In this document: positions 1 through 64,000 of the stretch, piece after piece
Layout: the number at the start of each line of letters is the position of its first letter
Position numbering within the stretch: position 1 is the first letter of the stretch
Notes under the pieces: model-generated
What the model saw: the letters and a program-made list of their open reading frames with translations, nothing else
Database searches by the model: none
Told to the model about the DNA's origin: nothing
Position numbers and translations under genes: made by a program
Virus record (IMG/VR): IMGVR_UViG_3300032293_001294
Coordinates: 1-64,000 of that record
DNA from: a virus
Reading direction: 5' to 3' (one strand)
DNA length: 64,000 nt

Positions 1-338
1 ATATACCCACAGTCGTTTGTTGCAAGTGTTGATTCTGCAATACCCATAAAGTAATCTGGGTTAGCATTAATTTCACTTGGAACTGCTGGCTTCATTAAGA
101 TATGATCACCTTGAACACCAGCGAATTGTACCGCTTGTCCCTTAGTAATTGCTGACTGTGCTTTACCATACATGTATAAGTATTTTAAATCAGCTTTATT
201 AACGGCAGGTACAGACCAAGTTCCATCACCACGAAGAAAAGTAGAACTACTTGGAGTCCCTGTTGCTACAATGCTTGAAACATTGACCTCAGGATAGTCT
301 TGAACCCAAGCACTACCGTTCCACTTTTTTAGCTTCAT
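1..338 (-). CDS. Tail fibre-like protein, runs off the left edge (not in ORF track)
   Basis: ATG at 338 after an AAGGAG RBS; open frame MKLKKWNGSAWVQDYPEV...STFLRGDGTW...; KxWNGxxW and FLRGDGTW are common phage fibre motifs. Confidence 0.75.
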   Translation of the reverse strand, partial: MKLKKWNGSAWVQDYPEVNVSSIVATGTPSSSTFLRGDGTWSVPAVNKADLKYLYMYGKAQSAITKGQAVQFAGVQGDHILMKPAVPSEINANPDYFMGIAESTLATNDCGY

Positions 339-356
339 ATTGGCTCCTTAGCCTAA

Positions 357-1658
357 TTAAAGCTGAAACCAAAGATTATCTGTAACTTGATAAGAAGCTG
401 AAGGTTGAGTTGCACTTGCAACAAATGGTTGTGTCATTTTTAAACCAGTTGCTTCTTGCGTTAAACCAACACCTGCGCCTACACTGAATTGATAAGATGC
501 TAAACTGATACCGTTACCTGCGGTATATGCTGTAGCTTCAATCGTAATTTCATCATTAGCTCTTGTTAAAGTAGTATTAGTACCTTGAACTAACGTAACA
601 TCATCTGTACCTGAACCAGATCCACCAGCAGTTAAACGAATAATCTTTTTACCAGTAGTACCATCTACAGCACTAATGCTATATGTAGTGTTAGTATCAA
701 CAACAGTTTCACTAGCGCTATCAATAATAGTAACGTGACCATATTCGTCTAATGTAATATTTTGAATATAAGTTCTACCAGTATTACTATTAACAGAAGC
801 TTGTGAAGATGTATCAGCGTGTTTAATTGTAATAACATCACTTGTTTGAGAAATAGTTAAACCGTGTGTAGATCCTACAGCACCGACTGCAATCGTAACA
901 TCATCTGTTGCAGCAGCAGAATCAGTAAGTCTAATTTTTGTACTGTTAGCATCTCCATTAAGTGTAGAAATACCATAAGTAGTATTAAGATCAGTTGGAA
1001 TAGCCCATGTAGCATCTGCTCTTAAGAACTTAGCTTGATCACCTGCTAAAGATGAAGGAACAAGACCAGGAGTACCTGCGGTTCCAGCAGCAGCAGCACC
1101 CATAATTTCATAAACGTTATTAATAACAGCAGCAGTAAATACACGTGGACTTGCTAAGGTACCAAGACCAGTTACACTTTCAATAACCCACCAATCTCCA
1201 ACTTCAAGAACACCGGAAGAAGTATTAGCAGTTCCACTTGAACCACCATCTTGCGGTCTAAATTGTAACGTAGCATATTCTCCATCACCCGGTTCACCAG
1301 TACCAATAAGCGTTTCTTGTATTGCGGTTAAACCGCTAATAGTTCCGGCAGTATTAACAACATAGTATTTTCCTTTTAATCCACCTGCATTTAAATAAGT
1401 ATGATATGCAGTAAGTAATGTACTGGCTAGTACACCTCTTGGAGTAGCAGAGTTTACATCTGCAGTTCTAGCACTTTCAAATGTTAAACCATCAAATACA
1501 CTGTCAGGTAAATACGCAGGTTTAAGTTTAATGTTAGCACCAGCAATATCAAATAAAGTAGTAGGTGTAACAGCTGTTACATCAACAACTAAATCCGCTG
1601 CATTAGTCTTTGCACTTTGTGCCTGCCAAGCAGATCCCGTCCATTTTTTAATAATCAT
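357..1658 (-). CDS. Tail fibre protein
   Basis: G/T/S/A-rich; KKWTGSAW start, AGTPGLVP..GDQAKFLRADATW, two (D)xNTTYxIS..G...IRLT...DDVT repeats, AGNGISL. Confidence 0.75.
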   Translation of the reverse strand: MIIKKWTGSAWQAQSAKTNAADLVVDVTAVTPTTLFDIAGANIKLKPAYLPDSVFDGLTFESARTADVNSATPRGVLASTLLTAYHTYLNAGGLKGKYYVVNTAGTISGLTAIQETLIGTGEPGDGEYATLQFRPQDGGSSGTANTSSGVLEVGDWWVIESVTGLGTLASPRVFTAAVINNVYEIMGAAAAGTAGTPGLVPSSLAGDQAKFLRADATWAIPTDLNTTYGISTLNGDANSTKIRLTDSAAATDDVTIAVGAVGSTHGLTISQTSDVITIKHADTSSQASVNSNTGRTYIQNITLDEYGHVTIIDSASETVVDTNTTYSISAVDGTTGKKIIRLTAGGSGSGTDDVTLVQGTNTTLTRANDEITIEATAYTAGNGISLASYQFSVGAGVGLTQEATGLKMTQPFVASATQPSASYQVTDNLWFQL

Positions 1659-2101
1659 TTTTTATCTCCTTCTTCACCATTAAAGGCTTTAATTTTATTT
1701 TGTAACAACTCTTGTGTTCTTAAGTTGTTTCTCAAAAATAACTTACTTAATTCTACCATATCATCTGCGCCTTTGATATATTCATCAAAAAGTTTTGCTA
1801 AGTCATTAAACTTAGTTGATAGCTCTTCCATTTGTTTTGCTTTTATTTCTGATTCTTTTTTTATCGCTTCAACAACAAGCTTATGTTCTTGGTCATCTTT
1901 TATTTTTTGTTTATCACGATCAAATACTTGTTGTGTCAAAGTGTCACGTGTCTTAATTAAATCTTTAATTTGTTCTTGAAGTTGTTTAATTGATCCTTCT
2001 AACTCAACAACTTTTTGTTGTAAAGGATTAATACTTTCTTCTTGAACAAGTAAAAGCGCTGGTGCTTCTTCAGTAATTTTAGTTTCTTTTTTAGTTGCCA
2101 T
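1655..2101 (-). CDS. Coiled-coil protein, possible fibre chaperone
   Basis: Heptad-rich E/K/Q/L sequence; ATGA overlap with the fibre gene; own promoter at 2118. Confidence 0.55.
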   Translation of the reverse strand: MATKKETKITEEAPALLLVQEESINPLQQKVVELEGSIKQLQEQIKDLIKTRDTLTQQVFDRDKQKIKDDQEHKLVVEAIKKESEIKAKQMEELSTKFNDLAKLFDEYIKGADDMVELSKLFLRNNLRTQELLQNKIKAFNGEEGDKK

Positions 2102-2117
2102 ATTGTTTTCCTTTTTT

Positions 2118-2128
2118 AGTATAACATA
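2118..2128 (-). promoter_or_regulatory. Extended -10 promoter TATGTTATACT
   Basis: TRTGnTATACT just upstream of the RBS and ATG 2101; motif recurs in this arm. Confidence 0.6.
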
Positions 2129-2131
2129 AAA

Positions 2132-2536
2132 TTATGTATTGAACCAAATATCTCCAGTTTTATTTTCACTTGGAGCAGTATCACTTGTTACAACTTTGTT
2201 AGCATCTATGTTTTTAAACTGTGACGTTGCACTTTCGTACCGTAAAAACTGTCCATCAGTAGGATTATTAACAGTGATACTACCTAAAATTTGTAGCAAC
2301 TCGTTTAGTAATCCTGCGTCAATTGTTTCATACACACCAACAGTTTGACTTGAATAATTACCAAATAAAAAACGGTGAAGTTTTTCAAGATATTCAACGG
2401 TTACGTTAGTTTGTAGTTTAAGGGTGTTAACGACTTGATTCCATTCTTGGATCGTCAAACTATTAGCAGCTTGTTTAACTTGCTCTACAATCCCGTTACG
2501 AACTAATATAGGTTTTTTATCAATAAGTAAAGCCAT
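2132..2536 (-). CDS. Short tail-fibre anchor-like protein
   Basis: NPTDGQFLRY..TSQFKN and C-terminal TSDTAP...GDIWF fibre motifs. Confidence 0.6.
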   Translation of the reverse strand: MALLIDKKPILVRNGIVEQVKQAANSLTIQEWNQVVNTLKLQTNVTVEYLEKLHRFLFGNYSSQTVGVYETIDAGLLNELLQILGSITVNNPTDGQFLRYESATSQFKNIDANKVVTSDTAPSENKTGDIWFNT

Positions 2537-3003
2537 TATTTATTCACCACTCCTAGTACATAACCTTTAGAAATTAAGTAAAGTTCTTTATATTTAAGAT
2601 GAAATGCATCGAATATACTAGCAGCGGACATACTTCCAAACAATACGATCACAGTTTCGAAGTAAGCTGTAAATGCTACATCAATTGCATTTTCGATTAC
2701 ATACTTTAGCGTAAGTCCTAATGTAATCAATACAATAAACAATAATATCTTTGGGGTTGCTTTTACTAAACCTTTTAATAAACTAGGTTCCCATGAGCTA
2801 ACCCACCGCGGCATATCTGACGCTAGTTTAATAATACCTAGCGTTCCTACAATAATTGTTGGCATGACAATCTTATTAGATACTGGTGCTTCAGTAAAAC
2901 CTAACTTAACTGCAAAGTATATAAAAGGTAAAACATATCCTATTAAGAATCCAATCCAATAGTATCTGTTCTTTAACTTTGCATAGTTAGCTGTGGTACT
3001 CAT
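2536..3003 (-). CDS. Integral membrane protein (~4 TM), holin-like candidate
   Basis: Four hydrophobic segments in 155 aa. Confidence 0.55.
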   Translation of the reverse strand: MSTTANYAKLKNRYYWIGFLIGYVLPFIYFAVKLGFTEAPVSNKIVMPTIIVGTLGIIKLASDMPRWVSSWEPSLLKGLVKATPKILLFIVLITLGLTLKYVIENAIDVAFTAYFETVIVLFGSMSAASIFDAFHLKYKELYLISKGYVLGVVNK

Positions 3004-3503
3004 TACTTTGCTCCTACGTATTTACTTAATAAATCTCCTGCGGCTTTGACAACGGTTTCAACCGTTTGAACAACTGCTTCTTGGTTCACAACTGGTTTAG
3101 GTAGTTCTGGTGTAACACCTGCAGTTCCTTCAGAAACCACGGGTTTAACTGCCAATAACTTTGTAAACTCTGCTTGTAAAGCTAGCTTATCTTCCATAGG
3201 AAGTTTAGAAGCAATAACAATATAAGATAACGCTTTAAACGTAGCAACGTTAACTTGTTCTAAATAATGATCTTTAGCTTCTAATGCTTGGTGTCGTGCT
3301 TCTAAAGCATTGTACTTTTGCGCAATATCTTTAACTAACTGACTAGAGTTAGTTGTTTGATTTGTGTTTTGCAAACGTAATGCATTAAATTGAAAAATAG
3401 ATCTAACTTGCACAACAATAAAAGTAAGCAGCGTTCCTACGGTTACACCACCCGCGATCGACACGCCCCAGTACTCTTCTAAAAATTGAATAACTTGTTC
3501 CAT
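3003..3503 (-). CDS. Membrane-anchored coiled-coil protein
   Basis: N-terminal TM (VSIAGGVTVGTLLTFIVV) then coiled coil; GAGG RBS. Confidence 0.55.
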   Translation of the reverse strand: MEQVIQFLEEYWGVSIAGGVTVGTLLTFIVVQVRSIFQFNALRLQNTNQTTNSSQLVKDIAQKYNALEARHQALEAKDHYLEQVNVATFKALSYIVIASKLPMEDKLALQAEFTKLLAVKPVVSEGTAGVTPELPKPVVNQEAVVQTVETVVKAAGDLLSKYVGAK

Positions 3504-3520
3504 AAATTATTCCTCCTTTC

Positions 3521-4516
3521 TTATCTTGTTACGTTACCTGCAGGATTACCTGTAGATACACGATTACTTGTTTCCGTCCATTGTGCTGCAGTCCATTTAC
3601 TTGGATCTGCACCATATAACGTAGTCATTTGACGGATTGTTTGTTGATATGCATCGCCTGCATCAGATGCAGCCATTGCGCTAGCAACTTGACCACGTTG
3701 ATTAGCCTGAGCTAAGAAGTCTGTGTATGCTTGATCTTGTGCAGTGTTCATACCGATTTGCGCTTGTAGTCTTTGATCATTTAACATCTGTGCGTTCTGG
3801 TTTAATGTATTAACATTCGTCATTAACATTTGCATATCTTGGTTAGCAATCTGTGATTCACTCATACCTGCTCTAAGTCTAGCCATACGTTCTCCACGTA
3901 CTTGATCTGTAATTTGTTTTACGGTTTGTGCTTGTTGTAATGCTGCTTGTTGGAATCCTACATCAGCCATCGTAGCAGCTTGTTGTGCTTGGTTCATGTA
4001 CGATTGTTCAAGACGGTTTAACATGTCAGCTCCACCAGTGCCAGGTGCTAATGAATATACATCTTGATAGTATTGATTAAACGCACCAAGTTGAGCTTCA
4101 TCAACGTTTACACCGCCTGCAGGTGTAAGCCCGTCAGGACTTGTAATAGTACCTATATCTGCTCTTAAATTTTCTGTAAAAGTAGGTTTATTGAGTGTTT
4201 CGTAAATAATTGGTATTTCAAATTGGTTTAAAGAAATACTATTATTGGTTAAATATGTTTCAAAATCATCTTGAGTTTTTCCTGATAAATCTCCATTATT
4301 ATCAATAAACCAACGTATGTAAGCTTGAACACCTTTTGCTTTAGCTTCATTACTAACTTGAATACTACTTGTGGTACCGATATTTAAAGTGCTCGTAGGA
4401 ATGCTATATGTTGTGCCTTTATGAGTTATATTAAAAAAACCATCATCTTTAGTATCAGATGTGTCTAATCTTTGTTCAGCTTCACCACCAAACCAATTAA
4501 GTTTTAATTCAATCAT
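3521..4516 (-). CDS. Putative ejection / internal virion protein with a Prp-type N-terminal leader
   Basis: Q/A/M/N-rich helical C-terminal half typical of podovirus DNA-transfer proteins; N-terminus MIELKLNWF-GG; lies downstream of the nozzle gene. Confidence 0.6.
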   Translation of the reverse strand: MIELKLNWFGGEAEQRLDTSDTKDDGFFNITHKGTTYSIPTSTLNIGTTSSIQVSNEAKAKGVQAYIRWFIDNNGDLSGKTQDDFETYLTNNSISLNQFEIPIIYETLNKPTFTENLRADIGTITSPDGLTPAGGVNVDEAQLGAFNQYYQDVYSLAPGTGGADMLNRLEQSYMNQAQQAATMADVGFQQAALQQAQTVKQITDQVRGERMARLRAGMSESQIANQDMQMLMTNVNTLNQNAQMLNDQRLQAQIGMNTAQDQAYTDFLAQANQRGQVASAMAASDAGDAYQQTIRQMTTLYGADPSKWTAAQWTETSNRVSTGNPAGNVTR

Positions 4517-4938
4517 ACAATGTCTCCTTTCTCTTCTAATGCTACAATCATCGTTTTTAAACGGTTTGTTTCATCAATAAGTGTTTGTTTTAAAACACGT
4601 ATTTCTTCTTCTAGTCTATAAAGATAGTCTTCAATGTCAGGTCGAATAGGCTTACTACCTAAGACTTGATATACATTATACGCTACTTTAGATTCATAGA
4701 TATGTATAATCGTACCTTTATTATCTAAAAGTTCTACTTTAATATTTACTTCACCTGGTTGTATTTCATCTGTTATGTTAATAAATGGACTTGTAAAACG
4801 TAAATGATTGATATATAAAACAGGATTTAAATGTTTTGTATTTGCTTCCAATTCAAATTTAACTACAGTATGTTCCTTTAATTCGGGAACAAACATAGTA
4901 TCAATTAATACTTTACCCTCTACAAGTTTTAAAATCAT
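4513..4938 (-). CDS. Hypothetical tail-associated protein
   Basis: ORF coupled to both neighbours by ATGA overlaps; C-terminal coiled coil. Confidence 0.5.
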   Translation of the reverse strand: MILKLVEGKVLIDTMFVPELKEHTVVKFELEANTKHLNPVLYINHLRFTSPFINITDEIQPGEVNIKVELLDNKGTIIHIYESKVAYNVYQVLGSKPIRPDIEDYLYRLEEEIRVLKQTLIDETNRLKTMIVALEEKGDIV

Positions 4939-7900
4939 ACTCTTCTCTCCTTATAAATAATACCAAAGTTTTGAAGTTTATATAAACCTTTTGATATAAA
5001 TTGAAGTTTAAGTCTAAATACTTTACCTAACCCTAGTATGCTTGTACGGTGGGTAAGTAACTTGCTAGACGTGTATTCTGAAAAATCCATCAGCATGTTA
5101 TTGTTTTCAAATAAGTTATTAGTTAAAGAATATTTAACAACATCTGTTGCAACTTCTGAAATTTGATTAACATCAACAAGTTCAATAAGATCTTTTTTAT
5201 CTTCTTTTTTTACAGTTACATAGTAAGAAACATTGTTCGAGTCTATGACTTGTAACTGTTCATTATAAAAAGGTCTGGCAACAATTTCATCGATCATAGT
5301 TTCAAGATTAAATAACACATTACCTGCATTAAGGTTTTTAAACGTTACATGTAGATCCCGGAAACGTTTAAAAAGATGATTATTTAAATTCATGTTACCT
5401 GTATCTATTAAACAGTTAATACCTTCTTTTTTAAAGTTATTAGTAAACGACATATCAACGTAATTATCTCTAGTATTAACTTCAACATATGGTAATGTAA
5501 AATAAAGTTTATTGTTTTGTTCTGTAATAAATAAATCTCCGCTATCAATAAAACGTTTATCAAATATATTTGTAAAAGTTAAAGTATCATAAGCAGTATA
5601 ACGATTGTTAATGACATCATAAATTAACATATAAGTAATAACCCCAGGCACGTAATAAATAATTTTAATGAAGTTAATCGAAACCAAAGCTTTGATTTTA
5701 ATTTCATTTCTATTAACACGCATTGGACTTCCATACGATGCTAAACGTTCGTTAATATATACTTCGTAATTTTTAAGAATATCATTAGCGGCTTTATTAA
5801 AGTATTGAATACTGAATCGTGTTTGATCATCTATTTGACTACTTGGGCGTATCATAAATAACTGTCCGTCTTCAGAATAAAATAAAATCATTTGATTAAA
5901 TATTTGTATAACATCAGTGTAGTCTGTATTAACAAGAAGATTATAAAGAACTGTTTGTTTAAGCCAAGCTGAACCTGTAACATTTTGTTCAATTTGATTT
6001 GTTGCTGTATTTAATTGTGTTGCAACTGTTTCTACACGGTACACTGCGTAAAGATGTTGTCTAGTAAATACAAGAATAATTTGTTTATATTGAAGTACTT
6101 TAACAATCTCTTCTCCAAATTCAACACGATTACGTTCTTTGAACCAATAAAATTTACCTTCTTCTGAAATGTATAATACATTTTCATACCAAGTAAGTAA
6201 TCGGCTATCTTCAAAAACAGTCATTGTGTTACTTGTTTGTATTTGAAGTGCTTCTTTTTCTTTAAATTTTTCAATAAAAGTTACTTGGTCTTTGTCGTAT
6301 GTATAAACTAAATTAAACGTTTGTGTAAAACTTGTTGCACCCCAAACAGCTTTTAATGTTTCAAGTTCTTCAAAGTTTTTAGATGTGCCTTCGCTATTTA
6401 AAAATTCAGAATCATTGTAAGGCTTCATGTAAAAAATACCTGTAACACCTTTATCAAAAAATCCTTCATCTTCTAAAGCTAATATTTGATTTGTATAAGG
6501 TGTAAAAGTTCCTACAGTAGCTGAAGTATTATACCAACGATACGTCGTATTTGTACGTGTATCATTATAAACTGTATAATTATTAAGCGCACTGTATGGT
6601 TCAGCATTTAAATTAATAACAACATTATTAAATGTTAAATTACTAGTACCTGAAGCTGTTGCAGGTAAACTCATGATTAAAGTATTTGAATCCGTTATTG
6701 ATGTAATAGTTGTTCCATTTGTAATTCCTGTTCCAGTAATGCTCATGCCTACGTATAAACTAGTTGTTGAACCTGTAATTGTTATACTATTATTTGTTCT
6801 TGTAAACGATCTCGTTACATTAGTTAAACTTCCATTTGTTGCTATACCTAAGTCTACCCAATTATTACCTAAGCCATTGTAAACACCATAGTCACTTTGT
6901 TCATAAACTTTATTATCTTGTCTAGAATGTACACGTGTTAAGTATGGAGCGTAAGTATTAACTCCTGGTGTGGTAAGATCTATTCTTATTGGCATAGCAC
7001 CAAACTGATGTGCACTCTGAAAGTTAATCACAGGTAAACTATAATTACCTAATTCTGATATATTAGCTTCAAGACTTGTTTGATTATTTATTTTTTTAAA
7101 AAAGAAAAAGTCACTATTAATATTCACATTGTTTTTAGTCAGATAATCTGCAAAAGAACTATTACCACTCCAATAATTTAAAGAAGCAAAAAACCAACGT
7201 GTTGTTATTTTTTCTGTAGTAGGGTTACTTACAGATGTTAAAGAACCTATAGTAGCCGTAGCATTATTCCATTGATAATAAACATCACGTCGATCATCAA
7301 AATAATACGCACCTTTAACAAAAAATGTACTATTAGGAACATCACCTGTTGTACTGACTTGAGTATAGGTCATACTTGTTGTTCCAGAAGTTTGTTTATA
7401 AACATAACCATGTTGTGCTATAGATGTATTAATAACTTGAACAAACGTATTTACAGGTACTTTTAAATTACTATTTTCTCCATCAGTTGGAAACTGATTA
7501 AAATAATAAGGAGTTCTTGTATCAAACGAACTGTTACTATTAAAAGTATTCACTTCTGCTGTAGTAGTTAAAGTATCTTTTGTCGCAAAAGGTAATAGTT
7601 TAAAAGTTATATTATAGTTACTTTTAAAAATATTATTAGTTTCAATAAACTCAATAAGTTTATCACCATTTAAAAACATGTCATAGTTAGTATCTTCTAC
7701 GGCAGCATTAATAGAAAAAGAACGTGTATTAACAGTACTGTTATCTTCTAAACTAGATTCAAACTCTTCAAACTCTCCTTTAGTAGCGCTTGAAGTTAAA
7801 TTATAAACATGAAACACTGCGTTTGCGGATATTAATCTAATCGCATCTCGTAAACTTTTTAAATTATTAATTTTATCAATTCTACTTTTCCAATTGCTAT

Positions 7901-9422
7901 ATGTTGTTCTAAACGTATCGATTGTAAAATTAGACAATTCAAATGCTGTAGCACTGTTAGTAGCTTTTGCAGGAAAGCTTTGATCTAACGTTGCATCAAT
8001 TTGCACTGTATCGCTGCTAGTTGTTGTAATTGTAGTAGCTTTAGGTACAATAAAAATTACAAAACGAGAACCTTGATAATGATTTAAATTAGGATCTTCG
8101 TTTCCTAAACTAATTGAAGTTCTAGAGGTATTAAAAATTTTTACTGGAGTTGAACTAACACCGTCATAAGACATCCATGGTGACGAAAAAACTACTTCTT
8201 TTGTTTTGTCTGTAACTTCTGTAGAAGTATTAAAAAATTCTACTTTATACGCCCACTTATTATTATTCAAAATAAAAGTTAAACTTGTAGTTCCTGACGC
8301 TGTAGCTGCCAGGCTAATAGTAATAGAAGTAGTACCAACATTAGTTACAGTTGTGTTAGCAGGTATTCCAGTTCCAATTACTTGTTGTCCTGTCTTAATA
8401 TCTTCTACATTAATATTTGTAATAATAGTACTTCCTGATGTTCTTGTACCTGTTCTAAATACTTGAAACTCATTATTTAATTGTATAGCCGCAGGGTTTA
8501 ATGAAAAGTACGGTTTAATTGTATAGTCTTTTCCGCGTTCAATAAAATTATTAACATATTGATTTGCTGCGTCGTATACATAAACAAAGTTACCAAGTGT
8601 AGTAATACTTCCTGAAGGTACTGGGTTTACACTATTAGGATTAATTGATTCTGGTTCTGTATAAAGATTTTGAAATACCGTAGGTATAATTGATTTAGAT
8701 ACAGCAAGATTCCGTTCAGTAGGAGCAAGTGTTGGATGCTCGAACATATAAGGAAGACCTTCAATAACAAGTGTATCTGCTGCATTTCCACCTGTCTCAA
8801 ATTGTCTATATCTAAGCTGCATTATAAAATTAAAAGATGGTTCTTGTTCATCTCCTGTATCTAATGTAACTTTTACTAAAGCACGGCTAATACCGTCCTC
8901 ATCATATATATGTTCTATTTTTGTATCAGGAATTGCTTTAATGTATTTAATATACTCTGTAATTGTTCCACTTAATTTTTGTGCTGCTGTACCTACAATA
9001 CTGTTATACCAATTTCTTACATAACTTACATTTGGAATAAGTACTTGTGTAAATAATAGATCCCAATCTTTATTAGCAATTATAGATTTAATAGGTAAGT
9101 AATATTCTGGAACATTGTACCCAGATATATCGGCTATGTATGCTACATTTGCAGTAATATCAAACAATATATAATCACCTATATTGTTATCTTTATATAT
9201 AATTGTGTTATTGCTCAATGAAATATGATTAACATTTTTTAACACTGTTGTTAAAAAACCTTCACGTGGTTTAACCGACTGTCCTGTATCAGAGACATCA
9301 AAGTTAACCATGTGTTTAAACAATCCTTCGTTTAAAGGATCGGTAGTTGCAACAATACCTAGATATCTAGTATTGTCGTAATATGATTTTTCAGGAAATC
9401 CCTGTACTGCTTTTCTAGCCAT
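4935..9422 (-). CDS. Tail nozzle / stabilisation protein with inserted beta-repeats
   Basis: 1495 aa, beta-rich; N-terminal YLGI...MVNFDV...VKPREG and C-terminal FKRFRDL...GKVFRLKL...GIIYK resemble P22 gp10/T7 gp12-type nozzles; follows the adaptor. Confidence 0.65.
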   Translation of the reverse strand: MARKAVQGFPEKSYYDNTRYLGIVATTDPLNEGLFKHMVNFDVSDTGQSVKPREGFLTTVLKNVNHISLSNNTIIYKDNNIGDYILFDITANVAYIADISGYNVPEYYLPIKSIIANKDWDLLFTQVLIPNVSYVRNWYNSIVGTAAQKLSGTITEYIKYIKAIPDTKIEHIYDEDGISRALVKVTLDTGDEQEPSFNFIMQLRYRQFETGGNAADTLVIEGLPYMFEHPTLAPTERNLAVSKSIIPTVFQNLYTEPESINPNSVNPVPSGSITTLGNFVYVYDAANQYVNNFIERGKDYTIKPYFSLNPAAIQLNNEFQVFRTGTRTSGSTIITNINVEDIKTGQQVIGTGIPANTTVTNVGTTSITISLAATASGTTSLTFILNNNKWAYKVEFFNTSTEVTDKTKEVVFSSPWMSYDGVSSTPVKIFNTSRTSISLGNEDPNLNHYQGSRFVIFIVPKATTITTTSSDTVQIDATLDQSFPAKATNSATAFELSNFTIDTFRTTYSNWKSRIDKINNLKSLRDAIRLISANAVFHVYNLTSSATKGEFEEFESSLEDNSTVNTRSFSINAAVEDTNYDMFLNGDKLIEFIETNNIFKSNYNITFKLLPFATKDTLTTTAEVNTFNSNSSFDTRTPYYFNQFPTDGENSNLKVPVNTFVQVINTSIAQHGYVYKQTSGTTSMTYTQVSTTGDVPNSTFFVKGAYYFDDRRDVYYQWNNATATIGSLTSVSNPTTEKITTRWFFASLNYWSGNSSFADYLTKNNVNINSDFFFFKKINNQTSLEANISELGNYSLPVINFQSAHQFGAMPIRIDLTTPGVNTYAPYLTRVHSRQDNKVYEQSDYGVYNGLGNNWVDLGIATNGSLTNVTRSFTRTNNSITITGSTTSLYVGMSITGTGITNGTTITSITDSNTLIMSLPATASGTSNLTFNNVVINLNAEPYSALNNYTVYNDTRTNTTYRWYNTSATVGTFTPYTNQILALEDEGFFDKGVTGIFYMKPYNDSEFLNSEGTSKNFEELETLKAVWGATSFTQTFNLVYTYDKDQVTFIEKFKEKEALQIQTSNTMTVFEDSRLLTWYENVLYISEEGKFYWFKERNRVEFGEEIVKVLQYKQIILVFTRQHLYAVYRVETVATQLNTATNQIEQNVTGSAWLKQTVLYNLLVNTDYTDVIQIFNQMILFYSEDGQLFMIRPSSQIDDQTRFSIQYFNKAANDILKNYEVYINERLASYGSPMRVNRNEIKIKALVSINFIKIIYYVPGVITYMLIYDVINNRYTAYDTLTFTNIFDKRFIDSGDLFITEQNNKLYFTLPYVEVNTRDNYVDMSFTNNFKKEGINCLIDTGNMNLNNHLFKRFRDLHVTFKNLNAGNVLFNLETMIDEIVARPFYNEQLQVIDSNNVSYYVTVKKEDKKDLIELVDVNQISEVATDVVKYSLTNNLFENNNMLMDFSEYTSSKLLTHRTSILGLGKVFRLKLQFISKGLYKLQNFGIIYKERRV

Positions 9423-10725
9423 TATAACCCCATAAAATTTCTACATTGTAACTTGTTAAAGGATCGTTTGTATTAATACTATTAGCATACCAACCATTAA
9501 CCCAACCTACTGGTTTATTAATTTCTAACACACGTGTTTTAATGATCAGTCGTTTACCTAGTACTGCTGGAAAAGCACCGGCTTCAATAGTAGTAACACT
9601 GTCTGGTATTACGATTTCAAATAAAGAAGGTGTAGCAGCAAATGCGTTTGCACGAATTGTAGTTAAACCTTGATTGAGTAAGATAGTATGTCCTTTAAAG
9701 CCATTAAATGCATTAGACTGCAGTTCTAAAATACTCTTAGGTAAATAAATACCTTGTGTTAACAAATCTGGTGTAGGTGGCGTAGGTGTCGTAATAAAAT
9801 TACTTTTAATTGTTTTAGCAATGATACTACCAATTTTTTCTGGAATAATTAAATTAATAAGTTTAGGTCTTGCATTTGTATTAATAGAAACTAAACCTAA
9901 ACTTGTAATATCCAAAGTATTAACAGAAGTCCAAAAAGCATATAAATTAAGATCAGCACGCATAGGTACTTTTATTCCACCAGTTACTCCAAGCTGTGCT
10001 ACTGTATAACCATTTGATGCTGTAACACCTGCGGCACGATGCTCTCTAGTCCAACCAGCAAACGTATATATAAACTGTCCATCTAAAGAAGCAAACTCAT
10101 TAAATCCTGCAAGAGGATATTTAATTGTAGCAACTTCATCATATAAATATACTTTACTGTCAATTGTAAAAGAATTACCTGCAGGTACATAAAGATTGTT
10201 GTTGTCTGGATAATAATTAATTCTGAATCTAAACGTAGGAATATTTAAGTTACGTTCATTGTGTTGAATAATACCTTGTGCCGTATCTAAACCAAAGAAT
10301 ACGCCTTGATCTGGGTTTTGTCTGAATTCAACAGGAACACTGTTAAACTCTTTTTGAAACATATCAAATAAACCTTCTTGCATTTCAAGTAAGTATTTAT
10401 TATAAATGGTTGTAAATTCTTCATCACGTGCTAGTATTTCTGCTGCAATGTAGGGGATAATTACACTATGAAAGTATTCTTCTTTGATGATTTCATACTC
10501 TGCAATTGTTTGTTCATCACCATTTTCATCTATTTCTATTTGAGGAATACTATAAGTATCAGTAGGCGTTTTTAAATACAGTGTAAGTTTAGGATACTTT
10601 GTACCCAAAAAACTATTGATCTTTGTAATAGCTTTGTCAGCATCGTACTTAATATCAAACCAAGTAAGGTTATACCTTAAGGTTAACTGATTAAGACGGT
10701 CAATTAGTTCTTGTTGTGTTAGCAT
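9415..10725 (-). CDS. Head-tail adaptor fused to InlB-B-like and BspA-type LRR domains
   Basis: Helical N-terminal adaptor-like ~150 aa; YTFAGW...LNLYAFW; IYLPKSILELQSNAF, LNQGLTTIRANAF, IVIPDSVTTIEAGAF. Confidence 0.6.
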   Translation of the reverse strand: MLTQQELIDRLNQLTLRYNLTWFDIKYDADKAITKINSFLGTKYPKLTLYLKTPTDTYSIPQIEIDENGDEQTIAEYEIIKEEYFHSVIIPYIAAEILARDEEFTTIYNKYLLEMQEGLFDMFQKEFNSVPVEFRQNPDQGVFFGLDTAQGIIQHNERNLNIPTFRFRINYYPDNNNLYVPAGNSFTIDSKVYLYDEVATIKYPLAGFNEFASLDGQFIYTFAGWTREHRAAGVTASNGYTVAQLGVTGGIKVPMRADLNLYAFWTSVNTLDITSLGLVSINTNARPKLINLIIPEKIGSIIAKTIKSNFITTPTPPTPDLLTQGIYLPKSILELQSNAFNGFKGHTILLNQGLTTIRANAFAATPSLFEIVIPDSVTTIEAGAFPAVLGKRLIIKTRVLEINKPVGWVNGWYANSINTNDPLTSYNVEILWGYNG

Positions 10726-10747
10726 TTCAAAAGGTCCTCACAGTTTG

Positions 10748-10758
10748 ATTATAACACA
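10748..10758 (-). promoter_or_regulatory. Extended -10 promoter TGTGTTATAAT
   Basis: Between the terminator and ATG 10725. Confidence 0.65.
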
Positions 10759-10785
10759 AAAGATTTTAAACAATAGTCCAATTAG

Positions 10786-10810
10786 TAAAAACACACCCGA
10801 AGGTGTGTTC
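10786..10810 (-). terminator. Intrinsic terminator with cUUCGg loop
   Basis: AACACACC-TTCG-GGTGTGTT followed by T tract, right after stop 10816. Confidence 0.85.
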
Positions 10811-10815
10811 TTATT

Positions 10816-11763
10816 TTACTTTTTACGTTCAGCTGCTTGAGATAACAAATCTGACAACGACGGTCCGCTATTATTAATAGGTTTAGGTTGTGCTGGTTGT
10901 GCTGGGTTTGCAACTGGTACTTTAGCTTGACGAGCACGTTCTTCTTCCCATTTAGTTTTAGCTTGTGTAACAGCAGTATCAATTTGTTGTTTTAACAACT
11001 TATCACGGTAAACAAGAATGTAGAGATCTTGTAAGTCTCCACCCTGTGCTAACCATTGGTATGGATTTTTCTTTACAGACATTGCGTCTTTAAAGAAGTT
11101 GTTAACTTCAGAACCTTTAATATTCATATTTTGTTGAAGATTAGTAAGGGCACGATCCATTGAAATTTGAAGTCTTTGCTTTTGAATTTCAACCTTTTCT
11201 CTATCAATACGTTCAATTTCAGCTTGAACTTCAGGGGTAATTCCTTTGGCTTCTGCTTTAATTTTAGTATCAGATTGATCCATTGCTTTAGTTAAAGCAT
11301 CATAATCGATCTTACCTTCCTTCATGAATTCTTTAAGTTTAAATTCATAAGTTCCAGTAGTATACCGTTGTACAAGCGCTTCAATCTTTTCTTTACTAGC
11401 TTTTTCAGTAGCATACTTATCCCGAATTTCTTTCATCGGGTTTATTTTGCCGTCTTTCTTTTCTTCTGGTTTAATATCTGCTGGTTTAACCTCAGCCGAT
11501 TTAACTTCAGTTGTAGCGGGTGCTGATGTTTCAGTTGCTGGTTTTGCAGGTGTTGGTTCAGCTAACTTTGCTTGTACCAATTGATCAGCTGCTTTATCAG
11601 TAGCAGTAGCAGTAGCTGCTTCAACTTTAGGTTGTTCAGTTGTCGTCGTATTGTTGACAACTGGAGCATCAGCAGTTGCTGGAGCTGGGGTTGGAGCTGC
11701 TGCAGTTGGTTTATTACCTGCAGCTTGACTTAACACGTCATTTAAACTAATTTTGTCTGCCAT
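10816..11763 (-). CDS. Putative capsid scaffolding protein
   Basis: Disordered A/P/T/E/K N-terminal third, helical charged core, downstream of portal. Confidence 0.6.
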   Translation of the reverse strand: MADKISLNDVLSQAAGNKPTAAAPTPAPATADAPVVNNTTTTEQPKVEAATATATDKAADQLVQAKLAEPTPAKPATETSAPATTEVKSAEVKPADIKPEEKKDGKINPMKEIRDKYATEKASKEKIEALVQRYTTGTYEFKLKEFMKEGKIDYDALTKAMDQSDTKIKAEAKGITPEVQAEIERIDREKVEIQKQRLQISMDRALTNLQQNMNIKGSEVNNFFKDAMSVKKNPYQWLAQGGDLQDLYILVYRDKLLKQQIDTAVTQAKTKWEEERARQAKVPVANPAQPAQPKPINNSGPSLSDLLSQAAERKK

Positions 11764-11918
11764 TATTGTTTACCTCCTTCAGGTTTTTTTGGCTCTTGAG
11801 CATTGAGGGTTTCCACAATGTTTTCAATAAACTTAGCGACTTGATCATATGGTAGTCTGGCTAGTGAGTTTAAAATGACTTTAACTTCTTCGACTGTGAA
11901 TTCAAATTTGTACTTCAT
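11763..11918 (-). CDS. 51-aa hypothetical protein (not in ORF track)
   Basis: AAGGAG RBS; MKYKFEFTVEEVKVILNSLARLPYDQVAKFIENIV...; TAATG overlap with scaffold. Confidence 0.65.
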   Translation of the reverse strand: MKYKFEFTVEEVKVILNSLARLPYDQVAKFIENIVETLNAQEPKKPEGGKQ

Positions 11919-11920
11919 GT

Positions 11921-12274
11921 TTATTTTTCTCCTTTAAACATTTTTAATAAATCGATGTATATTTTGGCTTCAATAATAGACTTGTCTATTTTATCTTGCA
12001 TAAACTTTTCAACTTCTTTGTCAGATGCTAGTACTTGGTTATCTTTGATAATGTTTTGAATATCTCGAATAGTTGCAAGGTTTACATCAAGACTTTGATC
12101 AACTATAGCAGTGGGTTTTGGAATGTGTATATCAGGGACTTTTTTACCTAAAGATACTTTTGAAACATACGACGCTGATACACCATACTTTTTAGCAACA
12201 TCTTTGTTTAGCATTCCTAATCCTACGTCGGCTAGAATTTGCATATCAATTTCTGCACTAATTCGTTTTGGCAT
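11921..12274 (-). CDS. HTH DNA-binding protein
   Basis: GMLNKDVAKKYGVSASYVSKV helix-turn-helix; AAGGAGG RBS. Confidence 0.7.
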   Translation of the reverse strand: MPKRISAEIDMQILADVGLGMLNKDVAKKYGVSASYVSKVSLGKKVPDIHIPKPTAIVDQSLDVNLATIRDIQNIIKDNQVLASDKEVEKFMQDKIDKSIIEAKIYIDLLKMFKGEK

Positions 12275-13496
12275 TTTGCACCTCCTTTAACTCTTTAGGT
12301 ATATCTTTCTTTAAGTCCGCTAAGTAAAGGAGTCCAATTGCACGTCGACTAATCAAGTTATTAACAAGTTGCGTATCCATAAATACATTACTGTAATCAA
12401 TTGACAATGGTATTTGTAAGATAAGCGGTGCAATCTTAGATATCGCATTGACAACAATCCAGAAGGGATCTTGTTGATAAGAAGATACGGCAGTTACTGT
12501 AAATAAAACTGCGAATAAGAATGTATTAATAAGTGCCCATAAAACTTTACTACCTGCATCTTTAGCAATACGTTTTTCGTTACTATTAATTAATGAGTAA
12601 CTGTCAACACTTAATCCAGAATTATCACTGCCATTGTAAACAAACATTGGACTAATGTACTTAAAGTGTTTAACGTGTCCATCCACAACATATTCTTTAA
12701 TGTATGAATCATCTAACAATTGTAGTAGACGTTCTTTCTTTTTAATATAACGACGTTCTTTCCAGGAAAGTTTACCGATTATTTTAAGTGATGATGCAGC
12801 GTCTTCAGGTTTATTACGTAATGTTTCAAAGTATGTTTTAAGTTTTTTACGAACTTCATAAGTTGTTTTTTGTTCTAACTTATCAATATTATACTTAACA
12901 TTAGTTTTATGTTGTTGGATTTTACGATGGTAGTTAAACACATCATGTATCCATGGTTCAAATGTAACAGGGTCTAAATGTTTTTCAGTCATATCTTCGA
13001 CTTGGTTTGACAAATCAACATAACGTTTGTATTTATCTTTAGCTAAAACAATTAAGTAGTTGAATAAACTATAAAACAAAATAATAGCAGAACCAATTGA
13101 AATAGTCGTAGACACGTACCAAAATGGATATTCAAAAAAGAATTGTGTATACACTTGTACTTTAAAATTGTCTGGTATTTCTACTTCAAACGGGTTTGTA
13201 CCCGGATTATCAATAACGTACGTCGTTATATATAGATTTATATTTTGTTGAGAGAACCATGTTAAACGATAGTTTACGTTTTCTGCTTTCATGATTTCAT
13301 ACTCACCATACGTACGATCAACAGCGCTAACTGTGTATTGCGCTTGTCCTTCGATAACCGGCAACACACCGTTAATACCAAGTACAATCAACAAAGACAA
13401 AAGTAAAAATATAACACTTCGTGACTTTTTGTTTGTCACAATCTGCGATGCTTTTTCCACCGCTTGTTCTACTTTTGATTGTCTTACTTCTGCCAT
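12258..13496 (-). CDS. Multi-pass membrane protein
   Basis: Two N-terminal and about two C-terminal TM segments around a basic soluble domain. Confidence 0.6.
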   Translation of the reverse strand: MAEVRQSKVEQAVEKASQIVTNKKSRSVIFLLLSLLIVLGINGVLPVIEGQAQYTVSAVDRTYGEYEIMKAENVNYRLTWFSQQNINLYITTYVIDNPGTNPFEVEIPDNFKVQVYTQFFFEYPFWYVSTTISIGSAIILFYSLFNYLIVLAKDKYKRYVDLSNQVEDMTEKHLDPVTFEPWIHDVFNYHRKIQQHKTNVKYNIDKLEQKTTYEVRKKLKTYFETLRNKPEDAASSLKIIGKLSWKERRYIKKKERLLQLLDDSYIKEYVVDGHVKHFKYISPMFVYNGSDNSGLSVDSYSLINSNEKRIAKDAGSKVLWALINTFLFAVLFTVTAVSSYQQDPFWIVVNAISKIAPLILQIPLSIDYSNVFMDTQLVNNLISRRAIGLLYLADLKKDIPKELKEVQNAKTN

Positions 13497-13497
13497 A

Positions 13498-13731
13498 TTA
13501 AATATCCGTTAATGTAAAAGTTGCTTTTTTAACAAGATCGTATTGATCATCACGTTCTTTAACTTCTGTATAAGTAGCAGTGATTGGCTCACGTACATCC
13601 GCTAACCAAACTGTTAAAGCAAAAGCTTCAGGTGTTTGTAGAGTAGCAGGAATGGTAAGTTTGCCAAATGCAACAACTGAACGAACATCAACAGCTACAT
13701 CTTTTAATTCTACGAATCTAATCTGTTCCAT
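13498..13731 (-). CDS. Hypothetical protein
   Basis: AAGGAGG RBS, compact ORF. Confidence 0.6.
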   Translation of the reverse strand: MEQIRFVELKDVAVDVRSVVAFGKLTIPATLQTPEAFALTVWLADVREPITATYTEVKERDDQYDLVKKATFTLTDI

Positions 13732-13745
13732 ATTTATTTTCCTCC

Positions 13746-14180
13746 TTAAATGTGGATGACGTATTCTATTTGTGTATCTTTACTTTTAAGTACTTTAGCT
13801 TTAATAAATTTAGCTAATGTTTGCATGCGTTTATTTTCTAAATGTACAATAAAGTGTATTGGTCTTATATACATTTTTAACTGGATAATCATTTCAAGTA
13901 ACACAGGTAATGATCCTAAACGATGCTTTGGATCTACATACATTTCTGTAATAAATAATTCATTATCATTATTTAAATCGAAGCTAGTAAATCCAATTGT
14001 TTTTCCTTCGTCATTAAGAAGCATCACGCACTCACCTTTAATAACTTTATAATGTAAGTTAGTTAGTTTTACAAAAAAGTGTTGATTATCAAAGAATAAT
14101 AATTTTTTATCTTCTTCAGACATTTGACCAAACATTTCAATAACTTTATATAAGTCAGGGTGGCTGCTGTAATGTATCAT
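13746..14180 (-). CDS. GNAT-like acetyltransferase
   Basis: GKTIGF...ELFITEMYVDPKHR.G (motif A-like) and VHLENKRMQ (motif B-like). Confidence 0.6.
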   Translation of the reverse strand: MIHYSSHPDLYKVIEMFGQMSEEDKKLLFFDNQHFFVKLTNLHYKVIKGECVMLLNDEGKTIGFTSFDLNNDNELFITEMYVDPKHRLGSLPVLLEMIIQLKMYIRPIHFIVHLENKRMQTLAKFIKAKVLKSKDTQIEYVIHI

Positions 14181-14461
14181 CCGATGTTAGGATCCCATCC
14201 ACCGTCATCATCCTCATAAGGATTTTCAGGTTCTTGTGTTACTTCTTCATAATCAACGTCTCCATCAAAATCAACGTAGTTGTCTGTATTAGTAGGCGTA
14301 TCAACAACTATATTTTTTTCTTTAGAAGTTACTACAATTTTGTTGGCTTTACAATTTGTACATAAGAAGATATCAATAATTTTATTTAAACCTTCTATTT
14401 TACTTAACAACAAACTAAATCTAGTACCTTCGCATTTATCACATCTTAGCGGTTTTGACAT
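14177..14461 (-). CDS. Zinc-ribbon protein with acidic tail
   Basis: CDKC...CTNC; D/E-rich C-terminus. Confidence 0.6.
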   Translation of the reverse strand: MSKPLRCDKCEGTRFSLLLSKIEGLNKIIDIFLCTNCKANKIVVTSKEKNIVVDTPTNTDNYVDFDGDVDYEEVTQEPENPYEDDDGGWDPNIG

Positions 14462-14927
14462 CTTTACCTGGGTCCTCCTCTTTGACTTCTTTGGCTAAGT
14501 CTTCAATAAAGCGCTTGTGATCAGCAGCTTCATCAGGTTTCATTTCAGTAACAAGCGTTTGTTGATGTTTAATAGCCTCGCTAATAAATTCAATATCAGG
14601 AAATAAATCTTTTAAAGTGTTATTAAACACATCTGAGATTGCTTGATAAATGGCTTTACGGGTAACATATAATGCGTTATCGTTTTTTTCATCTTTAAAA
14701 ATATAAGCTTTGGCCTCGACTTCAGCTTTAGTTGCTGGACGTAATACAGGTAAGTCTGCTAGAATTGCAGTCAAACCAACTTTGACACTACTAAGCATAA
14801 CGTTTAAATATGGTTTAATATCAGTCATCACACCACGTTTTTGTTTAGGAACAATACGTGCTTCTAGCTCACCTTTAATCATATCTGCAGCGAATGAGAT
14901 TTTAATTACGTCAGTCTTTTTTGGCAT
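14439..14927 (-). CDS. Hypothetical protein
   Basis: AAGGAGG RBS; promoter at 14949. Confidence 0.6.
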   Translation of the reverse strand: MPKKTDVIKISFAADMIKGELEARIVPKQKRGVMTDIKPYLNVMLSSVKVGLTAILADLPVLRPATKAEVEAKAYIFKDEKNDNALYVTRKAIYQAISDVFNNTLKDLFPDIEFISEAIKHQQTLVTEMKPDEAADHKRFIEDLAKEVKEEDPGKDVKTAKM

Positions 14928-14948
14928 AAAGCCTCCTTGGTTTTCTTA

Positions 14949-14959
14949 AGTATATCATA
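14949..14959 (-). promoter_or_regulatory. Extended -10 promoter TATGATATACT
   Basis: Downstream of the portal terminator, upstream of RBS. Confidence 0.6.
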
Positions 14960-14964
14960 CCATA

Positions 14965-14997
14965 TAAAAAACACAAGATGTGTATATCTTGTGTTCT
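14965..14997 (-). terminator. Intrinsic terminator after portal
   Basis: AACACAAGAT-loop-ATCTTGTGTT with T tract on the minus strand. Confidence 0.75.
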
Positions 14998-15019
14998 TTG
15001 TGTAAACTTTTACAATTGT

Positions 15020-16819
15020 CTACTTAAACCCTTGTCCCATACCAGGATCTTGTTGAATCGCATTCTTTTCTTCGATTAAGATAGTAATTGCTTGTTGGGC
15101 TGCTTGTTCTTCAGATAATCCTTGTGATAGTAATCGGCTGAATATAGAAGCAAAGTTGGTAAGATCAGCTACTAAAGTTTCTGCTGTACTATCTTGTTGT
15201 TCTTTTTCAAGACGTTGTAAGAATAAGTCTTTTTGTGGGAAGTCTGAGTACTTGACTAAATCTTGTGGAGTAATGATTTGTGGTTTAATTTGATACTGTG
15301 CTTGCATCTCATAGAGTGCTTTAGCTGAATCAAACAAGTTGGCTTGGTTCATTGGAAGCAGTGTCGATGCTGCAATATTGTAGTCAAATTTCATACCTCG
15401 TGCTCTTAACTCATTAAATTTAATTGTACTTTGATCAATAACACGGTTAGTGCCTGTAGCTGATAGTTTAGGTACAATATAAGATTTTTCACCACCATAA
15501 GCAAAGTAATATTCAAGTACTAATTTAGTTAAGTCTTCACAAAATTCTTCAAGTAATGTAATACGGCTGTTATCGGTTAACATGGTTACACGTGCTTGAA
15601 ATGCTTGAGTTGCGCCAGTTGTTTGAATACTATTTGTCATACGACCTTTATAGTATGGGTCAACACCTGTAACTTGAAAGATTGAATTTTCTAAACGTTG
15701 TTTAATATTACCTAAGTCAGGAATGACTGGAACGTCAACATAGTAAACTAAGTTACGTGGATCGCCTTTGGTTTCAAAAGAAGCTCCAGGAGTGCCACCG
15801 TAGTCAGCAAAGGAACGCATATTAATACGTCCATCTGTATTAACAAATCGTACCCGATTAAGTACACGATAAGGTTGGGTTGCTTCCATAGAGTCTAGCA
15901 TGTTAAGAGCAATAACAGTGTTAAGAACTTTATTTAATTTTGAATTTCCGTAAGGATTTGCATCTGGGCGTTGAGGACTATAACAAACAATAGGAAAACG
16001 TTTAAGTGGAATGTTTAAGTTTTCGTAGATAATCGTATCTTCGTTAAGTATAAAGATTTGATCGATTGTTCCTTTTTCATTACGAATAAAACATTCAATA
16101 AGAGAAACTACTTTATTGTCAGTAACTACTTGATTTGCATCTACATTAGCATTAGGAATTTTTTGATTAAGAGGATCTTTCGGAATACCATAAGATCCAT
16201 AACCACCTAATTTGTTTTGAGCAGTTTTGTCTGTAATCGCACCTTTATTTCTTTTAATAAACTCTTCAACAGGTTCTTTAAAATTAGGATTAGTTACAAG
16301 GGTATAAACATTAACAGCTCTTTCAATAAAAATAGCTTCACCATTTTTATATGAATCCACACTTGGGTCAAAATAAAGTTCATCAGGAGACAATGCTTTA
16401 AGTTTAATATGATTATCAGTGGCATCCCAATCTACACGCATTGCTCCTAAATTATATAACTCTGCGTTTTCACCAACATGTAAAAATTTATTTTTCATTC
16501 CCCAACGATTCCAGTTGTACGAAATGAATGCATTAAGATCTTGTACAGTTTTTTCATCCTTAGCAAACCGTGGAGTAATAGTGCCGATAAAAGCACCACT
16601 ATAAATAGAGTTCATATACCCTTGAACAACATATTCTAAATAATTCCAGTCAGGTGTAATAGAATATTCTTTTAAATTCTTTTTAAATAAAGTCCAAAAT
16701 TCACCTTTATATAAAGAACGAATAAGCCGCCACTCGCTTAAAATGCCTTGTTTATAAGCACGATACTCATCAAACATTTGTTTAATACGAAAAACATCAT
16801 AAGTAAAATTTTTTGTCAT
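15020..16819 (-). CDS. Portal protein (podovirus / P22-like)
   Basis: 599 aa after terminase; LSPDELYFDP, RFPIV...PYGNS, QVTGV..YYKG...TTGATQ pattern. Confidence 0.85.
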   Translation of the reverse strand: MTKNFTYDVFRIKQMFDEYRAYKQGILSEWRLIRSLYKGEFWTLFKKNLKEYSITPDWNYLEYVVQGYMNSIYSGAFIGTITPRFAKDEKTVQDLNAFISYNWNRWGMKNKFLHVGENAELYNLGAMRVDWDATDNHIKLKALSPDELYFDPSVDSYKNGEAIFIERAVNVYTLVTNPNFKEPVEEFIKRNKGAITDKTAQNKLGGYGSYGIPKDPLNQKIPNANVDANQVVTDNKVVSLIECFIRNEKGTIDQIFILNEDTIIYENLNIPLKRFPIVCYSPQRPDANPYGNSKLNKVLNTVIALNMLDSMEATQPYRVLNRVRFVNTDGRINMRSFADYGGTPGASFETKGDPRNLVYYVDVPVIPDLGNIKQRLENSIFQVTGVDPYYKGRMTNSIQTTGATQAFQARVTMLTDNSRITLLEEFCEDLTKLVLEYYFAYGGEKSYIVPKLSATGTNRVIDQSTIKFNELRARGMKFDYNIAASTLLPMNQANLFDSAKALYEMQAQYQIKPQIITPQDLVKYSDFPQKDLFLQRLEKEQQDSTAETLVADLTNFASIFSRLLSQGLSEEQAAQQAITILIEEKNAIQQDPGMGQGFK

Positions 16820-17229
16820 TAATTCTTACCGTCCTTTACTTCAACACCTGTCATAATTTCCTGAAGTGTTTTGTCTAAAGCATCTTTTGTTTTTTGTGTA
16901 CTAGCAATAATTGCGTCTTCAATTTGTTTTAAACGAATACGTTCTTTTTTCTCTAATTCTTTTTTTTGTTGTTCACTTAATTCTTCTTGTGCTTCTTCTG
17001 GATTATCAGCTAATGTATTGTGTTGAGCAGCTTCAATAATAGCTTGAACAGGTCCGCTGATGTCTCCAACGTTATCTGCTTCTTTATTTCGGGATCCACG
17101 CACTGAGCGGTTTGTGGAAATCTTCTTCGTCGGTTTTTTCAGAATCTTCATCAAAAACACTGCTTGCAGTGATAACGCTGCTGCTACCAGTATAAGTGAT
17201 ATTGCTATTAAAGCCATCAGAATTTCCAT
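16819..17229 (-). CDS. Membrane-anchored protein overlapping the terminase 3' end
   Basis: AAGGAG RBS inside the terminase gene; N-terminal TM followed by basic residues. Confidence 0.6.
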   Translation of the reverse strand: MEILMALIAISLILVAAALSLQAVFLMKILKKPTKKISTNRSVRGSRNKEADNVGDISGPVQAIIEAAQHNTLADNPEEAQEELSEQQKKELEKKERIRLKQIEDAIIASTQKTKDALDKTLQEIMTGVEVKDGKN

Positions 17230-18949
17230 TGTTTGTGTTCTCCTTTAATGGGTCGTAATAAGTCGAGGTCTTTTTAATTATAGCATTCTTTTGTTTATCA
17301 TGGATGAAACTTTTGCCACTTGGTAAAAATACATTAAGCCTTAGTTCTTGTAAATTATGTGGAAGTTCTACTACAATAAACTCTAAAGCTGTGATCCCGT
17401 GGTCTCGTCCGTCTTCTGGTTTACCTGTAGGTGCTCCACTTTTATCTAATAAGAACTTATAGTTTAAAGCTTCGTCAATTAAAAACTCACAAGTAGAATA
17501 CACTTCAACTTGATTGTGATTAAGTAATGAGTTCATTTTAATAATACGCGCATCGTGGCTTGCAAAGGATGGTTCAAAGTATAAACCTTCATCTTCAAAC
17601 ATACTGCCAATAGTAACCAAGTTACTTTCACGTTTACTATAACTGCGTCCGTCAAACTTAGGCATCATAAGCAGTCCATCTAAATCTGTACCATTAAGCT
17701 TTGTTTCTTTACGATACTCTTTAGCAATGGTTTTAATGTCAGAGTTATTAATACGTAACTCATCATAAACGTATAACTTCTTTGTTTCAGTAGAAAATGC
17801 TCCATAAACAATGTGTGTTGGATCATTAATCCCATAGTCTACACCAATAAGATAGTACAAAACTCTACGACCAGATTCATCAAAAGCTCTTGGTAATGGG
17901 TGTGGTGGTACAATGCAAACACCAAAGTTTGGAAATACTAAGTTACTTGAGAAGTTAAACGAACCTTTATAGAACTGTTGAATATATGCTTGCGACTTAC
18001 CACGTGTTTGTTCTTCTTCGTATGTTGCTGGTAGAAATGGGTTAGCACTTGTAGAAATAATCTGTGTATACTTTTGTGGATCACGTTCTTTATTAAACTT
18101 ATAACCCTCGTTATACGCGTCTCCATAAAACTCTACTGTCGCAGAATCTAAAAGAAACTTTGATTTAACCCAACCAGAATCTGGGTTTGTTTCTAGATTA
18201 ATGTGACGTGCGTCAACGCGATACTTGGGTTTATATACTTGTTGATTAGGATCCCATTGCATTTTAGGTTGTCCATTTTCGTCAACTTCAGGAATCATTG
18301 CGGCTGTATTACGAATACGAGATTGCAACATCGTAAACCCTGCGAACTGTACATCCGATGATTCAACAATCACAGCCATTGTTAAGTTAATCGATTTAAG
18401 TTTTGTTTCGTCATCAAATGAGCGGAATAAAATTTCTGAACCGTTGGTTAATTGAAGTTCATGTTTCTGATCGTTTTTACGTCTCACCAATTTTTCAGGA
18501 AATATACTGTAGAATTCTTTAACAAAGGTTGCTTCAAGAGCTGGGTATGTACGTGCTGTTACAGCAACACGTGCGTTTTGAATTAACATAATATGTTTGA
18601 TGACATCTTCAATGTTAGCTCTAGATTTACCCGAACCGTAACCACCTGCTGTCATTTTATAACGCTCACGTCTACGCAAGAACATTGCTTGGTATGCTGT
18701 AGGTTTAAATGTATTAATTAATGTTCCACACTGAGGGCATTCCTTAAACGTTAAACTTTCACTGCCGTTAATTGCTTTAGCTGGCACTAAAGGTTTATTA
18801 CAGCGTGGGCAGTGATGTAAACTATCCACACGAATAACTTGTGGCTTTGCTTCTTCAAGAGAAGGTACAAGTGCAGGCTGAACAATATCAAACACTTCTC
18901 CAGTATCTTGATCAACAAATCGTTGCGTATCAATGATTGACTTTGGCAT
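17084..18949 (-). CDS. terL: Terminase large subunit with N-terminal Zn ribbon
   Basis: Walker A AGGYGSGKS, ETNPD coupling motif, nuclease IGVDYG.NDPT and DGRDHGITA; CPRC/CPQC. Confidence 0.92.
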   Translation of the reverse strand: MPKSIIDTQRFVDQDTGEVFDIVQPALVPSLEEAKPQVIRVDSLHHCPRCNKPLVPAKAINGSESLTFKECPQCGTLINTFKPTAYQAMFLRRRERYKMTAGGYGSGKSRANIEDVIKHIMLIQNARVAVTARTYPALEATFVKEFYSIFPEKLVRRKNDQKHELQLTNGSEILFRSFDDETKLKSINLTMAVIVESSDVQFAGFTMLQSRIRNTAAMIPEVDENGQPKMQWDPNQQVYKPKYRVDARHINLETNPDSGWVKSKFLLDSATVEFYGDAYNEGYKFNKERDPQKYTQIISTSANPFLPATYEEEQTRGKSQAYIQQFYKGSFNFSSNLVFPNFGVCIVPPHPLPRAFDESGRRVLYYLIGVDYGINDPTHIVYGAFSTETKKLYVYDELRINNSDIKTIAKEYRKETKLNGTDLDGLLMMPKFDGRSYSKRESNLVTIGSMFEDEGLYFEPSFASHDARIIKMNSLLNHNQVEVYSTCEFLIDEALNYKFLLDKSGAPTGKPEDGRDHGITALEFIVVELPHNLQELRLNVFLPSGKSFIHDKQKNAIIKKTSTYYDPLKENTNNGNSDGFNSNITYTGSSSVITASSVFDEDSEKTDEEDFHKPLSAWIPK

Positions 18950-18950
18950 A

Positions 18951-19385
18951 TTATAATCCTGGCTTTTTATTTTCTGGTACGTTAGGTAAAAACTCAGCTT
19001 CTTCTGCAGTTAACGGAGTTTGAATATAAATATATTGGACAGGAGTTGCAAAACTAGGACGATGATCATCACGATACTTAATCGCTGCGTTTAGTTTAGT
19101 TGCATCAGCCATCCCAACATGTACACCATCTTTCATGTACTTGTTGACGATAATACCAGCTTGGGTATAAATAACACGATCAATATAATCTTGAACACGA
19201 CTGTCAGCTAAAAACATTTGCCAGTCATGATACGTTGTGTTTTGTCCAATAACCCCAGCAAGTTCGTGTGGATTAGAAACAAAAAGTTTGTCATACGCCA
19301 TCGGTACGCTTTCTGCAAAGTTCCATAAATTAACTAGATGTAATAACTTAACTTCTGTTTTTGTAAATTGTTCTAATGCAATCAT
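18951..19385 (-). CDS. Candidate terminase small subunit
   Basis: Position immediately upstream of terL and size only. Confidence 0.35.
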   Translation of the reverse strand: MIALEQFTKTEVKLLHLVNLWNFAESVPMAYDKLFVSNPHELAGVIGQNTTYHDWQMFLADSRVQDYIDRVIYTQAGIIVNKYMKDGVHVGMADATKLNAAIKYRDDHRPSFATPVQYIYIQTPLTAEEAEFLPNVPENKKPGL

Positions 19386-19993
19386 AACTTACCTTTCAAG
19401 TGGGGCAGGTTCACAGGTACTCCCCTACGATTTGATTCCAAAATTAAAGGAACCTTTTGTTTATAGTATACACCTTTTGATTCTCCAGTTCGATAGAGTG
19501 TAAATTGTTCGATAGGATAAAATCTTGTAAGATTAATAACTTCTTTACGTGCTTCTGCTAATGTTTGGAAAGACCATTCGTATTTTTTAACACCATGTTC
19601 TCTAATTAAAACAGCACCACTTAAAGTGCCGGCTTTGTAGTTTTCTCCAACAATGCCTTTGAAATTATTAAGACCTTTGTATGTTTCAAGTTCTTCTATG
19701 TTTTTTAAATTTGAAAACACATGTCTAAATGTAGAGCGTAAATAAACAAGTGTATATTTTTTAAATTCATTTATAAGCCAGTTATATCCTAAGGTTGTTA
19801 AATACATATTTTTATCTTTATAGTCTTCAATGTTTGTAATATCAAAAACAAAAGGCAACTTAGCGTATAGTGAATATAGTTTTAACACTACGCCTAAATT
19901 GCCTGGTCGTAAAGGATAATTTCTAAATTTATCAACAGTTAAGATACCAACGGTCATACATTGGTACAAATATTGATATACTAAATAATTCAT
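19382..19993 (-). CDS. Hypothetical protein
   Basis: 203-aa ORF coupled to neighbours. Confidence 0.55.
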   Translation of the reverse strand: MNYLVYQYLYQCMTVGILTVDKFRNYPLRPGNLGVVLKLYSLYAKLPFVFDITNIEDYKDKNMYLTTLGYNWLINEFKKYTLVYLRSTFRHVFSNLKNIEELETYKGLNNFKGIVGENYKAGTLSGAVLIREHGVKKYEWSFQTLAEARKEVINLTRFYPIEQFTLYRTGESKGVYYKQKVPLILESNRRGVPVNLPHLKGKL

Positions 19994-20283
19994 TACATGT
20001 TTAACATTGCTTCGTCTAACGCAGTTTCTTGTGCATCTTCTTCAGCATTGTCTTCTGCAATAGGTTCAATCATTGGTTCTTCTGTTGGCGTTCCACCAGA
20101 AATAGTCATTGTAGTATCATTTAATTGATCTACGGTCATGCCCATAGAATAAACCATATTTAAGACTTCAATAAGTTGCATCTTATCTAACTGGCCTACT
20201 TCTACAGATAACATACCTTGGTCAGCCATTTCTTCATAGCCAACGTTCATACCTTGTAGAGCATTAATAATTTCTTCAAACAT
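19993..20283 (-). CDS. Acidic Met-rich protein (start re-assigned to ATG 20283)
   Basis: AAAGGAGG RBS before MFEEII; similar to N-terminal half of the upstream ORF. Confidence 0.6.
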   Translation of the reverse strand: MFEEIINALQGMNVGYEEMADQGMLSVEVGQLDKMQLIEVLNMVYSMGMTVDQLNDTTMTISGGTPTEEPMIEPIAEDNAEEDAQETALDEAMLNM

Positions 20284-20284
20284 T

Positions 20285-20770
20285 TTATTTACCTCCTTTT
20301 TCAATCATGTTATGTAGGATTGTACGATAGGGTTCTGCCACCATTTCCATATCCTGCATATGGATATCATAGTGACCATTTTTAATTAACTCAGCGTGAT
20401 ACATAAACTTACCGAACGCATCGTCATACTCAGGGATATACTTACGTGCAAACAATTCAATTTCTAATCCTAAGGTTTCATTTGGTTTTGAGTTAGTAGT
20501 TTCTTGTTCAGGATATGGTAGTTCCATTTCCATTTCGATTTCAATCGGAGCTTCCATTTCTACGCCCATCGTTTCAGGATAGACATACAAATATTGTTCA
20601 TCGACAGAGTATTGAACTTGTTTATCTTCAAGGTGATCCATCATTGATAACATTAACATTTGATCAACGTCAGATAAATCAACCACAATTTTTTCTGGCC
20701 ATTGTTCATACATGACGTTCATATCATCTAACATCATCATGAATTCGTTACAGTTACTATCATAGTGCAT
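20285..20770 (-). CDS. Acidic Met-rich protein
   Basis: GAGGAGG RBS; promoter at 20793. Confidence 0.65.
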   Translation of the reverse strand: MHYDSNCNEFMMMLDDMNVMYEQWPEKIVVDLSDVDQMLMLSMMDHLEDKQVQYSVDEQYLYVYPETMGVEMEAPIEIEMEMELPYPEQETTNSKPNETLGLEIELFARKYIPEYDDAFGKFMYHAELIKNGHYDIHMQDMEMVAEPYRTILHNMIEKGGK

Positions 20771-20792
20771 AGATCATCCTCCTCACTTTTTT

Positions 20793-20803
20793 AGTATATC
20801 ACA
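20793..20803 (-). promoter_or_regulatory. Extended -10 promoter TGTGATATACT
   Basis: Identical 11-mer also at 26347. Confidence 0.65.
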
Positions 20804-21152
20804 ACTTTTCTTTAAGCAAATTAAATTCTACATCTACAAGTATACTACCAATACGAATAAACTTTTCACACATATCTTTAACATGTTGTAAATCTTCATC
20901 ATTGTTAACTAAGAAGTAGCGATGTGGATTAGATGCTCGCAGATATTCTTCCCACCATCTTTGAAGTGGTGTAAGGTCGTAATAACTTGTACCTTTAAAC
21001 TCAACGTAGATTGTACCGCCACCTTTAGGTAATTGTAAAAACCTGTCAGGAAAACCTTTAGAAGTCATGACAGGTCCTTTGATAGCGACAATCTGTTTAG
21101 ACTGACACCACTTTACAAAATCAGTTTCAAGTCGTTTCTCTACTGTGCTCAC
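20799..21152 (-). CDS. VRR-NUC nuclease / resolvase
   Basis: EKRLE...KGFPDRF...YVEFKG...LTPLQ (PD-ExK). Confidence 0.85.
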   Translation of the reverse strand: MSTVEKRLETDFVKWCQSKQIVAIKGPVMTSKGFPDRFLQLPKGGGTIYVEFKGTSYYDLTPLQRWWEEYLRASNPHRYFLVNNDEDLQHVKDMCEKFIRIGSILVDVEFNLLKEKL

Positions 21153-21613
21153 TACTCAATGATACCATTTTTTCGAAGTGTATCAATAGTACTTTTGTAC
21201 AAATCACGTTGTTCTTCTAAATGCAAGTTGTCTGTTTTAAGATCTCGGATTTGTTTACTAGCGTTGTTTAGTACAGCAAACATCATCAGGAATAAGTCAC
21301 GTGTGATGACATGTGCGCGTTCACCTGCGCTATTAATAAATTGATTTCCGTAGTTTGCACGAGTACCTTTTTCTACAATACAGTACCGACGCTTGTTACT
21401 GTTGGCGACTGAAGTCTCACACTCCATTAGTTGGAATGTCGTCGCATCAAGGGTAACTTTTTCAGAACCAGGCTTAGAAACTACCATCCCTACGATGGCG
21501 GTTCCAATTGGAGTCTTCGCTTGTTCAGGATTAATTGCAGCGTTATCTAAAGTTGCATTACGCTTTTCTTCAGTTACTTGTTTGATCCTTGCGTTAATAT
21601 CATTAAACGGCAT
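21152..21613 (-). CDS. Hypothetical protein
   Basis: AAGGAG RBS; C-terminal coiled coil. Confidence 0.55.
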   Translation of the reverse strand: MPFNDINARIKQVTEEKRNATLDNAAINPEQAKTPIGTAIVGMVVSKPGSEKVTLDATTFQLMECETSVANSNKRRYCIVEKGTRANYGNQFINSAGERAHVITRDLFLMMFAVLNNASKQIRDLKTDNLHLEEQRDLYKSTIDTLRKNGIIE

Positions 21614-21614
21614 A

Positions 21615-21770
21615 TTAGTTTTTCTCCTTGTTCTTTACATCTTCGATTGATTTTTTAATTTCATACTTTTCGTACTTATCTTGTGTGTCATCAACAAGCT
21701 CTCTTACATAAACTGCTCCAACTACAATGAGCACTAGGAACACACTAAATAAAATTAACGGCCATTGCAT
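21615..21770 (-). CDS. 51-aa membrane peptide (not in ORF track)
   Basis: MQWPLILFSVFLVLIVVGAVYVRE...; TAATG coupling to the upstream gene. Confidence 0.55.
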   Translation of the reverse strand: MQWPLILFSVFLVLIVVGAVYVRELVDDTQDKYEKYEIKKSIEDVKNKEKN

Positions 21771-22096
21771 TACAATTTCTTCCCGTGTTTATATGGACGC
21801 TTGATGTTGTAGTTATGTTTTTCGATGACAGCTTTTTCCATATCGATACCAAAGTATTCGCAAAGATCTAAGACACGGATGATAACATCAGCAAGTTCTG
21901 CAGGGACACCTTCAGGCTTACCATCTTCTTGGTAGTAGGCGTAAGTCGGCGCATAACCTTTACGAATTTCTTCTAAAGCTTCTGACAGTTCGCTGTGTAC
22001 AAGCGCGATTAATTCGGGCATCTCTCTACGTTTTTCCCACCAGCCATGTTCTTTCGCATTGTGGTGAATCATTTCTTGTAATTGTTTAAGGTTCAT
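21770..22096 (-). CDS. MazG-like NTP pyrophosphohydrolase
   Basis: IALVHSELSEALEE...ELADVIIRVLDL...KHNYN..RPYKHGK. Confidence 0.85.
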   Translation of the reverse strand: MNLKQLQEMIHHNAKEHGWWEKRREMPELIALVHSELSEALEEIRKGYAPTYAYYQEDGKPEGVPAELADVIIRVLDLCEYFGIDMEKAVIEKHNYNIKRPYKHGKKL

Positions 22097-22098
22097 AT

Positions 22099-22308
22099 TT
22101 AGTCCTCTTTCTTTTCTACGTAACAGACTTCATAGCCCATTAACGTGTTTTTAGTTTTTACAAACTTGTTGTTAAGCGCAAGTGAGACCATTGGTCTTGA
22201 CACTGCTATGTAAACGGCAACTTCTTCTTGTGTATGGAAGATTTTCCACATATCATCATCTAGCTTACGTACACCGATTAAACCACGACGATGTTGACGC
22301 TTACTCAT
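22099..22308 (-). CDS. Small HTH (NUMOD1-like) protein; start re-assigned to ATG 22308
   Basis: IFHTQEEVA.YIAVSRPMVSLAL...GY; GGAGG RBS. Confidence 0.5.
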   Translation of the reverse strand: MSKRQHRRGLIGVRKLDDDMWKIFHTQEEVAVYIAVSRPMVSLALNNKFVKTKNTLMGYEVCYVEKKED

Positions 22309-22495
22309 TATCAACCTCCACAAGTTGATGTTCTTCGAATGTCCAACCTTCAGGTACAACAGGTAAGCTAACTAAGTAAATGTTGCCATCCAATACTTGC
22401 ACAACTTTACCGATCATACCCATCCCGATATTTTTATGAATATCTTTAAGGTAGATTCTTTTGACTGCGACTTTAGTATTAACTTTAAATGCCAT
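22301..22495 (-). CDS. Small SH3-like hypothetical protein; start re-assigned to ATG 22495
   Basis: AAGGAG RBS; FKVNTKV...GMIGKVVQV...YLV...WTF. Confidence 0.5.
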   Translation of the reverse strand: MAFKVNTKVAVKRIYLKDIHKNIGMGMIGKVVQVLDGNIYLVSLPVVPEGWTFEEHQLVEVDNE

Positions 22496-22496
22496 G

Positions 22497-22808
22497 TTAC
22501 TTCTCCTTGTATTTAGCTTGTAGCTCAATATCATTTGGGTAGTCTCGTTGAAGCTCGCTAAGAATAAACAATAGGTTCTCAATTAAGAGTTCACCTAACT
22601 TAGTGTGTGTCATAACCACTAATTCAAAGTCTCCGCGTTTGAGATTGAAACGTACGCTTTCCTGTACGCTTAGTTTTTCAAACGCATTAACTGTCATGGT
22701 TACCGCAGTCGATACTGCAGCACACACTAAGTTTTGGTTAAACGCGTGATCATTAATAACCACACGTGTGTAACCTTGCTTATTCTTTTCGACGACGCTT
22801 TTGATCAA
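22497..22808 (-). CDS. prp: Prp-family ribosomal-processing cysteine protease (DUF464/YsxB)
   Basis: INDHA...NLVCAAVS (His/Cys dyad), ~100 aa, C-terminal LSELQRDYPNDI; AAGGAG RBS before TTG. Confidence 0.85.
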   Translation of the reverse strand: MIKSVVEKNKQGYTRVVINDHAFNQNLVCAAVSTAVTMTVNAFEKLSVQESVRFNLKRGDFELVVMTHTKLGELLIENLLFILSELQRDYPNDIELQAKYKEK

Positions 22809-22968
22809 GGTCTTTCTCCTTCTTTAATTGTAACTCAACTTCTAGGTACCCAAGTTTATGTTCGAGCTGTTGACGAATCTTTGGGTTTGATTCCATCTTG
22901 ATGGTGATTTTTAAAAACCGAATTGCTGCTTCTGGTGTTTCGAATGTTCTGCCTAATACTTTGATCAT
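22780..22968 (-). CDS. Hypothetical protein
   Basis: AAGGAG RBS, coupled ORF. Confidence 0.5.
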   Translation of the reverse strand: MIKVLGRTFETPEAAIRFLKITIKMESNPKIRQQLEHKLGYLEVELQLKKEKDLDQKRRRKE

Positions 22969-23351
22969 AAGTCTCCTTTTGTTACCGCTGGATACACTCG
23001 GATTAAATCCTTAAGGGTTCCAGGTCGGTTTGCGTAGATACGTTTATGTAACAACTCTTTTGTCAATAGATATGTCGGATTGGTTTCATTGAAGATCACA
23101 TAGTAGTAGAACTCTGTACCATGTCGACATATATACTTATCATAATACAAATATTGACCTGCGATTTGGAAGAATTCTTTTATTGGTAATCGGCCATCGG
23201 TTTCGAACACATTATGTTTGTAGATCTGATAGAGTGTTGTTGCTTTGATTAACACGGCTTTGTCTCGCATCTTGTTTAGCTCTTCGACGTTGTGCTCGAT
23301 CTTGTGGCAATCTGGATTGATGAACTTAATGAAGAAGTCTAAGGTTTTCAT
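22965..23351 (-). CDS. Hypothetical protein
   Basis: GGGG RBS, coupled ORF. Confidence 0.55.
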   Translation of the reverse strand: MKTLDFFIKFINPDCHKIEHNVEELNKMRDKAVLIKATTLYQIYKHNVFETDGRLPIKEFFQIAGQYLYYDKYICRHGTEFYYYVIFNETNPTYLLTKELLHKRIYANRPGTLKDLIRVYPAVTKGDL

Positions 23352-23524
23352 AAGTTACCCCCTATGATTTCTTCAAGGTCTTTCGGGGATACAATTTTTT
23401 CGCCTTGCTTTGTCATTATCACAATTTGATTGTCGACTATCTTAATCTTAAGTCCTATCTCTTGATTGATGTAGGTTCCGTCTGGTCCTTTGACGAAACC
23501 TAAGTTAAGTAATTGAACATGCAT
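23348..23524 (-). CDS. 58-aa hypothetical protein (not in ORF track)
   Basis: Fills the gap exactly with TAATG and ATGA overlaps; MHVQLLNLGFVKGPDG... Confidence 0.6.
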   Translation of the reverse strand: MHVQLLNLGFVKGPDGTYINQEIGLKIKIVDNQIVIMTKQGEKIVSPKDLEEIIGGNL

Positions 23525-25110
23525 TATAGATTAAACTTACTGATTTCATTATCGAAGAAGATCGTACGCTTAACGCCTTGTACATAATAGGACCCGTTCT
23601 TATGTACCACTGTGGCTTTCGCGAGATATGCATCGATGAGATTTTGAAATCCATTCGTTCCTTTATTTCGTATCGGCTTACGTCCATTTGCTTTGCAATA
23701 TTGTTCATACATGCGATACAGTTCACTGCGTAGCATTTCATCTTTGTTATTACCTGTAACCTGTAAGCATTCGCTCCAGTACATCCCGATGATATCAGAG
23801 TCTGCTCGGTATTGATTAAACTTTTGTTCGATGCCTGCTGGTTTCGGTACTTGTTTAAGTTTGATCCCTTTGTGCTTGAAGTAATTTAGATATAACCAAG
23901 CTTGGATTTTAGGATACTCTTGTGCCAGCTTATTAAGAAGGTGGGGGTCTTCTTGCGTAATCTTGAAATCAAATGGAACTAAGATGAGACGTTTGAAAAT
24001 TGGATCTAACGCTGACCAGTCACCGAAGTTAACGAGCGAGTTTGCGATCACAACTGGTGTACCACAAACGTTGACTTCATAGTTACGGCTATACGCTGGT
24101 CTCACGACAGTCATAATTTTATTTCCGAACTCATCACGTCCACCTTCAGTTAAGTCTTTAATATTTTGTGTGGATGCGATCATGCGTTCGTCGACTTCGT
24201 TAAACAGTAATAAGCTTCTACCTTCAGTCGCTGCGAGTGCGTCGTCTTTCTTGAACGAGGATTGTGGTTGTGAGTTTAACAACTCAGAGTTCATACGGAT
24301 CGCATGTGGTCCAAGAATATCTTGTAACACTTTTATGACTGTACTCTTACCGTTACGTCCTGACTCACCAAGAAAATAAATCATCACTTGGTTGTAGTTG
24401 TAAGGACTCATTAAGTATGCTAGCACTTTGTGAAAGTATTCAACTTTGTCTTTATCATTTAGCATGTATTCGCTGATTAGTTTTAACCACAAGGTTGGTT
24501 CTTCGTCTGTCGTGTTGATCGGCACTGGACTGATGTGCATCAAGTGTAAGTCCTGGGTGTCTTTGAAACTAACAGTCTTGAGATTAAAATCTGGTTGGCT
24601 CATGTCAAGTAAGGCTCGCTTTCCATCTACGGTGTTGAAGTATCTGAGTTGCTCCGTCGCATTGATGATGTCTGCGCTCTTATGTATGGTGAATACAATG
24701 GCAGTCTTGATCCGTGCGGCTAAGTTATTCAGTCTACCTGGAACAAAGAACGACTTTGCGTATCGGTAGAAGATACTGTCTTTCGCTGCTTCAGCTTCTT
24801 CGGCTACGACACTAAAGAAATCGGTGAGCATATTTCTTAGTTTCGTTTCATCTTGTTCGAAGCTCCATAGTCCACTCGTGTTGTCATAGAATAACATTTG
24901 TTCTTTGTCTTCGACATACTTGAAGTAAGAACCTAACCATTGGAACGTCTCTTGCGGAATCGGGATCGCACTGTCGCTGGTTAGTTCTGCGACAAACGCT
25001 TTGATCTCTGGCTCCGTCACACCTGTTCTGTCTTGGAACTGAAAAACTTCCTTAACATGTTTTCGCAAGTGCGCTTTGTAACTCGTCAAATAGTTATTAA
25101 AACCGGCCAT
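23524..25110 (-). CDS. D5/P4-family SF3 helicase (no primase domain seen)
   Basis: Walker A GESGRNGKST, Walker B LLLFNE, motif C VVIAN, IFKRLILVPF, C-terminal wHTH (ELYRMYEQYC..NG). Confidence 0.88.
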   Translation of the reverse strand: MAGFNNYLTSYKAHLRKHVKEVFQFQDRTGVTEPEIKAFVAELTSDSAIPIPQETFQWLGSYFKYVEDKEQMLFYDNTSGLWSFEQDETKLRNMLTDFFSVVAEEAEAAKDSIFYRYAKSFFVPGRLNNLAARIKTAIVFTIHKSADIINATEQLRYFNTVDGKRALLDMSQPDFNLKTVSFKDTQDLHLMHISPVPINTTDEEPTLWLKLISEYMLNDKDKVEYFHKVLAYLMSPYNYNQVMIYFLGESGRNGKSTVIKVLQDILGPHAIRMNSELLNSQPQSSFKKDDALAATEGRSLLLFNEVDERMIASTQNIKDLTEGGRDEFGNKIMTVVRPAYSRNYEVNVCGTPVVIANSLVNFGDWSALDPIFKRLILVPFDFKITQEDPHLLNKLAQEYPKIQAWLYLNYFKHKGIKLKQVPKPAGIEQKFNQYRADSDIIGMYWSECLQVTGNNKDEMLRSELYRMYEQYCKANGRKPIRNKGTNGFQNLIDAYLAKATVVHKNGSYYVQGVKRTIFFDNEISKFNL

Positions 25111-25171
25111 GTCTTTCTCTCCTATCTTGGAATTTCTCCGTCACCATCGGAGTTTTTCCTGCTATGATATT

Positions 25172-25200
25172 ATTTTATCATAACGATTTTCATTTGTCAA
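25172..25200 (-). promoter_or_regulatory. Consensus sigma-A promoter of the helicase operon
   Basis: TTGACA-17 nt-TAAAAT with TATG extension. Confidence 0.85.
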
Positions 25201-25236
25201 TACACACGCTGTAAATATTTTGTGTTGCGTGTGTAT
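25200..25236. other. Inverted repeat between tandem promoters
   Basis: ATACACACGC...GCGTGTGTAT abutting the -35; weak terminator or operator. Confidence 0.45.
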
Positions 25237-25248
25237 CTCTAAATACTA

Positions 25249-25380
25249 TTATACCACAGGATCGTATTCGTAGAACCAATTATTTAAATAAGCCGCTACG
25301 GCTTTCATCAGCTTCTTGGTCGAGTAACGTCCAACGAATCTGCATTTGCCAAATTGGTCTTGTTCATACAGGATATACAT
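25249..25380 (-). CDS. 43-aa hypothetical protein (not in ORF track)
   Basis: AGGAGGTG RBS; MYILYEQDQFGKCRFVGRY... Confidence 0.55.
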   Translation of the reverse strand: MYILYEQDQFGKCRFVGRYSTKKLMKAVAAYLNNWFYEYDPVV

Positions 25381-25445
25381 CTGAGTCCACCTCCTACGTA
25401 GGAATGGTAACACGCGATGAATACCCTATGTTGATGAAAGCGGTT

Positions 25446-26111
25446 TTATTTTTTAATGATGTCGGCTTCGTATAGGAAGTCGTCTGTATCTTCCGTCACC
25501 CACGCATGTTCTTGTTCGCAGCTATATTCTTGCGTGTTGATCTTCCATGGTTTACCTTCGTACTTTTTCGTCACGAAGCTCGGCTCATACCATCTTAAGA
25601 TCCGGTTGTTCGGCTGTAGTGCAAACTGTCCTGTCGACAACATGATGAAGTGATGCGACTTATGTTCCTGCGGATCTTCTGACAGTGTCATGTCCATCCC
25701 GTTGTTTTCGTTCGCACCCCACTGGACTGTGTACAAGTAAGTCCCTTCGAGTGTCGTTCGGTTCTTCATCCTGACATCGACACTGGCGTTATACACGTAG
25801 TTGAGTGTGACTAAGGAGAAGACTTTAGAGAAGCAGTCCCATAGTTGTAGCGCATGGAACGGATACGTATCCCAGACAGACTCATCTTCTGGTATCTTCC
25901 AAGCCAGCGCCGAGATCGGCAACTTGTCTCGCATCATCCCATACTCAGTCAAGACTTGGAACAAAGCAGCAGACCCTTCGTTGCATCGGATCGAGATCAA
26001 GATCGCCTTGGTGTACTTACCGCGGTGGATTGGATTCTCAGGATCGTCAAAGAAGAACCCGTCGCGTACGAACACTTTCATCGGTGGCAGACTAGTTTCA
26101 ATGTATGGCAT
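25446..26111 (-). CDS. Conserved phage protein of unknown function
   Basis: KLPISAL, LQLWDCF, SEDPQEHKSHH...GQFALQPNNR pattern recalled from many phage genomes. Confidence 0.65.
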   Translation of the reverse strand: MPYIETSLPPMKVFVRDGFFFDDPENPIHRGKYTKAILISIRCNEGSAALFQVLTEYGMMRDKLPISALAWKIPEDESVWDTYPFHALQLWDCFSKVFSLVTLNYVYNASVDVRMKNRTTLEGTYLYTVQWGANENNGMDMTLSEDPQEHKSHHFIMLSTGQFALQPNNRILRWYEPSFVTKKYEGKPWKINTQEYSCEQEHAWVTEDTDDFLYEADIIKK

Positions 26112-26202
26112 GTTTAACTCCTACAGGTATTGTAACACAGGCAACACAGAAATACACAAGAACCTGCACTGTTCGTGCACCTGCTTCTGTTAGCCCAAGC
26201 GG

Positions 26203-26328
26203 TTATTTCTGCTTGATCTCACACACGCCGTCTTGGCAACCCTCTTCGGCCAGCTTATCCCAGTAGGTCTTATCGAACTTGATCGTGACTTTAGGTTGAC
26301 GCTTTTTAGTCTTTGGTTTCTTAATCAT
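26203..26328 (-). CDS. 41-aa basic peptide with CxxxxC tail (not in ORF track)
   Basis: Promoter 26347, GGAGG RBS; MIKKPKTKKRQ...EGCQDGVCEIKQK. Confidence 0.6.
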   Translation of the reverse strand: MIKKPKTKKRQPKVTIKFDKTYWDKLAEEGCQDGVCEIKQK

Positions 26329-26346
26329 AGGTTTACCTCCAGGTTT

Positions 26347-26357
26347 AGTATATCACA
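26347..26357 (-). promoter_or_regulatory. Extended -10 promoter TGTGATATACT, first of the left arm
   Basis: Directly upstream of the GGAGG RBS. Confidence 0.65.
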
Positions 26358-26457
26358 GCTGATGTCTTTACAGGATCGGCTGTGTTTGGGACTTCACGTC
26401 CTACGAAGTGCTAGCTTTAAGGAGCCATCTTTAAAAACAAGGCGCTTGGTAGTGTAG

Positions 26458-26727
26458 GTAGTATATGTGGGCTCCCCCCTTAGAGTATCCTATGGATAGC
26501 TATATGATATATATATATATAAGGAGATAAGGTACTGGTGGTAAATATTTTATATATACTACATATACTACATATACTACTTCTTACGTCTGGGACGGTT
26601 GGATTCGGTTTGTGGTTATGCTACATGTGTACTACCAATTGGAGAATGGGTCACTAATATATATTTATATATATACCCCCAAATTCAGAAACATCCATTT
26701 AAGAACCACCCCCACCCCCCTACCCCC
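26458..26727. repeat. Origin / terminus-like repeat region
   Basis: ATATACTAC x3 at 26554-26580, inverted copy at 26458-26466, TA runs near 26508 and 26658, C tracts 26676-26727. Confidence 0.6.
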
Positions 26728-26754
26728 TATGTAGGCACCGAAACAATAGGTACA

Positions 26755-26879
26755 ACGTAAAAACGTCATACCGCAAGGTATCACCTCCTCTGCGCGCCAG
26801 AGCATAAACAACCCGTAGGGCACAGTAAACTTTCAGTTTACGATCAGTGCATCACAGATGTTGTTGGCTCTATACGCGT
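26755..26879 (+). ncRNA. Candidate structured RNA or ssDNA hairpin cluster
   Basis: Consecutive or nested stems including ATACC-GCAA-GGTAT; strand inferred from the GNRA loop. Confidence 0.4.
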
Positions 26880-27097
26880 TCTCTCTACCTTGATTCATAA
26901 GTTTCTTCGAGTACCTCTATTTGTAAATGCCACATTCTTTAATATTTTCTTCTTAGATCACATGATTATGCTTATCCCACATACAACAGTAACCTCACCG
27001 GCCCCCTCGTCCCCTCGGGACCCGCTACCTCAACGCTTTGAGGCTCACTGCGTTCGCCCACATTGTTAAATCTAGTACAAAAGAAAGGAGATTGTGT

Positions 27098-27427
27098 ATG
27101 GAAAAACCAACCAATTCTCAAGTAAAGGAATACCTTTACACCGAAATCCCCGGAACAAAACGGGTTGTTGCCGCGTCCGAAGTATTCTACCAAAACGGGT
27201 GGGATAGAGAAGCCGGTGCACCTACCGGACTTTTCGACCGCCAAACTACCTTACTTGGTGAAGTGTTAACCCCCGTGGTTGCCGCTTTTATCAAGGACGC
27301 TAATGGTAATTTAGTGGCGAACCCAAAAGTGGGACAACCCGTTAATTCTACCACCCCCGACGCTTACTTGGGCGTCCAACTCAAACGCGAGTTGAACCCT
27401 AAGTTTGTGAAAGCAAGCGACCGGTAG
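27098..27427 (+). CDS. First gene of the early arm, hypothetical; start re-assigned to ATG 27098
   Basis: AAGGAG RBS before MEKPTN; followed by a terminator. Confidence 0.65.
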   Translation: MEKPTNSQVKEYLYTEIPGTKRVVAASEVFYQNGWDREAGAPTGLFDRQTTLLGEVLTPVVAAFIKDANGNLVANPKVGQPVNSTTPDAYLGVQLKRELNPKFVKASDR

Positions 27428-27441
27428 TTAGTTTGTGAATT

Positions 27442-27470
27442 GAAAGCACCTAATCAGTGCTTTCTTTTTC
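27442..27470 (+). terminator. Intrinsic terminator
   Basis: GAAAGCAC-7 nt-GTGCTTTC-TTTTT. Confidence 0.8.
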
Positions 27471-27486
27471 ACTTAAAAACCCAAGA

Positions 27487-27716
27487 CGTAGCATCATACA
27501 ATCTACGACCAGTGTTATAAATTAACACTCAATCAAACATGTGTGGGATGTCCCCACCAATAATCATGGGCGCACCACCCGATACACAACATGTGTATTT
27601 TGGTGCATTAGAGGCAACCAGCGGTAATCAATCCGACTGGTATTCATAAGTCCTCTACCAATGAACTAATAGGGTAACTCCCTTAACAGTTCACCACAAT
27701 ATAGGGTTGTGACCTA
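27487..27716 (+). ncRNA. Candidate structured ncRNA or leader
   Basis: Seven consecutive stem-loops in an ORF-free interval; strand assumed from neighbours. Confidence 0.5.
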
Positions 27717-27747
27717 CCACAATGCTTTTCCATAGGAGGGAAAAACA

Positions 27748-28002
27748 ATGCAAACTTATATTATTGTCGTACATGTCGGAGATGACAAACGTTATGTTCA
27801 ATTAATCGAAGATCGTGAAGATGGAATTGTTCTAAAATTTACAACGAAAATGAACGCAAGTTTATTTTCTGGAGAACAAATTGAAGAATATGTTCCTATG
27901 ATTAAATCACAACAACATGTATTCTTAAATAGTAATACAATGTATATTAATCATAACTTACGTATCTATGCAGAACCATATGCGGAGGTTACATTACAAT
28001 GA
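27748..28002 (+). CDS. Early hypothetical protein
   Basis: AGGAGG RBS. Confidence 0.65.
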   Translation: MQTYIIVVHVGDDKRYVQLIEDREDGIVLKFTTKMNASLFSGEQIEEYVPMIKSQQHVFLNSNTMYINHNLRIYAEPYAEVTLQ

Positions 28003-28184
28003 CATTTGAAACATTCGTTATTAAAGCCGAAAGGTCTCCCTTTGTATGGGAGATCTTTGGGCACGCTAATGATCTTATGTTCGATGGAGTTCCAGATAAT
28101 ATTGCCTACACCATGGCATTAGAATATGGTGAAAATTTAGAGTATGAAGCTCTAAAATGGAAAGAAGCAAATGAAACTAAATAA
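27999..28184 (+). CDS. Early hypothetical protein
   Basis: GGAGG RBS, ATGA overlap. Confidence 0.6.
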   Translation: MTFETFVIKAERSPFVWEIFGHANDLMFDGVPDNIAYTMALEYGENLEYEALKWKEANETK

Positions 28185-28262
28185 AATAGCCGGCGCTTCT
28201 GCCGGTGCATTCCGTATCATTGATAAAACTTGGCATCCTAAAAGAAAGAAAGGTAAAAAGTA

Positions 28263-28439
28263 ATGAAAAAAATGCAAACCAAGTATGCACAACGTCGTGA
28301 ACCAGACTATGTGTTATACGAAATACTATCTATTCTAATCGAAACTCGTACTAAATTAAGAAACAAAGACGTAAAACGATTTGAAGATCAACTTCAAACA
28401 ATCATTGATGGTCTTTATGCAGAATTGAAGGGCATGTAA
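28263..28439 (+). CDS. 58-aa early protein (not in ORF track)
   Basis: AAAGG RBS; MKKMQTKYAQRREPDYVLYEIL... Confidence 0.55.
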   Translation: MKKMQTKYAQRREPDYVLYEILSILIETRTKLRNKDVKRFEDQLQTIIDGLYAELKGM

Positions 28440-28440
28440 T

Positions 28441-29217
28441 ATGGCACTTAAAGGTAAAGACATTCTAGTCTTCTTGTCAATTAAATACCAAGGAGACTGG
28501 AATAAAATCTATCAAGCAATTAAAAATAAAGAACTTGTCGATGAGCCACAAGTTCAAGAAACTGTTTCTAAAATAGAAAGTAAGATTGTCACCATCATCG
28601 ATGAAGAATACCCTGAATCCTTAAAGAAAATATACAAACCACCGTTTGTTGTTTACTATAAAGGTGATCTAAAGTTGTTGAATAAAAACAATGTAGGTAT
28701 TATCGGTACTAGTAATTTCAGTCATGAAACTGCTAAAAGACTAAATACTTTATTAAGAGAAACCAAACTAAAGTATCCAGGTATTACATATGCCACCATT
28801 AATAATTCTGGTTACGAAGGATTTATTAATAATACATACAGTAACGAATCTGTCTTAGTATTAGATAGAGAAGTTAGATCGTATGATAAAGAAAAATTAA
28901 TCATCTCTGAATACCCAGAAGGTAGTCCAGGTAACAACGAACATCGTCCATGGGCAATGAGAATATTAGCAGGCGTTACAAACGCTTTGCTAATTCCAGA
29001 AGTGAAACGCAAAGAAGACGCACTCATTGGTGCAGGATACGCATTGTATCTAAACAAATCGATTGGTGTATTTTCACAACCAAAAGATAAAGATGATGCA
29101 ACCCATCAGTTAGAAGAAGACGGCGCTAAAATTATTCTTAGTGCAGCAAATGTGTTTGAACTAACACAACTGCTTGCATATAAAAAAGAAGATAGTGTTC
29201 CAAAAGAAATGCAATAA
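28441..29217 (+). CDS. dprA: DprA/Smf-like ssDNA-binding protein, divergent
   Basis: IDEEYPESLKKIYKPPFVVYYKGD, GIIGT, IISEYP; N-terminus LSIKYQGDWNKIYQAI. Confidence 0.8.
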   Translation: MALKGKDILVFLSIKYQGDWNKIYQAIKNKELVDEPQVQETVSKIESKIVTIIDEEYPESLKKIYKPPFVVYYKGDLKLLNKNNVGIIGTSNFSHETAKRLNTLLRETKLKYPGITYATINNSGYEGFINNTYSNESVLVLDREVRSYDKEKLIISEYPEGSPGNNEHRPWAMRILAGVTNALLIPEVKRKEDALIGAGYALYLNKSIGVFSQPKDKDDATHQLEEDGAKIILSAANVFELTQLLAYKKEDSVPKEMQ

Positions 29218-29327
29218 ATAATATGTGGTTGGAATTAAGCACTCTGTAAAACCCTAAACACTTTCCCCCTAGATTGTCCAAGGGTTCTCCACATTTATTT
29301 CCATTTAATCCATAGGAGGATATAAAC

Positions 29328-29594
29328 ATGGGAAGAAAAATTACAACTAAAACATTTGACGTTCTTGTTCGTATGGACATGACCGTTAGAGTTAAAGGCG
29401 CAGACAAAGATGAAGCAGCTGCTTGGATCAACGAAAGATTTATCGAAGGATTAACGATCGAAGATACAAGCTCAGAATTTATTCCATTAGAAATGATGCC
29501 AAAAATTATTCATGTTGCGATCAAGAAAGTTAAACGTCCACGTCGTATTAAGTTAAACGAAACGACACCTGCTCAAGAACCTACTGGAGAATAA
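29328..29594 (+). CDS. Early hypothetical protein
   Basis: AGGAGG RBS. Confidence 0.6.
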   Translation: MGRKITTKTFDVLVRMDMTVRVKGADKDEAAAWINERFIEGLTIEDTSSEFIPLEMMPKIIHVAIKKVKRPRRIKLNETTPAQEPTGE

Positions 29595-29596
29595 CC

Positions 29597-30055
29597 ATGG
29601 GTTTAGACATGTACATTGAAAGCAATAAACGTAGTCAAGTCATGGCTTGGCGTAAAGCTAACCATATTCACGGTTGGTTTCAACGTAAACTAGGTGAAGT
29701 AGTCAACTGTAAAAAACATCCAATTAAATCAAGTGACATCGAAGATCTACTTGATGTATGCATCAAGGTTAAAGATTCACTTATTGCAGGTGGTATGTAT
29801 CTTAAAGATACAGTTGTCGAACGAACTTATAACATGGCTAAAGGACAATGGGATGACAAAGTCGAACCACGTCCACATTTTAAAAATACTAAACTCGCAT
29901 TAGAATTATTACCAGCAGTCGATGGTCCATTCTTTGGCGATAATAGTATTGATGAATGGTATCTAAAAGATATTGAAGATACGATCGAAACACTAACTGA
30001 AGTACTCAGTACAAAACAAACAAATGAAAGGTTTTACTACCTAGCCTGGTGGTAA
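29597..30055 (+). CDS. Conserved phage protein (MGLDMY family)
   Basis: MGLDMY...WRKANHIHGWF...LLP..GPFFG...YYLAWW. Confidence 0.7.
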   Translation: MGLDMYIESNKRSQVMAWRKANHIHGWFQRKLGEVVNCKKHPIKSSDIEDLLDVCIKVKDSLIAGGMYLKDTVVERTYNMAKGQWDDKVEPRPHFKNTKLALELLPAVDGPFFGDNSIDEWYLKDIEDTIETLTEVLSTKQTNERFYYLAWW

Positions 30056-30072
30056 ATTAATTCCAGACTGGT

Positions 30073-30324
30073 TTGACCTACCTATTCGGCACGAGCAACC
30101 TTATGGTTCAAACGGCCATTCATGGCGTACGCATCTACGTTCGATTCGTAGACTGGGAAATTTTATTTATGGAAAAGAAATTACAATACGAATACTTAAA
30201 AAGATTTGTCGATAACTATCGGACACGTAAAACATACAACCCCATCATGTTACGCGTGTTCGATATTCTCTTAGCAGATCTAGAAGCTGACGTTATAACT
30301 CAAATAAAGAAAGGAAAATTATGA
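30073..30324 (+). CDS. Hypothetical protein, start uncertain
   Basis: ORF fills the gap; no clear RBS at the TTG. Confidence 0.45.
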   Translation: MTYLFGTSNLMVQTAIHGVRIYVRFVDWEILFMEKKLQYEYLKRFVDNYRTRKTYNPIMLRVFDILLADLEADVITQIKKGKL

Positions 30325-30527
30325 AACAACATCACGTTATTCTTACATATGCACTTGTCAATATTGCAATTGCAGCTATCTTATTTTACTTATGGGAATC
30401 ATCTTCCTATACAGTCTCACTAAGCGAAGCCATTAGTGGTACAGCTACCTTAAGATTCTGGTTGTTTGTATCTGGAGTTGTAGGCATATTTGTATTCGCC
30501 CACTTCTCAAGTAAAGAAACAAAATGA
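30321..30527 (+). CDS. Small 2-TM membrane protein
   Basis: Two hydrophobic helices. Confidence 0.6.
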   Translation: MKQHHVILTYALVNIAIAAILFYLWESSSYTVSLSEAISGTATLRFWLFVSGVVGIFVFAHFSSKETK

Positions 30528-30814
30528 AAAAATCAAAGTATGTTAAACAAGGATATTGTCCGTCTTGTGGATCTAATCAATTAAAATACAATGAAGATAT
30601 TATTGATGGTGAATATTTAACATATCTTTATCAATGTAACTCTTGTTATTTTGAAGGTGAAGAAAACTACACCATCGAATTTAATTCACATCAATATTAC
30701 GTCAGTCCTCAAGAAGGTTATGACGTAATGTATCCAGGTGAAAGTTTATTACAAGATCGATTATCCTTTGCAGAATTCCAAGCCAAACATAAGAAAGGTA
30801 AAAAGAAAAAATGA
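30524..30814 (+). CDS. Zinc-ribbon protein
   Basis: CPSCGS...CNSC. Confidence 0.65.
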   Translation: MKKSKYVKQGYCPSCGSNQLKYNEDIIDGEYLTYLYQCNSCYFEGEENYTIEFNSHQYYVSPQEGYDVMYPGESLLQDRLSFAEFQAKHKKGKKKK

Positions 30815-31014
30815 AACACCATCTTATTGGTAAACTTATTGTCATCGTTTATATGGACGGTGAACCACACTACAATGGACGACAAGGTATTGTCAATCAC
30901 ATCGATGACTGGGGTCAACTACATGGTACATGGGGTGGACTCGCAGTCAATCCAGAAGTAGATAAGTATCTTGTTATTGCAGAACAACAAGAAAGAGGAC
31001 CAGCTTATGACTAA
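30811..31014 (+). CDS. Small SH3-like phage protein
   Basis: GRQGIVNHIDDWGQLHGTWGGLAVNPEVD (DUF4314-like, from memory). Confidence 0.6.
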   Translation: MKHHLIGKLIVIVYMDGEPHYNGRQGIVNHIDDWGQLHGTWGGLAVNPEVDKYLVIAEQQERGPAYD

Positions 31015-31174
31015 GAAAAAAGAAGCAAACTTACATGGCTTAATCGCTAACCTTATTCAAGAACTTATTGATATGGGTTACAACGAAAAAGATTTAGTCT
31101 GGATGTTAAATCAATATGGCATTACAGAAGAAGAAACCAAAGAATGGTATGGTATTCCATATGACGAAAAATAA
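31007..31174 (+). CDS. Small hypothetical protein; start re-assigned to ATG 31007
   Basis: GAGG RBS before MTKKKEA. Confidence 0.55.
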   Translation: MTKKKEANLHGLIANLIQELIDMGYNEKDLVWMLNQYGITEEETKEWYGIPYDEK

Positions 31175-31394
31175 AAATCCAATTAAAAATTTAGAAAAAT
31201 TAGCTAACGATGTTATTAAAGTAATACATTTGTTTAATGACTTAAAAATAAAAGATTTAAATTTAGGTCAAAAAAGATTTGCTTTATTAAATCAATTATC
31301 AAATGTCTTACCTGTTATTAATGAATTGATTAATCACATAGAACTTGAAGATACAACAGACGTACCTAATATAGGTATGACAACGGAGGACTAA
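31161..31394 (+). CDS. Hypothetical protein, start uncertain
   Basis: ATG 31161 minimises the overlap with the upstream gene. Confidence 0.5.
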   Translation: MTKNKNPIKNLEKLANDVIKVIHLFNDLKIKDLNLGQKRFALLNQLSNVLPVINELINHIELEDTTDVPNIGMTTED

Positions 31395-31395
31395 C

Positions 31396-32295
31396 ATGAC
31401 AACCCAAGAAATTATCGTCCGCATGCGAGATGATCTTGCTAAAGGTATTGTTAAAGTTGTATCAAGTGATGGGTATAGATACTATACAGACACACTTACA
31501 GAACAACTCATTGTTCCTATTACAACGCCAGATGAAACGGCAAACTTATATGAACGTGTAATTATAAACGCAAACCAAGCAAGAGCAGAAGCAACTAAAG
31601 ATTTATTCTCAACGCTGCCAAGAGTAAGTATGTTTGTAGGTCAACCAGATACTGGTAAAACTTTCAAAGCATTTGAAATTGCTAAGCAATGTGGTGTCAC
31701 TCCATTGTTTATTATGTGCAGAGATAATCTAAACTTAGAAACATTACTTGAAAACTTTACGTTAGTGGATGGTAAACCACACTTCTTACCATCACTTGCA
31801 ATTCAAATGATGTCCGATAAGGAAAAGAAAAAATATATTATTATTCTTGACGAATATAATACCTTGCTAACAGGTGTTATGAAAACTACTCAACCAATCT
31901 TTGATGACACTTCAACGACATTCGAATATCGTGGCGTTATCTATGAGAAGAATATGAACTGTAAGTTTATTGTTACACTCAATGATAAAGACAAAGGTAT
32001 TAGCATTGTCCCTGACGCGATTTTATCACGTGTTGAGATGACATTCTTTGATCCAGTTCCAACCAGTACCATTGCAAAATGGACGAACGTAAACATTGAA
32101 TGGATTAATAATCTATTTAATATTTATAAAGTGTTAGGTCTTACTAACATTTTTGGTACAAGACAAATCAAAATTCTCAGTGGTAAATCCATTGATAGAA
32201 TTAAAAACCATCTCTATGGTTTATGCAAGATGACAAAGACAGACGATAAGTTACTCGATACATTACAAGTCCAACAACTTATTAACAAATTATAA
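31396..32295 (+). CDS. MoxR/CbbQ-like AAA+ ATPase
   Basis: GQPDTGKT, IIILDEYN, FIVTLN, PDAILSR. Confidence 0.85.
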   Translation: MTTQEIIVRMRDDLAKGIVKVVSSDGYRYYTDTLTEQLIVPITTPDETANLYERVIINANQARAEATKDLFSTLPRVSMFVGQPDTGKTFKAFEIAKQCGVTPLFIMCRDNLNLETLLENFTLVDGKPHFLPSLAIQMMSDKEKKKYIIILDEYNTLLTGVMKTTQPIFDDTSTTFEYRGVIYEKNMNCKFIVTLNDKDKGISIVPDAILSRVEMTFFDPVPTSTIAKWTNVNIEWINNLFNIYKVLGLTNIFGTRQIKILSGKSIDRIKNHLYGLCKMTKTDDKLLDTLQVQQLINKL

Positions 32296-32307
32296 AGGAG
32301 GTTAATC

Positions 32308-32562
32308 ATGGACTACGAAGATTTCTTTCCCATCACAGAAGAACAACTTGTTCGTATACAACAAGATGGAATTAAAGGTATAACTAGATATGAAAATAGT
32401 AGACCTATGCAACGACAAGAATTAAATAATCTAAAATTAATTTACATTGTCGGTGGTATAGATGAAACCATTTACTATCGTGGCTATGTAGATAAGTATG
32501 ATATCTGGGAATCAGATAACAACTTATACCTACGTCATCGTGTCCATGATTCAACGGACTAA
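32308..32562 (+). CDS. Hypothetical protein
   Basis: AAGGAGG RBS. Confidence 0.6.
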   Translation: MDYEDFFPITEEQLVRIQQDGIKGITRYENSRPMQRQELNNLKLIYIVGGIDETIYYRGYVDKYDIWESDNNLYLRHRVHDSTD

Positions 32563-32563
32563 C

Positions 32564-34192
32564 ATGGAACAAGAAAAAAAGAAAAAGCTTGATCCAGTCA
32601 AGCAAGCATACGCAAACGTCTTGCAATTTATTACAAACAATTTTTATACACAACCAGGAGAAGAAATATTTGTTGAGATAGATGATCAATCTAAGGAAAA
32701 TAATTTCTATGATGGTAAACGAATTGTTCTTAGTGGTGAATTGCTAGACGCATTCGGTAAATTAAATCTTCCAAGATTCTTGATTTATTATCACGAACTC
32801 GGACATCACTTGTATAGCAGAGGTATGTTTCAACTTATTGACACATGGCAAAAGCAAACAAGTGGTCCGTTGGAATGGAATACAAACTATCATCACTTAG
32901 TAAACTGGCTTGAAGATTTTTATATCGAAGCTAGATTGAAACGTGAGCATAGTTATCTTACCGATGTAATCAACTGCATCCGTAAGATGCCTCCAGAATA
33001 TGACATCAGTCAAATACAATATGCATTTAATTATTATTATGTGCATGAAGCCCCATCTCCATCGCTAGTATACCTAGATCAAATCGTCTTTAAAAAGTAT
33101 ATCGATAAACTGTTACAGTTAAGAGATAGTAACAAGACAAGATTTGGATATGGTATTCTGACAACGCTTTCTATTAAGAAGAGTAACGAAACTCTATTTG
33201 CTGAAACCATTATTGAATTTTATAATTGGTGTGTAAGCAAAAATATATTTAATGATCAACAAAGAATGCCACCATTACGAAACCCTAATCAACATCTTGA
33301 ACCAGGTAAAGGTCAAACAACTAGTAAACTTTTACAAGATGTAGCAGGTTTATTCGATGACAAGAAACATCTTGATACAGGTAAATCCGTATCATCTGGT
33401 GGTAGTGTCAGTGATCATGCTAAAGAATTAGGTAAAGTTATTATAAGTCAATACAAAGAAGCACCGCATATTAAACAATCAACTGACATGTTGCAAGAAC
33501 ATTTAATTCAAGAAAAAACATTAATCAATAAAGAAATGTTAGACATGTCAATGCGTGCACAAACACAACGTCATACATTGGATGGGTTGTTTACTCCTAA
33601 TTATATTGAGTCAACAATCATACAACCAAGAATAAGTGTTGTGAATTTCTTTAATCCTAATCGACTTGTCGACCAACGTTTGTTCCTTGAAAGAGGACAT
33701 ACGTATATGAACGTCGCAATCTACCGAGATATATCAGGTAGTACATCAGGTACAACGCATACACTGATGAGTAAAGTAGTTGAAAAATTACTGGAACAAA
33801 TACCTGTTGATGTCACGTACTATCTGTATGCAAGTGGTAAAATTAGTATCCTTGAAGTCCCTTATATTAAATGGGATCACGATGCAGTTAAACCTAAAGA
33901 GTATACAAACAATCCTTTGTTTGAACAACTCGGAGGTGGTACAAACAGTGACGCAATTGCTGACGTAATGACACAACAACTTAGTGATAAGTGGTTAAAC
34001 ATCATCGTTACAGATGGTGACTTAAATAGTTTAATGGCAAGAGATAACATCAACGCCTTACTAAAGAACGTGTTTGCTATTGCAGTCAATGGTAATTTAA
34101 CAGACAAAGTAAATGGCATTGAGATCAAAGATGAAACTAAAATCAATGACATAACTGCTGCGATGCAAACGCTTAATTTGTCTGGAACTTAG
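32564..34192 (+). CDS. Metallopeptidase-like (HExxH) plus VWA protein; start re-assigned to ATG 32564
   Basis: YHELGH...NWLEDFYIE; MIDAS DISGS, GGGT, IVTDGD. Confidence 0.8.
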   Translation: MEQEKKKKLDPVKQAYANVLQFITNNFYTQPGEEIFVEIDDQSKENNFYDGKRIVLSGELLDAFGKLNLPRFLIYYHELGHHLYSRGMFQLIDTWQKQTSGPLEWNTNYHHLVNWLEDFYIEARLKREHSYLTDVINCIRKMPPEYDISQIQYAFNYYYVHEAPSPSLVYLDQIVFKKYIDKLLQLRDSNKTRFGYGILTTLSIKKSNETLFAETIIEFYNWCVSKNIFNDQQRMPPLRNPNQHLEPGKGQTTSKLLQDVAGLFDDKKHLDTGKSVSSGGSVSDHAKELGKVIISQYKEAPHIKQSTDMLQEHLIQEKTLINKEMLDMSMRAQTQRHTLDGLFTPNYIESTIIQPRISVVNFFNPNRLVDQRLFLERGHTYMNVAIYRDISGSTSGTTHTLMSKVVEKLLEQIPVDVTYYLYASGKISILEVPYIKWDHDAVKPKEYTNNPLFEQLGGGTNSDAIADVMTQQLSDKWLNIIVTDGDLNSLMARDNINALLKNVFAIAVNGNLTDKVNGIEIKDETKINDITAAMQTLNLSGT

Positions 34193-34218
34193 ACTCAGAA
34201 AGGAGTATAATTATATAG

Positions 34219-35154
34219 ATGAATATCTACCAACTCGTCTTTGGTGTTGACTCTGGACAAGTCAACTGTGCCTTTCATGATGATACTAAACCAAGTGCTG
34301 GTATCAGCTTCGAAGGGCAATACAACTGCTTTATGTGTGGTGCAAAAGCACACAATGAAATTGGATTTATTAGTAAATACTTTGGCGTCAGTCAACGGTA
34401 TGCACAACGGATTAAAGACTCATTAGAAAAAGCAGAGCAATATAAATACAATAAACAACCATTAACAATGGACCAAGATAAATACCTTAAAGGTATTGGA
34501 TTGTCTGATCAAATTATTAAAGACAATTTCTTTTGTAGTAGTACAGGCGGTAAACTTATGTACGAACACAAATGGAATGGCATTCGTATAGGTACAACCT
34601 GGTTTAACAATCCAAGTCTACCTAACTATAATGCTGCAGCAGATAAATATAAGTATGGACCAGGTGTATTCGCAGGAATGCTAACACCATATGATGTAGT
34701 CCAAGCAAATAGTACACTTATTATTTGTGAAGGTGAGAAAGATATGTTGACTGCACGATCCCAAGGTATCACCAACGCAGTCGCTAAGTTAGGTGGTGCA
34801 AAATCCTACATTGTAGGTGGTCGTAATCTAGAAAACAAAAACGTTGTCTTGATTTATGACTGTGATGAAGCAGGTAGAAACGGTGCTCAACAAGATGCAC
34901 AAATCTTAACGGAAAGATTTAAATGTAAAGTTAAAGTCATTGACCTTGGTCTTGAAGACAAAGGAGATCTTAATGACTACTTTATTAAACACAATAAAAC
35001 TCCACAAGATTTATATGCATTGTTTAAAGCAACGCCTATCTTCGTAGCCCAACCGGAAACGGTCCAAACTAAATTACAAAAGCTAGTGTCCAAGCTCACA
35101 GATGATGAGATCGACCAGCTAGTAATAATGCTTAATGAACGGAAAGGAGAATAA
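34219..35154 (+). CDS. DnaG-type primase (Zn finger + TOPRIM)
   Basis: CAFHDDTKPS...CFMC; IICEGEKD; YDCDEAG; KGDLND. Confidence 0.88.
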   Translation: MNIYQLVFGVDSGQVNCAFHDDTKPSAGISFEGQYNCFMCGAKAHNEIGFISKYFGVSQRYAQRIKDSLEKAEQYKYNKQPLTMDQDKYLKGIGLSDQIIKDNFFCSSTGGKLMYEHKWNGIRIGTTWFNNPSLPNYNAAADKYKYGPGVFAGMLTPYDVVQANSTLIICEGEKDMLTARSQGITNAVAKLGGAKSYIVGGRNLENKNVVLIYDCDEAGRNGAQQDAQILTERFKCKVKVIDLGLEDKGDLNDYFIKHNKTPQDLYALFKATPIFVAQPETVQTKLQKLVSKLTDDEIDQLVIMLNERKGE

Positions 35155-35155
35155 C

Positions 35156-35608
35156 ATGAACAAACCGTCATTAAAAGACATCCTTATTAAGGATGCAAAT
35201 ACTGCCAAAACCCAAGGTGGTATCGTCAACGAAGTCTTAGCTCCAGGAAACTACGTCGCTAAAGTACTAGGCTTTACTGAAGAAGAAGCGTATCAATTCG
35301 TATCGTTGGAAATCAACAAGAAGAAATTTAATTTCTTTTACAACTATTACTTACGTAATACGACTGACTTAGATGCAAGCTTAATCAACTGGATTAAAGC
35401 GTTAGCTACTATCCCAGTTAAAGAATCTACTTCGTTATTAGAAATTGCTAACAGTGCAATTGGTTCTAGTTTTAAGATTACAATCTATAACTATGTATCC
35501 AAGACTGGTAAGAACGCTGGTAAAACTCAACACGCTATCTCATTCAAAGATAAGCCAGTGTTAGAAACAACCACGATCGAAACAGAACAAGTCGAACTAC
35601 CATTCTAA
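35156..35608 (+). CDS. Putative ssDNA-binding protein
   Basis: AAAGGAG RBS; LAPGNYVAKV beta-rich fold; acidic tail ending ELPF. Confidence 0.65.
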   Translation: MNKPSLKDILIKDANTAKTQGGIVNEVLAPGNYVAKVLGFTEEEAYQFVSLEINKKKFNFFYNYYLRNTTDLDASLINWIKALATIPVKESTSLLEIANSAIGSSFKITIYNYVSKTGKNAGKTQHAISFKDKPVLETTTIETEQVELPF

Positions 35609-35663
35609 TTAAACACCTGGCAGTGTATAGGTTAACTGCCACTTCTAAAGAAAGGGAAGCTAT

Positions 35664-36986
35664 ATGAAACACGCCTATCTGTTATACACAGGTTACGGTA
35701 AAACTAAAATGTGTTTAGATAAAATTATGGCTGCTCCTACCAAACCAAGAACGTTACTTATTAGTACTAAGAACGTAATTGAATCTTCATGGTCAAGTGA
35801 AATAGATAAGTGGTATAAAGATAAAATTAGTTATGGTTACATAACAGGTAAGATCAAAGAAGAAGATAGACTTAACATTGCTACACAGCAATTCGATATC
35901 TTCGGAATGAATACTGAAATGATCGACTGGTACATCAGTCATACTACAAACGTTAAACGTAAAACTTATAACAAACATGGTGTTAAACTACACTATGACG
36001 AACAAGATCTATTAGATCGATTCGACTTGCTCATCATTGATGAAGTAAGTTTGTTTAAGAACTACCGTTCACAACGCTTTAAACTTATTAAGAAGTGGGC
36101 ACATCAAATCAAAAACGTTATGATTCTGTCTGCCACACCAACACCTAAGAACATCGAAGATATATGGGCACCTATATTTTTACTAGACGGCGGACAAAGA
36201 TTGGGTCACACCATCACTGAGTTCAGAACGAACTATGCTATACCTGTACCATTAATGAATGGGCAGAATCGTTATCAATATTCTATTGAAGCAACGAATC
36301 ATATTCTTAATCTTATTAAGGATATTTCTACTAGCGTACCTGAACCAGCACAAGCTTTGTTTCCTGAACCGATTGTCAAGAAGCTATTGATTAAACCAGA
36401 TCCTAATACAGAACAATTGCTTAAGCAATTTAAACAAGACTTTATTGTTAAGTTAAATAACGGATCAAATCTTATTGCATTTAGTAAGACACAATTAATT
36501 AATAAAGTTAATCAGATTGCAAGTGGTAATGTATATAACCAAGATCAAACAGTACATGTTAATGATCTTAAGTTACGTGTATTACAACAAAGAATTTCTA
36601 CAATACAAACACCAGTATTAGTAACGTATACATACGTGTTTGACAAAGAACAATTACTTAAACTACCTGGTGCAAGAATGTTATCAACTAAAGAAGACTT
36701 CGAAGATTGGAATGCTAACAAAATTAAAGTAGGTATTCTTAGTCCATTCAGTGCAGCGCATGGTCTCAATCTACAGTACAGTGATTGCCAAGATATCTTT
36801 TGGTTCAGCCCAATATGGGATACTGAAAAGTGGATACAAACCAACGCACGCATCTGTCGACGTGGACAAACAAGACAAGTCACAATCAATGTCTTGCTAC
36901 TTAAGGAAAGCTACGATGATTACGCATTCGATTTATGCCAAGAAAAATTTAAAGCACAATATACAAATCTAGTAAAACTAAAATAA
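35664..36986 (+). CDS. SF2 (SNF2-like) helicase
   Basis: TGYGKT, IIDEVS, LSATP, HGLNLQ, QTNARICRRGQ. Confidence 0.88.
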   Translation: MKHAYLLYTGYGKTKMCLDKIMAAPTKPRTLLISTKNVIESSWSSEIDKWYKDKISYGYITGKIKEEDRLNIATQQFDIFGMNTEMIDWYISHTTNVKRKTYNKHGVKLHYDEQDLLDRFDLLIIDEVSLFKNYRSQRFKLIKKWAHQIKNVMILSATPTPKNIEDIWAPIFLLDGGQRLGHTITEFRTNYAIPVPLMNGQNRYQYSIEATNHILNLIKDISTSVPEPAQALFPEPIVKKLLIKPDPNTEQLLKQFKQDFIVKLNNGSNLIAFSKTQLINKVNQIASGNVYNQDQTVHVNDLKLRVLQQRISTIQTPVLVTYTYVFDKEQLLKLPGARMLSTKEDFEDWNANKIKVGILSPFSAAHGLNLQYSDCQDIFWFSPIWDTEKWIQTNARICRRGQTRQVTINVLLLKESYDDYAFDLCQEKFKAQYTNLVKLK

Positions 36987-36999
36987 AGGAAGGACTTGT

Positions 37000-38985
37000 A
37001 TGATTAAATATCTGATCTATGATACTGAGACTACAGGTCTCAATATTATTTCAGACAAACCATTTATGTTTCAATATGGATTAGTCGATCACAATCTACA
37101 GCTTGTATCAAGCGATTGGTTTCACGTGAAAGACAAAGCCAAGATGGATGTGTTTAAACAACACTTACTGTCCATCAATACAATCGTCGGTCATAACATT
37201 AAGTTTGACCTACACATGGCAATCAATGCTGGGTTCGATAAAGAAATCTTTATGAATAAAAACTTTATTGATACATCAGTACTATCACGATTAGTGATAG
37301 ACCATGATACACAAACTGATAAAACATTTTCTGCCGGTCTTAAAACACTTGGTGTTAGATACTTAGGTATCGATTCCAATACAGAAGAACGTGCATTGAA
37401 AATGGAACTAAGCCGACTTGTATCAGAACATAAACAAAAGATGAAAGACTATTTCGTAGCGCAAGGTGTGTGGGATAATAAGCTAACACAAACAAATCAA
37501 ACCAAGTTAATTAATGACATTTATCTTAACTGGAATAAAGTGTTTCACTTACACTCACAATTCACACAACCACGTAAAGCATTCTTACAATCAAATCCTG
37601 AACCTACCTATGAACAATGTTCAAACGTTGTCACATATGGTATGACAGATATTAAATTGACCCATGGTTTACTTAAACTATGGTATCCAAAAGCAGTCAC
37701 ACTACAACAAGTTGATACGCTTAAACGGATTAGTAATGCGACCTATCCATTAGTCATTATGGAACGTCAAGGTCTAGCCGTCGATGTCCAACAAGTTCTT
37801 AAAGATAGAGCCAAGATTGTCGACGAACTTAGTAAGACAACCATCGTTGATCCAAGAACCAATACAACATTATCGATTGGTCAACATGCTAAACTTAAAG
37901 AACTATACGAATATGAATCAGGTGAATCGTTAGAAAGTTCAGATAAAGAAACACGCTCTGAGATCGAAGACGTATCTCCAGCGGCTAAAGCAGCAAACTA
38001 TATTGCTAAATTAGATAAGTATCTTAATACTTATGTAAGATCTATACTGGATAAACTAACCTTAGTTGGTAAAGAATACCGTGTCTTTACTCAATATAAC
38101 CTAGCAGGTACAATTACAGGACGCTTATCATCAGACTTCCAACAGTTCCCTAAGGATGCAATTAAACTAGCAGATGGAACTGAAGTCAATATACGTAGCT
38201 GGTTCGTTGTACCAAAGCAAGATAAGTACATGTTCTACTTTGACTATAGTCAAATGGAACTACGTCTTCAATGCGAATGGACTAACATTGTCAATGGTCA
38301 ACCAGACATCAACATGGCACGAGCATTCACGCCATACAAATGTATACAAAAAGATGGTAAGTATTTCTTAGAAGAAGATCCAACTAAAGAGTGGAAGCCA
38401 ACAGACTTGCATGCACTCACAGCTAAAAACGCTTTCCCAAACATAGATGAAACACACCCAGATTGGAAACAATATAGAAACCTTGGTAAACGTACCAACT
38501 TTGCAGTTAACTATGGTGCAGCCGCACCTAAAATACAACAAGCTTTAAAGGTAGATTTTCCTACCGCACAAGCTTTAGTACAAGGTTACCGTAAAGCATT
38601 TGCAGGTGTCGTCGCGTTTGGTAAGTGGATTAGCAACCGAGTGTATGTCACAGACAATATACCTAACCTATTACTGCGTAGATATTATTCACGTAATAAA
38701 CATCAGTTACAAAACTGGTTAGTACAAGGTAGTGGTGCTGACATTCTATTACTAAAGCTTAGAGAAATATTTGAGTATATTAAAAACAAACCACACTGGA
38801 AGTTCATGATCACAGTTCACGACGAACTAGGATTTGTATGCTCAGACATACCACAAGAACAGCTTAAGCGTGAAGTTAAAGATATACAAAACCTAATGAC
38901 ACATAGCATGTCTGCTGTGGATATCATTAGTGATGTAGAATATACAACGACCAAGTGGTCAGAAAAGGATGAATGGACAGAATGA
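37000..38985 (+). CDS. polA: Family A DNA polymerase with 3'-5' exonuclease
   Basis: YDTETTG, GHNIKFD, TGRLSS, FDYSQMELR, RNLGKRTNFAVNYG, TVHDEL. Confidence 0.95.
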   Translation: MIKYLIYDTETTGLNIISDKPFMFQYGLVDHNLQLVSSDWFHVKDKAKMDVFKQHLLSINTIVGHNIKFDLHMAINAGFDKEIFMNKNFIDTSVLSRLVIDHDTQTDKTFSAGLKTLGVRYLGIDSNTEERALKMELSRLVSEHKQKMKDYFVAQGVWDNKLTQTNQTKLINDIYLNWNKVFHLHSQFTQPRKAFLQSNPEPTYEQCSNVVTYGMTDIKLTHGLLKLWYPKAVTLQQVDTLKRISNATYPLVIMERQGLAVDVQQVLKDRAKIVDELSKTTIVDPRTNTTLSIGQHAKLKELYEYESGESLESSDKETRSEIEDVSPAAKAANYIAKLDKYLNTYVRSILDKLTLVGKEYRVFTQYNLAGTITGRLSSDFQQFPKDAIKLADGTEVNIRSWFVVPKQDKYMFYFDYSQMELRLQCEWTNIVNGQPDINMARAFTPYKCIQKDGKYFLEEDPTKEWKPTDLHALTAKNAFPNIDETHPDWKQYRNLGKRTNFAVNYGAAAPKIQQALKVDFPTAQALVQGYRKAFAGVVAFGKWISNRVYVTDNIPNLLLRRYYSRNKHQLQNWLVQGSGADILLLKLREIFEYIKNKPHWKFMITVHDELGFVCSDIPQEQLKREVKDIQNLMTHSMSAVDIISDVEYTTTKWSEKDEWTE

Positions 38986-39896
38986 ACTTTGACGAACAGA
39001 AACATGAGTATGTCCACAATGGTGACCAATACACTAGCGTAACCCAGCTTCTTAAGAAGTATGGGTTATCCGCTAACTATGAAGGTATACCACAAGACGT
39101 ACTAACTAAAGCCGCCAATAAAGGTAAAAACATTCACAAGCAATTGGAATTATATATCAATGGCGACAAGTCTATGTTAGGCACAGTCAATGAAGTTGAC
39201 TTGTTTGACAACTACGTAAAGACTAGAGGCATTGATTTAGCAATGACAAAGTCTGAACAAATCGTATTCGATACAACCTACAAGATTGCTGGCACCGTTG
39301 ACGTACAGTACGCCGACGGAGCCGACAGTATTATTGCTGACTTTAAAACGACATCTAGTCTACACGTTGATGCAGTTGCATGGCAGCTTAGTATCTATAA
39401 CTTCCTGCTTTCTAAAGGCGATGTGATGACTTATTACTTTAATAAACTTAAAGTATTCCATTACACAGGAACTAAACTATACGTTAAAGATGTGTATCTT
39501 GTAGACTTTGATGCAGTCAAACAATTGTTAGAAGCTAACCAACGTGGTGATGCTACGTTCAATTACGTTAAACCAACAGAAGTTGTTGGTGGATCTGATG
39601 AACAATTGATTGGACAAATACTAAACGAACTTGAATCACATCAAGCAGTCGTTGATAAACTACAAGGAGAACTTGAAGTCTTGTTAACTAAAGTAAAAGA
39701 AAAGATGGTCACCACTAAAGACTATCAATTTAGTAATGATGATTACATGATTAATTATGTACATCCACAAACAAGACAATCTTTAGATCAAACTAAAGTT
39801 AAGCAATACCTCGAAAGTAAAGGCGAAAAAGTAGAAGATTACATGAAGACAACCACAACTAAAGATGGTGTCAAAGCTGTAACTAGACGACGTTAA
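38973..39896 (+). CDS. PD-(D/E)xK exonuclease (Cas4-like fold)
   Basis: TSVTQLL, GKNIH, AGTVD, ADFKT, WQLSIY. Confidence 0.8.
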   Translation: MDRMNFDEQKHEYVHNGDQYTSVTQLLKKYGLSANYEGIPQDVLTKAANKGKNIHKQLELYINGDKSMLGTVNEVDLFDNYVKTRGIDLAMTKSEQIVFDTTYKIAGTVDVQYADGADSIIADFKTTSSLHVDAVAWQLSIYNFLLSKGDVMTYYFNKLKVFHYTGTKLYVKDVYLVDFDAVKQLLEANQRGDATFNYVKPTEVVGGSDEQLIGQILNELESHQAVVDKLQGELEVLLTKVKEKMVTTKDYQFSNDDYMINYVHPQTRQSLDQTKVKQYLESKGEKVEDYMKTTTTKDGVKAVTRRR

Positions 39897-39951
39897 AATC
39901 AAACGGGAGAGCTAACCCCTCTCCCTTGATTAGGCATAAGGAGGAAAACAA

Positions 39952-40863
39952 ATGCCAATCATATTACAAGCAGCCGTTAAGACGCTTAAGCCGTTGAAGG
40001 TATTGTCCTATGGACCTACCTATAGTGGCAAAACGCTTAGCTCATTGTACCTTGCAGTCGGTCTTGTTATGAAGATCCGTAAGTGTACTGAAGAACAAGC
40101 GTACAAACACATAGTCATGATCGACACTGAGTTCGGTCGTGGCGCACTCTACAATAAGATCGGATTGTATAACTACATCCGTATCGATCCACCGTACTAT
40201 ACCGAAAAGTTAGTTGATCTTATCAACGAACTCAATGGTATGGAACAAGTCGACGTGATTATCACGGACTCACTTACACACTTCTGGGTTAAAGAAGGCG
40301 GCATCCTAGATCAAAAAGCTGCTAAAGATAAGCTAGGTGGTAACTCATATACCAACTGGCAAGACTTTACCACTAAGTTTAATAAGATGGTTGACGCTAT
40401 CTTAGCATCACCGAAGCATATCTTTTCCACAGCACGTGCGAAAACGGATACCGCTTTAGTCACAGGTGACAATGGTAAAGCCACACCTAAGTCCTATGGT
40501 CTCAAGCCTGAGCTACGTGATAACGTTGAGTATGACTTCGATATTGTTTTCAATATTGATAAGTTATCCCACAACTTAATCGTAGACAAAGGTGTCCCTG
40601 GTCTTAAGCCAGTCTATGATATCGCTACTGTTAAAGTAGGCCAAGAAATCTATGACTTGTTTAGTGCTGACGCAGTGGTACCTGTACGTAGTAAAGCTGA
40701 CATTGCAGACAGCATTCGTAAAGTTGCCAAAGATAATGGCATGATTCCATTTGTTCAATTAGAATTACGTGGACGTAAGATTGAAGATCTTACAGAACAA
40801 GAACTTAAAGCAATGGAAACCATGTTACTTAACAATCTTAAGAAAGCACAAATCAAAAACTAA
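39952..40863 (+). CDS. Sak4-like AAA ATPase / ssDNA annealing protein
   Basis: GPTYSGKT, IDTE.GR, ITDSLTHFW..EGG, EYDFD. Confidence 0.8.
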   Translation: MPIILQAAVKTLKPLKVLSYGPTYSGKTLSSLYLAVGLVMKIRKCTEEQAYKHIVMIDTEFGRGALYNKIGLYNYIRIDPPYYTEKLVDLINELNGMEQVDVIITDSLTHFWVKEGGILDQKAAKDKLGGNSYTNWQDFTTKFNKMVDAILASPKHIFSTARAKTDTALVTGDNGKATPKSYGLKPELRDNVEYDFDIVFNIDKLSHNLIVDKGVPGLKPVYDIATVKVGQEIYDLFSADAVVPVRSKADIADSIRKVAKDNGMIPFVQLELRGRKIEDLTEQELKAMETMLLNNLKKAQIKN

Positions 40864-40915
40864 CCTGACACAGCGCTGGCATACCGCAATATAGTATGCC
40901 TTAGGAGGTGAACAC

Positions 40916-41710
40916 ATGGCTAACATTAGTGAAGCCACAGGTTATTTACAGCTTATAGGAGATTGGACTAGAGAACAAGCAACTAATTTTGCTTACATGT
41001 TATACACAGTAGAGCATGCAGCAACTGACTATACAACAAATACGCATTTATCTTTTGATAAACTTGTAGATGAATTGTCTTTTACACAACAACAAGGACA
41101 CCATATTACAAGAAACAAAATACCTTTCGAAGGATTTGGAAGATGGGCGTTCAGTGCTAACTTAGAAAACTTTCAGCATTGGACAGAGGTTACTAAAGAA
41201 CGCTGGAAATCACAAATACTTCCAAGCATTACGCCTTCTTTTAAAATTACTTTTGAAGAATATAAACAGCGTAGATTAGAAATGATACGTGACTTTGCTA
41301 AACATAAACTAAAAGTGTTTTGGCAATACGTAGATATGGAACCTGGTGTTAATTACTTAGGAAAGATAGAAGGCTATATGTCTTGTGCCTTTGAGTATTC
41401 TACAGTCGATCATACCAATGAATACATATTAAAATTTATTATAAAAAATTCAGAAGATTATGAATGTACGCTTAGAAACCAATGCATGTTAATTGAAAAT
41501 GATACTCAACGTTTATTTGAAATCGCGGAAGGACTACGAAAAGTTTATAAGTTAAGCAAGGATATTTCTGTCGTCACTAAGATCTTTAATACGATCTATG
41601 AACATCCAACCTGGTACGATTTACCAGCGTACGCTAACATTGAAACTCTAGAAGATGTACCAGATGCGTTACATAAAGCTATCTTTAAGATGGCAAAAGG
41701 AGATAAATGA
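40916..41710 (+). CDS. Hypothetical protein
   Basis: AGGAGGTG RBS. Confidence 0.65.
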   Translation: MANISEATGYLQLIGDWTREQATNFAYMLYTVEHAATDYTTNTHLSFDKLVDELSFTQQQGHHITRNKIPFEGFGRWAFSANLENFQHWTEVTKERWKSQILPSITPSFKITFEEYKQRRLEMIRDFAKHKLKVFWQYVDMEPGVNYLGKIEGYMSCAFEYSTVDHTNEYILKFIIKNSEDYECTLRNQCMLIENDTQRLFEIAEGLRKVYKLSKDISVVTKIFNTIYEHPTWYDLPAYANIETLEDVPDALHKAIFKMAKGDK

Positions 41711-41985
41711 ATGTAAAAGATTTATTGTCTCTTGTTAAATATGATTCTAGTTCACCTGTTTTATTTAATATTAATGGTAAAGATTATCATTACTATGATG
41801 TACTTAAAGATGAAAAGTTATTAAGTATATCAATAGATAAAATAAAAATACAAGGTAAAGTTCTAGAATTAAATGAAGAAGATGTTATCAAAATAATTAA
41901 TAAACCTACTATTAAATCAACAGATGTTAATCTTATGATACCTAATAGTAGCTATTATTACTTGATTACTATTAAAATAAATTGA
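41707..41985 (+). CDS. Hypothetical protein
   Basis: AAGGAG RBS, ATGA overlap. Confidence 0.55.
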   Translation: MNVKDLLSLVKYDSSSPVLFNINGKDYHYYDVLKDEKLLSISIDKIKIQGKVLELNEEDVIKIINKPTIKSTDVNLMIPNSSYYYLITIKIN

Positions 41986-42001
41986 GAAAGGAGAACATTA
42001 T

Positions 42002-42337
42002 ATGTTCAAATATTTATTTAATGGAGTTATTTATAGTGCAGATACAATCGAAAACTTGCAAAGTATACTTACTAAAGCAGGTTATAAAGGAGATGTTATC
42101 GCTGAGTTCGAAGCAATTAATAAAGAGAACGAAGAACAAGATAATGCTGCTAAAGAATATTTAAAAGAAGAAGCAGAAGATTTTTCATTAAAAGAAGAAG
42201 CAGTACAAGAATCTGCAAATGATCTTAGTCAAAAAGAAATAGATCAAATGTTTAATGAATCAGCTGTTGATGTAGAAGAAAATTCTGATGGTTCATTTTC
42301 TGTTGTAACAGAAAAATCTTTTAATGATTTAAATTAA
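42002..42337 (+). CDS. Acidic hypothetical protein
   Basis: AAAGGAG RBS; E/D-rich. Confidence 0.6.
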   Translation: MFKYLFNGVIYSADTIENLQSILTKAGYKGDVIAEFEAINKENEEQDNAAKEYLKEEAEDFSLKEEAVQESANDLSQKEIDQMFNESAVDVEENSDGSFSVVTEKSFNDLN

Positions 42338-42385
42338 ACTACACGTTTAGCCCACGTTACGGGCTCTCTAACTAAACTCTTTAAT

Positions 42386-42470
42386 GGGGTAGTCGGGTAA
42401 GACATATCACTTTAGCAGATGCTCCTGCTTAACATATGTAACGTGGGTTCAACTCCCACCTACTCCACCA
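42386..42470 (+). ncRNA. Miniature tmRNA-like RNA (Ala-accepting tRNA-like domain)
   Basis: Acceptor GGGGTAG/CTACTCC with G3.U70, A73, CCA; T arm GTGGG-TTCAACT-CCCAC; no D stem; P2-like ACATAT/ATATGT; AAC linker. Confidence 0.75.
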
Positions 42471-42487
42471 AAGAGTTTAGTTAGGTT

Positions 42488-42546
42488 AACTTATTACGGC
42501 ACCCAATAAGTTGATACATCACTCCTTCCTTTCATGTACGGGTGCC
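42488..42546 (+). ncRNA. Candidate pseudoknot RNA with an anti-SD loop
   Basis: AACTTATT/AATAAGTT, GGCACCC/GGGTGCC, TACAT-CACTCCTTCCTTTC-ATGTA. Confidence 0.5.
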
Positions 42547-42553
42547 AAGTATG

Positions 42554-42594
42554 TCTAGGATAGCAAGCTGATTACTTGCTACCTAGATTACTTT
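42554..42594. terminator. Terminator-like hairpin between convergent arms
   Basis: TCTAGG-A-TAGCAAG-loop-CTTGCTA-CCTAGA then TTACTTTT. Confidence 0.65.
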
Positions 42595-45500
42595 TATTTC
42601 AATATTGTAGCTTGTGATTGTCTGTACCGAACGTATTGTCTCCATTGAATATTCTTAACTAAACGATATGGATTAGTAGTAGGTCTACGCATTTTACCAT
42701 ACTTAGTAAACCAATCCTTGTATATATTTTCATACTTAGCCCAACGTCCATTACGTCCATAACGATAACGACGTGGTGTATATTTTTTAAACTGACTTAT
42801 ATCATACCCAATACCAGATATAGTTCTAAATAAAGTTGCTTGTCTTGTATCTAATATACGTGCTAATGATGGATCATTGCGTGCAATATCTTCTCTAAGA
42901 TTTGTACCCAACACCATGTCAGATAAACCAGTAGCAGTATTTACAAATCTTGTACCAAACCCAACAACAGCTAATTGAGCAAACCCTTTTAAAGCATCAC
43001 CATCTTTAAATAAACTTTGTATACCACGTAATAAAGGAGATGCTCTTCTAGTAAGTTCTATGTCAGTATTATAAATAAGATTCATGACATCAAATGCCCC
43101 GTTACCTATTCTTAATCCCCAATCTTTAGCAAATGGAATCCATCCTTGACGGATTTGATATTTAGTAAAGTCATCATATTCTTTAGTTTCTTCATCTCTA
43201 TATTGTGCATACCAACCATCAATAAAGTCAGATAAAAATCTCCAATACTTAGGACTCATTAATCTATCAATCCAGTTATTAATAGAACGTACAGGGAAAG
43301 ATAAGAATGGAATATCAGCAAGCAATCTAGTTTCTAACGGAGAACGCATACCATAATTAAACCAGTGATTTAAAGAATCTATTGTAGCTTGATCAAATGT
43401 TTTGTTATACAACATTAAGTTATAAAAGAAGTTAGTAATACGTGCAGCGTTTTCTATCTTAGTATTAGAATCAGTATACCAAGCAACAGGATTAAACTTA
43501 TTTAACCAACCACCTTTAACTTTATCTAATTGTTTTACAATTTGTTTATAAGTCATATTAGATTTATATGAATCTTTATAACCTCTATATTGTTCAAAGA
43601 ATTTAGGAAGTAATTCAAAACGGTCTTTACGTAAGTAGTCACTAAGTGCTTCTGTATTCATGAACGCACTTAATTGTTTTAATAAAGGTTTTTTAAATTC
43701 ATACTCATCAACTTTTTCTGCAATAGTTTTATGTCTTACAATTTGTCCCTGATTATTTTTAGCATCAGTTCTTAAACCAGCAACCCAAGTATTATTAATA
43801 ATTCGGTTATCATACATTTCAATGTATTCACCGAACTCTGTTTTAGATGCAAAAATAACAGATTGTTTTAACAAGTCTAAATACTTATCAATATTATCAG
43901 CGTTAGCTTCTTTTAATTTTCTAAATAAATTGATAGCTACTTTACGTCTTGTTTCAATATGTCTATTATTATTTTTAAGTGTGTCAGATATTTTAATATA
44001 GTTGAGTAAGAATTCTTTAATTAAATCTAATTTATTATTAATTACATTAGAATCTTTAACTGGTAATTTACTTGCTTTTAAAACATCTTCATAATGTAAA
44101 CCAATATTAATGATACTAATACTTAATTCATCGCTATATTTTTCATACAACTTCATAAGTTCTAATGAGTTTAATGTACTATTAACATATCTATTAGACT
44201 CAATTAACTTAGGAATGATAATAGAGTTACTAAACATTTGATTAACACTATCAAAAATATTACGTGCTATGAAAGCGGCGTTTAATTTAGAAAGATTTTT
44301 TGACATGATTTGTAATGAGAAGAAAAACTTATCTACTTTATTAGGCAATTGATAAGGAGAGTACACATCATTCATCGTGTCCATCCAGTCATTTAAATCT
44401 ACAAAACCAATGATATCACCTTTTAAATTTTGATCATAGATTTCTTGGAAGTCTTCAAAGTTATCTACAATGACTTCTTTTAAAGTAAAGTTAATATTTT
44501 TATTTGTAGCTAAAATTAATTTAGGATCAATACGGTTATACACTTTATTATCAAATACAACTTTACCACCAGCTCGTTGCCATGCTTCAAGGTTTTCTAA
44601 AGCAGAAATCTTTTTACCATTTACAACTGTATCTTTAAATAATAAGTCATTATAAATAGAGTTATCAATTAAACCAAACTTTTGACCTACTTTTTCTATA
44701 ATGTTTAAATCTTTTTTCTTATTAGTTGGGAATAAAACATCATCATAACGTGGATCATATTTTCTAATGCGTTCTGTAACAAGTTTAAATCTACCTTCAT
44801 CAGGATCAGCGTGTCTAATCTGCACAAGTTTAAACTGTTGTTGCTTTGTTGTGTATAGTTCGTAAGCATTTTTTAAACTTCTAATTCTATTATTAGAACT
44901 ACTGTTATCAACCATGTTCTTTAATAAAGTAATGCGATTATACATACTAAGTAATGAACGTTCTTTATATGCTTTTAAATCTTGCTCAGTTAAAACTTTA
45001 GGTTTCTTAACGGTAGTATCACCCATACCTTGACCACCTAAACCATCATCATCAGGAGTTCTTAATAAAAGAATTAAACCACCGATGTTATCAACCACAG
45101 CTTTCTTTAAAAGTTTGCTTCTAATATCTGCTTCTTTAGTATTAAGTTGAGTTATTTCTTCCTTAATAGTTTCTACTGGAGACTTACTTTGCTCAAGTAA
45201 TTTAACGTAGTTGTCTAATGGATCAATGCTTTCTTCAATTTCTTTAATTTCATCTTGGAATAATGAAATTAATTCTTGAATCTTATCAGATTTTAACTTG
45301 TTATTTGTAGCTTTGTTGTTTAATTCAGACAATCTACTTATGTTATTTCTTGTTAATGTTTCTTCTAATTTAGATTTAATTTCTTTAGATTCAATAATCG
45401 TTTCAGCATCTGTTTTATATTTTCTATTTTTAGTATCAGAATTTATTTTTTTAATAGTTGCTTCATATTCTTTTTTAGTTTCTAAAAGAACTTCGATTTG

Positions 45501-48500
45501 TGTTCTAAAACTGTTAATTAAATCTTTATATTGTTTAACTGCACCATTAAATGTAGCGTAGTTTAAATTATCTTGCAGCTCTTCACTTACTTTATTCATA
45601 GCTTCTCTACTAATTTCTTCAATAGGTGCTTGTAAATGTTCCATTGTAGGATCATCGTTTATAGCAAGTTTTAATTGAAGATTATTTTCATCAACAGATT
45701 TATTGATTTCATCTTTAGTTGGGAAATCTTCTCTGGTTAATAATTTTTTATTACCAAATTCATCTGTTCTATAATACCCTTCTTCAAAGTTATTAATGTT
45801 ACTGAAGAAATTAAATATAATCTTTTCTTCATTTTCATATTTACTATTAAAGGTTTTTTGGAAATCAGCATCAGCATATCTAAAGTTAAATATTTTAATG
45901 TTAACAATGTTATTAATAACATTATCTTTTGATGTGGTAAATTTTTCTTCCCCAATATAATTTCTTCTTACAACTGCTGTAACAGAGTCAATGTAATCAA
46001 CAAAGTCTACAAGTTTATAGAATGGAATATCATGTGTATCAAAGAATTGAATAGCTTTTTCTAAATCTTTTAACTTTAAATTCTTTGGATTATCTAAACC
46101 TTTGTTTAATTCTTTTACATTGTTTATTAATTCTACAATAAGTGTGTCAGGGACAAACATATTAAATAAGAATACTTTTGCTTTTTGTTTTATTACTTTA
46201 TCTAAATCTGATTTAGCATCTGCAACTTTTGTATAAGAATCTGAAATTAAAACTTGTCTTCCTGGATTTTCTTCAAACCATTTTTTATTAACTTCACTCT
46301 TAGATGTACGTTTTAATGTATTATCAAAACGTTCATTCATTTCTCTGTCTAGATTAATAGCCATACCAAACAAACTATCATTGTCATTACTACCAATAAT
46401 AACTTTTCTTCTTGCAGATTTTTCAATTAGTTTTTTCGTCTTATCTAATATACGTTTGGAAGCATCTGCTGCTTTTACTTCTTGACCATAGTGTTTAGGC
46501 AAGTCAATAGGTTCTTGAATTAAGAATGACATTCTATTTTGTGCAAGTCTTTCAATAATTTGTTGATTAAAGTATTCATTTAATAATGTTTCTGGGAGTA
46601 CTTCAGATTTAGAACTTAAGTAATTTTTCATAACATTAACATCTACGAAGTAACGCATAGCAATTTCTTTTATAAAGTTTAAGTTTAATTTTTTCTTTGT
46701 TAAATCAGATAGATCTTTAGAATTAAAAATACTTAAATACTCTTCAATAACAGGGTCGTTTTGTTTTGATGTTGATTTAAGCCAATCTTTAACTTCTTGC
46801 ACTTCTAAAGTTTTATCAGTGTCTACTAAACTTAATGCTTTTAAATAAAAGTCTTTTAATTTTTTAAGTTCTTCTGCACCAGTTTTAACTTTATTTTTAA
46901 CAATTAATATATCATCTATGATTTCATTAATATCATCTTTGTAAATATCATAGAATTCTTTTTCAAAATTAGTAGCTATTCTAGATCTTAATACATCCGA
47001 AAACCAGTAAGCATTTATAAAGTAATTATAAAATTTATATTTAGAATCAAAATTTTCTTGAACAGCATCTTTTAATACAACTTCTCCTTCTACTTCTCTT
47101 GTGTTCTCTTCGTTTTGTAAAAGCTTTTGATACTCTTGATTGGATTCATTAACCCATGAGTCGTATTCATTTTTACTTAATGAATTAGATTTTAAAGCCA
47201 AAGCTTGTAATAAAGAGTCAAATGTAATTGCGCCATCTGTATCAATAGCACCTATTTGTTCCCAGAAATAACCATACTTTAACTTGTTAATTGTTTTATA
47301 CGTTGATAAGTGCGAAGAACTAAATTGACTCTTACGTTCAGAACCTACTCCTGGAATCGTTGTTTTACCTGCACGAACACGTTCAGTTGTTGTAATGTGT
47401 GTTTCATAATAAGAAAGGATATTAACTAAATATTCGTATACTTTAGAATATTCAGTTGTGCCAATTAATTCTTTGTTATTTAAAATATCACGTTCTTCTT
47501 TATCTAAAACCTTACTGTATATTTTAATTAAAGTATCAGGAATTTCAATGTTAGGAACTTGTTTAACAATCTTAGTTTCAACTTTTTCTTTTGTTTTAAA
47601 TAAATCTCCAATAGTTTTTTCAATCAAAGGAAGATACTTAACATCTTCAAGACTACTAAATCTAGAACCAATACCAGCAATCTTGCCTTGTAATAAAGGA
47701 GCATTATTAATCTTAGACCAAGTAAGTTTACCAGTAGATACAAACCATTGGTTTTGTTTAGGATCAAAAACATACACAGGTTTACCTAACTCTTGTGACA
47801 TAGCTACGCCCCAACCAGTACCACCATCTACTGTGCCATCATTTTTTAAATACCCGGCAGCAACAATTGTGTCTGCATCATTAATAATAAAGTGATTTCT
47901 TATTTGTAATAACTTTGTTATAGGATTAGTTGGAACATTTTTGTTTAATAATGCAGCAGCTTTAACTACAGCTTTTTCTGCTGTTTTAACTTCAACATCG
48001 CTCATATCATTAACAGACATACTAAGAACAAAATTAGGTTGATCTTTAGGTTTGTCAACATCTCTGGCTACGTATACATTTGTCTTAATATTATTTTCAC
48101 GTGCAAACTTTTGGAACAAACTATCAGAACCTGGAGCATTGCCACTACTTAATTGTACAAATGGTTGACCTTTAACTTTAACGTCAACTTTTTTAATGTC
48201 ATTTTCAGGTTTAACTTTCCCGTATATAACCTTTTTATTTTTAATTAAATCTTCAATACTATATAGTTTATCTATAAAGTCTTTGTTATTATTATAATAT
48301 TTTAATAGCAGATCTTGATTTTCATAATCTTTAAGACTTGTAATAACACCACCAAAGTTTTCACCTTTGTTTTTTAATTTAATATGAGCATTAACAAATG
48401 TTTTTAATAAGCTTGCAAAATTTGGATTGTTCTTTTCTTGATCTAAAGATTTAATTTCTTTACGATTAGTTTCAAAATAATCCATCAATTGATTTAATAG

Positions 48501-51500
48501 ATTGGCTTCTTGAATAAAGTCATATCTTTCAATAGTCAAATACTCTTGATTGCTTCTGATAACTTTAGGAATAGCATACTTACCTACAATATTTCTTTCA
48601 AATTTATAGGTTATTCTTTGTGGATATTTTAAATCATGGACAATATTGTAGTCTACAAAACCAGGCATAATACTTTGTACCAGTTTTTCAATACTATCTT
48701 TAGGACTAATAGTGTAATCTGGAATGTCGTTTTCTAAACTTCCAAAAAACTCTGTATCTGATTTTTCTAAATAACTTACAAGATTAACTACCTTACCTTG
48801 ATCCTTAATTTGTTTTTCATCAAGCGTATAGTAGTTATAATCTGTAGCTAAAAGCGGACGTAAAGGTGCGTCTTTACCTTCAATAGCATCTAAACCTACT
48901 ATAGCCATACCAAAAGCGTCACCGTCAGTATCAGCACCCATCATTGGATAACCGAATCCATTAACATAAGTTGCTGCTGACTTACTAAAACCAATAACTT
49001 TATACACAGGAACAGCGTTATAGTCTTGTTGTGGCGAACGGCTGCTTAATAAGTAAGCATATGTTTGATAGAACTTGTAATTAGTTCTTAATAACTTCTT
49101 AAGTTTTTCTTTATAATTAATGACAGGTCCTACAGCGTCCCAAAGTTTTTTGTTATCAGCTTCTAATAACCCGCGAGAATTTAAGAAATCTTCACGATCT
49201 TTACTATCTGTTAAGGTTAGTAAATGTTCTACATAATAGTTTATCTTTTCACTATCTGTAAGTTCTTCTACACCTATAATATTCTTTTGTTCTTTATTTC
49301 TATTTTGTAAAACACTCCAACCACTTGCAGGTATTACAATTTCACCGACATCTAGTGTTCTATCCAAAGCAAACTGCGCACGTATACCGCTTAATGTTTT
49401 AAACGACGCTTTATAGAATGCACTTTCCTTACCACTATAAAGTTTATCTGGAATATTAGCATCGGTATTCTTAACTAAAATATCTATTTCACTTTCGTAA
49501 TACTTCTTCATAGCAGGATCAACACTATTATTTAACATGCTTAAAAGTCTTACATACTTAATACCATTGGTATAAATAAGATTGTGGATAAGTTTATCCG
49601 CATATAACTTTTCTAAGTTATCTATTAATCCTTGTTCTTTTTTCTTAGTTATATTATCTTTAGTAACATTTAAAGTATTTAAAATATAATCTGAAAATCC
49701 TAGTATTCTTGGACGTGCTAGATTCTTAGCATTTGTTTGATCAAATGCAAATACTCTATTAAAATCATTTAAACCAATTTTGTTAAGTATTAATTGTAAT
49801 GCAGCAGGACCTATGGTTTGTCCAGTATCAACGTTGCTGTTATCATCTAATATATTAAATACAAACTTACCAATTGTCTTTGTATTAGATTCAGTATATT
49901 GAGCTTGTGGGTTATTCTCATGGTCAGCCATAACGTAGACGTTTCCTCTGACAAAAGAACCAGTCTTTAAATTAATGGTAGCGTAACGTCGTTCTAATAA
50001 TTTATATGCGTCTAATTTTGCAGTATTAATATCTTGATAGGTTAATGGTTTATTTTGTAGACGAGACTTAGCAATAACAATAGGAACTTTAATTGGTGGT
50101 AGTTTATCAATATCAGGATTGTTTTTAACATCATCAATTAAAACCCATTGATAGATATCATTTAAATCAAAACGAGCGTTTCCTTTTGCGTCATAAAAAC
50201 TAGTTAAAGATTTAATTTGATCTTTATATTTAAATAAAAGATTACTTAATCCTTCTAATTCATCTTGTGTTTTATAATATTTATTAATTAAAATACCATC
50301 TTCATTAATGTTCTTTTTAAACGTTGCGTTTAAATACTCTTTGATTTCAGGAATATCAAATACTTCTTTTATTCTAGACGGTACAACTGCTTTACCATCT
50401 TGGTATGTTTCATTGTTTAAATAACTTGTTATATAGTTATATAACATTTCTACATACATACCTGATGTTCCACGTTTTGTTACAGACTCTGCGTTTGATA
50501 AGAAGAAAGCACCATATGTTTTATGTAGATCTTGTATAGGATAGATAGTACCTTTAAAACCGTGGTGTGTACCTAACCAAATTTTAGCTGACAATTCATA
50601 GCCAAATTCTTTTAAGAAATCAGCATCAACACCAATTGTATCAAGACCAACACGTGGATCATTAACCATTACAATAGGTAAAACTGTACCAAATTGATGT
50701 AGTTCAGCATCTGCTTTATAGTTTTGGTACATTTCAGCACTCATAACGTTAGGCATAAATAATTGTGAATATTTATTACCAAACTTTCTAATAAATTTAT
50801 TTCTTAAATCAGGACTTAATGGATTTTTATTTATAAACGTTTCCATTAATTTTTTACCTGGGGCAACTTTATCAGGTATTTCTTTATACATACGATTAAG
50901 TAAACCAATAGTAGTATACGTAGCCATTAAATGCTTAGCATGTAATTGTGTACGAATAGGGTTATCATTCATCGCAAATGGGAAGTTAAATGGAAGTCTT
51001 GGTTTTAGTTTATACACAACAGCTGTACTTGCTTCTGAGTTTAATTCTAAAGAAATATTATTTTCATCCAACCATTTATGATCAATATGTTCTAAATTAT
51101 AGTCATAACTATACTCATCACTAATTTGGTTGACTAAAGAACCACGTTCAAGGGCATTGTATTTAGAAGTAATTCTATTATAAATACCATTATAAACTTC
51201 TTTTAAATTAATATTCTTAATACCTTTATCATTAAGTAAGTTAATTTGATTAATAACAGCTTTTCTAATTATCTTGCTGATATTAGTAATCTTTAAATAT
51301 CTATCACTTGCACCAAACTGTTCGTACGGGAATACTTCGCCTTCATTCTTTATTAAATAATTTAATAAAATATCAATTGCGTTTTTACTAGAATCAATTA
51401 CTTCACCTTTTTCATTTATATCAGGTATTAAATATTCTTTAGGTATATTATCTGGTCCTAATACGTACTCAGGTTTTCCACCTTTAGGTTGGAAGTAAAA

Positions 51501-54500
51501 CTGACTTTGCATATTTTTTAAAGTGTCAATTGCTTGGCTATCTAAGTTACCTTCGTCATCTAATTTAAAAACTTTAGTCATTAATTTTTCATCAGGTCTA
51601 TTCATGTATTCATTATCTTTTGTAGTATAAACATACTTTAATTCTAGTTTTAAAGTCTTATTTATGTTATCAAATGTAGCTGTATTAATTCTGTTATAAA
51701 CTTCATCGTATACAAAATACTTTGTAATAGGACCAAAAGGCCTTGAAAAGATTCTATTTGGTACTTGTCTTAATACACTAATGTCGTCACCTTTTCTAGG
51801 TTCTTCATATTCTATTTCAATATTTAAATTCTTTTTACGTGGAGATTTGTCGATTTCTTTTTTATCAATACGAGTAGAAGCCAACGTTTGGTATTGTTCA
51901 AGAGACATTCTATCGCTAGAAGGAACTCCTTTTATAATTTCTGTAATGGTTCTTTCCATTGCATTATCTACGTTTGTTTCTTGTACACCAACTTCTTTTA
52001 GAATATTTGTATAGTACACACTTAAAACATTTTCGTTTATTTTTCCAATGTCATTAGCTTTATAATTAGTTAAAAAATTAATACTGTTTTGTAAGGATTC
52101 TAATTTTTGATTAATAATACTGACAAAGATATCTTTATCATAGAAGAAAGTTCTACTGTCGTATAAATCGTCTAAGGTATACTTAGAGAAGTTTTCAATA
52201 GATCTAATATCATTTATGTTTTTAAATAATCTAAACAACGTTGTTTGATTACGATCAAAGAAGTTTTTATTATTAGAATCATTCGTTAACGATAACAAAT
52301 ATTTATTAATATCTTGTAAGTTTACTTTAATTTCTTGTTTGTTACTATCTAGATAATACCAATAAGACTGTTCTTTATTATATTTATATTCAAATATTTC
52401 TATGTTTTTTCCAAGACCTAGCGCTTTATACTTAACAAGGTTATCATTTACAATCTTAAAGTTATTTTCTAATTCTTTTAAATAAATATCTAAATCAGAT
52501 TTTTGTTGGTTTTTAAGTACAGTTAATTCTTTATTTAAGATATCACGTACAGCTTCATCATCGATAGAAGTTCTGCCTTTAAAGATTAAATCAATTTGAT
52601 TTTGTAGTGCAGCTATTGCAGACTTTTGCTTAGTCGGATCTTTAATAACATCGATAACTGATTCATCAAATACTTTTAACATTAGACTTTCTTGTTTGCT
52701 TAGATCTTTTTCTTGTCTTATAAAACCAAGTAAGTTATTTAAATTACTTATCAAATCATTTAATTTCTTATTGGTTTGGTCTATTCTATTTTCCATAACC
52801 CCTAGATTAGATAACCCAATAACATTATTTAAAACAACTTTTGGATTATTCAAAGCAATCTTAATACTAGATAAACTAGTGCTATTATCTTCTGCAATTT
52901 TTCTTGCAGCTGAAAGCATTTCTTCTAAGATAACATTTCTTTCTTTAGTTAATCCTACTTGGCTAATTACTTGTGTATCATTTGAAGGATCACCATTTAA
53001 TAAAGTTTCAATTTCAGATTTTAGTTCGTTTATACGTTTAACTTTTTCTGCTTTTCTTTCTTTAGTAGCTTGAATAATTTCATCTTTGGTTTTACCTTTT
53101 TCAAGCATAGCAATTAAATCATTTTTAGCAGCTTTAGCTAATTCAATTGTTTTTAATTTTTTACCGTAGTCTATTTCAATATCTTTTAACTCTAGGTCTT
53201 TACCATACGTAGCGTATACATGCTTAGTAATTTCTTTCTTAAGCGTGGTATTAGCATCATCTTTATTAAAAGTAACAAGGTTATTTGGACCTCCAACAAT
53301 TAAACGATCAAAAGTATTTGGTGCGTTTTCTACAAATTTAGTAACAGCATCTAAAATTATCTTATGAATTTGTACTGTTTGTTGATCTGTACTATAACTG
53401 TTTAAAAACTTTATAGCCAAAGTATTAATAACTTTTTCTTTTATTTTTGGGTCTCTGTTGATAACGTATTTTTCTAATTCATTTGAAACATTACCCAATT
53501 CACCATCATTAAAGTCTAAAAGTTTCTTTTTTAATTCATCATTAAAAATATAATCAGTATCATACAGTGCTTCTTTAGTAAATTCATTTAGTTCAAGCTT
53601 CCACTTAGCTCTAATAGCCTGCTCAATAAGTTCACCAACTGCATCCAGCTCTTGTGGTTTAGCTTCTAAAGAATTTTTATTAGCAAGAATTTTGTTTTCT
53701 AATCTACTAATAATTAATTCAAGTTGTTTTTTGTATTCTTTATTACGTTCAATATCATTGAGTTTAGGATCAATGTTTTTTAATACATTATTAATAGAGT
53801 TATCTTCTTTAATACTACGATAGTATTCGTTAACAACAAGCTTCTTACCAACTTGACTAATAAAGTTTTGTATAATACCAAAGTCAAACTTATTACCGTT
53901 GTGTGCGACAATCTTAAAGTTATTTTCTACACCAATAATTTGGATAAATGCACGTATAAAGTTGTCGTTGTTTTGTTTAGTACTAACAGTTTCAATTAAT
54001 TTATTAAGTTTTTCTCTAGCTTTTAATTCAAGTTGTTCGTCGTTTAAAATTAAACCATCATTTTCCCATTGTTTTTTCCAAACTTCATTCTTTTGGAAAC
54101 GATAAAATTCTTCAATTTCTTTTGTATAACTACCGTCTTCATTAATAGCGTTATAAAATAACGAGCTGTTAATGTATGCGTTATGAATTTGCAACTCACC
54201 ATTCTTATCGATATATAACATACTCATTTGATATGGAAATTCTTGTCCATTTTGTTTGTATGTTTCAATATCAATAACAGCAAACTCATCGGTAAGTCCT
54301 TTTTCTTTAAGAACATTCTTTTGATGAATATAGTTTAAAGCAGTAGGCATAATATCAACTAAAGAATCGTGTAAAGCAAATTCACCTTCTGTATTAACCT
54401 TATTAATTAAAGATTCTTTGGTGTATCCTTTTGTTTTACTAGTAATAATTTCGGCAACTTTTTCTAATACTTCTTGGTTATTTTTTGTATCTTTTAATTG

Positions 54501-57500
54501 ATCTTTATAGTACTGCTTAAACAATTCAAGGTTACTTAATTTTTTACCTACAAACTCTAGTTCAGATTTATAAGAAGTTTCGCTAGCTTTCTCGGCTTTT
54601 AAAACATCTTCTTGTTTAATTGGTAGAGTGTCTTCAACAGTCTTAATAACACCAAGATTACTTTTATAACGATTAATAAGGTTTAAGTATTCATTAGCAT
54701 CTTTTAATTTATTATTTATATCTTGTTTTTTATTATTTAGTTCAACAATCTTTGTAGTTTCATTGTTTTCTACAACAAACGATACAAGTTCAGATAGACT
54801 AACATTGCTAGTATCGATCGTATTATCAAATACTTTTTTGTTTAAATTACTATATAAAGCTTTAGTATTAGAAACGTTTAAGTTTATTCTATCTTCAACT
54901 TTTTTAACACGTTCTTTAGGATCAACAGAAAATATAATACTAGATTTAATGCTTTCATCAATGCTTAGTCTATTCATAAGGCTAACAGATTTGTTTAATA
55001 TATCTTTAATATCTACAACAGTTTTAGAAAGAACCTTATTATACTTATTCTTTAGTTTATTGTTAATGTTATTTTTTAAAGTAGTTGCATAAGATAAATG
55101 TTCTGGATTTTTAAATACAGATAAATCTACTTCAACATCATTAGATCCAAACCCATGCTTAAATACATCTACATTTTTACCGGATGAAGCTTCATCTTCT
55201 ATATAGTTTAATATATCTTGGTTGGTTTTTCTTCCTATAGTAGTGTTAATAAAAGATTCTAAACTTCTATATTCAGTTTCAGTTATTTTACCACCTTTAG
55301 TAGTAGCTAATTCTTGTACTTTATAATCTAATAAAACACTTAATAAGATTTGTTTTTCTGCGTTTTTATCGCTCAAACTAATTAATGCTTTATACGAAGG
55401 AATGTTATCAACTAATTTATTATCTAACGACGTGATCGATGTAATAGCATAACTATCTAAGATATTGATATAATCTTTTAAAGTTAATTTTTTATCTTCT
55501 TTATAATTAGAATCAATTCTATACACATAATCTCTGATTTGTATTCCGAATCCACGTAAAAGCGCTTTGTTTTTTTCAATAGCTTTACTATGATATTTAT
55601 CGATTTTTGATAAAGTACTATCATCAATTGCAATAGACTTAGCATTCGAAACAACGTTTGTTTTTATAAGCTTATTGTATTCTTCAGAACTCTTTAATAA
55701 TGCAGGCAACATGTTTTCAACATTTTCTAAATCATTAAATTCTAGACGTAAACGATTTAGTTCTTCTCTATCTAAACGTTTATTGAATAAAGAAATACTA
55801 TTAAAGTAGTTAGTATAGTTGCTTCTTTCTTTTCCTTTAAACTTTTTAAATGTATTTTCTGCAATATCTCTTGCTTTTTTTAAACGTTCTTCTAGATTTG
55901 TTTGCTTGCTCATGTCGTATACAGCTTTTAAATCTTCTAGCGTAGTAATAAACTTGTCTGTACCTGGTACTTTGTAAGCAGCATAAGCATCTTTAAACAT
56001 GGCAAAGTTACTTGCTATATTTTTTCCTTTTGAAATTCTAGTAATTTGGTAAACATTAGAACTTTCAATTTCTTTTATAGTAGCAATACTTTCTAAATAC
56101 GCTTTGTACTCATCTTTAATTCTTTGACTTGTTTTTTTGTTTAACTCAATAACATCGTTATTGATCTTTAATTTTTCTTCTTCAATAGATTTAAAGTATT
56201 GTTCATCAAATAATTGTTTTAAACCAGGATAAACAATAAACATATTATTAATTAATTCTAGTTTTTCTTTATTAAAAGCTTTTTGTTCAACACTAATAGA
56301 TTGTTCAACAGTATCTAATTCTTTATTAGTATCAAGAATTAAATCCATAGTATTTTGAGTTAACAAAGGAATACTATTAGTATATTTGCCAAACAATTCT
56401 TGTTGTGTGTTTTCACCTAATGTCTTATTTAATATATTAACGTTTTCATTTTTAGTGTTTAAAAGTTTTTTATTGAGTAGATCTAATTCAAGTTTTAAAA
56501 CTTCTTCTTTCTTTTCTTCTAAAGTTGTAAAAGATTGCATGGTACGTTTAGGTCCTACTGCAGCTTTGTAAGTGTCAAACCAACGATCCTTACCAAAGAA
56601 GTCTTTAGAACCTTTAATAAAGTTCATTAAATAAACGTTTTGTAATATTGTGTTTTGTTTTTCTTTAGTTAACTCATTGAAAGTTTTTCCTTGAAGTTTT
56701 GCAATAGCTTCAGCTTTAGTAAGATCGTTTTCATTACTTTCAATAATACGTTCAATTTTAGTATCAACTTGTTTATAACGATATTGTTTATATTTAACAT
56801 CGTTCTTAATTTGTTTATCTATAAACGAAGATAAATCCATCGTAAGTTTTTCAGAGTTACTATAACGGGCTGTATATATAAACCCTAAAATTGCTTTAAT
56901 ATTGTTGTCATTAAAGATAATAAAACTTTGATTCTTTTCTGAGAATAATTTAATTTGATCAATTGCGTTTTTAATAACATCATCAAACTCTTTAATTAAT
57001 ACTTCGTCAGTCTTTACTTTTCCAGATACATCTAAATCTTTACCATGATTTTTTAAGTAGTTTGTTTTCGCATCAAAAATTAACTTATTATAAGTATTAA
57101 TAAAAAAGTTAACAGATGCTTTGCTCACACTTAAAGACTTTAAAGCTGTATCAATTTCTGAAGGCTTTATAAATTCTTTATCTTTGTAGTCTGGTTTTAA
57201 TTCCTTAAATAAATCATGCCAAGATTTTCTTAAATCATTATAAACAACCTTACCAGAAGCAACTTGCCAGCTCGGAGAATTATGTTCTGCACTAATATCA
57301 GCAATTGCATCCTTAGTTAATTGCATTAATTCATAGGTTTTTTCACCAACAAACCCTGCTTCATAGTCTCTATATAAATGCTTATATGCATTGCGTTGAT
57401 GTCTTCTGACAAGTGTTTCTACGTTGTTGTCTTTAAAATAGATACCTTTATAACTAGAATCATATTCATCAAAAGTCTTTAAGTTTTCTTCATCTAATAT

Positions 57501-60500
57501 AATGTTTCCTAATCTATCATTTAAGAATGAATTTGTACTTCTAATGTATCGAATGTTTTCAAATCCTTTATTTAACTGGAACTTAACACCAGTTTTTAAA
57601 GAACTTCCATAGCCAAGAAGATCGTTAATACTGATTGTTTGTAGTTTAATGTTATTAGATTTTGCTTTTATTGATTCTAATTCAAAAGCTTTCTTTATAT
57701 CATCGTTTGATATTTCAGCTTTGCCATCTGTTTTTAACTTTTCTCTAATAAACTTTTCTTTTTGATAGTTAATAAACAACATGAGTAAACTAGCTTTATA
57801 AAAGTCTTCTGTTGTTTCTTTGGTTTTAATATTTGCGTGGGTATTAATAAAATGTTCAATGTCATTGTATCCATCTTTTTGTATTAAAGTAATGACTTCG
57901 TCTTGATCTAAACCAAAAACACTCCAGTTATTAATTGCTTTTTTAAAGTCACTATTATTAGGACGTATTACTTTTCTAAAGTAATTAAAGAATTCTTCGC
58001 TATTTTCTAATAGATTAATTCTATTAATTTCAAAAATGCGTCTATAAGAAAGCTTCTTTTCTAATTTAGGTTTATCAGCTTTTGCTGCTTCTTTTATTTG
58101 ATCTCTATAAAAGTCTTTCTTTTGTAAGTCTTTATCTTCAAAAACTTTTTTAAACTCTTCTATATCAACAGGACTTATTATAGTTTCTCCAAAACCTTTA
58201 GAACCTATTTCAATAACAGTGTCTATTTGACTTTTTGTAAAACCTTTATTTCTTAATTCTTCTTTAATAAGCTCCAGTTTATTTGTTTCGCTAAATACTA
58301 AAGGAGTTTTTGGCGTGTATATTTTTTCATCTTTAGATGAATATAAATAATTGTTAGCACTATCAAGCACACTACCAGCAGCTTGTATTAAGTTTATTTT
58401 TTCTTTATCGTCTAAATCGTAGCCAAACTCACCTTTAATATAATCAACAATATAAGTATCTATAGTTATATCTTCTATATTGTCTACTATATTTTGTCGG
58501 TTATTCACTAAATCTACAACTTCACCTGCATCTTTAAATTTTGTGTAGGTTAAAAAATCTGTTTTATTGCTTATAAACTTTAAATGTTTCTTATTGAATT
58601 TATATTTTTGAGATTTATTAGGCGTGCTTTCAACTTCTTTTTTAAGACTTAAAGCTTGTTTATAAAGATTTAAATTGTATCCAGTTAACTTATCTACACC
58701 GATTTGTTGCCCGTTGCTAACTAATCTATTTAAAACATCGTAATAATTTAAATAAGCTTGGATATCAAAACGATCACCAGGATAACGTTCCATATATTGT
58801 CTGATAGATACTAAGTAAGACTTAATAACATAGGCGTAAATTAAGTGATCAGTTATACGATCAGCATTTTTATATCCATTTGGATTGTTTTTAAATATTC
58901 TTTGTGCAATCGTCTTAAATATTTTTCTTACACTAGGTTCAACACCTACATATTCTTTTAACTTTTCATACAGCTCTTGTGCGTTAATTTTTTGAGTTTG
59001 AAAATCATTAAATACATTCTTTAAAGAAACCATCTTAGCAATACTAATACTCTTATTTTTAACTTTGTCTTTAATCTTCTTATGATTTTTTACACCTTCT
59101 TGTATTACAGTTTGTAAATTGTCTAGATAATATTGTTGTTTTTCTAAGTGTTTCTTTGCATTTATTTCAAAAGTATCTAATACAGTATTTCTCTTTTTTA
59201 CATCAAACATATTACCGAAAGCATCTGAAAGTTTTTCAGTTAACGGCTTGCTTAAAAGTTCGTGTGCAGTTAGTTGGTTTCTAACATTACTAATTGTAAC
59301 AATCTTAGGTTGTGCATTTTCAATATGTTCTTTAATAATAGGTACAAGTTCTGTATATGCTTTGTTTTGTGTGCTTTCAACATGAGTAAGTAAATCATTT
59401 ACAATGTTATAAAATCTTTCTAATTTGTTTAAATGCTTTTCATCCATGATATTGTAGTAGCTTAAATCTTTAATATTAATATTGTTTTCATATCTGGATT
59501 TAACTGCTTCTAAACTTTTTACAATCTTATCCCAAACATTTTTGTCTTTAAGATCAGCAACAGTCATAGGATTAACATCTTTTTCTAAGTTATTAATATT
59601 ATATTCTTTTGTTAAATACTTACCATTTAAAAAGGTAGATCCGATATATTCTATTTCTAAACCACTATAATCAAACCCTTCAAAGAACTCAAAAAATACA
59701 ATATTAAATAAAGCTTCTTTTTCAGTTTCTTTAAATTGTTCTGTATTGTATAAATCTATTCCTTCGTTATAAAATTTATAGATAGGTACAAATCCTTTTA
59801 AATTGTCATTAGAGTATAGATTTTTATAGAATGTATTTAAGTTTTTTACAAGTGAACTTGGGTTGCCAAGCTTAGTAATAAGATTTAAATCATTTAACCA
59901 ACCTTTAACTACGCTGCCAATTGTTCTATTAATACTACTTTGAACGTTTATAAACCGTGGTAAAAATTTTACAGTGTCATCGACTTTATATAAATCAATA
60001 TCAGCATAATCTTTTTTATTATTCTTAATATTTTCAATTTCTTTATATTTAGATTCACTTAAAATATATACTTCGAAAACATCGTAAGTATCTTTGTTGC
60101 CATTCATGAGTTGTTTAAATGTTGCACGATCTTCTTCCATGGTTTTTAAAGACCACTTGTTATCTGGAACAATAACAATAGCTCTACCATTATCAGTAAT
60201 AATAGGTACTATATTTTCTTTATAGTCTACTACATATTGATTAAAGTCTTTATCATTTAAAGGTACTTTGTTTTTAATAAGTTCTTCACCAGTCATGGTA
60301 TTACGCATGTTTTCCACTCTAGTCTTTAGTTCTTGTTCCCATAAAGATTTGTAAATAACATCAAAAGATTGATTAACTTTTAATCTATTAATAACTTTAT
60401 TGCGAACGGCAGTACTATTGTTTCCGTATACGTAGTTAATTAAAAGGTTGTTTAAAGAAGGTATACCTTCTCCAGCATTTTGGATAGTTTTTACTTCAGC

Positions 60501-63500
60501 TCTTCTAACTAATCCTGTTTCATTTTTGTTGTTAACAGCTAATACATAGTTATCTGCGTCGGTATTAATAATGTTATTAAAGTATGATTCAGCAGTTACA
60601 CCGTCATCATTTTTAATAAGATCCTTATATAATTCTTCAAAACCAGCATCTGTTTGAGGATTAACACCAAGACGTTCGTTAATGTTTTTATATTGTTCTT
60701 GAAGCTTTTTATATACTTCAACTCTGTTTTCAAACGCGCTTAAAACAAACTTATAGTTATTACGTTTAATATTAGTTACGTCATTTTTATAAAGTTCTAA
60801 TTCAGCTTTTGCTTTTTCTTCTAATTCTTTATAACCTTTTAAACGTGTAGTTTGTGCTAAACCTTTAACATCTTTTACATCTTTAAAGAAAATATTTCTA
60901 ATAATTAGTTTAGCATCTGATGCTTTTATGTTTGGATCAATGCCTTTACTTAATTCAATTAATGCTAATAAGTTTAAAGTTTCTAAACTTCTTAGTTGAC
61001 CATTCACATTATTAACATTAATCTTAAATAAATCATTGTTATTATCATCTTTAAATACAATAAAGTCGTTTGGTTTAGACCCTGCACTAATTAAATCTAA
61101 AGCTTCTTTATAAGTATCTTCTATTTTCTTTCTATATTTAGTAGCATAGTTTACATTTAAAAAGGTTTCAAACGGTATATTGTTTTTATTATCAACGGTA
61201 TAAATAGAGTTAGTAAGTGTTAATAATTTTCTAGCCGAGTTTATAACTGGATCAGAAAAGATTTTATACAACTCCGGTGTAGCATCTTTTTGTGACAGAA
61301 ATAATTCTTTATCAATTGCTAAAGTATTATAGGATAAAACTGTATCCCATGTTTGTACAATCCGAGTATACTCAGCAATTGCTAATGCTCTTATTTCAGC
61401 TAAGTCCCCTAATTTTTTAGCATCATATGTCTTAGCCATTTCACTTACAACATTGTTTAATAGATCTATATAATCGTTATAGCTAATGCTATGGACAAAT
61501 ATTAAATCAAATAAACTAACGTTTGTTTCTTTTTCATTTTGTTTAAGTGTAAAAATAACGCTATTATTTTTACCTTGGTTTTCAACCACTTTTAAATCAG
61601 TAAAGTTTTTAAAATCTTCAATTAAATATTTATCAGCATAGTCTTCTGTTAAATTCTTTTGGATAGTATCTAATACTTTAAATATTAGATGGTCTCTGTC
61701 TTCTGGTTTCTTTAAGAAATCTTCTTCAATTCCTCTAATACTAGCATCTTGTAAGTATGCAAGTTTTGTTGTTGATGGATTTGTTTCTGCAATTTTAGGA
61801 CTAATACTAGCTACAATATTTTGTTCTTCTTCTCTTAAATTATTGATAAGTCTTTTTAAAGTACTAATAAACGGTATACTTTCTTTAGAACGACTTACTT
61901 GATTATTTAATATATTATTAGCATTATCAAATATTTCTAATAAAGTATCTTTGTTTGATTCATTTTTATTGTATTCATTTATTAAATCTTTTAGATATGC
62001 TCTAGCAGATTTATTAGTTACATCTTCAGTTCCGGTTCTAACAAGTACAGTTTTCGCAGCACTGACTAAATAATTTTTAAATAAATCTGTAAAGTTTTCT
62101 TTAGCAAATTTATTATCTTTGATAGAAATATCAACATCTATTTTTTGTTTAGTTAAATATTCATCATATATAATCTTAGCAATTTCATCTGCACTCATTG
62201 TAATTTTAATATTTTTTACACTAATAATATCTCCATACTCTTTTAATAACTCTGCTAATTCATACGAAAATATCATGACTTTTTCTTTGTATTCAAGATC
62301 ACTTCTATTTTTTGAATTTAAAAAGTTAATAAAAGAAATACTAGATTTACCTTTTTCTAATGAAAGTTGGCGCATTTTTAAACTGGCGGTGTACTTATTA
62401 TTTTCAATAACGTAGTTAGGTTCGTTTAGTATATCGTCAATAACCTTTATTTTTTCTACAGTAGCATCTAAAGATTTTGATGTTACTAAATCCAAAACAT
62501 TTTCTTTTAGTTGATTTGTTACAAGTAACGGTGAATATATATCATCAGAGCCTGGACCTAGTACAGAGTTGACTACAGTTTTATCTGTAAACTTACTGCT
62601 ATCATTCTTTACATTATTAAATACTGCTTTTGCTGCGTCTTTATATTTTAATTCATCAAGACGTTCTTCTGCTGCATCGTTTTTCATTGCATCAAATTGC
62701 TTGCTTAGTTCTTCAATTTCGTCATCTCTTAATGTTTCTAAAGCTAAAAGATCTTTTCCTTGTGAGAATTTTCTAATCTCATCAAGATCAAAGTCAGTTA
62801 AAAATGCTTTAGTAACTTCTGATTTAAGTTGGTTATCTATGATGTTATTAGGTATATTAATGTTCTTTAAAGACTTTTCAATATCAATATTTTTTATTTC
62901 TTTAGGTAGTTGCTTTGTTAATGCACTCTTTTTAAAGATGCTTAAAGAAGTAGCGTCTGTATTAAAATTATCATAGATATATGATTTAACATACTTATAT
63001 ACAGGCGATCCTTTGAATAACTTTTCAAAGTTATCTTGCAAGTTTAAACTTAAGAATTTATTTAATTCTTTTTCATCTGTAATATTCTTTGTTTCATTTT
63101 TATAAATGTCATCAAACTCTTTTATTTTTTGAGCAACAGCTTCTAATGATTTACTTAGTGGGTTATTGCCGGATACTTGTTTAATGTTTTCTTGTATAGC
63201 ATATCTGTACAAATCTTTTAAATCTAATTTATTGGTATAAATAAATCTTGTTTTAGACCCACCTGAAAATCTATAGGCAATATCAATTTGTTTTGCGACT
63301 TCTCGTACTTTGTCTCCAGAAAGTAAAAATGTTTTATCTTTTAAATCTATGTCACTTGTAGCAATAAATTCTACAATTAATTTATACTTATCTTCTGTTT
63401 CAAGCTTTAACCAAGCTTCTGGATCAACATTAAACAAAGGTTGATTAATATGTAATAAGTCATCATAAATGTCTTTAGTATTTTTAAAGTAGTTGTTTAA

Positions 63501-64000
63501 GATTCTTGAAACTCTAGTTTCAAATGTTTCTTTTATAGATATACCTACGTCAAAAATAACTTTATTACTTTGTTGTACACCAATAAAGAATTGATCTACA
63601 TCTGTAACACTTTCATTAAAGTAATGTGTTGTCTTTTTCTTTGTAATAGGATCTTCAACAATAATACTTAAGGTCAAACCGTTGTAAAAACTAACTAGGT
63701 TAATTGCTTTATCTTTTAAAATAGCAACCGCTTGTTTGTGTTTTTCAGCATCAAAACCACCAACAAGATCAGCAGGTCCTTTTTTACCAGCACTTATATT
63801 AGCAAGCAAGGTGCTTAATTCTTTTTCTTTAATAGCTAACTCGTCGTTTGTTTTATTAAGTTCGTCTCCGATATTGTTTTTTGTTGTAGTTAAAATCGTG
63901 ATGTCTTTAATTAACTTATCTTTAGCTTCTTTTTCAGCAGTACTATTTAATACGTTTGTTTTAATATCAATTTCTTTTTGTTTTTCAGCTTGTTGTTGTA
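42594..64000 (-). CDS. Giant (>7,130 aa) virion protein with two-barrel RNA polymerase, DEDD exonuclease and SLOG domains; 5' end outside the window
   Basis: Frame stays open from 63809 to the edge; beta-like AKIWLGTHHGFKG; beta'-like SGIRAQ..., SSRSPQQ, GADTDGD; VIDIET/HNGNKFD; SGNAPGSD...RN...DGGTGW. Confidence 0.85.
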   Translation of the reverse strand, partial: QQQAEKQKEIDIKTNVLNSTAEKEAKDKLIKDITILTTTKNNIGDELNKTNDELAIKEKELSTLLANISAGKKGPADLVGGFDAEKHKQAVAILKDKAINLVSFYNGLTLSIIVEDPITKKKTTHYFNESVTDVDQFFIGVQQSNKVIFDVGISIKETFETRVSRILNNYFKNTKDIYDDLLHINQPLFNVDPEAWLKLETEDKYKLIVEFIATSDIDLKDKTFLLSGDKVREVAKQIDIAYRFSGGSKTRFIYTNKLDLKDLYRYAIQENIKQVSGNNPLSKSLEAVAQKIKEFDDIYKNETKNITDEKELNKFLSLNLQDNFEKLFKGSPVYKYVKSYIYDNFNTDATSLSIFKKSALTKQLPKEIKNIDIEKSLKNINIPNNIIDNQLKSEVTKAFLTDFDLDEIRKFSQGKDLLALETLRDDEIEELSKQFDAMKNDAAEERLDELKYKDAAKAVFNNVKNDSSKFTDKTVVNSVLGPGSDDIYSPLLVTNQLKENVLDLVTSKSLDATVEKIKVIDDILNEPNYVIENNKYTASLKMRQLSLEKGKSSISFINFLNSKNRSDLEYKEKVMIFSYELAELLKEYGDIISVKNIKITMSADEIAKIIYDEYLTKQKIDVDISIKDNKFAKENFTDLFKNYLVSAAKTVLVRTGTEDVTNKSARAYLKDLINEYNKNESNKDTLLEIFDNANNILNNQVSRSKESIPFISTLKRLINNLREEEQNIVASISPKIAETNPSTTKLAYLQDASIRGIEEDFLKKPEDRDHLIFKVLDTIQKNLTEDYADKYLIEDFKNFTDLKVVENQGKNNSVIFTLKQNEKETNVSLFDLIFVHSISYNDYIDLLNNVVSEMAKTYDAKKLGDLAEIRALAIAEYTRIVQTWDTVLSYNTLAIDKELFLSQKDATPELYKIFSDPVINSARKLLTLTNSIYTVDNKNNIPFETFLNVNYATKYRKKIEDTYKEALDLISAGSKPNDFIVFKDDNNNDLFKINVNNVNGQLRSLETLNLLALIELSKGIDPNIKASDAKLIIRNIFFKDVKDVKGLAQTTRLKGYKELEEKAKAELELYKNDVTNIKRNNYKFVLSAFENRVEVYKKLQEQYKNINERLGVNPQTDAGFEELYKDLIKNDDGVTAESYFNNIINTDADNYVLAVNNKNETGLVRRAEVKTIQNAGEGIPSLNNLLINYVYGNNSTAVRNKVINRLKVNQSFDVIYKSLWEQELKTRVENMRNTMTGEELIKNKVPLNDKDFNQYVVDYKENIVPIITDNGRAIVIVPDNKWSLKTMEEDRATFKQLMNGNKDTYDVFEVYILSESKYKEIENIKNNKKDYADIDLYKVDDTVKFLPRFINVQSSINRTIGSVVKGWLNDLNLITKLGNPSSLVKNLNTFYKNLYSNDNLKGFVPIYKFYNEGIDLYNTEQFKETEKEALFNIVFFEFFEGFDYSGLEIEYIGSTFLNGKYLTKEYNINNLEKDVNPMTVADLKDKNVWDKIVKSLEAVKSRYENNINIKDLSYYNIMDEKHLNKLERFYNIVNDLLTHVESTQNKAYTELVPIIKEHIENAQPKIVTISNVRNQLTAHELLSKPLTEKLSDAFGNMFDVKKRNTVLDTFEINAKKHLEKQQYYLDNLQTVIQEGVKNHKKIKDKVKNKSISIAKMVSLKNVFNDFQTQKINAQELYEKLKEYVGVEPSVRKIFKTIAQRIFKNNPNGYKNADRITDHLIYAYVIKSYLVSIRQYMERYPGDRFDIQAYLNYYDVLNRLVSNGQQIGVDKLTGYNLNLYKQALSLKKEVESTPNKSQKYKFNKKHLKFISNKTDFLTYTKFKDAGEVVDLVNNRQNIVDNIEDITIDTYIVDYIKGEFGYDLDDKEKINLIQAAGSVLDSANNYLYSSKDEKIYTPKTPLVFSETNKLELIKEELRNKGFTKSQIDTVIEIGSKGFGETIISPVDIEEFKKVFEDKDLQKKDFYRDQIKEAAKADKPKLEKKLSYRRIFEINRINLLENSEEFFNYFRKVIRPNNSDFKKAINNWSVFGLDQDEVITLIQKDGYNDIEHFINTHANIKTKETTEDFYKASLLMLFINYQKEKFIREKLKTDGKAEISNDDIKKAFELESIKAKSNNIKLQTISINDLLGYGSSLKTGVKFQLNKGFENIRYIRSTNSFLNDRLGNIILDEENLKTFDEYDSSYKGIYFKDNNVETLVRRHQRNAYKHLYRDYEAGFVGEKTYELMQLTKDAIADISAEHNSPSWQVASGKVVYNDLRKSWHDLFKELKPDYKDKEFIKPSEIDTALKSLSVSKASVNFFINTYNKLIFDAKTNYLKNHGKDLDVSGKVKTDEVLIKEFDDVIKNAIDQIKLFSEKNQSFIIFNDNNIKAILGFIYTARYSNSEKLTMDLSSFIDKQIKNDVKYKQYRYKQVDTKIERIIESNENDLTKAEAIAKLQGKTFNELTKEKQNTILQNVYLMNFIKGSKDFFGKDRWFDTYKAAVGPKRTMQSFTTLEEKKEEVLKLELDLLNKKLLNTKNENVNILNKTLGENTQQELFGKYTNSIPLLTQNTMDLILDTNKELDTVEQSISVEQKAFNKEKLELINNMFIVYPGLKQLFDEQYFKSIEEEKLKINNDVIELNKKTSQRIKDEYKAYLESIATIKEIESSNVYQITRISKGKNIASNFAMFKDAYAAYKVPGTDKFITTLEDLKAVYDMSKQTNLEERLKKARDIAENTFKKFKGKERSNYTNYFNSISLFNKRLDREELNRLRLEFNDLENVENMLPALLKSSEEYNKLIKTNVVSNAKSIAIDDSTLSKIDKYHSKAIEKNKALLRGFGIQIRDYVYRIDSNYKEDKKLTLKDYINILDSYAITSITSLDNKLVDNIPSYKALISLSDKNAEKQILLSVLLDYKVQELATTKGGKITETEYRSLESFINTTIGRKTNQDILNYIEDEASSGKNVDVFKHGFGSNDVEVDLSVFKNPEHLSYATTLKNNINNKLKNKYNKVLSKTVVDIKDILNKSVSLMNRLSIDESIKSSIIFSVDPKERVKKVEDRINLNVSNTKALYSNLNKKVFDNTIDTSNVSLSELVSFVVENNETTKIVELNNKKQDINNKLKDANEYLNLINRYKSNLGVIKTVEDTLPIKQEDVLKAEKASETSYKSELEFVGKKLSNLELFKQYYKDQLKDTKNNQEVLEKVAEIITSKTKGYTKESLINKVNTEGEFALHDSLVDIMPTALNYIHQKNVLKEKGLTDEFAVIDIETYKQNGQEFPYQMSMLYIDKNGELQIHNAYINSSLFYNAINEDGSYTKEIEEFYRFQKNEVWKKQWENDGLILNDEQLELKAREKLNKLIETVSTKQNNDNFIRAFIQIIGVENNFKIVAHNGNKFDFGIIQNFISQVGKKLVVNEYYRSIKEDNSINNVLKNIDPKLNDIERNKEYKKQLELIISRLENKILANKNSLEAKPQELDAVGELIEQAIRAKWKLELNEFTKEALYDTDYIFNDELKKKLLDFNDGELGNVSNELEKYVINRDPKIKEKVINTLAIKFLNSYSTDQQTVQIHKIILDAVTKFVENAPNTFDRLIVGGPNNLVTFNKDDANTTLKKEITKHVYATYGKDLELKDIEIDYGKKLKTIELAKAAKNDLIAMLEKGKTKDEIIQATKERKAEKVKRINELKSEIETLLNGDPSNDTQVISQVGLTKERNVILEEMLSAARKIAEDNSTSLSSIKIALNNPKVVLNNVIGLSNLGVMENRIDQTNKKLNDLISNLNNLLGFIRQEKDLSKQESLMLKVFDESVIDVIKDPTKQKSAIAALQNQIDLIFKGRTSIDDEAVRDILNKELTVLKNQQKSDLDIYLKELENNFKIVNDNLVKYKALGLGKNIEIFEYKYNKEQSYWYYLDSNKQEIKVNLQDINKYLLSLTNDSNNKNFFDRNQTTLFRLFKNINDIRSIENFSKYTLDDLYDSRTFFYDKDIFVSIINQKLESLQNSINFLTNYKANDIGKINENVLSVYYTNILKEVGVQETNVDNAMERTITEIIKGVPSSDRMSLEQYQTLASTRIDKKEIDKSPRKKNLNIEIEYEEPRKGDDISVLRQVPNRIFSRPFGPITKYFVYDEVYNRINTATFDNINKTLKLELKYVYTTKDNEYMNRPDEKLMTKVFKLDDEGNLDSQAIDTLKNMQSQFYFQPKGGKPEYVLGPDNIPKEYLIPDINEKGEVIDSSKNAIDILLNYLIKNEGEVFPYEQFGASDRYLKITNISKIIRKAVINQINLLNDKGIKNINLKEVYNGIYNRITSKYNALERGSLVNQISDEYSYDYNLEHIDHKWLDENNISLELNSEASTAVVYKLKPRLPFNFPFAMNDNPIRTQLHAKHLMATYTTIGLLNRMYKEIPDKVAPGKKLMETFINKNPLSPDLRNKFIRKFGNKYSQLFMPNVMSAEMYQNYKADAELHQFGTVLPIVMVNDPRVGLDTIGVDADFLKEFGYELSAKIWLGTHHGFKGTIYPIQDLHKTYGAFFLSNAESVTKRGTSGMYVEMLYNYITSYLNNETYQDGKAVVPSRIKEVFDIPEIKEYLNATFKKNINEDGILINKYYKTQDELEGLSNLLFKYKDQIKSLTSFYDAKGNARFDLNDIYQWVLIDDVKNNPDIDKLPPIKVPIVIAKSRLQNKPLTYQDINTAKLDAYKLLERRYATINLKTGSFVRGNVYVMADHENNPQAQYTESNTKTIGKFVFNILDDNSNVDTGQTIGPAALQLILNKIGLNDFNRVFAFDQTNAKNLARPRILGFSDYILNTLNVTKDNITKKKEQGLIDNLEKLYADKLIHNLIYTNGIKYVRLLSMLNNSVDPAMKKYYESEIDILVKNTDANIPDKLYSGKESAFYKASFKTLSGIRAQFALDRTLDVGEIVIPASGWSVLQNRNKEQKNIIGVEELTDSEKINYYVEHLLTLTDSKDREDFLNSRGLLEADNKKLWDAVGPVINYKEKLKKLLRTNYKFYQTYAYLLSSRSPQQDYNAVPVYKVIGFSKSAATYVNGFGYPMMGADTDGDAFGMAIVGLDAIEGKDAPLRPLLATDYNYYTLDEKQIKDQGKVVNLVSYLEKSDTEFFGSLENDIPDYTISPKDSIEKLVQSIMPGFVDYNIVHDLKYPQRITYKFERNIVGKYAIPKVIRSNQEYLTIERYDFIQEANLLNQLMDYFETNRKEIKSLDQEKNNPNFASLLKTFVNAHIKLKNKGENFGGVITSLKDYENQDLLLKYYNNNKDFIDKLYSIEDLIKNKKVIYGKVKPENDIKKVDVKVKGQPFVQLSSGNAPGSDSLFQKFARENNIKTNVYVARDVDKPKDQPNFVLSMSVNDMSDVEVKTAEKAVVKAAALLNKNVPTNPITKLLQIRNHFIINDADTIVAAGYLKNDGTVDGGTGWGVAMSQELGKPVYVFDPKQNQWFVSTGKLTWSKINNAPLLQGKIAGIGSRFSSLEDVKYLPLIEKTIGDLFKTKEKVETKIVKQVPNIEIPDTLIKIYSKVLDKEERDILNNKELIGTTEYSKVYEYLVNILSYYETHITTTERVRAGKTTIPGVGSERKSQFSSSHLSTYKTINKLKYGYFWEQIGAIDTDGAITFDSLLQALALKSNSLSKNEYDSWVNESNQEYQKLLQNEENTREVEGEVVLKDAVQENFDSKYKFYNYFINAYWFSDVLRSRIATNFEKEFYDIYKDDINEIIDDILIVKNKVKTGAEELKKLKDFYLKALSLVDTDKTLEVQEVKDWLKSTSKQNDPVIEEYLSIFNSKDLSDLTKKKLNLNFIKEIAMRYFVDVNVMKNYLSSKSEVLPETLLNEYFNQQIIERLAQNRMSFLIQEPIDLPKHYGQEVKAADASKRILDKTKKLIEKSARRKVIIGSNDNDSLFGMAINLDREMNERFDNTLKRTSKSEVNKKWFEENPGRQVLISDSYTKVADAKSDLDKVIKQKAKVFLFNMFVPDTLIVELINNVKELNKGLDNPKNLKLKDLEKAIQFFDTHDIPFYKLVDFVDYIDSVTAVVRRNYIGEEKFTTSKDNVINNIVNIKIFNFRYADADFQKTFNSKYENEEKIIFNFFSNINNFEEGYYRTDEFGNKKLLTREDFPTKDEINKSVDENNLQLKLAINDDPTMEHLQAPIEEISREAMNKVSEELQDNLNYATFNGAVKQYKDLINSFRTQIEVLLETKKEYEATIKKINSDTKNRKYKTDAETIIESKEIKSKLEETLTRNNISRLSELNNKATNNKLKSDKIQELISLFQDEIKEIEESIDPLDNYVKLLEQSKSPVETIKEEITQLNTKEADIRSKLLKKAVVDNIGGLILLLRTPDDDGLGGQGMGDTTVKKPKVLTEQDLKAYKERSLLSMYNRITLLKNMVDNSSSNNRIRSLKNAYELYTTKQQQFKLVQIRHADPDEGRFKLVTERIRKYDPRYDDVLFPTNKKKDLNIIEKVGQKFGLIDNSIYNDLLFKDTVVNGKKISALENLEAWQRAGGKVVFDNKVYNRIDPKLILATNKNINFTLKEVIVDNFEDFQEIYDQNLKGDIIGFVDLNDWMDTMNDVYSPYQLPNKVDKFFFSLQIMSKNLSKLNAAFIARNIFDSVNQMFSNSIIIPKLIESNRYVNSTLNSLELMKLYEKYSDELSISIINIGLHYEDVLKASKLPVKDSNVINNKLDLIKEFLLNYIKISDTLKNNNRHIETRRKVAINLFRKLKEANADNIDKYLDLLKQSVIFASKTEFGEYIEMYDNRIINNTWVAGLRTDAKNNQGQIVRHKTIAEKVDEYEFKKPLLKQLSAFMNTEALSDYLRKDRFELLPKFFEQYRGYKDSYKSNMTYKQIVKQLDKVKGGWLNKFNPVAWYTDSNTKIENAARITNFFYNLMLYNKTFDQATIDSLNHWFNYGMRSPLETRLLADIPFLSFPVRSINNWIDRLMSPKYWRFLSDFIDGWYAQYRDEETKEYDDFTKYQIRQGWIPFAKDWGLRIGNGAFDVMNLIYNTDIELTRRASPLLRGIQSLFKDGDALKGFAQLAVVGFGTRFVNTATGLSDMVLGTNLREDIARNDPSLARILDTRQATLFRTISGIGYDISQFKKYTPRRYRYGRNGRWAKYENIYKDWFTKYGKMRRPTTNPYRLVKNIQWRQYVRYRQSQATILK

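Follow-up and report, generated by a model that had tools for sequence, protein, structure and literature searches.

The nine-residue leader MIELKLNWF at the N-terminus of a phage structural-module protein is, on comparative sequence evidence, probably a removable propeptide of the L27/80alpha type, cut by the phage's own Prp in this genome and by the host Prp in sister phages devoid of prp. Prp is the essential L27 maturase in the Bacillota, and it is also the host enzyme trimming two head proteins of phage 80alpha. In the proposed scheme a Prp cysteine protease would remove the leader by cutting behind Phe9. For the lineage of this phage the enzyme would most likely be its own Prp (22497-22808); in the sister phages, with the leader KLNLQQF/G and no prp, the host's essential Prp would cut, as in 80alpha (here and below a slash denotes the scissile bond). 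The mature protein would then consist of a variable N-terminal domain followed by a highly conserved helical hairpin, and would be a component of the virion or of the assembly module.

Position and motif of the leader

Coordinates are those of the window, that is, the whole stretch of 64,000 nucleotides that was analysed, unless prefixed by a locus name. The features of the locus are as follows.

3521-4516, minus strand: gene of the leader-bearing protein in the structural module, 331 aa; no Pfam or PHROG model for the family
4490-4516, minus strand: predicted leader MIELKLNWF, residues 1-9, in register with the S. aureus L27 and 80alpha leaders
4524-4530, minus strand: Shine-Dalgarno sequence AAAGGAG of this gene; the context AGAGAAAGGAGA is kept in relatives
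4513-4938, minus strand: upstream gene, 141 aa; ATGA overlap, translational coupling; syntenic in all relatives
2536-3503, minus strand: two downstream genes of membrane proteins, by hydropathy scan; syntenic in all relatives

The N-terminus encoded by 3521-4516 is MIELKLNWFGGEAEQ. The start codon ATG (4514-4516) is situated 7 nt past the strong Shine-Dalgarno sequence AAAGGAG and overlaps the stop codon of the preceding gene as ATGA, and there are no in-frame alternative starts upstream of it. With the start fixed by the Shine-Dalgarno sequence and the overlap, the leader begins at Met1, and its length of nine residues lies within the range of 8-14 residues of L27-type propeptides. The predicted scissile bond, Phe9/Gly10, is between codons 4490-4492 and 4487-4489.

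As the reference motifs we used S. aureus L27, MLKLNLQFF/A, and the leaders of 80alpha (PMC9405229, Table 1). When I-E-L-K-L-N-W-F is set against L-K-L-N-L-Q-F-F of L27, both have hydrophobic residues at P8, P6 and P4, an aromatic residue at P2, Phe at P1 and a small residue at P1'; leaders of this type may also have His at P2 or Leu at P1. In the structure of S. aureus Prp, the P1 and P2 aromatics are buried, P4 and P6 are hydrophobic, and the P1' site is tight (PMC9261936). Thus the original prediction of a Prp leader of the L27/80alpha type holds, as the hydrophobic pattern and the P1 Phe are in register and are kept in homologues. The P3 position is different: in place of Gln, which in the complex of S. 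aureus Prp is buried and makes a hydrogen bond, MIELKLNWF has Asn.

The leader recurs in 84 of the 125 close homologues, so that its loss in homologues, envisaged earlier as an argument against it, was not what we saw. KLNLQQF/G (Q-type) accounts for 64 of these leaders, LKLNWF/x (W-type) for 17, and three are of other forms. The two types differ at both P3 and P1'. At P3, the W-type leaders have Asn in 16 cases and Ser in one, and the Q-type relatives have Gln. At P1', where L27 has Ala and S. aureus Prp limits the residue size, the source phage has Gly10; the Q-type leaders have Gly in 63 cases and Ala in one, whereas the W-type leaders have Gly in 12 cases and Asn, Ser, Asp, Gln and Thr in one case each. 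Hence the exposed Gly-Gly N-terminus, proposed originally as a feature of the mature protein, is not conserved. A relaxed P1' in the W-type leaders would be expected if another enzyme reads them.

Regular-expression and PSSM scans of all ORFs in eight related genomes placed the motif on the leader-bearing protein alone. The scaffold-like protein (10816-11763, starting MADKISL..) has no leader, as had been stated in the original prediction, and neither has the major capsid protein (L005:4761-6761, MANEKLL.., phrog_1357, E 7e-14). Separately, the giant protein of 8,230 aa was scanned for Prp sites inside its sequence; these were rejected, no PSSM score there being above background.

The phage Prp and its link to the leader type

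The following features are relevant to the protease.

22497-22808, minus strand: gene of the Prp cysteine protease, 103 aa, TTG start, phrog_4478 peptidase
22722-22748, minus strand: codons from the catalytic His21 (22746-22748) to Cys29 (22722-22724), by alignment with 4PEO
22816-22821, minus strand: Shine-Dalgarno sequence AAGGAG of prp, 7 nt ahead of TTG
22780-22968, minus strand: conserved 62-aa gene next upstream of prp; left border of the indel in the G001-G003 comparison
22301-22494, minus strand: conserved downstream neighbour of prp; right border of the indel; probable ATG at 22494, MAFKVN..

The assignment of 22497-22808 to Prp, also made in the original prediction, was borne out by the profile search and the catalytic dyad. 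The ORF matches PF04327 (Peptidase_Prp) with 48.3 bits (cut-off 27, E 1.2e-12) over profile positions 1-89 of 90, and the same profile in a six-frame search of the genome yields 44.5 bits for prp. In the alignment with S. aureus Prp (4PEO), the catalytic His22 and Cys34 correspond to His21 and Cys29 of the phage protein, whose His-Cys loop is four residues shorter. The core DHAFNQNLVCAAVS and the His/Cys dyad are invariant among 17 phage Prps, which are 80-98% identical to one another. The gene has a Shine-Dalgarno sequence of its own and belongs to the same leftward operon. By all these sequence features it encodes a true Prp (MEROPS C108). A scan of IMG/VR produced no close relatives of this Prp, and a scan of genome contigs with the phage Prp alignment produced no bacterial relative, and hence no clue to the host.

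In genomes G001-G003, the homologues of the two neighbours of prp abut directly, with no prp between them; in G002 they are 76-89% identical to their counterparts. The prp gene is absent from all four near-complete genomes G001-G004 (0/4), all having the Q-type NLQQF leader. It is present on four of four Trp-type contigs long enough to judge, one of which (G000) was read directly and three were assigned by identical bp counts and overlapping sources of prp contigs and W-type contigs. Namely, prp contigs of 74,985, 74,336 and 22,490 bp match the contigs of the W-type homologues P0027, P0042 and P0022, respectively; the count of four omits other W-type contigs and the prp contigs of 75,167, 20,687 and 20,496 bp. 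Further, none of 11 additional Q-type contigs of at least 46 kb matches a prp contig in bp count. A metagenome scan yielded at least 19 loci, and the sole long W-type contig among the matches listed, L013, ends before the expected position of prp. So far as these contigs go, phage-borne prp is seen solely with the Trp leader, and the gene behaves as a clean indel.

The suggested check of co-occurrence of the leader and prp speaks for a link between the phage prp and the Trp form. On the other hand, a phage prp is missing from the majority of relatives with a leader; the phage enzyme is hence not generally needed, and maturation by the phage's own Prp, as originally worded, had to be restricted to the lineage considered here.

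On the tree of the C-terminal domain, the four prp-linked proteins occupy four places beside Q-type neighbours, the one from P0042 being 93% identical to that of G003. Since they are scattered, the link between prp and the W-type leader is not simply clonal in this gene. At that, the 80-98% identity of the Prps indicates that prp was probably gained once, and the prp-bearing phages may form one clade by their backbone, in which case the four instances of prp with the W-type leader would not be independent.

The main competing explanation, which we consider unlikely, is that the leader, even in its Trp form, is cut by the host Prp in every one of these phages, and the phage Prp serves some other purpose. 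It might maintain or redirect host L27 maturation and ribosome assembly, or add Prp capacity; shared descent would account for prp accompanying the Trp leader. The likely single acquisition agrees with this, and so does the W-type leader itself, which retains the L27 pattern of hydrophobic P8, P6 and P4 and aromatic P2-P1 (PMC9261936) and, with P2 aromatic as in L27, seems well suited to an ordinary Prp, so that the host enzyme might cut it as well; moreover, as four near-complete relatives have the leader and no prp, the host Prp is evidently enough for the family. However, the sole L27-like tag in the phage sits on the leader-bearing protein, and shared descent has to accommodate the distribution of prp (4/4 W-type contigs against 0/4 directly tested Q-type genomes, and no prp contig equal in bp to any of the 11 further Q-type ones), the W-type leaders in at least four places of the C-domain tree, and the relaxation of P1' in the W-type leaders alone.

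If, as we prefer, the phage Prp cuts the W-type leader in its own lineage, its specificity could have drifted, with Trp in P2, Asn in P3 and more room at P1', and LKLNWF and the phage Prp would make a private pair unserved by the host Prp. This extension is tentative, and we regard it as doubtful. A scan of 185,579 species genomes for L27 with ..NWF/AxKKG produced no L27 among the 120 matches listed. Were the private pair real, maturation of a virion protein would be freed from the host enzyme, perhaps allowing growth in hosts whose Prp reads leaders differently or which have no Prp; sister phages that have prp, set beside those that lack it, would then show as a natural experiment how a protease and its tag co-evolve.

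Sister phages that differ in prp in step with the flavour of the tag offer a comparison of two leaders with two enzymes. It bears on the specificity of Prp, on orthogonality of phage and host Prps, and on why phages should tag virion proteins and trim them. Pairs of a protease and its tag that are short, specific and genetically portable are of use as tools, too. A further reason for interest in the specificity of Prp is the current effort to develop narrow-spectrum antibiotics against the enzyme (PMC9405229).

Conservation of the leader

Outside the close homologues, the leader is seen in about 20 distant clusters (50% identity). Distant relatives have leaders LNIQLF/GG or LNLQFF/GG, e.g. MIKLNIQLF/GG, and the leader of P0254, MIELNLQFF/GG, is near-identical to that of S. 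aureus L27. At least four sequence flavours exist across the family. A scan of IMG/VR for distant relatives of the LNIQLF type added no genomes to those already in the set.

Inside one leader type the identity is 93%, whereas for the following 105-167 residues it is 33%. The codons for Leu, Asn, Gln and Phe of the leader change synonymously in relatives, the residues being constant. The leader keeps its sequence across homologues while adjoining the part of the protein that varies most, and its codons change synonymously; it is thus no chance occurrence. Leaderless homologues begin at the predicted mature end: compare M-ASTVDING.. and ..NLQQFGG-ASTVDVSG... Judging from these alignments, the leader is an add-on element under selection of its own.

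Selection on the leader could also be explained if it is never cleaved and acts as a short beta-strand for folding or for recruitment to the particle; the likeness to L27 would then arise because both bind their partners as an extended amphipathic strand. Two precedents agree with such a role: in 80alpha, the N-terminal sequence of the scaffold is needed for assembly and its cleavage is dispensable (PMC5744158), and deletion of the P22 gp7 leader has little effect (PMC8402733). But the match extends to the residues on either side of the cut, namely Phe at P1 and Gly at P1' (63 of 64 Q-type leaders), leaders of distant relatives, such as MIELNLQFF/GG, are near-identical to genuine L27 leaders, leaderless homologues start right after the predicted cut, and a dedicated prp gene accompanies one of the leader forms. 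We therefore consider an uncleaved leader improbable, and infer cleavage.

That a short hydrophobic N-terminus resembles the motif without biological meaning is hardly credible: taken alone, a nine-residue hit of so loose a pattern at an N-terminus would be only marginally unlikely when a genome has about 100 genes (by a hand estimate, about 0.1 N-terminal chance matches are expected per genome, which makes a lone match marginally significant), but it is the comparative data that settle the reality of the leader, the motif recurring in the close homologues and the distant clusters with synonymous codon variation, and an artefact of gene calling is opposed by the Shine-Dalgarno sequence and ATG conserved in homologues.

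The tagged protein and comparison with known systems

The source phage is an uncultured freshwater phage of 75 kb. The leader-bearing gene is syntenic in eight of eight related genomes, being flanked by the gene of a 1,495-aa protein on one side and by the two membrane-protein genes on the other; the latter encode proteins of 166 aa with one TM-like segment and 155 aa with three. The family comprises 274 homologues (E<=1e-3) in 136 clusters (50% identity). Neither the protein nor its immediate neighbours have a match in Pfam and PHROG scans, no relative turned up among 50,697 GenBank phages at the nucleotide or the protein level when the locus, the protein itself and two distant members of the family served as queries, and in ESM Atlas the protein hits solely unnamed viral clusters (score 0.90). 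The family is an undescribed one, widespread among phage structural modules and having no cultured relative.

Two domains follow the leader.

4151-4459, minus strand: variable N-terminal globular domain, about residues 20-122; AF2 pLDDT 80-97 in the whole model
3524-4096, minus strand: conserved Gln/Ala/Met-rich C-terminal domain, residues 141-331; predicted long helical hairpin

The N-terminal domain modelled alone has pLDDT 86.9. The fold search with it gave no convincing match (best Z 5.4) and BFVD gave none; in many homologues a different domain is substituted for it. The C-terminal domain has pairwise identity of about 80-82% across the leader-bearing homologues, and in the AF2 model its hairpin is formed by helices 161-216 and 220-286. 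Its best structural matches among 48,161 chains are those of T7 gp14, and they are weak, as Z up to about 13 is common for long helices: 8e4g_a (Z 10.4, rmsd 3.2, 127/127 residues) and 7ey7_A (Z 9.2, rmsd 2.0, 102/102 residues), both in the long-helix range; a check of the two chains bore out that they are gp14. Foldseek with the full model against PDB and BFVD yielded nothing at E<=0.001, and hhalign of the family alignment against T7 gp14 gave a probability of about 0.1% (0.08%), so no sequence relationship is seen. No membrane-inserting helix is present in the protein, the top 19-residue Kyte-Doolittle mean being 0.25; such predicted helices are a criterion for proteins like T7 gp14 and P22 gp7 (PMC8954989).

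The original prediction called the protein an ejection-type, internal virion protein. With neither sequence homology nor a hydrophobic helix, this description had to be weakened, since it now derives from the position of the gene and the weak match of the helical hairpin to T7 gp14: as far as the model goes, the protein is possibly an internal or ejection protein that leaves via the tail, like T7 gp14 and P22 gp7. The role of a scaffold was considered as well and rejected as improbable, as there is a separate scaffold-like gene (10816-11763) in the head module; it is also disfavoured by the C-terminal domain, which seems far more conserved than is usual for scaffolds.

In S. aureus, the host Prp processes the 80alpha scaffold gp46, the capsid protein gp47 and bL27 (Wall et al. 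2015; PMC5744158; PMC9405229). The leader described here resembles the 80alpha ones in being short and N-terminal, with alternating hydrophobic residues, Phe at the end and a small residue after it, and the Q-type sequence of the relatives, KLKFKLNLQQF/G, nearly copies KLKFNLQFF/A and KLKLNLQHF/A of 80alpha. Like 80alpha, the relatives without prp would have to use the host enzyme. Unlike in 80alpha, the only tagged protein is neither the capsid nor the scaffold protein, both of which are leaderless; further, the source phage has a prp of its own, and its leader has Trp at P2, Asn at P3 and, instead of Ala, Gly at P1', a position variable in the W-type relatives.

Among the phage Prp-like proteases (PHROG 4478), the capsid-maturing protease of Cp-1 is the other member of MEROPS clan CR (PMC9405229). 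In both cases a small phage cysteine protease of the Prp fold trims the N-terminus of a virion protein (here, by prediction). However, the substrate in Cp-1 is the major capsid protein, which loses about 40 residues, whereas the predicted substrate here is a non-capsid protein with a nine-residue L27-type tag, and whether a sister phage, syntenic in other respects, has the protease gene goes with its leader type.

P22 gp7, an ejection protein similar to gp14, has a leader of 20 residues removed by the host protease OpdA (PMC8402733). The predicted loss of an N-terminal leader is common to gp7 and the protein described here; the processing enzyme is different. As in T7 and P22, the gene is situated in the part of a podovirus-like module that encodes tail and internal proteins, and the best PDB matches of the predicted C-terminal hairpin, within the long-helix range of Z, are to the post-ejection channel of gp14. 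On the other hand, the protein is longer (331 vs about 200 aa), has an additional N-terminal domain, and has neither sequence similarity nor a hydrophobic or TM helix. The host is probably Gram-positive-like, and would then have no outer membrane, unlike the hosts in the gp14 and gp7 systems.

Finally, two more phage proteins, the phi13 major tail protein and the phage 80 capsid protein, are on record as carrying the Prp motif (PMC5744158). Those are single observations, with neither comparative support nor a phage-borne enzyme, unlike the case considered here. The common feature is the same leader on non-homologous virion proteins, which suggests that Prp serves large self-assembling complexes generally.

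The leader and its conservation

The ORF at 3521-4516 on the minus strand encodes a protein of 331 residues with the N-terminus MIELKLNWFGGEAEQ. Its ATG (4514-4516, minus strand) is preceded at 7 nt by AAAGGAG and shares the sequence ATGA with the stop codon of the upstream gene; the ribosome-binding context recurs in the relatives, which makes the start secure. The leader, MIELKLNWF with the predicted cut after Phe9, is in register with the S. aureus L27 leader, L-K-L-N-L-Q-F-F/A. Cleavage by the cysteine protease Prp has been described for L27 and for the capsid and scaffold proteins of phage 80alpha (PMC5744158; PMC9405229), and the same motif was mentioned in passing for a tail protein of phi13 (PMC5744158). 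One leader match taken alone is weak evidence, and it is the homologues that decide.

A word-index search produced 274 homologues, and the best 120 cluster representatives together with five genome copies were examined for the leader (n=125). The motif KLNLQQF/G (Q-type) is present in 64 of them, LKLNWF/x (W-type, with Trp at P2, P1 being the residue before the cut) in 17, and intermediate forms in three, while 41 have no leader. Hence the L27-like leader of the original prediction is not only present behind a secure start, but is kept in 84 of 125 homologues. The Q-type leaders (MKLKFKLNLQQF/G) closely resemble those of the 80alpha scaffold and capsid proteins, KLKFNLQFF/A and KLKLNLQHF/A (PMC9405229, Table 1). 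Within a leader type, the identity is 93% at P8-P1, 33% in the adjoining 105-167 residues, and 82% in the C-terminal domain. The Leu, Asn, Gln and Phe codons of the leader vary synonymously among the relatives, and thus selection acts on the peptide. Homologues without the leader start at residues just past the predicted cut. In the conserved-core tree, the rows with a leader fall into two well-supported groups and one stray.

With a full HMMER profile search, covering 1.84 billion representatives, the family grew to 136 clusters. About 20 distant clusters feature a third leader flavour, MIKLNIQLF/GG; these members, 365-473 aa long, include P0254, P0258, P0222, P0245 and about 15 more, none of them found in IMG/VR or cultured phages. 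The leader of P0254, MIELNLQFF/GG, is almost that of S. aureus L27. A few members of this clade have degenerate leaders, WDMKLF/GGG and HIQLF/GD.

The motif is confined to the leader-bearing protein in a regular-expression scan of the window, in a loose scan of the N-termini of every ORF in eight genomes, and in scans with PSSMs derived from the W and Q leaders. The PSSMs yielded no internal Prp sites above background in a giant protein of 8,230 aa. The capsid and scaffold-like proteins lack the leader, in the latter case as had been anticipated. The leader of the 331-residue protein is very probably a genuine Prp-type propeptide. The family carrying it is new here, as are its position as the sole tagged protein of the genome and the coexistence of several leader flavours in one family.

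The prp gene and the leader types

The ORF at 22497-22808 on the minus strand, which begins with TTG behind an AAGGAG of its own, had been named as the phage Prp. This identity was borne out by a match to Pfam Peptidase_Prp (48.3 bits, cut-off 27) and by the alignment with S. aureus Prp (4PEO), which places His21 and Cys29 on the catalytic His22 and Cys34; the product also matches PHROG 4478 'peptidase'. Phage-borne proteases of the Prp fold have been published for Cp-1 (PMC9405229) and are also seen in PHROG 4478. Only 16 close clusters were found among 5.8 billion proteins, and the phage Prps look like a single acquisition. The His-Cys loop of all 17 phage Prps lacks four residues relative to the bacterial Prps of known structure (DHAFNQNLVCA versus GHADHGEYGHDIVCA in S. 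aureus). The deletion is a candidate source of a specificity difference, because this region includes the Gly21-Gly26 segment of S. aureus Prp, whose ordering was discussed in a structural comparison (PMC9261936).

Both the Pfam model and a local HMM of phage Prps, with all filters off, identify prp in only one of eight IMG/VR genomes, the present one. It is a clean insertion/deletion: in the relatives G001-G003 the genes on either side of prp adjoin each other, those of G002 being 76-89% identical to those here. The Q-type leader is present in G001-G004, and G005-G007 have none. As G001-G004 have a leader and no prp, a phage-borne Prp is not required for the leader as such; by analogy with 80alpha (PMC5744158), the host Prp would be the obvious candidate for the enzyme in these phages.

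Among the members of the 16 clusters, the Prp-bearing contigs longer than 19 kb measure 75,709 (this record), 75,167, 74,985, 74,336, 22,490, 20,687 and 20,496 bp. Those of 74,985, 74,336 and 22,490 bp match exactly in size, and share at least one source, with the contigs of the W-type proteins P0027, P0042 and P0022. The span from prp to the leader-bearing gene in this genome, 19.3 kb, is compatible with the 22,490-bp contig. None of 11 further Q-type contigs of 46-78 kb shares its size with a prp contig. Thus prp accompanies the W-type leader in four cases of four (one read directly, three by size and source), and the Q-type leader in none of four tested directly, or none of 15 with the indirect cases added. 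Without correction for relatedness, a hand calculation puts the probability of perfect separation at 1/70 from the direct cases alone and at 1/3,876 once the indirect ones are counted too. The expected co-occurrence of leader and prp therefore holds for the W-type form and fails for the Q-type relatives. This presence/absence polymorphism in step with the leader flavour is new here.

Relatedness might produce the same pattern. The C-domain tree puts the prp-linked proteins, four in number, at four places beside Q-type neighbours, and its starred branches require the W label to have changed four times or more; hence, in this gene, simple clonal descent does not account for the link. On the other hand, since the Prps look like a single acquisition, relatedness of the genome backbone may still underlie it.

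The complex of S. aureus Prp has the phenylalanines at P1 and P2 buried, the P3 Gln hydrogen-bonded, and a cramped P1' site (PMC9261936). The Q-type leaders fit this pattern: P3 is Gln, and P1' is G or A in all 64. In the W-type leaders Trp occupies P2, P3 is Asn in all but one of the 17 (16 Asn, one Ser), and P1' varies among G, N, S, D, Q and T, the leader on the 74,985-bp prp-bearing contig reading NWF/T. Hence the Gly-Gly N-terminus proposed for the mature protein is not a general feature. The W-type residues, small as their numbers are, hint at what a distinct enzyme would permit. On balance, the phage's own Prp is probably the enzyme that cuts the leader in this lineage.

The mature protein and the late region

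In the AlphaFold2 model (48 homologues), a small N-domain predicted with confidence (residues 20-122) is joined by a disordered linker (125-143) to a long helical hairpin (161-286), which coincides with the highly conserved Gln/Ala/Met-rich part. Foldseek found nothing for the model in PDB and BFVD, and the N-domain alone has no clear structural match. The top match of an exhaustive structural aligner was T7 gp14 (8e4g_a: Z 10.4, rmsd 3.2, 127 of 127 residues), seen also with 7ey7_A (Z 9.2, rmsd 2.0, 102 of 102), such Z values being common for long helices. T7 gp14 is the first internal protein out of the virion and forms a hexameric helical channel. Both chains were confirmed as gp14 (PMC8954989); the N-terminal leader of its P22 counterpart, gp7, is likewise removed, by a protease of the host (PMC8402733). 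The mature protein may be an internal or ejected virion protein, but we hold this model-based assignment as a reasonable lead and not a result, because of the Z values, the lack of a sequence relationship to gp14 (hhalign), and the lack of a hydrophobic helix.

The late genes, on the minus strand, follow one another in transcription order:

Terminase, SU10-like portal, 412-aa membrane protein, scaffold-like protein
436-aa LRR protein, 1,495-aa protein, 141-aa protein, leader-bearing protein
Two membrane proteins (after the leader-bearing protein), fibres, capsid protein, giant protein

The order is the same in all seven IMG/VR relatives fetched whole; nucleotide and protein searches of 50,697 GenBank phages found no cultured relative. 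The part of the 75,709-bp IMG/VR record beyond the window (positions 1-64,000) encodes a 1,297-aa tail fibre and the major capsid protein, of 666 aa (phrog_1357, E 7e-14). The giant ORF (8,230 aa, TTG start, minus strand) occupies genome positions 42,594-67,286 (window 42594-64000 and positions 1-4287 of L005, the rest of the record). It lies immediately after the genes for the capsid protein and a 112-aa protein, has conserved counterparts (26-32% identity) in all seven relatives, and shows one PHROG match, DprA-like (E 7e-9, residues 2135-2276 of the translation of window 42594-54593, minus strand).

The 412-aa protein (12258-13496, minus strand), with three TM-like segments, is kept in all eight genomes between the portal and scaffold-like genes, an unusual location for a membrane protein. 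The head module also contains a gene for a 144-aa GNAT-type acetyltransferase-like protein (13746-14180, minus strand; Pfam 20.8 bits, cut-off 20.7), present in G001-G004 and absent from G005-G007. The 436-aa structural-module protein (9415-10725, minus strand) has a C-terminal BspA-type leucine-rich repeat (PF13306, E 3.9e-9). Finally, the record ends (window 3-338 and L005:8743-12708, both minus strand) carry near-identical, not identical, tail-fibre N-terminus stretches (..TFLRGDGTWSV.AVNKADLKYLYMYGKAQ..), which suggests either a circularly permuted, essentially complete genome (CheckV: 69%) or two paralogous fibre genes.

Follow-up and report, generated by a model that had tools for sequence, protein, structure and literature searches.

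A phage RNA gene that appears to be a tmRNA reduced to its tRNA-like domain, with a possible role as competitor for host SmpB

Introduction

Transfer-messenger RNAs (tmRNAs) that consist of the tRNA-like domain (TLD) only are recorded in print from one cultured phage and a few organelles (PMC4131195, PMC11915505). The phage case was listed as "Mycobacterium phage DS6A (TLD only)" by Hudson, Lau and Williams (PMC4131195) and stands on the tmRNA Website as tmID 11587. That article states that a molecule similar to the DS6A form strongly inhibits tmRNA, perhaps through titration of SmpB (PMC4131195; Mao et al., 2009, cited there), and the 2025 tmRNA database paper that the DS6A form inhibits endogenous tmRNA in Escherichia coli (PMC11915505). 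Coding-sequence-less (CDS-less) tmRNAs are found in jakobid mitochondria and some plastids, where they are kept together with SmpB (PMC11915505). A truncated, TLD-only tmRNA undergoes peptidyl transfer in vitro (PMC3895274), and in E. coli A15, U17, and A334 make up the pocket that receives SmpB Trp122, and G19 is required for SmpB binding (PMC8363625).

This article describes an 85-nt RNA gene of the same general design on a stretch of virus DNA, referred to here as the window, which comprises positions 1 to 64,000 of IMG/VR record IMGVR_UViG_3300032293_001294, a 75.7-kb virus record estimated to be 69% complete. The closest described relative is the 83-nt DS6A RNA, found at positions 28478-28560 of JN698994; its score with the Rfam tmRNA model, 43.2 bits, is also below the cut-off. 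Both RNAs are phage-encoded and ~83-85 nt in length, with a 7-bp acceptor that includes G3.U70, a stemless D loop, a short P2 with a small interior, an xAC linker, a T arm, and an Rfam score below the cut-off (43.2 bits for DS6A, 37 bits here). DS6A is a temperate actinophage, and its RNA has the D loop CAAUGGUGGUCGAC, a GC-rich P2 with a GAAAACC interior, and 3' ACTA in place of ACCA, whereas the window RNA belongs to an uncultured freshwater phage with a giant open reading frame (ORF) and has a shorter D loop, an interior that appears to be the relic of a tag-frame end, an encoded CCA, and a 15-bp flanking stem.

The CDS-less tmRNAs of jakobid mitochondria and Mallomonadaceae plastids are likewise natural reductions to the TLD, of ~65 nt or more (PMC11915505), but they are vertically inherited and work with nucleus-encoded SmpB. 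Engineered TLD fragments share the minimal design and bind SmpB and EF-Tu on the ribosome, where peptidyl transfer has been measured (PMC8363625, PMC3895274); these differ as laboratory constructs made from bacterial tmRNAs with canonical D loops. Standard tmRNA (ssrA; RF00023) has in common with the window RNA the TLD, the alanine identity, the start of P2, and a stretch homologous to the last tag-ORF codons with an H5-like hairpin. Unlike standard tmRNA, the window RNA has no pseudoknots, resume-codon region, or long H2, and measures 85 nt compared with ~350 nt. With tRNA-Ala it shares G3.U70, A73, CCA, and the T arm; the tRNA-Ala of one genome (G002) even has identical acceptor and T stems, but the D stem, anticodon arm, and anticodon of a tRNA are absent from the window RNA. 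The window RNA is therefore not a new kind of molecule: the DS6A RNA is its published phage precedent, CDS-less tmRNAs have a place in the tmRNA database, and the novelty claimed when the gene was initially annotated was overstated.

Structure of the RNA Gene and Its Flanks

The gene was initially annotated from sequence as a tmRNA whose mRNA/pseudoknot domain had been almost deleted, and every structural element proposed at that stage (acceptor, T arm, D loop, P2, linker, loop, and flanking repeat) is present. The features are as follows, all on the + strand.

42349-42365, + strand, leader hairpin (AGCCC, loop ACGTTAC, GGGCT), directly after the stop codon of a 111-aa ORF
42368-42382 and 42470-42484, + strand, 5' and 3' arms of a 15-bp inverted repeat, perfectly complementary, putative processing stem
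42386-42470, + strand, mini-tmRNA gene (tRNA-like domain only), 85 nt
42386-42392, + strand, acceptor 5' strand GGGGTAG, partner strand at 42460-42466, G3.U70 included
42393-42401, + strand, stemless D loop UCGGGUAAG, read directly from the sequence
42402-42439, + strand, P2-like helix of 6 bp, ACATAT (42402-42407) with ATATGT (42434-42439), closing the 26-nt interior
42409-42432, + strand, putative tag-frame relic ACT TTA GCA GAT GCT CCT GCT TAA (T-L-A-D-A-P-A-stop), from in-frame alignment with real tag-ORF ends
42440-42442, + strand, linker AAC
42443-42459, + strand, canonical T arm GTGGG / TTCAACT / CCCAC
42460-42470, + strand, acceptor 3' strand CTACTCC (42460-42466), discriminator A73 (42467), and encoded CCA (42468-42470)

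At 85 nt, with a short hairpin between the two TLD halves, the RNA falls within the size range of TLD-only tmRNAs (~65-110 nt), and it has the G3.U70, A73, and 3' CCA expected of a TLD-only phage tmRNA. The D region (DNA TCGGGTAAG, 42393-42401) is stemless and followed by AC; it contains GG and a G at the G19 position, P2 follows directly, and the linker is of the xAC type. This part of the molecule is a short variant of the usual TLD arrangement. The loop inside P2 is 26 nt long (42408-42433), contains GCA GAT GCT CCT GCT TAA, and forms an inner hairpin between AGCAG (42414-42418) and CTGCT (42425-42429). From the D loop to the T stem the distance is 41 nt. The fold predicted for the RNA with its flanks is exactly the structure listed, at -46.1 kcal/mol compared with -22.5 +/- 3.3 for shuffled sequences (z = -7.1; none of 200 shuffles was equally good).

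The 3' arm of the inverted repeat overlaps the last A of the CCA. In three relatives (L004, L007, and L008) the flanking stem reads CTAACTAAACTTTTT / AAAAAGTTTAGTTAG, a compensatory C>T / G>A double change that sustains the original argument for selection on this stem. The leader hairpin is kept in all group A relatives, and its closing A-T pair is replaced by a compensated G-C in L050, L053, and L054. Part of the leader, CCCACGTTAC / GTTTAGCCCACGTTAC (42345-42360), is complementary at 14 of 16 positions to 42438-42453, which spans the linker, the T-stem 5' strand, and the T loop, and leader pairing could in principle compete with folding of the T arm. A regulatory switch between leader and T arm was dropped as an explanation, the complementarity being weaker and not kept in L006 and L007. 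An alternative D-arm pairing of GGGU with loop ACUU/ACCU was also dropped; it was weakened by L009, and P2 accounts for the covariation.

Assignment to the TLD-Only tmRNAs

Standard gene finders do not report the RNA. ARAGORN called neither a tRNA nor a tmRNA in the 64 kb of the window, and none in the first nine related loci; Rfam at gathering thresholds gave no match in the window, of which the mini-tmRNA is the only tRNA-like gene. At relaxed thresholds the best Rfam family was tmRNA (RF00023), with 28.5 bits, or 37 bits in a search of the whole record, against a gathering score of 47; Rfam thus agrees with the proposed tmRNA identity in its choice of family and does so only below its own threshold. 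The match runs over model positions 1-374, with both model ends matched and 326 positions replaced by 45 nt. In cmscan the tRNA model (RF00005) scored below the tmRNA model and was removed by clan competition. The Rfam tmRNA score alone is not discriminating because an ordinary tRNA-Ala obtains 30 bits from the same model. The fold is no cloverleaf, having neither D stem nor anticodon arm, and together with the silence of ARAGORN and the preference of relaxed Rfam for tmRNA this shows that the RNA is not an ordinary tRNA, the alternative raised in the initial annotation. As measured against standard tmRNAs, the RNA lacks a score at the gathering threshold, a complete tag ORF with resume codon, PK1-PK4, and a long H2, and the Rfam model for mitochondrial (jakobid-type) tmRNA had no match up to E = 10 on 42300-42560. 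BLAST of 40000-45000 against cultured phages returned no match; the 85-nt RNA on its own matched cultured phages only in T-arm/acceptor segments of tRNA-Ala, tRNA-Met, and ssrA attachment sites.

A scan that left the D loop free found at least 27 further ARAGORN-negative RNAs of 73-109 nt. Most of the matches listed have the canonical tmRNA D loop (..GGUUUCGA, then a C that opens P2) and a GAC linker. Intermediate D loops, GGUAAGA (L157), GGUAAG (L136), and UCGGGCGAG (L131), bridge the window's UCGGGUAAG and the canonical form, GGUUUCGA...GAC. When canonical TLD-only RNAs are aligned, every one of them has AC ahead of the T stem. A covariance model, R1, was built from eight canonical TLD-only members, including DS6A and none from the window's lineage; a MAFFT alignment (A2) with staggered 5' ends was left out of model building. 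R1 gave the window RNA 42.7 bits (E 6e-8), the siblings L004, L009, L002, and L005 48-55 bits, and held-out canonical members 48-77 bits. The tRNA-Ala controls received 21.7-34.7 bits, and the window RNA thus lies above every control by a modest margin (~8 bits). Judged by sequence and predicted structure, the window RNA is best classed as a TLD-only (CDS-less) tmRNA from which the mRNA/pseudoknot part has been removed. The identity first proposed is in this respect upheld by the DS6A architecture, the R1 score, and the bridging D loops, and the phage family to which the RNA belongs is a large one.

Among the matches listed in the scan there were 56 candidates, 27 of them without an ARAGORN call and the rest called as tRNA (27 as tRNA-Ala). 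A separate group (L070, L074, L097, L108, L140, L081, L118, and L128) comprises 79-80-nt alanine-type RNAs with a long 5' region, GGGACTGCTTGGGGTGGTC..., and no RNA of this type is among the 27 listed without an ARAGORN call.

Conservation and Distribution

Relatives were gathered by an exact search with the 3' half and by two pattern scans of viral and metagenome contigs, which yielded 17 distinct sequences; more than 20 independent contigs carry the RNA. In the alignment of these 17, 97.2% of cells pair compared with 78.4% in shuffles, a comparison to be read with the knowledge that the D-loop motif GGGTAAG was imposed by the scan patterns and that nine of the 17 sequences have one common acceptor stem. 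Pairing falls to 53-60% when the partners are slid by one to three columns. Eight pairs have changed on both sides, among them acceptor pairs 5-68 and 6-67, three of the five T-stem pairs, and outer P2 pairs; in the T arm 100% of cells pair. G3.U70 is kept in all 17 sequences, the 3' acceptor strand having been left unconstrained by the scan patterns. P2 is kept with wholly different sequences, such as ACAATCT/AGATTGT, TTAACCTA/TAGGTTAA, TATTAC/GTAGTA, and others.

The RNA is far more conserved than its surroundings. For the five window-type contigs with full flanks, mean pairwise identity is 99.3% over the RNA, 54% over the 102 nt upstream, and 81% over the 110 nt downstream, and the sole variable base of the RNA among those five lies directly after the UAA. 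At least nine independent contigs have the identical 85-nt form, as do contigs of three DNA studies. Window DNA is present in freshwater and lake metagenomes from 14 studies, and in one lake run only 42344-42492 aligns, the flanks on either side being unalignable. No full-length tmRNA was encountered among the relatives or the public runs examined, and a search of the viral collection with the 5' 16-mer GGGGTAGTCGGGTAAG recovered mini forms only, so that a recent deletion or a misassembly, which the initial annotation had singled out as a danger to its reading, is not borne out. The same observations bear on the idea that the RNA has no function and is what is left of a full-length tmRNA, of phage or host, in decay, or that it was created by faulty assembly. 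A resemblance of the interior to a leftover tag reading frame (see below) would suit a remnant, but the recurrence of an identical form across independent contigs and three DNA studies, the identity of 99.3% compared with 54-81% in the flanks, the covarying stems, and the lack in the viral collection of any full-length RNA with the same 5' 16-mer bring this reading close to being refuted. The RNA is real and under selection.

The tRNA-like frame is found in three genome contexts: in the giant-ORF phage, upstream of a terminase gene, and after a RecE-like gene. Of the more distant members, L034 falls within an array of tRNA genes and L011 has a full tmRNA in its vicinity. Across these contexts and members the interiors are wholly different while P2 is kept by compensation; one tRNA-like frame occurring in three phage contexts with swapped interiors is one of two new observations here, the other being the nature of the window's own interior (see below). 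On the 9-kb viral contig L011, a full-length tmRNA occupies 5910-6281 (- strand; 72 bits, above the cut-off), and a 67-nt TLD-only RNA occupies 8651-8720 (+ strand), 2.4 kb from the full tmRNA and adjoining a tRNA-Ala(GGC) gene. L034:607-680, a mini-tmRNA on a 3-kb metagenome contig, lies within an array of at least 23 tRNA genes.

In L005 the RNA (L005:1481-1559) overlaps the end of an 83-aa hydrophobic, membrane-type ORF (L005:1236-1487), an arrangement also found in L009, L035, and L042. The TAG stop codon of this ORF falls inside the acceptor 5' strand GGGGTAG of the L005 mini-tmRNA, and since RNase P cleavage at G1 of an RNA of the L005 type would remove the TAG, the membrane-protein mRNA would become a non-stop message. 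A comparable overlap of smpB and ssrA is known from Carsonella (PMC4131195). The 83-94-aa membrane protein was rejected as a general partner of the RNA, as it accompanies only groups B and C and L024 and is absent from the window's phage.

The Interior of P2

The initial annotation had pointed out that the P2 loop has a tag-like reading (ADAPA-stop) and had allowed that this was possibly chance. Comparison with genuine tag-ORF ends shows that it is not chance. In the best case, the 26-nt loop and the tag end of a Christensenellaceae tmRNA are identical at 20 of 25 positions, in frame, without gaps, and with the same stop codon, and none of 2000 shuffles was as good; three further tmRNA tag ends align in frame with the same stop codon (p 0.004-0.01). 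The interiors of sibling RNAs, which served as negative controls, showed no comparable similarity to tag-ORF ends. The hairpin AGCAG/CUGCU resembles the strands of helix H5 in E. coli tmRNA. The window interior thus appears, with statistical support, to be a relic of the 3' end of a tag ORF, of which the last seven codons and the stop survive, and such a relic suggests that the RNA arose from a full tmRNA by internal deletion.

Whether the relic might still be read is a separate matter. As a working, minimal tmRNA the RNA would use the 26-nt loop as template and add a short ADAPA or TLADAPA tag that proteases do not recognize. The loop is homologous, in frame and with the same stop, to genuine tag-ORF ends; it is invariant across contigs except for the base after the stop codon; and full-size tmRNAs with 2-aa tags have been reported (PMC11915505). 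Siblings of the L004, L002, and L005 types, with an identical tRNA-like frame, nonetheless have 16-18-nt loops without a tag frame. In E. coli the template reaches the mRNA channel by way of a closed tmRNA ring, which encircles the 30S beak with dimensions of 81 x 97 Angstrom or more (PMC8363625). By estimate, neither a 26-nt loop nor the 41 nt that would be free if P2 melted could span such a ring. Both the siblings without the frame and this estimated shortfall in span make a working template unlikely. The bases 4 and 5 upstream of the GCA also argue against it, being U and C in the window RNA. At the corresponding positions 4 and 5 upstream of its GCA equivalent, E. coli tmRNA has A86 and U85. 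A functioning minimal tmRNA is accordingly very improbable.

Genomic Setting and Host

Two gene units converge on the intergenic gap that holds the RNA. The + strand unit is a replication module with a helicase, a family A DNA polymerase, an exonuclease, and a Sak4-like protein, and on the - strand an ORF of more than 7,134 codons occupies 42594-64000 and continues past the end of the window; the giant gene also adjoins the RNA in related phages (L004). Directly 3' of the RNA, at 42488-42546 (+ strand), is a conserved H-type pseudoknot, in which the loop GGCACCC of a hairpin, AACTTATT/AATAAGTT, pairs with a downstream GGGTGCC. The loop pairing covaries in relatives (GGCATTA/TAATGCC, GGCATCC/GGATGCC, and GTACCA/TGGTAC), and between the partners is a pyrimidine-rich, anti-Shine-Dalgarno-like segment, CACTCCTTCCTTTC, conserved as CCUUCCUUUC-like sequences. 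Neither an excess of sigma-70-like promoters nor an intrinsic terminator was found around the gene. In the single metatranscriptome examined, one contig maps within the giant ORF and the RNA is not covered, a result that bears neither way on its expression.

This setting, a gap between convergent operons that is flanked by other conserved structured elements, would suit an alanine-accepting or tRNA-shaped RNA with a role outside ribosome rescue, for instance as a punctuation mark between the convergent units, cut by RNase P and RNase III and serving processing and stability, as an alanine donor for a non-ribosomal transferase, or as a decoy for a host defence aimed at tRNAs. That it is the only tRNA-like gene of the window, and that the tRNA-Ala of G002 has the same acceptor and T stems, can also be counted in favor of such roles. 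They are nevertheless improbable. In other phages the RNA stands before a terminase gene, after a RecE-like gene, or inside tRNA arrays, and with positions so varied its value does not depend on the intergenic location that it has here. G3.U70, A73, and CCA, being invariant, suggest that the RNA is charged; the neighborhood contains no conserved partner enzyme, and the sole co-occurring gene, that for the small membrane protein, is absent here. As for a defence decoy, known anticodon nucleases require an anticodon loop, which the window RNA does not have.

A strong Shine-Dalgarno motif precedes 24 of 29 genes, and a low-GC host of the Gram-positive type therefore fits, whereas Bacteroidota does not. 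Among 185,579 species representatives, only two have a tmRNA whose acceptor and T stems are those of the phage RNA. These are Bacilli genomes of 1.2 Mb, and the GC content of the loci is 24-26%. A single tRNA-Ala was recovered from this pair, in G004, and neither it nor the tRNA-Ala of a third Bacilli genome (G001) matches the phage RNA; the G002 genome, whose tRNA-Ala agrees with the phage RNA in both stems, is unrelated. When 20 kb of the phage DNA was compared with 201 genomes of the candidate Bacilli order, only short, AT-rich matches at chance level were obtained. A low-GC Bacilli host is a lead only.

Proposed Function

Having neither pseudoknots nor a usable mRNA domain, the RNA cannot complete trans-translation, and it is for this reason most likely a competitor for SmpB, and perhaps for EF-Tu and stalled ribosomes. 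By analogy with the DS6A form, we consider it probable, with confidence somewhat better than even, that this TLD-only tmRNA ties up host SmpB and interferes with trans-translation. As to its processing, charging, SmpB binding, and effect on the host, we infer the following course. A small, stable RNA would be excised from a read-through transcript of the replication operon, with the 15-bp flanking stem serving as a site of double-strand cleavage; the mature RNA would begin at G42386, by RNase P cleavage, and finish with the encoded CCA. The host AlaRS would add alanine by recognition of G3.U70 and A73, and the stemless D loop and AC linker would bind host SmpB as does the tRNA-like domain of tmRNA. 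The outcome might be less tagging and degradation of phage proteins, or the blunting of a host response that depends on rescue.

The determinants for SmpB in the window RNA are assigned by position only: with the two molecules aligned on GG, G42401 takes the place of E. coli G19 and A42441 that of A334, and the pocket bases differ. Compared with the canonical tmRNA D loop, UCGGGUAAG is short and has no UUCGAC, and the linker is AAC and not GAC; binding of SmpB is therefore not assured. No SmpB gene was found in the phage record (~69% complete).

The same structural evidence would serve a tag-free form of ribosome rescue, in which the charged mini-RNA, with host SmpB and EF-Tu, accepts the nascent chain on its alanine, and an ArfB-type hydrolase, or Pth after drop-off, frees it untagged. 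Peptidyl transfer to a TLD-only tmRNA in vitro (PMC3895274) and the retention of CDS-less tmRNAs with SmpB in jakobid mitochondria and some plastids (PMC11915505) are in keeping with such an activity, and the occurrence of a mini form beside a full tmRNA (L011) or within a tRNA array (L034) suits a role that favors translation; the combination on L011 fits a purely anti-tmRNA role poorly. Against this, the sole functional report for such molecules is the inhibition of tmRNA in E. coli. After transfer, moreover, the ribosome would carry a peptidyl-RNA while its A site was empty and without a template, and it would stay stalled until a second factor acted, and no gene for a second factor is seen near the RNA. 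Tag-free rescue is thus an unlikely explanation.

Competition for SmpB, the reading preferred here, is not without difficulty, in that a plain decoy leaves the strict conservation of the interior unaccounted for. The window-type RNA might then be more than a decoy, with an invariant interior that is still functional, for example as the template of the smallest working tmRNA, giving an ADAPA-type tail to which proteases are blind; from the sequence as it stands, this extension is speculative and quite improbable.

Significance for Phage Biology

The locus adds evidence that TLD-only tmRNAs are a class of phage genes with a wide distribution and under strong selection, one that escapes both ARAGORN and Rfam when gathering thresholds are applied in the latter. 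A single tRNA-like frame travels among phage backbones and exchanges its interior as it does so, and the apparent tag-end relic is a direct clue that such RNAs derive from full tmRNAs by internal deletion. If SmpB titration proves true, these RNAs would be natural inhibitors of trans-translation, a pathway studied as an antibiotic target, and would offer phages a route by which to keep their own truncated proteins untagged.

Follow-up and report, generated by a model that had tools for sequence, protein, structure and literature searches.

An 8,228-residue protein of an uncultured freshwater phage probably contains the catalytic core of a single-chain two-barrel RNA polymerase

To our knowledge, virion-delivered two-barrel RNA polymerases (RNAPs) have been shown experimentally in two groups only, the crAss-like phages and the Thermus phage P23-45. 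In P23-45, the virion RNAP gp96 is fused to a 5,002-aa tape measure (PDB 8h2m/8h2n; 10.1101/2022.12.01.518664). The crAss-like enzyme gp66 of phage phi14:2 comprises 2,180 aa, carries the loop DFDID and is most similar to QDE-1 (PDB 6VR4; 10.1101/2020.03.07.982082). Across the crAss-like enzymes this loop reads DFD[I/V]D, the Gly being replaced by Ile or Val (bioRxiv 10.1101/2020.03.07.982082). The vRNAP of coliphage N4 (Schitoviridae), a protein of ~3,500 aa, is housed in the capsid of this podophage and leaves it together with the DNA to transcribe early genes (PMC13434306). Phage-type polyvalent proteins are likewise very large and multidomain, and are predicted to be packaged and delivered together with the DNA (Iyer et al. 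2017, PMC5512222).

Here, we analysed a 75.7-kb genome of an uncultured freshwater phage (IMG/VR record IMGVR_UViG_3300032293_001294), in which one gene makes up about one third of the sequence. This gene lies on the minus strand at record positions 42594-67280, starts with the ATG at 67280 and encodes a product of 8,228 aa with a mass of roughly 950 kDa. The window, which is the stretch of 64,000 nucleotides at the beginning of the record, contains 7,134 codons of its open frame (42594-63998). A first-pass annotation of the window had described a protein of >7,130 aa. Its giant size was correct, while the figure of about 7,130 has to be replaced by the full length once the record beyond the window is included. 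Independent runs, from lakes and freshwater, also contained the gene, its frame unbroken by gaps despite substitutions; an 8,388-bp contig covering 44312-52699, for example, shows 112 differences and 0 gaps. Short ‘joints’ with sides of 20-25 letters occurred in metagenome contigs and were treated as noise. Pfam and PHROGs revealed no recognisable enzyme domain over most of the 8,228 residues, and Pfam detected no tape-measure domain. The features discussed below are compiled in Table 1.

Table 1 Features of the giant gene and marker genes of the phage within the 64,000-nucleotide window. Positions are those of the window; model residues refer to the respective AlphaFold model.
Feature	Position	Strand	Basis or remark
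Portal	15020-16819	-	PHROGs; best tblastn match Paenibacillus phages API480/SV21, 23% identity, 2e-30
Large terminase	17084-18949	-	PHROGs; best tblastn match API480/SV21, 32% identity, 2e-64
Prp cysteine protease	22497..22808	-	PF04327, E 1.2e-12, 48.3 bits (cut-off 27)
Family A DNA polymerase, replication operon	37000..38985	+	phrog_17, 1.4e-68; best match SV21/API480, 29%, 4e-62
Giant ORF	42594..64000	-	C-terminal 7,134 codons and stop inside the window; start at record position 67280, beyond the window
C-terminal module, basic tail	42597..44696	-	Best-conserved part of the protein
Motif RVRxxKxGxxxxGxxRKxQ...SS	47325..47384	-	Conserved in homologues covering the stretch; downstream of the DprA-like insertion
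DprA/SLOG-like Rossmann-type domain, ~180 aa	47646..48191	-	PHROG 768, E 1.6e-6
Predicted beta'-like catalytic double-psi barrel (DPBB-A)	48813..49406	-	Model mea8ae6aa65a1, residues 16-213
GADTDGD	48918-48938	-	Beta'-like metal-binding loop
LLSSRSPQQ (RSPQQD)	49026-49052	-	Beta'-like motif
SGIRAQFALDRTLDVGEIVIP	49329-49391	-	Beta'-like motif, GxRxQ...GE
Predicted helical connector between the barrels	49404..49772	-	Helices at model residues 444-566
Predicted beta-like region with first double-psi barrel (DPBB-B)	49869..50939	-	Model m6dc6d35225d1, residues 55-411
GNVYVMADH	49920-49946	-	Beta-like motif
AKIWLGTHHGFKGT	50547-50588	-	Beta-like basic-loop motif, invariant; loop also given as KIWLGTHHGFKG
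LDTIGVD	50625-50645	-	Beta-like motif
DEDD-type 3'-5' exonuclease-like domain	53700..54300	-	VIDIETYK 54255-54278; AHNGNKFD 53883-53906

The six RNAP-like motifs from which the annotation had started are all present in a single minus-strand frame. Relatives were drawn from 1.84 billion protein representatives together with IMG/VR and JGI contigs; a scan of IMG/VR with the single protein returned none, whereas the alignment-based scan did find relatives. About 20 related low-GC phage contigs share the same domain arrangement and the same giant frame. Every relative for which the gene length could be determined is a giant. In all relatives of sufficient length, the motif is located within an open frame of 5,300 codons or more and lies ~1,800-1,900 residues before the C-terminus. 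The patterns K..W.G...G.KG, S...RG..G, R.Q, R.P.QD and Y.M.G.D.DGD are invariant in every relative found. Across about 20 relatives this extends to KxWLGxxxGFKG, with K173 and K183 (model numbering) of the basic loop, to RSPxQD and to MMGADxDGD, and D174, D176, G177 and D178 (model numbering) are invariant in an alignment of n = 16 sequences. The relatives are only 22-45% identical. Invariance of the Asp triad, the Gly, RxPxQD and both Lys at this level of divergence is the signature expected of selection on catalysis. The loop itself reads D[N/T]DGD in all relatives, with Thr only in this phage and its nearest relative and Asn in the others. The annotation had called it a ‘variant DTDGD catalytic loop’, a view that we do not share: the loop is a canonical DxDGD that keeps the Gly of cellular RNAPs, and it is the crAss enzymes that deviate. 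No second DxDGD motif was found in any of the six frames of the genome.

Structure prediction yielded two AlphaFold models from shallow alignments of 9 and 16 sequences, with mean pLDDT values of 67.6 and 73.8; the catalytic loop had a pLDDT below 50 in the first model. Both double-psi barrels were predicted, beta-like then beta'-like, and both match RNAP subunits specifically, which agrees with the single-chain two-barrel RNAP that the annotation had proposed. The DPBB-B region corresponds to protein residues of about 5,450-5,800 and contains the basic loop plus S...RG..G...E. Second-largest RNAP subunits made up all of its best 9 of 48,161 chains, with Z values between 8.4 and 10.8, and the rows after these had Z values of at most 6.8. 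These matches included the enzymes of ASFV (8q3b_B, Z 10.8), Pol I (4c2m_B, 10.3) and vaccinia (6rfl_B, 9.9) as well as AR9 (7s00_C, 9.3), phiKZ (7ogp_C, 8.6) and bacterial beta (6j9e_C, 8.4). In line with this, DPBB domains and RNAP beta subunits were the leading PDB rows in Foldseek. The connector matched generic helical bundles only in the structure comparison; its modelled position would correspond to that of the connector in single-chain RNAPs.

DPBB-A corresponds to protein residues of about 5,960-6,160, where the similarity to the catalytic barrel in largest subunits reaches Z 12.5 at an rmsd of about 2.2 Å. The best 13 chains in one comparison (pdb_via_wide) were exclusively largest RNAP subunits with Z values of 9.5-12.2, compared to ~8 for generic DPBB domains, and the best 50 chains in another (pdb_via) were all largest RNAP subunits with Z values of 12.1-12.5 and an rmsd of about 2.1-3.5 Å. 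QDE-1 and RDR2 reached Z 6.7 and 6.5 versus 12 for beta'. BFVD returned largest subunits of viral RNAPs, of which 14 had E <= 1e-3. With E. coli beta' (8txo_J) aligned over residues 344-497, DTDGD fell within 2 residues of NADFDGD when residues were counted from the C-terminal ends of the two aligned ranges. The predicted fold thus places the invariant DxDGD loop at the site that binds the catalytic Mg2+ in cellular enzymes. The invariance of key residues in every relative, together with the predicted folding of both regions as RNAP-matching double-psi barrels, shows that the motifs did not arise by chance. The stretch following the beta' barrel is helical. Based on its position only, the conserved motif RVRxxKxGxxxxGxxRKxQ...SS may be a candidate for the bridge-helix region; neither bridge helix nor trigger loop was identified.

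Sequence methods give no link to RNAPs, and the RNAP identity rests on the AlphaFold models. Pfam and PHROGs, applied to the whole giant, contained no polymerase family among their matches, the sole match being the DprA-like PHROG. Neither phmmer nor a 9-sequence profile retrieved anything relevant from all PDB sequences. The RNAP region gave no tblastn match at E <= 1e-3 in 50,697 phage records (INPHARED), and a 14-sequence profile aligned to E. coli rpoB/rpoC with hhalign reached probabilities of at most 0.15. Similarity to the T7-type human mitochondrial RNA polymerase was limited to weak Foldseek rows (7pzr, E 0.63; 7a8p, 0.76; 6erp, 1.1; prob <=0.08), and the N4/T7 polymerase family was found in neither Pfam nor PHROGs.

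Other parts of the giant also carry traces of nucleic-acid enzymes. The DprA/SLOG-like insertion directly follows the barrels, is phage-specific in that it is missing from all homologues, and does not duplicate the phage's own dprA. This foreign domain of ~180 aa occupies the site at which a continuation of the polymerase would be expected, which counts against the main reading. The exonuclease-like domain lies ~1,100 residues upstream of the polymerase, and its DIE (ExoI) and NGNKFD (ExoII) motifs are conserved in the homologues, while an ExoIII motif was not located. PF10108 was detected below threshold in 2 of 8 members (E 0.022 and 0.061), and among named Atlas clusters the closest ones contain RNase_T (score 0.87), which we regard as a lead only. 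The C-terminal module shows 47-92% identity to fragments on short contigs, and searching for homologues of the last 700 aa yielded no more than pieces of this giant family, either without a name or annotated as ‘hypothetical protein’. According to the Atlas embedding, the module is close to viral hypothetical proteins (0.96-0.97), with 11 matches in LPD38 clusters (0.96). The LPD38 (PF18857) lead was not borne out by Pfam, for which nine members of the family yielded no match at E <= 1. BLASTP of a 1,631-aa protein of API480 against the C-terminus of the giant and against a 1,495-aa protein of the window was non-significant. The module is a candidate for packaging or anchoring.

Segments resembling transmembrane helices are confined to residues 87-434 of the giant, where three N-terminal hydrophobic segments are located. 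Not a single cysteine occurs in the 8,228 aa, nor in five homologues of 6.6-8.0 kaa. The phage's other proteins overall contain 3.8 cysteines per 1,000 residues, and the nine non-terminase proteins of its two structural-gene clusters on average ~1 per 1,000. No protease domain was found inside the giant, and a regular expression for the Prp-type cleavage motif had no match in it, so that processing by Prp is unsupported.

To place the phage, we compared its marker genes to those of described phages. Large terminase (TerL), portal, family A DNA polymerase (PolA) and major capsid protein (MCP) are all nearest to those of the Paenibacillus larvae podophages API480/SV21 rather than nesting within the Crassvirales. 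No crAss-like record was matched by TerL or portal among 50,697 phage records (tblastn), and records with Bacteroides intestinalis as host rank under the listed best matches in the PolA search. On the basis of these marker comparisons, the phage is not crAss-like, and its closest cultured relatives, though distant, are Paenibacillus podophages. The giant gene directly follows homologues of API480 MCP and API480_9 at the end of the structural cluster.

Further host signals come from the coding sequences. As the annotation had noted, Shine-Dalgarno (SD) motifs are in use: 40 of 64 crude ORFs (62%) are preceded by an SD-like motif compared to 3.7% of random windows, and the translation signals thus fit an SD-reliant host. 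The Prp and DprA genes that it had pointed out are real by Pfam (PF04327 and PF02481, the latter at 1e-24). Prp is an enzyme characteristic of Bacillota and of a few further phyla. TGA serves as stop in 16 genes, which makes hosts reading TGA as Trp (code 4) unlikely. An alignment scan of 185,579 species genomes found no relative and accordingly gave no prophage or host clue. The phage DNA is present in lake metagenomes, and the genome has a low GC content (26-37%). Bacillota are not known to be prominent in lake water, and the lake-water habitat was counted against a Bacillota-type host.

Taken together, we consider it probable that residues ~5,450-6,160 of 8,228 form the catalytic core of a single-chain two-barrel DNA-dependent RNAP that is packaged, ejected and transcribes early genes. 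With a complete single-chain catalytic core of a cell-type RNAP predicted inside the giant, the phage probably carries its own transcription enzyme into the host. Virion delivery is suggested by the position of the gene after the capsid gene, the N-terminal membrane-like segments and the lack of cysteines. The lack of any other DxDGD in the genome and of a sigma-70-type promoter excess ahead of the early operon were also counted in its favour, as were the precedents of gp66, P23-45 gp96 and the phage-type polyvalent proteins. The virion location of the giant, its possible processing into pieces and the host of the phage are inferences. In the proposed mechanism, the giant would be made late from the structural gene cluster, packed into the capsid and expelled along with the DNA via a short tail. 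The three N-terminal hydrophobic segments may aid crossing of, or anchoring in, the host membrane, and the polymerase would then transcribe early phage genes ahead of any phage protein synthesis, for which N4, crAss-like phi14:2 gp66 and P23-45 gp96 provide the precedent. The DEDD-type exonuclease-like domain and the DprA/SLOG-like insertion would belong to the same delivered polypeptide as accessory modules acting on nucleic acids.

Fold and motifs are silent on the location of the protein and would also be compatible with an active two-barrel RNAP that is not packaged. Such an enzyme could act inside the cell like P23-45 gp64 or the nvRNAPs of jumbo phages, or be RNA-dependent like QDE-1, while the host polymerase starts the infection. 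An extended -10 element (TGCTATAAT) is found 11 nt upstream of the giant's start codon, so host RNAP could transcribe the gene. Nevertheless, we regard this as rather unlikely: the gene ends the structural cluster straight after the capsid gene, its product combines membrane-like N-terminal segments with a lack of cysteines as in the phage's other virion-module proteins, its size is hard to account for in a soluble intracellular enzyme, and the early operon shows no sigma-70-type promoter excess upstream. That the barrels are instead a catalytically dead relic seems quite improbable, given that the three Asp, the Gly, RxPxQD and both basic-loop Lys are invariant across relatives of 22-45% identity. 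In that case the giant would essentially serve ejection or channel formation as a structural protein, taking over the role of a tape measure or ejectosome and using the polymerase-derived fold as a scaffold or DNA clamp. This would be in line with the large part of the 8,228 residues that has no recognisable enzyme domain, with the bridge helix and trigger loop not being found, and with the low confidence at the catalytic loop in the first model.

A divergent member of the Crassvirales infecting Bacteroidota, for example freshwater Flavobacteria, would offer an explanation for the low-GC genome (26-37%) and the lake-water origin. The giant would then be a gp66 orthologue fused to the giants of the crAss transcription block, and crAss-like phages indeed possess a giant-protein block including a single-chain RNAP (PMC7886860). 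We consider it highly implausible: TerL and portal match Paenibacillus phages and no crAss-like record in 50,697, the loop is DxDGD rather than DFD[I/V]D, and QDE-1, the best likeness of gp66, scores Z 6.7 versus 12 for the multisubunit enzymes. SD-like motifs ahead of 62% of the ORFs and a phage-encoded Prp likewise disagree with such an affiliation.

A packaged RNAP would add a third group to the virion-delivered two-barrel enzymes, one that retains the canonical DxDGD centre, resembles neither known group in sequence, and has barrels most similar to cellular beta/beta' and carriers related to Bacillota podophages. This raises the questions of how frequently the polymerase core of cells was acquired or retained by phages, how packaging and ejection work for a protein of nearly 1 MDa, and what the fused exonuclease-like and SLOG-like modules contribute. 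The absence of cysteines over 8,228 residues would be a simple, testable mark of a protein that travels unfolded or outside the cytoplasm. More tentatively, it is possible that we are dealing with a third, independent lineage of single-chain two-barrel RNAPs next to the gp66/QDE-1 and P23-45 types, its barrels nearer to cellular beta/beta' than to those of the remaining single-chain enzymes, in which one chain combines membrane-crossing device, exonuclease and transcriptase. If so, a podophage would eject its entire early-infection machinery on one polypeptide, either intact or cut into pieces, which would provide new data on how beta and beta' became joined or split and bear on the upper size limit of proteins passing a phage tail.

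Among known systems, multisubunit beta/beta', including the split phage enzymes of AR9 (7s00) and phiKZ (7ogp), are the best structural matches (Z 8.4-12.5), with the basic loop and the DxDGD loop at the expected places in the giant. Unlike in these enzymes, both barrels reside in one chain, alpha and omega partners are not recognised, the clamp and other lineage domains are not identified, and there is no similarity at sequence level. The crAss-like gp66 shares with the giant the order of barrel B, connector and barrel A in a single chain, a location among giant proteins and the failure of ordinary searches to detect similarity to cellular RNAPs, and gp66 is virion-packaged. In contrast to gp66, the giant has a DTDGD/DNDGD loop, a fold nearest to multisubunit beta/beta', structural genes unrelated to the Crassvirales and no PHROG match. 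gp66 is absent from the fold match lists, and since the barrels are nearer to multisubunit beta/beta' than to QDE-1, it is probably not the closest relative. With respect to YonO of SPbeta, the RNAP region of the giant had no tblastn match at E <= 1e-3 in the phage collection and no PHROG match. The proposed biology resembles that of the N4 vRNAP, whereas the fold of that enzyme, a T7-like single-subunit right-hand polymerase, is unrelated. The hub domains MuF, MPTase, SNF2 and methylase of polyvalent proteins were not found in the giant, while its combination of polymerase, exonuclease-like and SLOG-like modules fits the polyvalent-protein concept. P23-45 gp96 resembles the giant, for which we infer a place in the virion, in that a single-chain two-barrel RNAP forms part of a giant virion protein; P23-45 has a host outside the Bacteroidota, as the present phage probably does. 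Its catalytic barrel (8h2m_A) superposes on the DPBB-A model with Z 7.6 over 97 residues, below cellular beta', and at a sequence identity of 23-24%, the top value in the structural match list; tblastn detects no similarity between the two proteins. The gp96 RNAP is located at the N-terminus of the tape measure of a long-tailed phage, whereas the core described here occupies residues ~5,450-6,160 of 8,228 and the nearest relatives of its carrier are podophages. As P23-45 already shows such an enzyme outside the Bacteroidota, this phage would not be the first non-Bacteroidota case. The protein family is undescribed, and a similar strategy is already known from two other phage groups.

The largest feature of the window is a minus-strand open frame running from 42594 to the window edge. 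The record comprises 75,709 bp, of which the window covers the first 64,000 bases, and in the remainder the frame starts with an ATG at 67280. The protein is indeed a giant, as the first-pass annotation had claimed with a figure of more than 7,130 residues, but once the end of the record is added its full length is 8,228 residues, and its gene makes up one third of the genome. All six polymerase motifs named in that annotation lie in this frame, where they had been placed. That the gene is real is shown by three further studies, whose contigs span the whole compared stretch. An 8,388-bp contig from another study (44312-52699) shows 112 substitutions and a 6,829-bp contig from another study (48204-55032) shows 271, both with no gaps. 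An extended -10 element ends 11 nt 5' of the ATG and a Shine-Dalgarno (SD) motif is lacking, so that the mRNA of the phage's largest gene may be translated nearly leaderless.

Features of the giant protein and its genomic surroundings (window positions unless marked as record positions or residues of the full protein).
Feature	Position	Strand	Remark
Structural block	0.3-26 kb	-	Prp, TerL, portal, tail-like proteins
Protein with candidate Prp cleavage leader	3521-4516		N-terminus MIELKLNWFGGE
BspA-type repeat protein	9415-10725		PF13306, 3.9e-9
Divergent control region separating the window's two operons	26100-27760		highest GC content in the window (0.43)
Tandem TACATATAC repeats	near 26560-26585
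Small GC-rich ORF	27100-27427
Terminator	27442-27464		followed by several short hairpins
Replication operon	27.7-42.3 kb	+	DprA, clamp-loader-like ATPase, primase, SSB, DnaB-type helicase, PolA, exonuclease, Sak4-like annealing protein
dprA	28441-29217
564-aa protein	32498-34192		mid replication operon
Giant gene	record 42594-67280	-
DprA/SLOG-like insertion	47646-48191		~180 residues
Exonuclease-like motifs	53700-54300		DxE, NxxFD
Hydrophobic membrane-like segments	residues 87-105, 327-358, 414-434
LDTIGVD	residue 5546
KIWLGTHHGFKG	residue 5566
GNVYVMADH	residue 5779
SGIRAQ...	residue 5964
SRSPQQ	residue 6079
GADTDGD	residue 6115
RVRxxK...RKxQ...SS	residues 6633-6652		downstream of the barrels, conserved
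Extended -10 element TGCTATAAT	record 67281-67305		outside the window
API480_9 match	record 67354-67692		ORF next to the MCP homologue; giant gene immediately after
API480 MCP match	record 67760-69760		666-aa ORF

The motifs had been read as a single-chain RNA polymerase (RNAP) with two barrels, and structure prediction bears this out. A first AlphaFold model (961 residues, mean pLDDT 67.6) was matched against a set of 48,161 representative chains. For model residues 55-411, the best 9 of these were all second-largest RNAP subunits (Z 8.4-10.8; ASFV, Pol I, vaccinia, Pol IV, plastid PEP, AR9, Pol III, phiKZ and bacterial beta), and the rows below were unrelated helical bundles with Z values of at most 6.8. 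Foldseek also placed DPBB domains and RNAP beta subunits on top, albeit weakly. This run gave a poor model of the second barrel, which was therefore folded alone from 16 sequences (413 residues, pLDDT 73.8). The best 13 chains were all largest RNAP subunits, matched at the catalytic barrel (Z 9.5-12.2, rmsd 2.2-3.9 Å, 104-130 residues aligned); generic DPBB domains (Z ~8), the Thermus phage P23-45 virion RNAP gp96 (7.6, 23% identity), QDE-1 (6.7) and RDR2 (6.5) ranked lower. When this model was compared with Foldseek's top 1,000 chains, 632 gave Z values of at least 8 and the best 50 were all largest RNAP subunits, among them E. coli beta' 344-497, a range that holds NADFDGD where the model has DTDGD. 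In a viral structure library, the named matches were LEF-9 and the largest RNAP subunits of giant viruses, of poxviruses and of jumbo phages. Both double-psi barrels are therefore predicted, in the order beta-like barrel, helical connector and beta'-like barrel on one chain; a bridge helix and a trigger loop were not identified in the predicted models. Taken together, models and alignments show a full two-barrel catalytic core that keeps every catalytic residue, within a giant protein that is itself conserved and is encoded in the structural cluster.

Sequence searches of the giant against Pfam and PHROGs gave no polymerase family, the sole match being a DprA-like PHROG just past the motifs. 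The RNAP region had no match by phmmer in PDB sequences or by tblastn in 50,697 phage records, and a profile of the family, that is, the giant's homologues in related phage contigs, had none in the PDB by sequence or, using hhalign, to E. coli rpoB and rpoC. Among 1.84 billion protein representatives searched exhaustively with HMMER, only 13 proteins were found; several of them have 6,661-7,998 residues, and M[MI]G[AG]DxDGD is kept wherever the site is covered. Alignment-based scans added 6 IMG/VR contigs and 9 JGI or GenBank contigs. In every sufficiently long contig the motif lies ~1,800-1,900 residues from the C-terminus, and the open frame around it has 5,300 codons or more. Across the family (22-69% identity), the residues that never vary are the ones a two-barrel polymerase should have: D...KxWxGxxxGxKG and SxxxRGxxG belong to the first part, RxQ, RxPxQD and YxMxGxDxDGD to the second. 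None of 185,579 species genomes yielded a relative, and the literature yielded no paper on it or on a phage protein of such size with a polymerase core.

Roughly 1,100 residues upstream of the polymerase, the family conserves DEDD-type exonuclease-like motifs; Pfam matches to this domain stayed under the threshold in two members, and the Atlas embedding search of protein clusters gave a lead only. The DprA/SLOG-like insertion directly after the catalytic barrel occurs in the phage of the window only and is lacking in all relatives; comparison with the phage's own dprA says that it is not a copy. Conservation within the giant is highest in its C-terminal 700 residues, whose relatives are all unnamed fragments of its own family. 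Neither the giant nor five homologues of 6,661-7,998 residues contain a single cysteine; the two other frames of the giant's gene hold 84 and 451 cysteine codons. In the phage's remaining proteins the rate is 3.8 cysteines per 1,000 residues, and the nine non-terminase proteins of its two structural-gene clusters average ~1 per 1,000 by our own tally. Cysteine exclusion from exported proteins is reportedly a trait of Firmicutes. No evidence emerged for the suggested processing of the giant, within which neither a protease domain nor a Prp-like site was found.

The giant's gene directly follows homologues of the MCP and API480_9 of the Paenibacillus larvae podophage API480 and is thus the last gene of the structural cluster, the place expected for a head-internal or ejection protein. 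The MCP homologue is twice as long as that of API480 (666 vs 313 aa), with ~170 residues inserted between two matching parts. A 436-aa structural-module protein with BspA-type leucine-rich repeats is a candidate receptor-binding protein, and the phage encodes the cysteine protease Prp, for which one further protein carries a candidate leader. The 564-aa protein of the replication operon had no Pfam or PHROG match.

API480 and SV21, likewise a podophage of Paenibacillus larvae, were also the best matches in the phage collection for TerL (32% identity, 2e-64), portal (23%, 2e-30) and PolA (29%, 4e-62), and neither TerL nor portal matched a crAss-like record among its 50,697 entries. SD-like motifs precede 40 of 64 crude ORFs vs 3.7% of random windows. 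The first-pass annotation had pointed to Bacillota or Mollicutes, and the SD use, Prp and DprA it cited are present. TGA ends 16 genes, which makes a host that reads it as Trp (code 4) improbable. SD use, TGA stops, Prp and the Paenibacillus-phage affinities argue against Bacteroidota and for an SD-reliant host, possibly of Bacillota type. The phage's DNA turns up in metagenomes of freshwater and lake water produced by several studies.

We infer that the giant would be packaged and then expelled together with the DNA, that its hydrophobic segments, found near the N-terminus only, would act at the membrane, and that the delivered polymerase would transcribe the early operon; N4, gp66 of the crAss-like phage phi14:2 and P23-45 gp96 are analogues for these steps. 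Sigma-70-type promoters were not in excess in the 1.6-kb control region that precedes the early operon, and the genome contains no second DxDGD motif. Both observations are consistent with a delivered polymerase, while being far from proof. The control region also contains (TA)n runs, and its hairpins might serve the phage polymerase as signals.

Virion RNAPs of the two-barrel kind that lie hidden in giant phage proteins are already known. The catalytic loop of the giant, previously described as a variant, turned out to be canonical, since D[N/T]DGD keeps the glycine; only the Thr is unusual, and it is limited to the phage of the window and its 69%-identical relative. By contrast, the defining loop of crAss-like RNAPs is DFD[I/V]D, in which a bulky residue replaces the glycine found in all other RNAPs, and gp66 is most similar to QDE-1 (10.1101/2020.03.07.982082). 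Because the barrels of the giant's family resemble multisubunit beta/beta' more than QDE-1, they and the loop together speak against membership in the gp66 family. In P23-45, the polymerase is the tape measure's N-terminal portion (10.1101/2022.12.01.518664), whereas in the giant ~5,400 residues precede it and ~2,100 follow; this internal place sets it apart from the P23-45 architecture. The giant deserves attention for its size, for barrels and a loop of cellular type, for its lineage and for having no cysteine at all.
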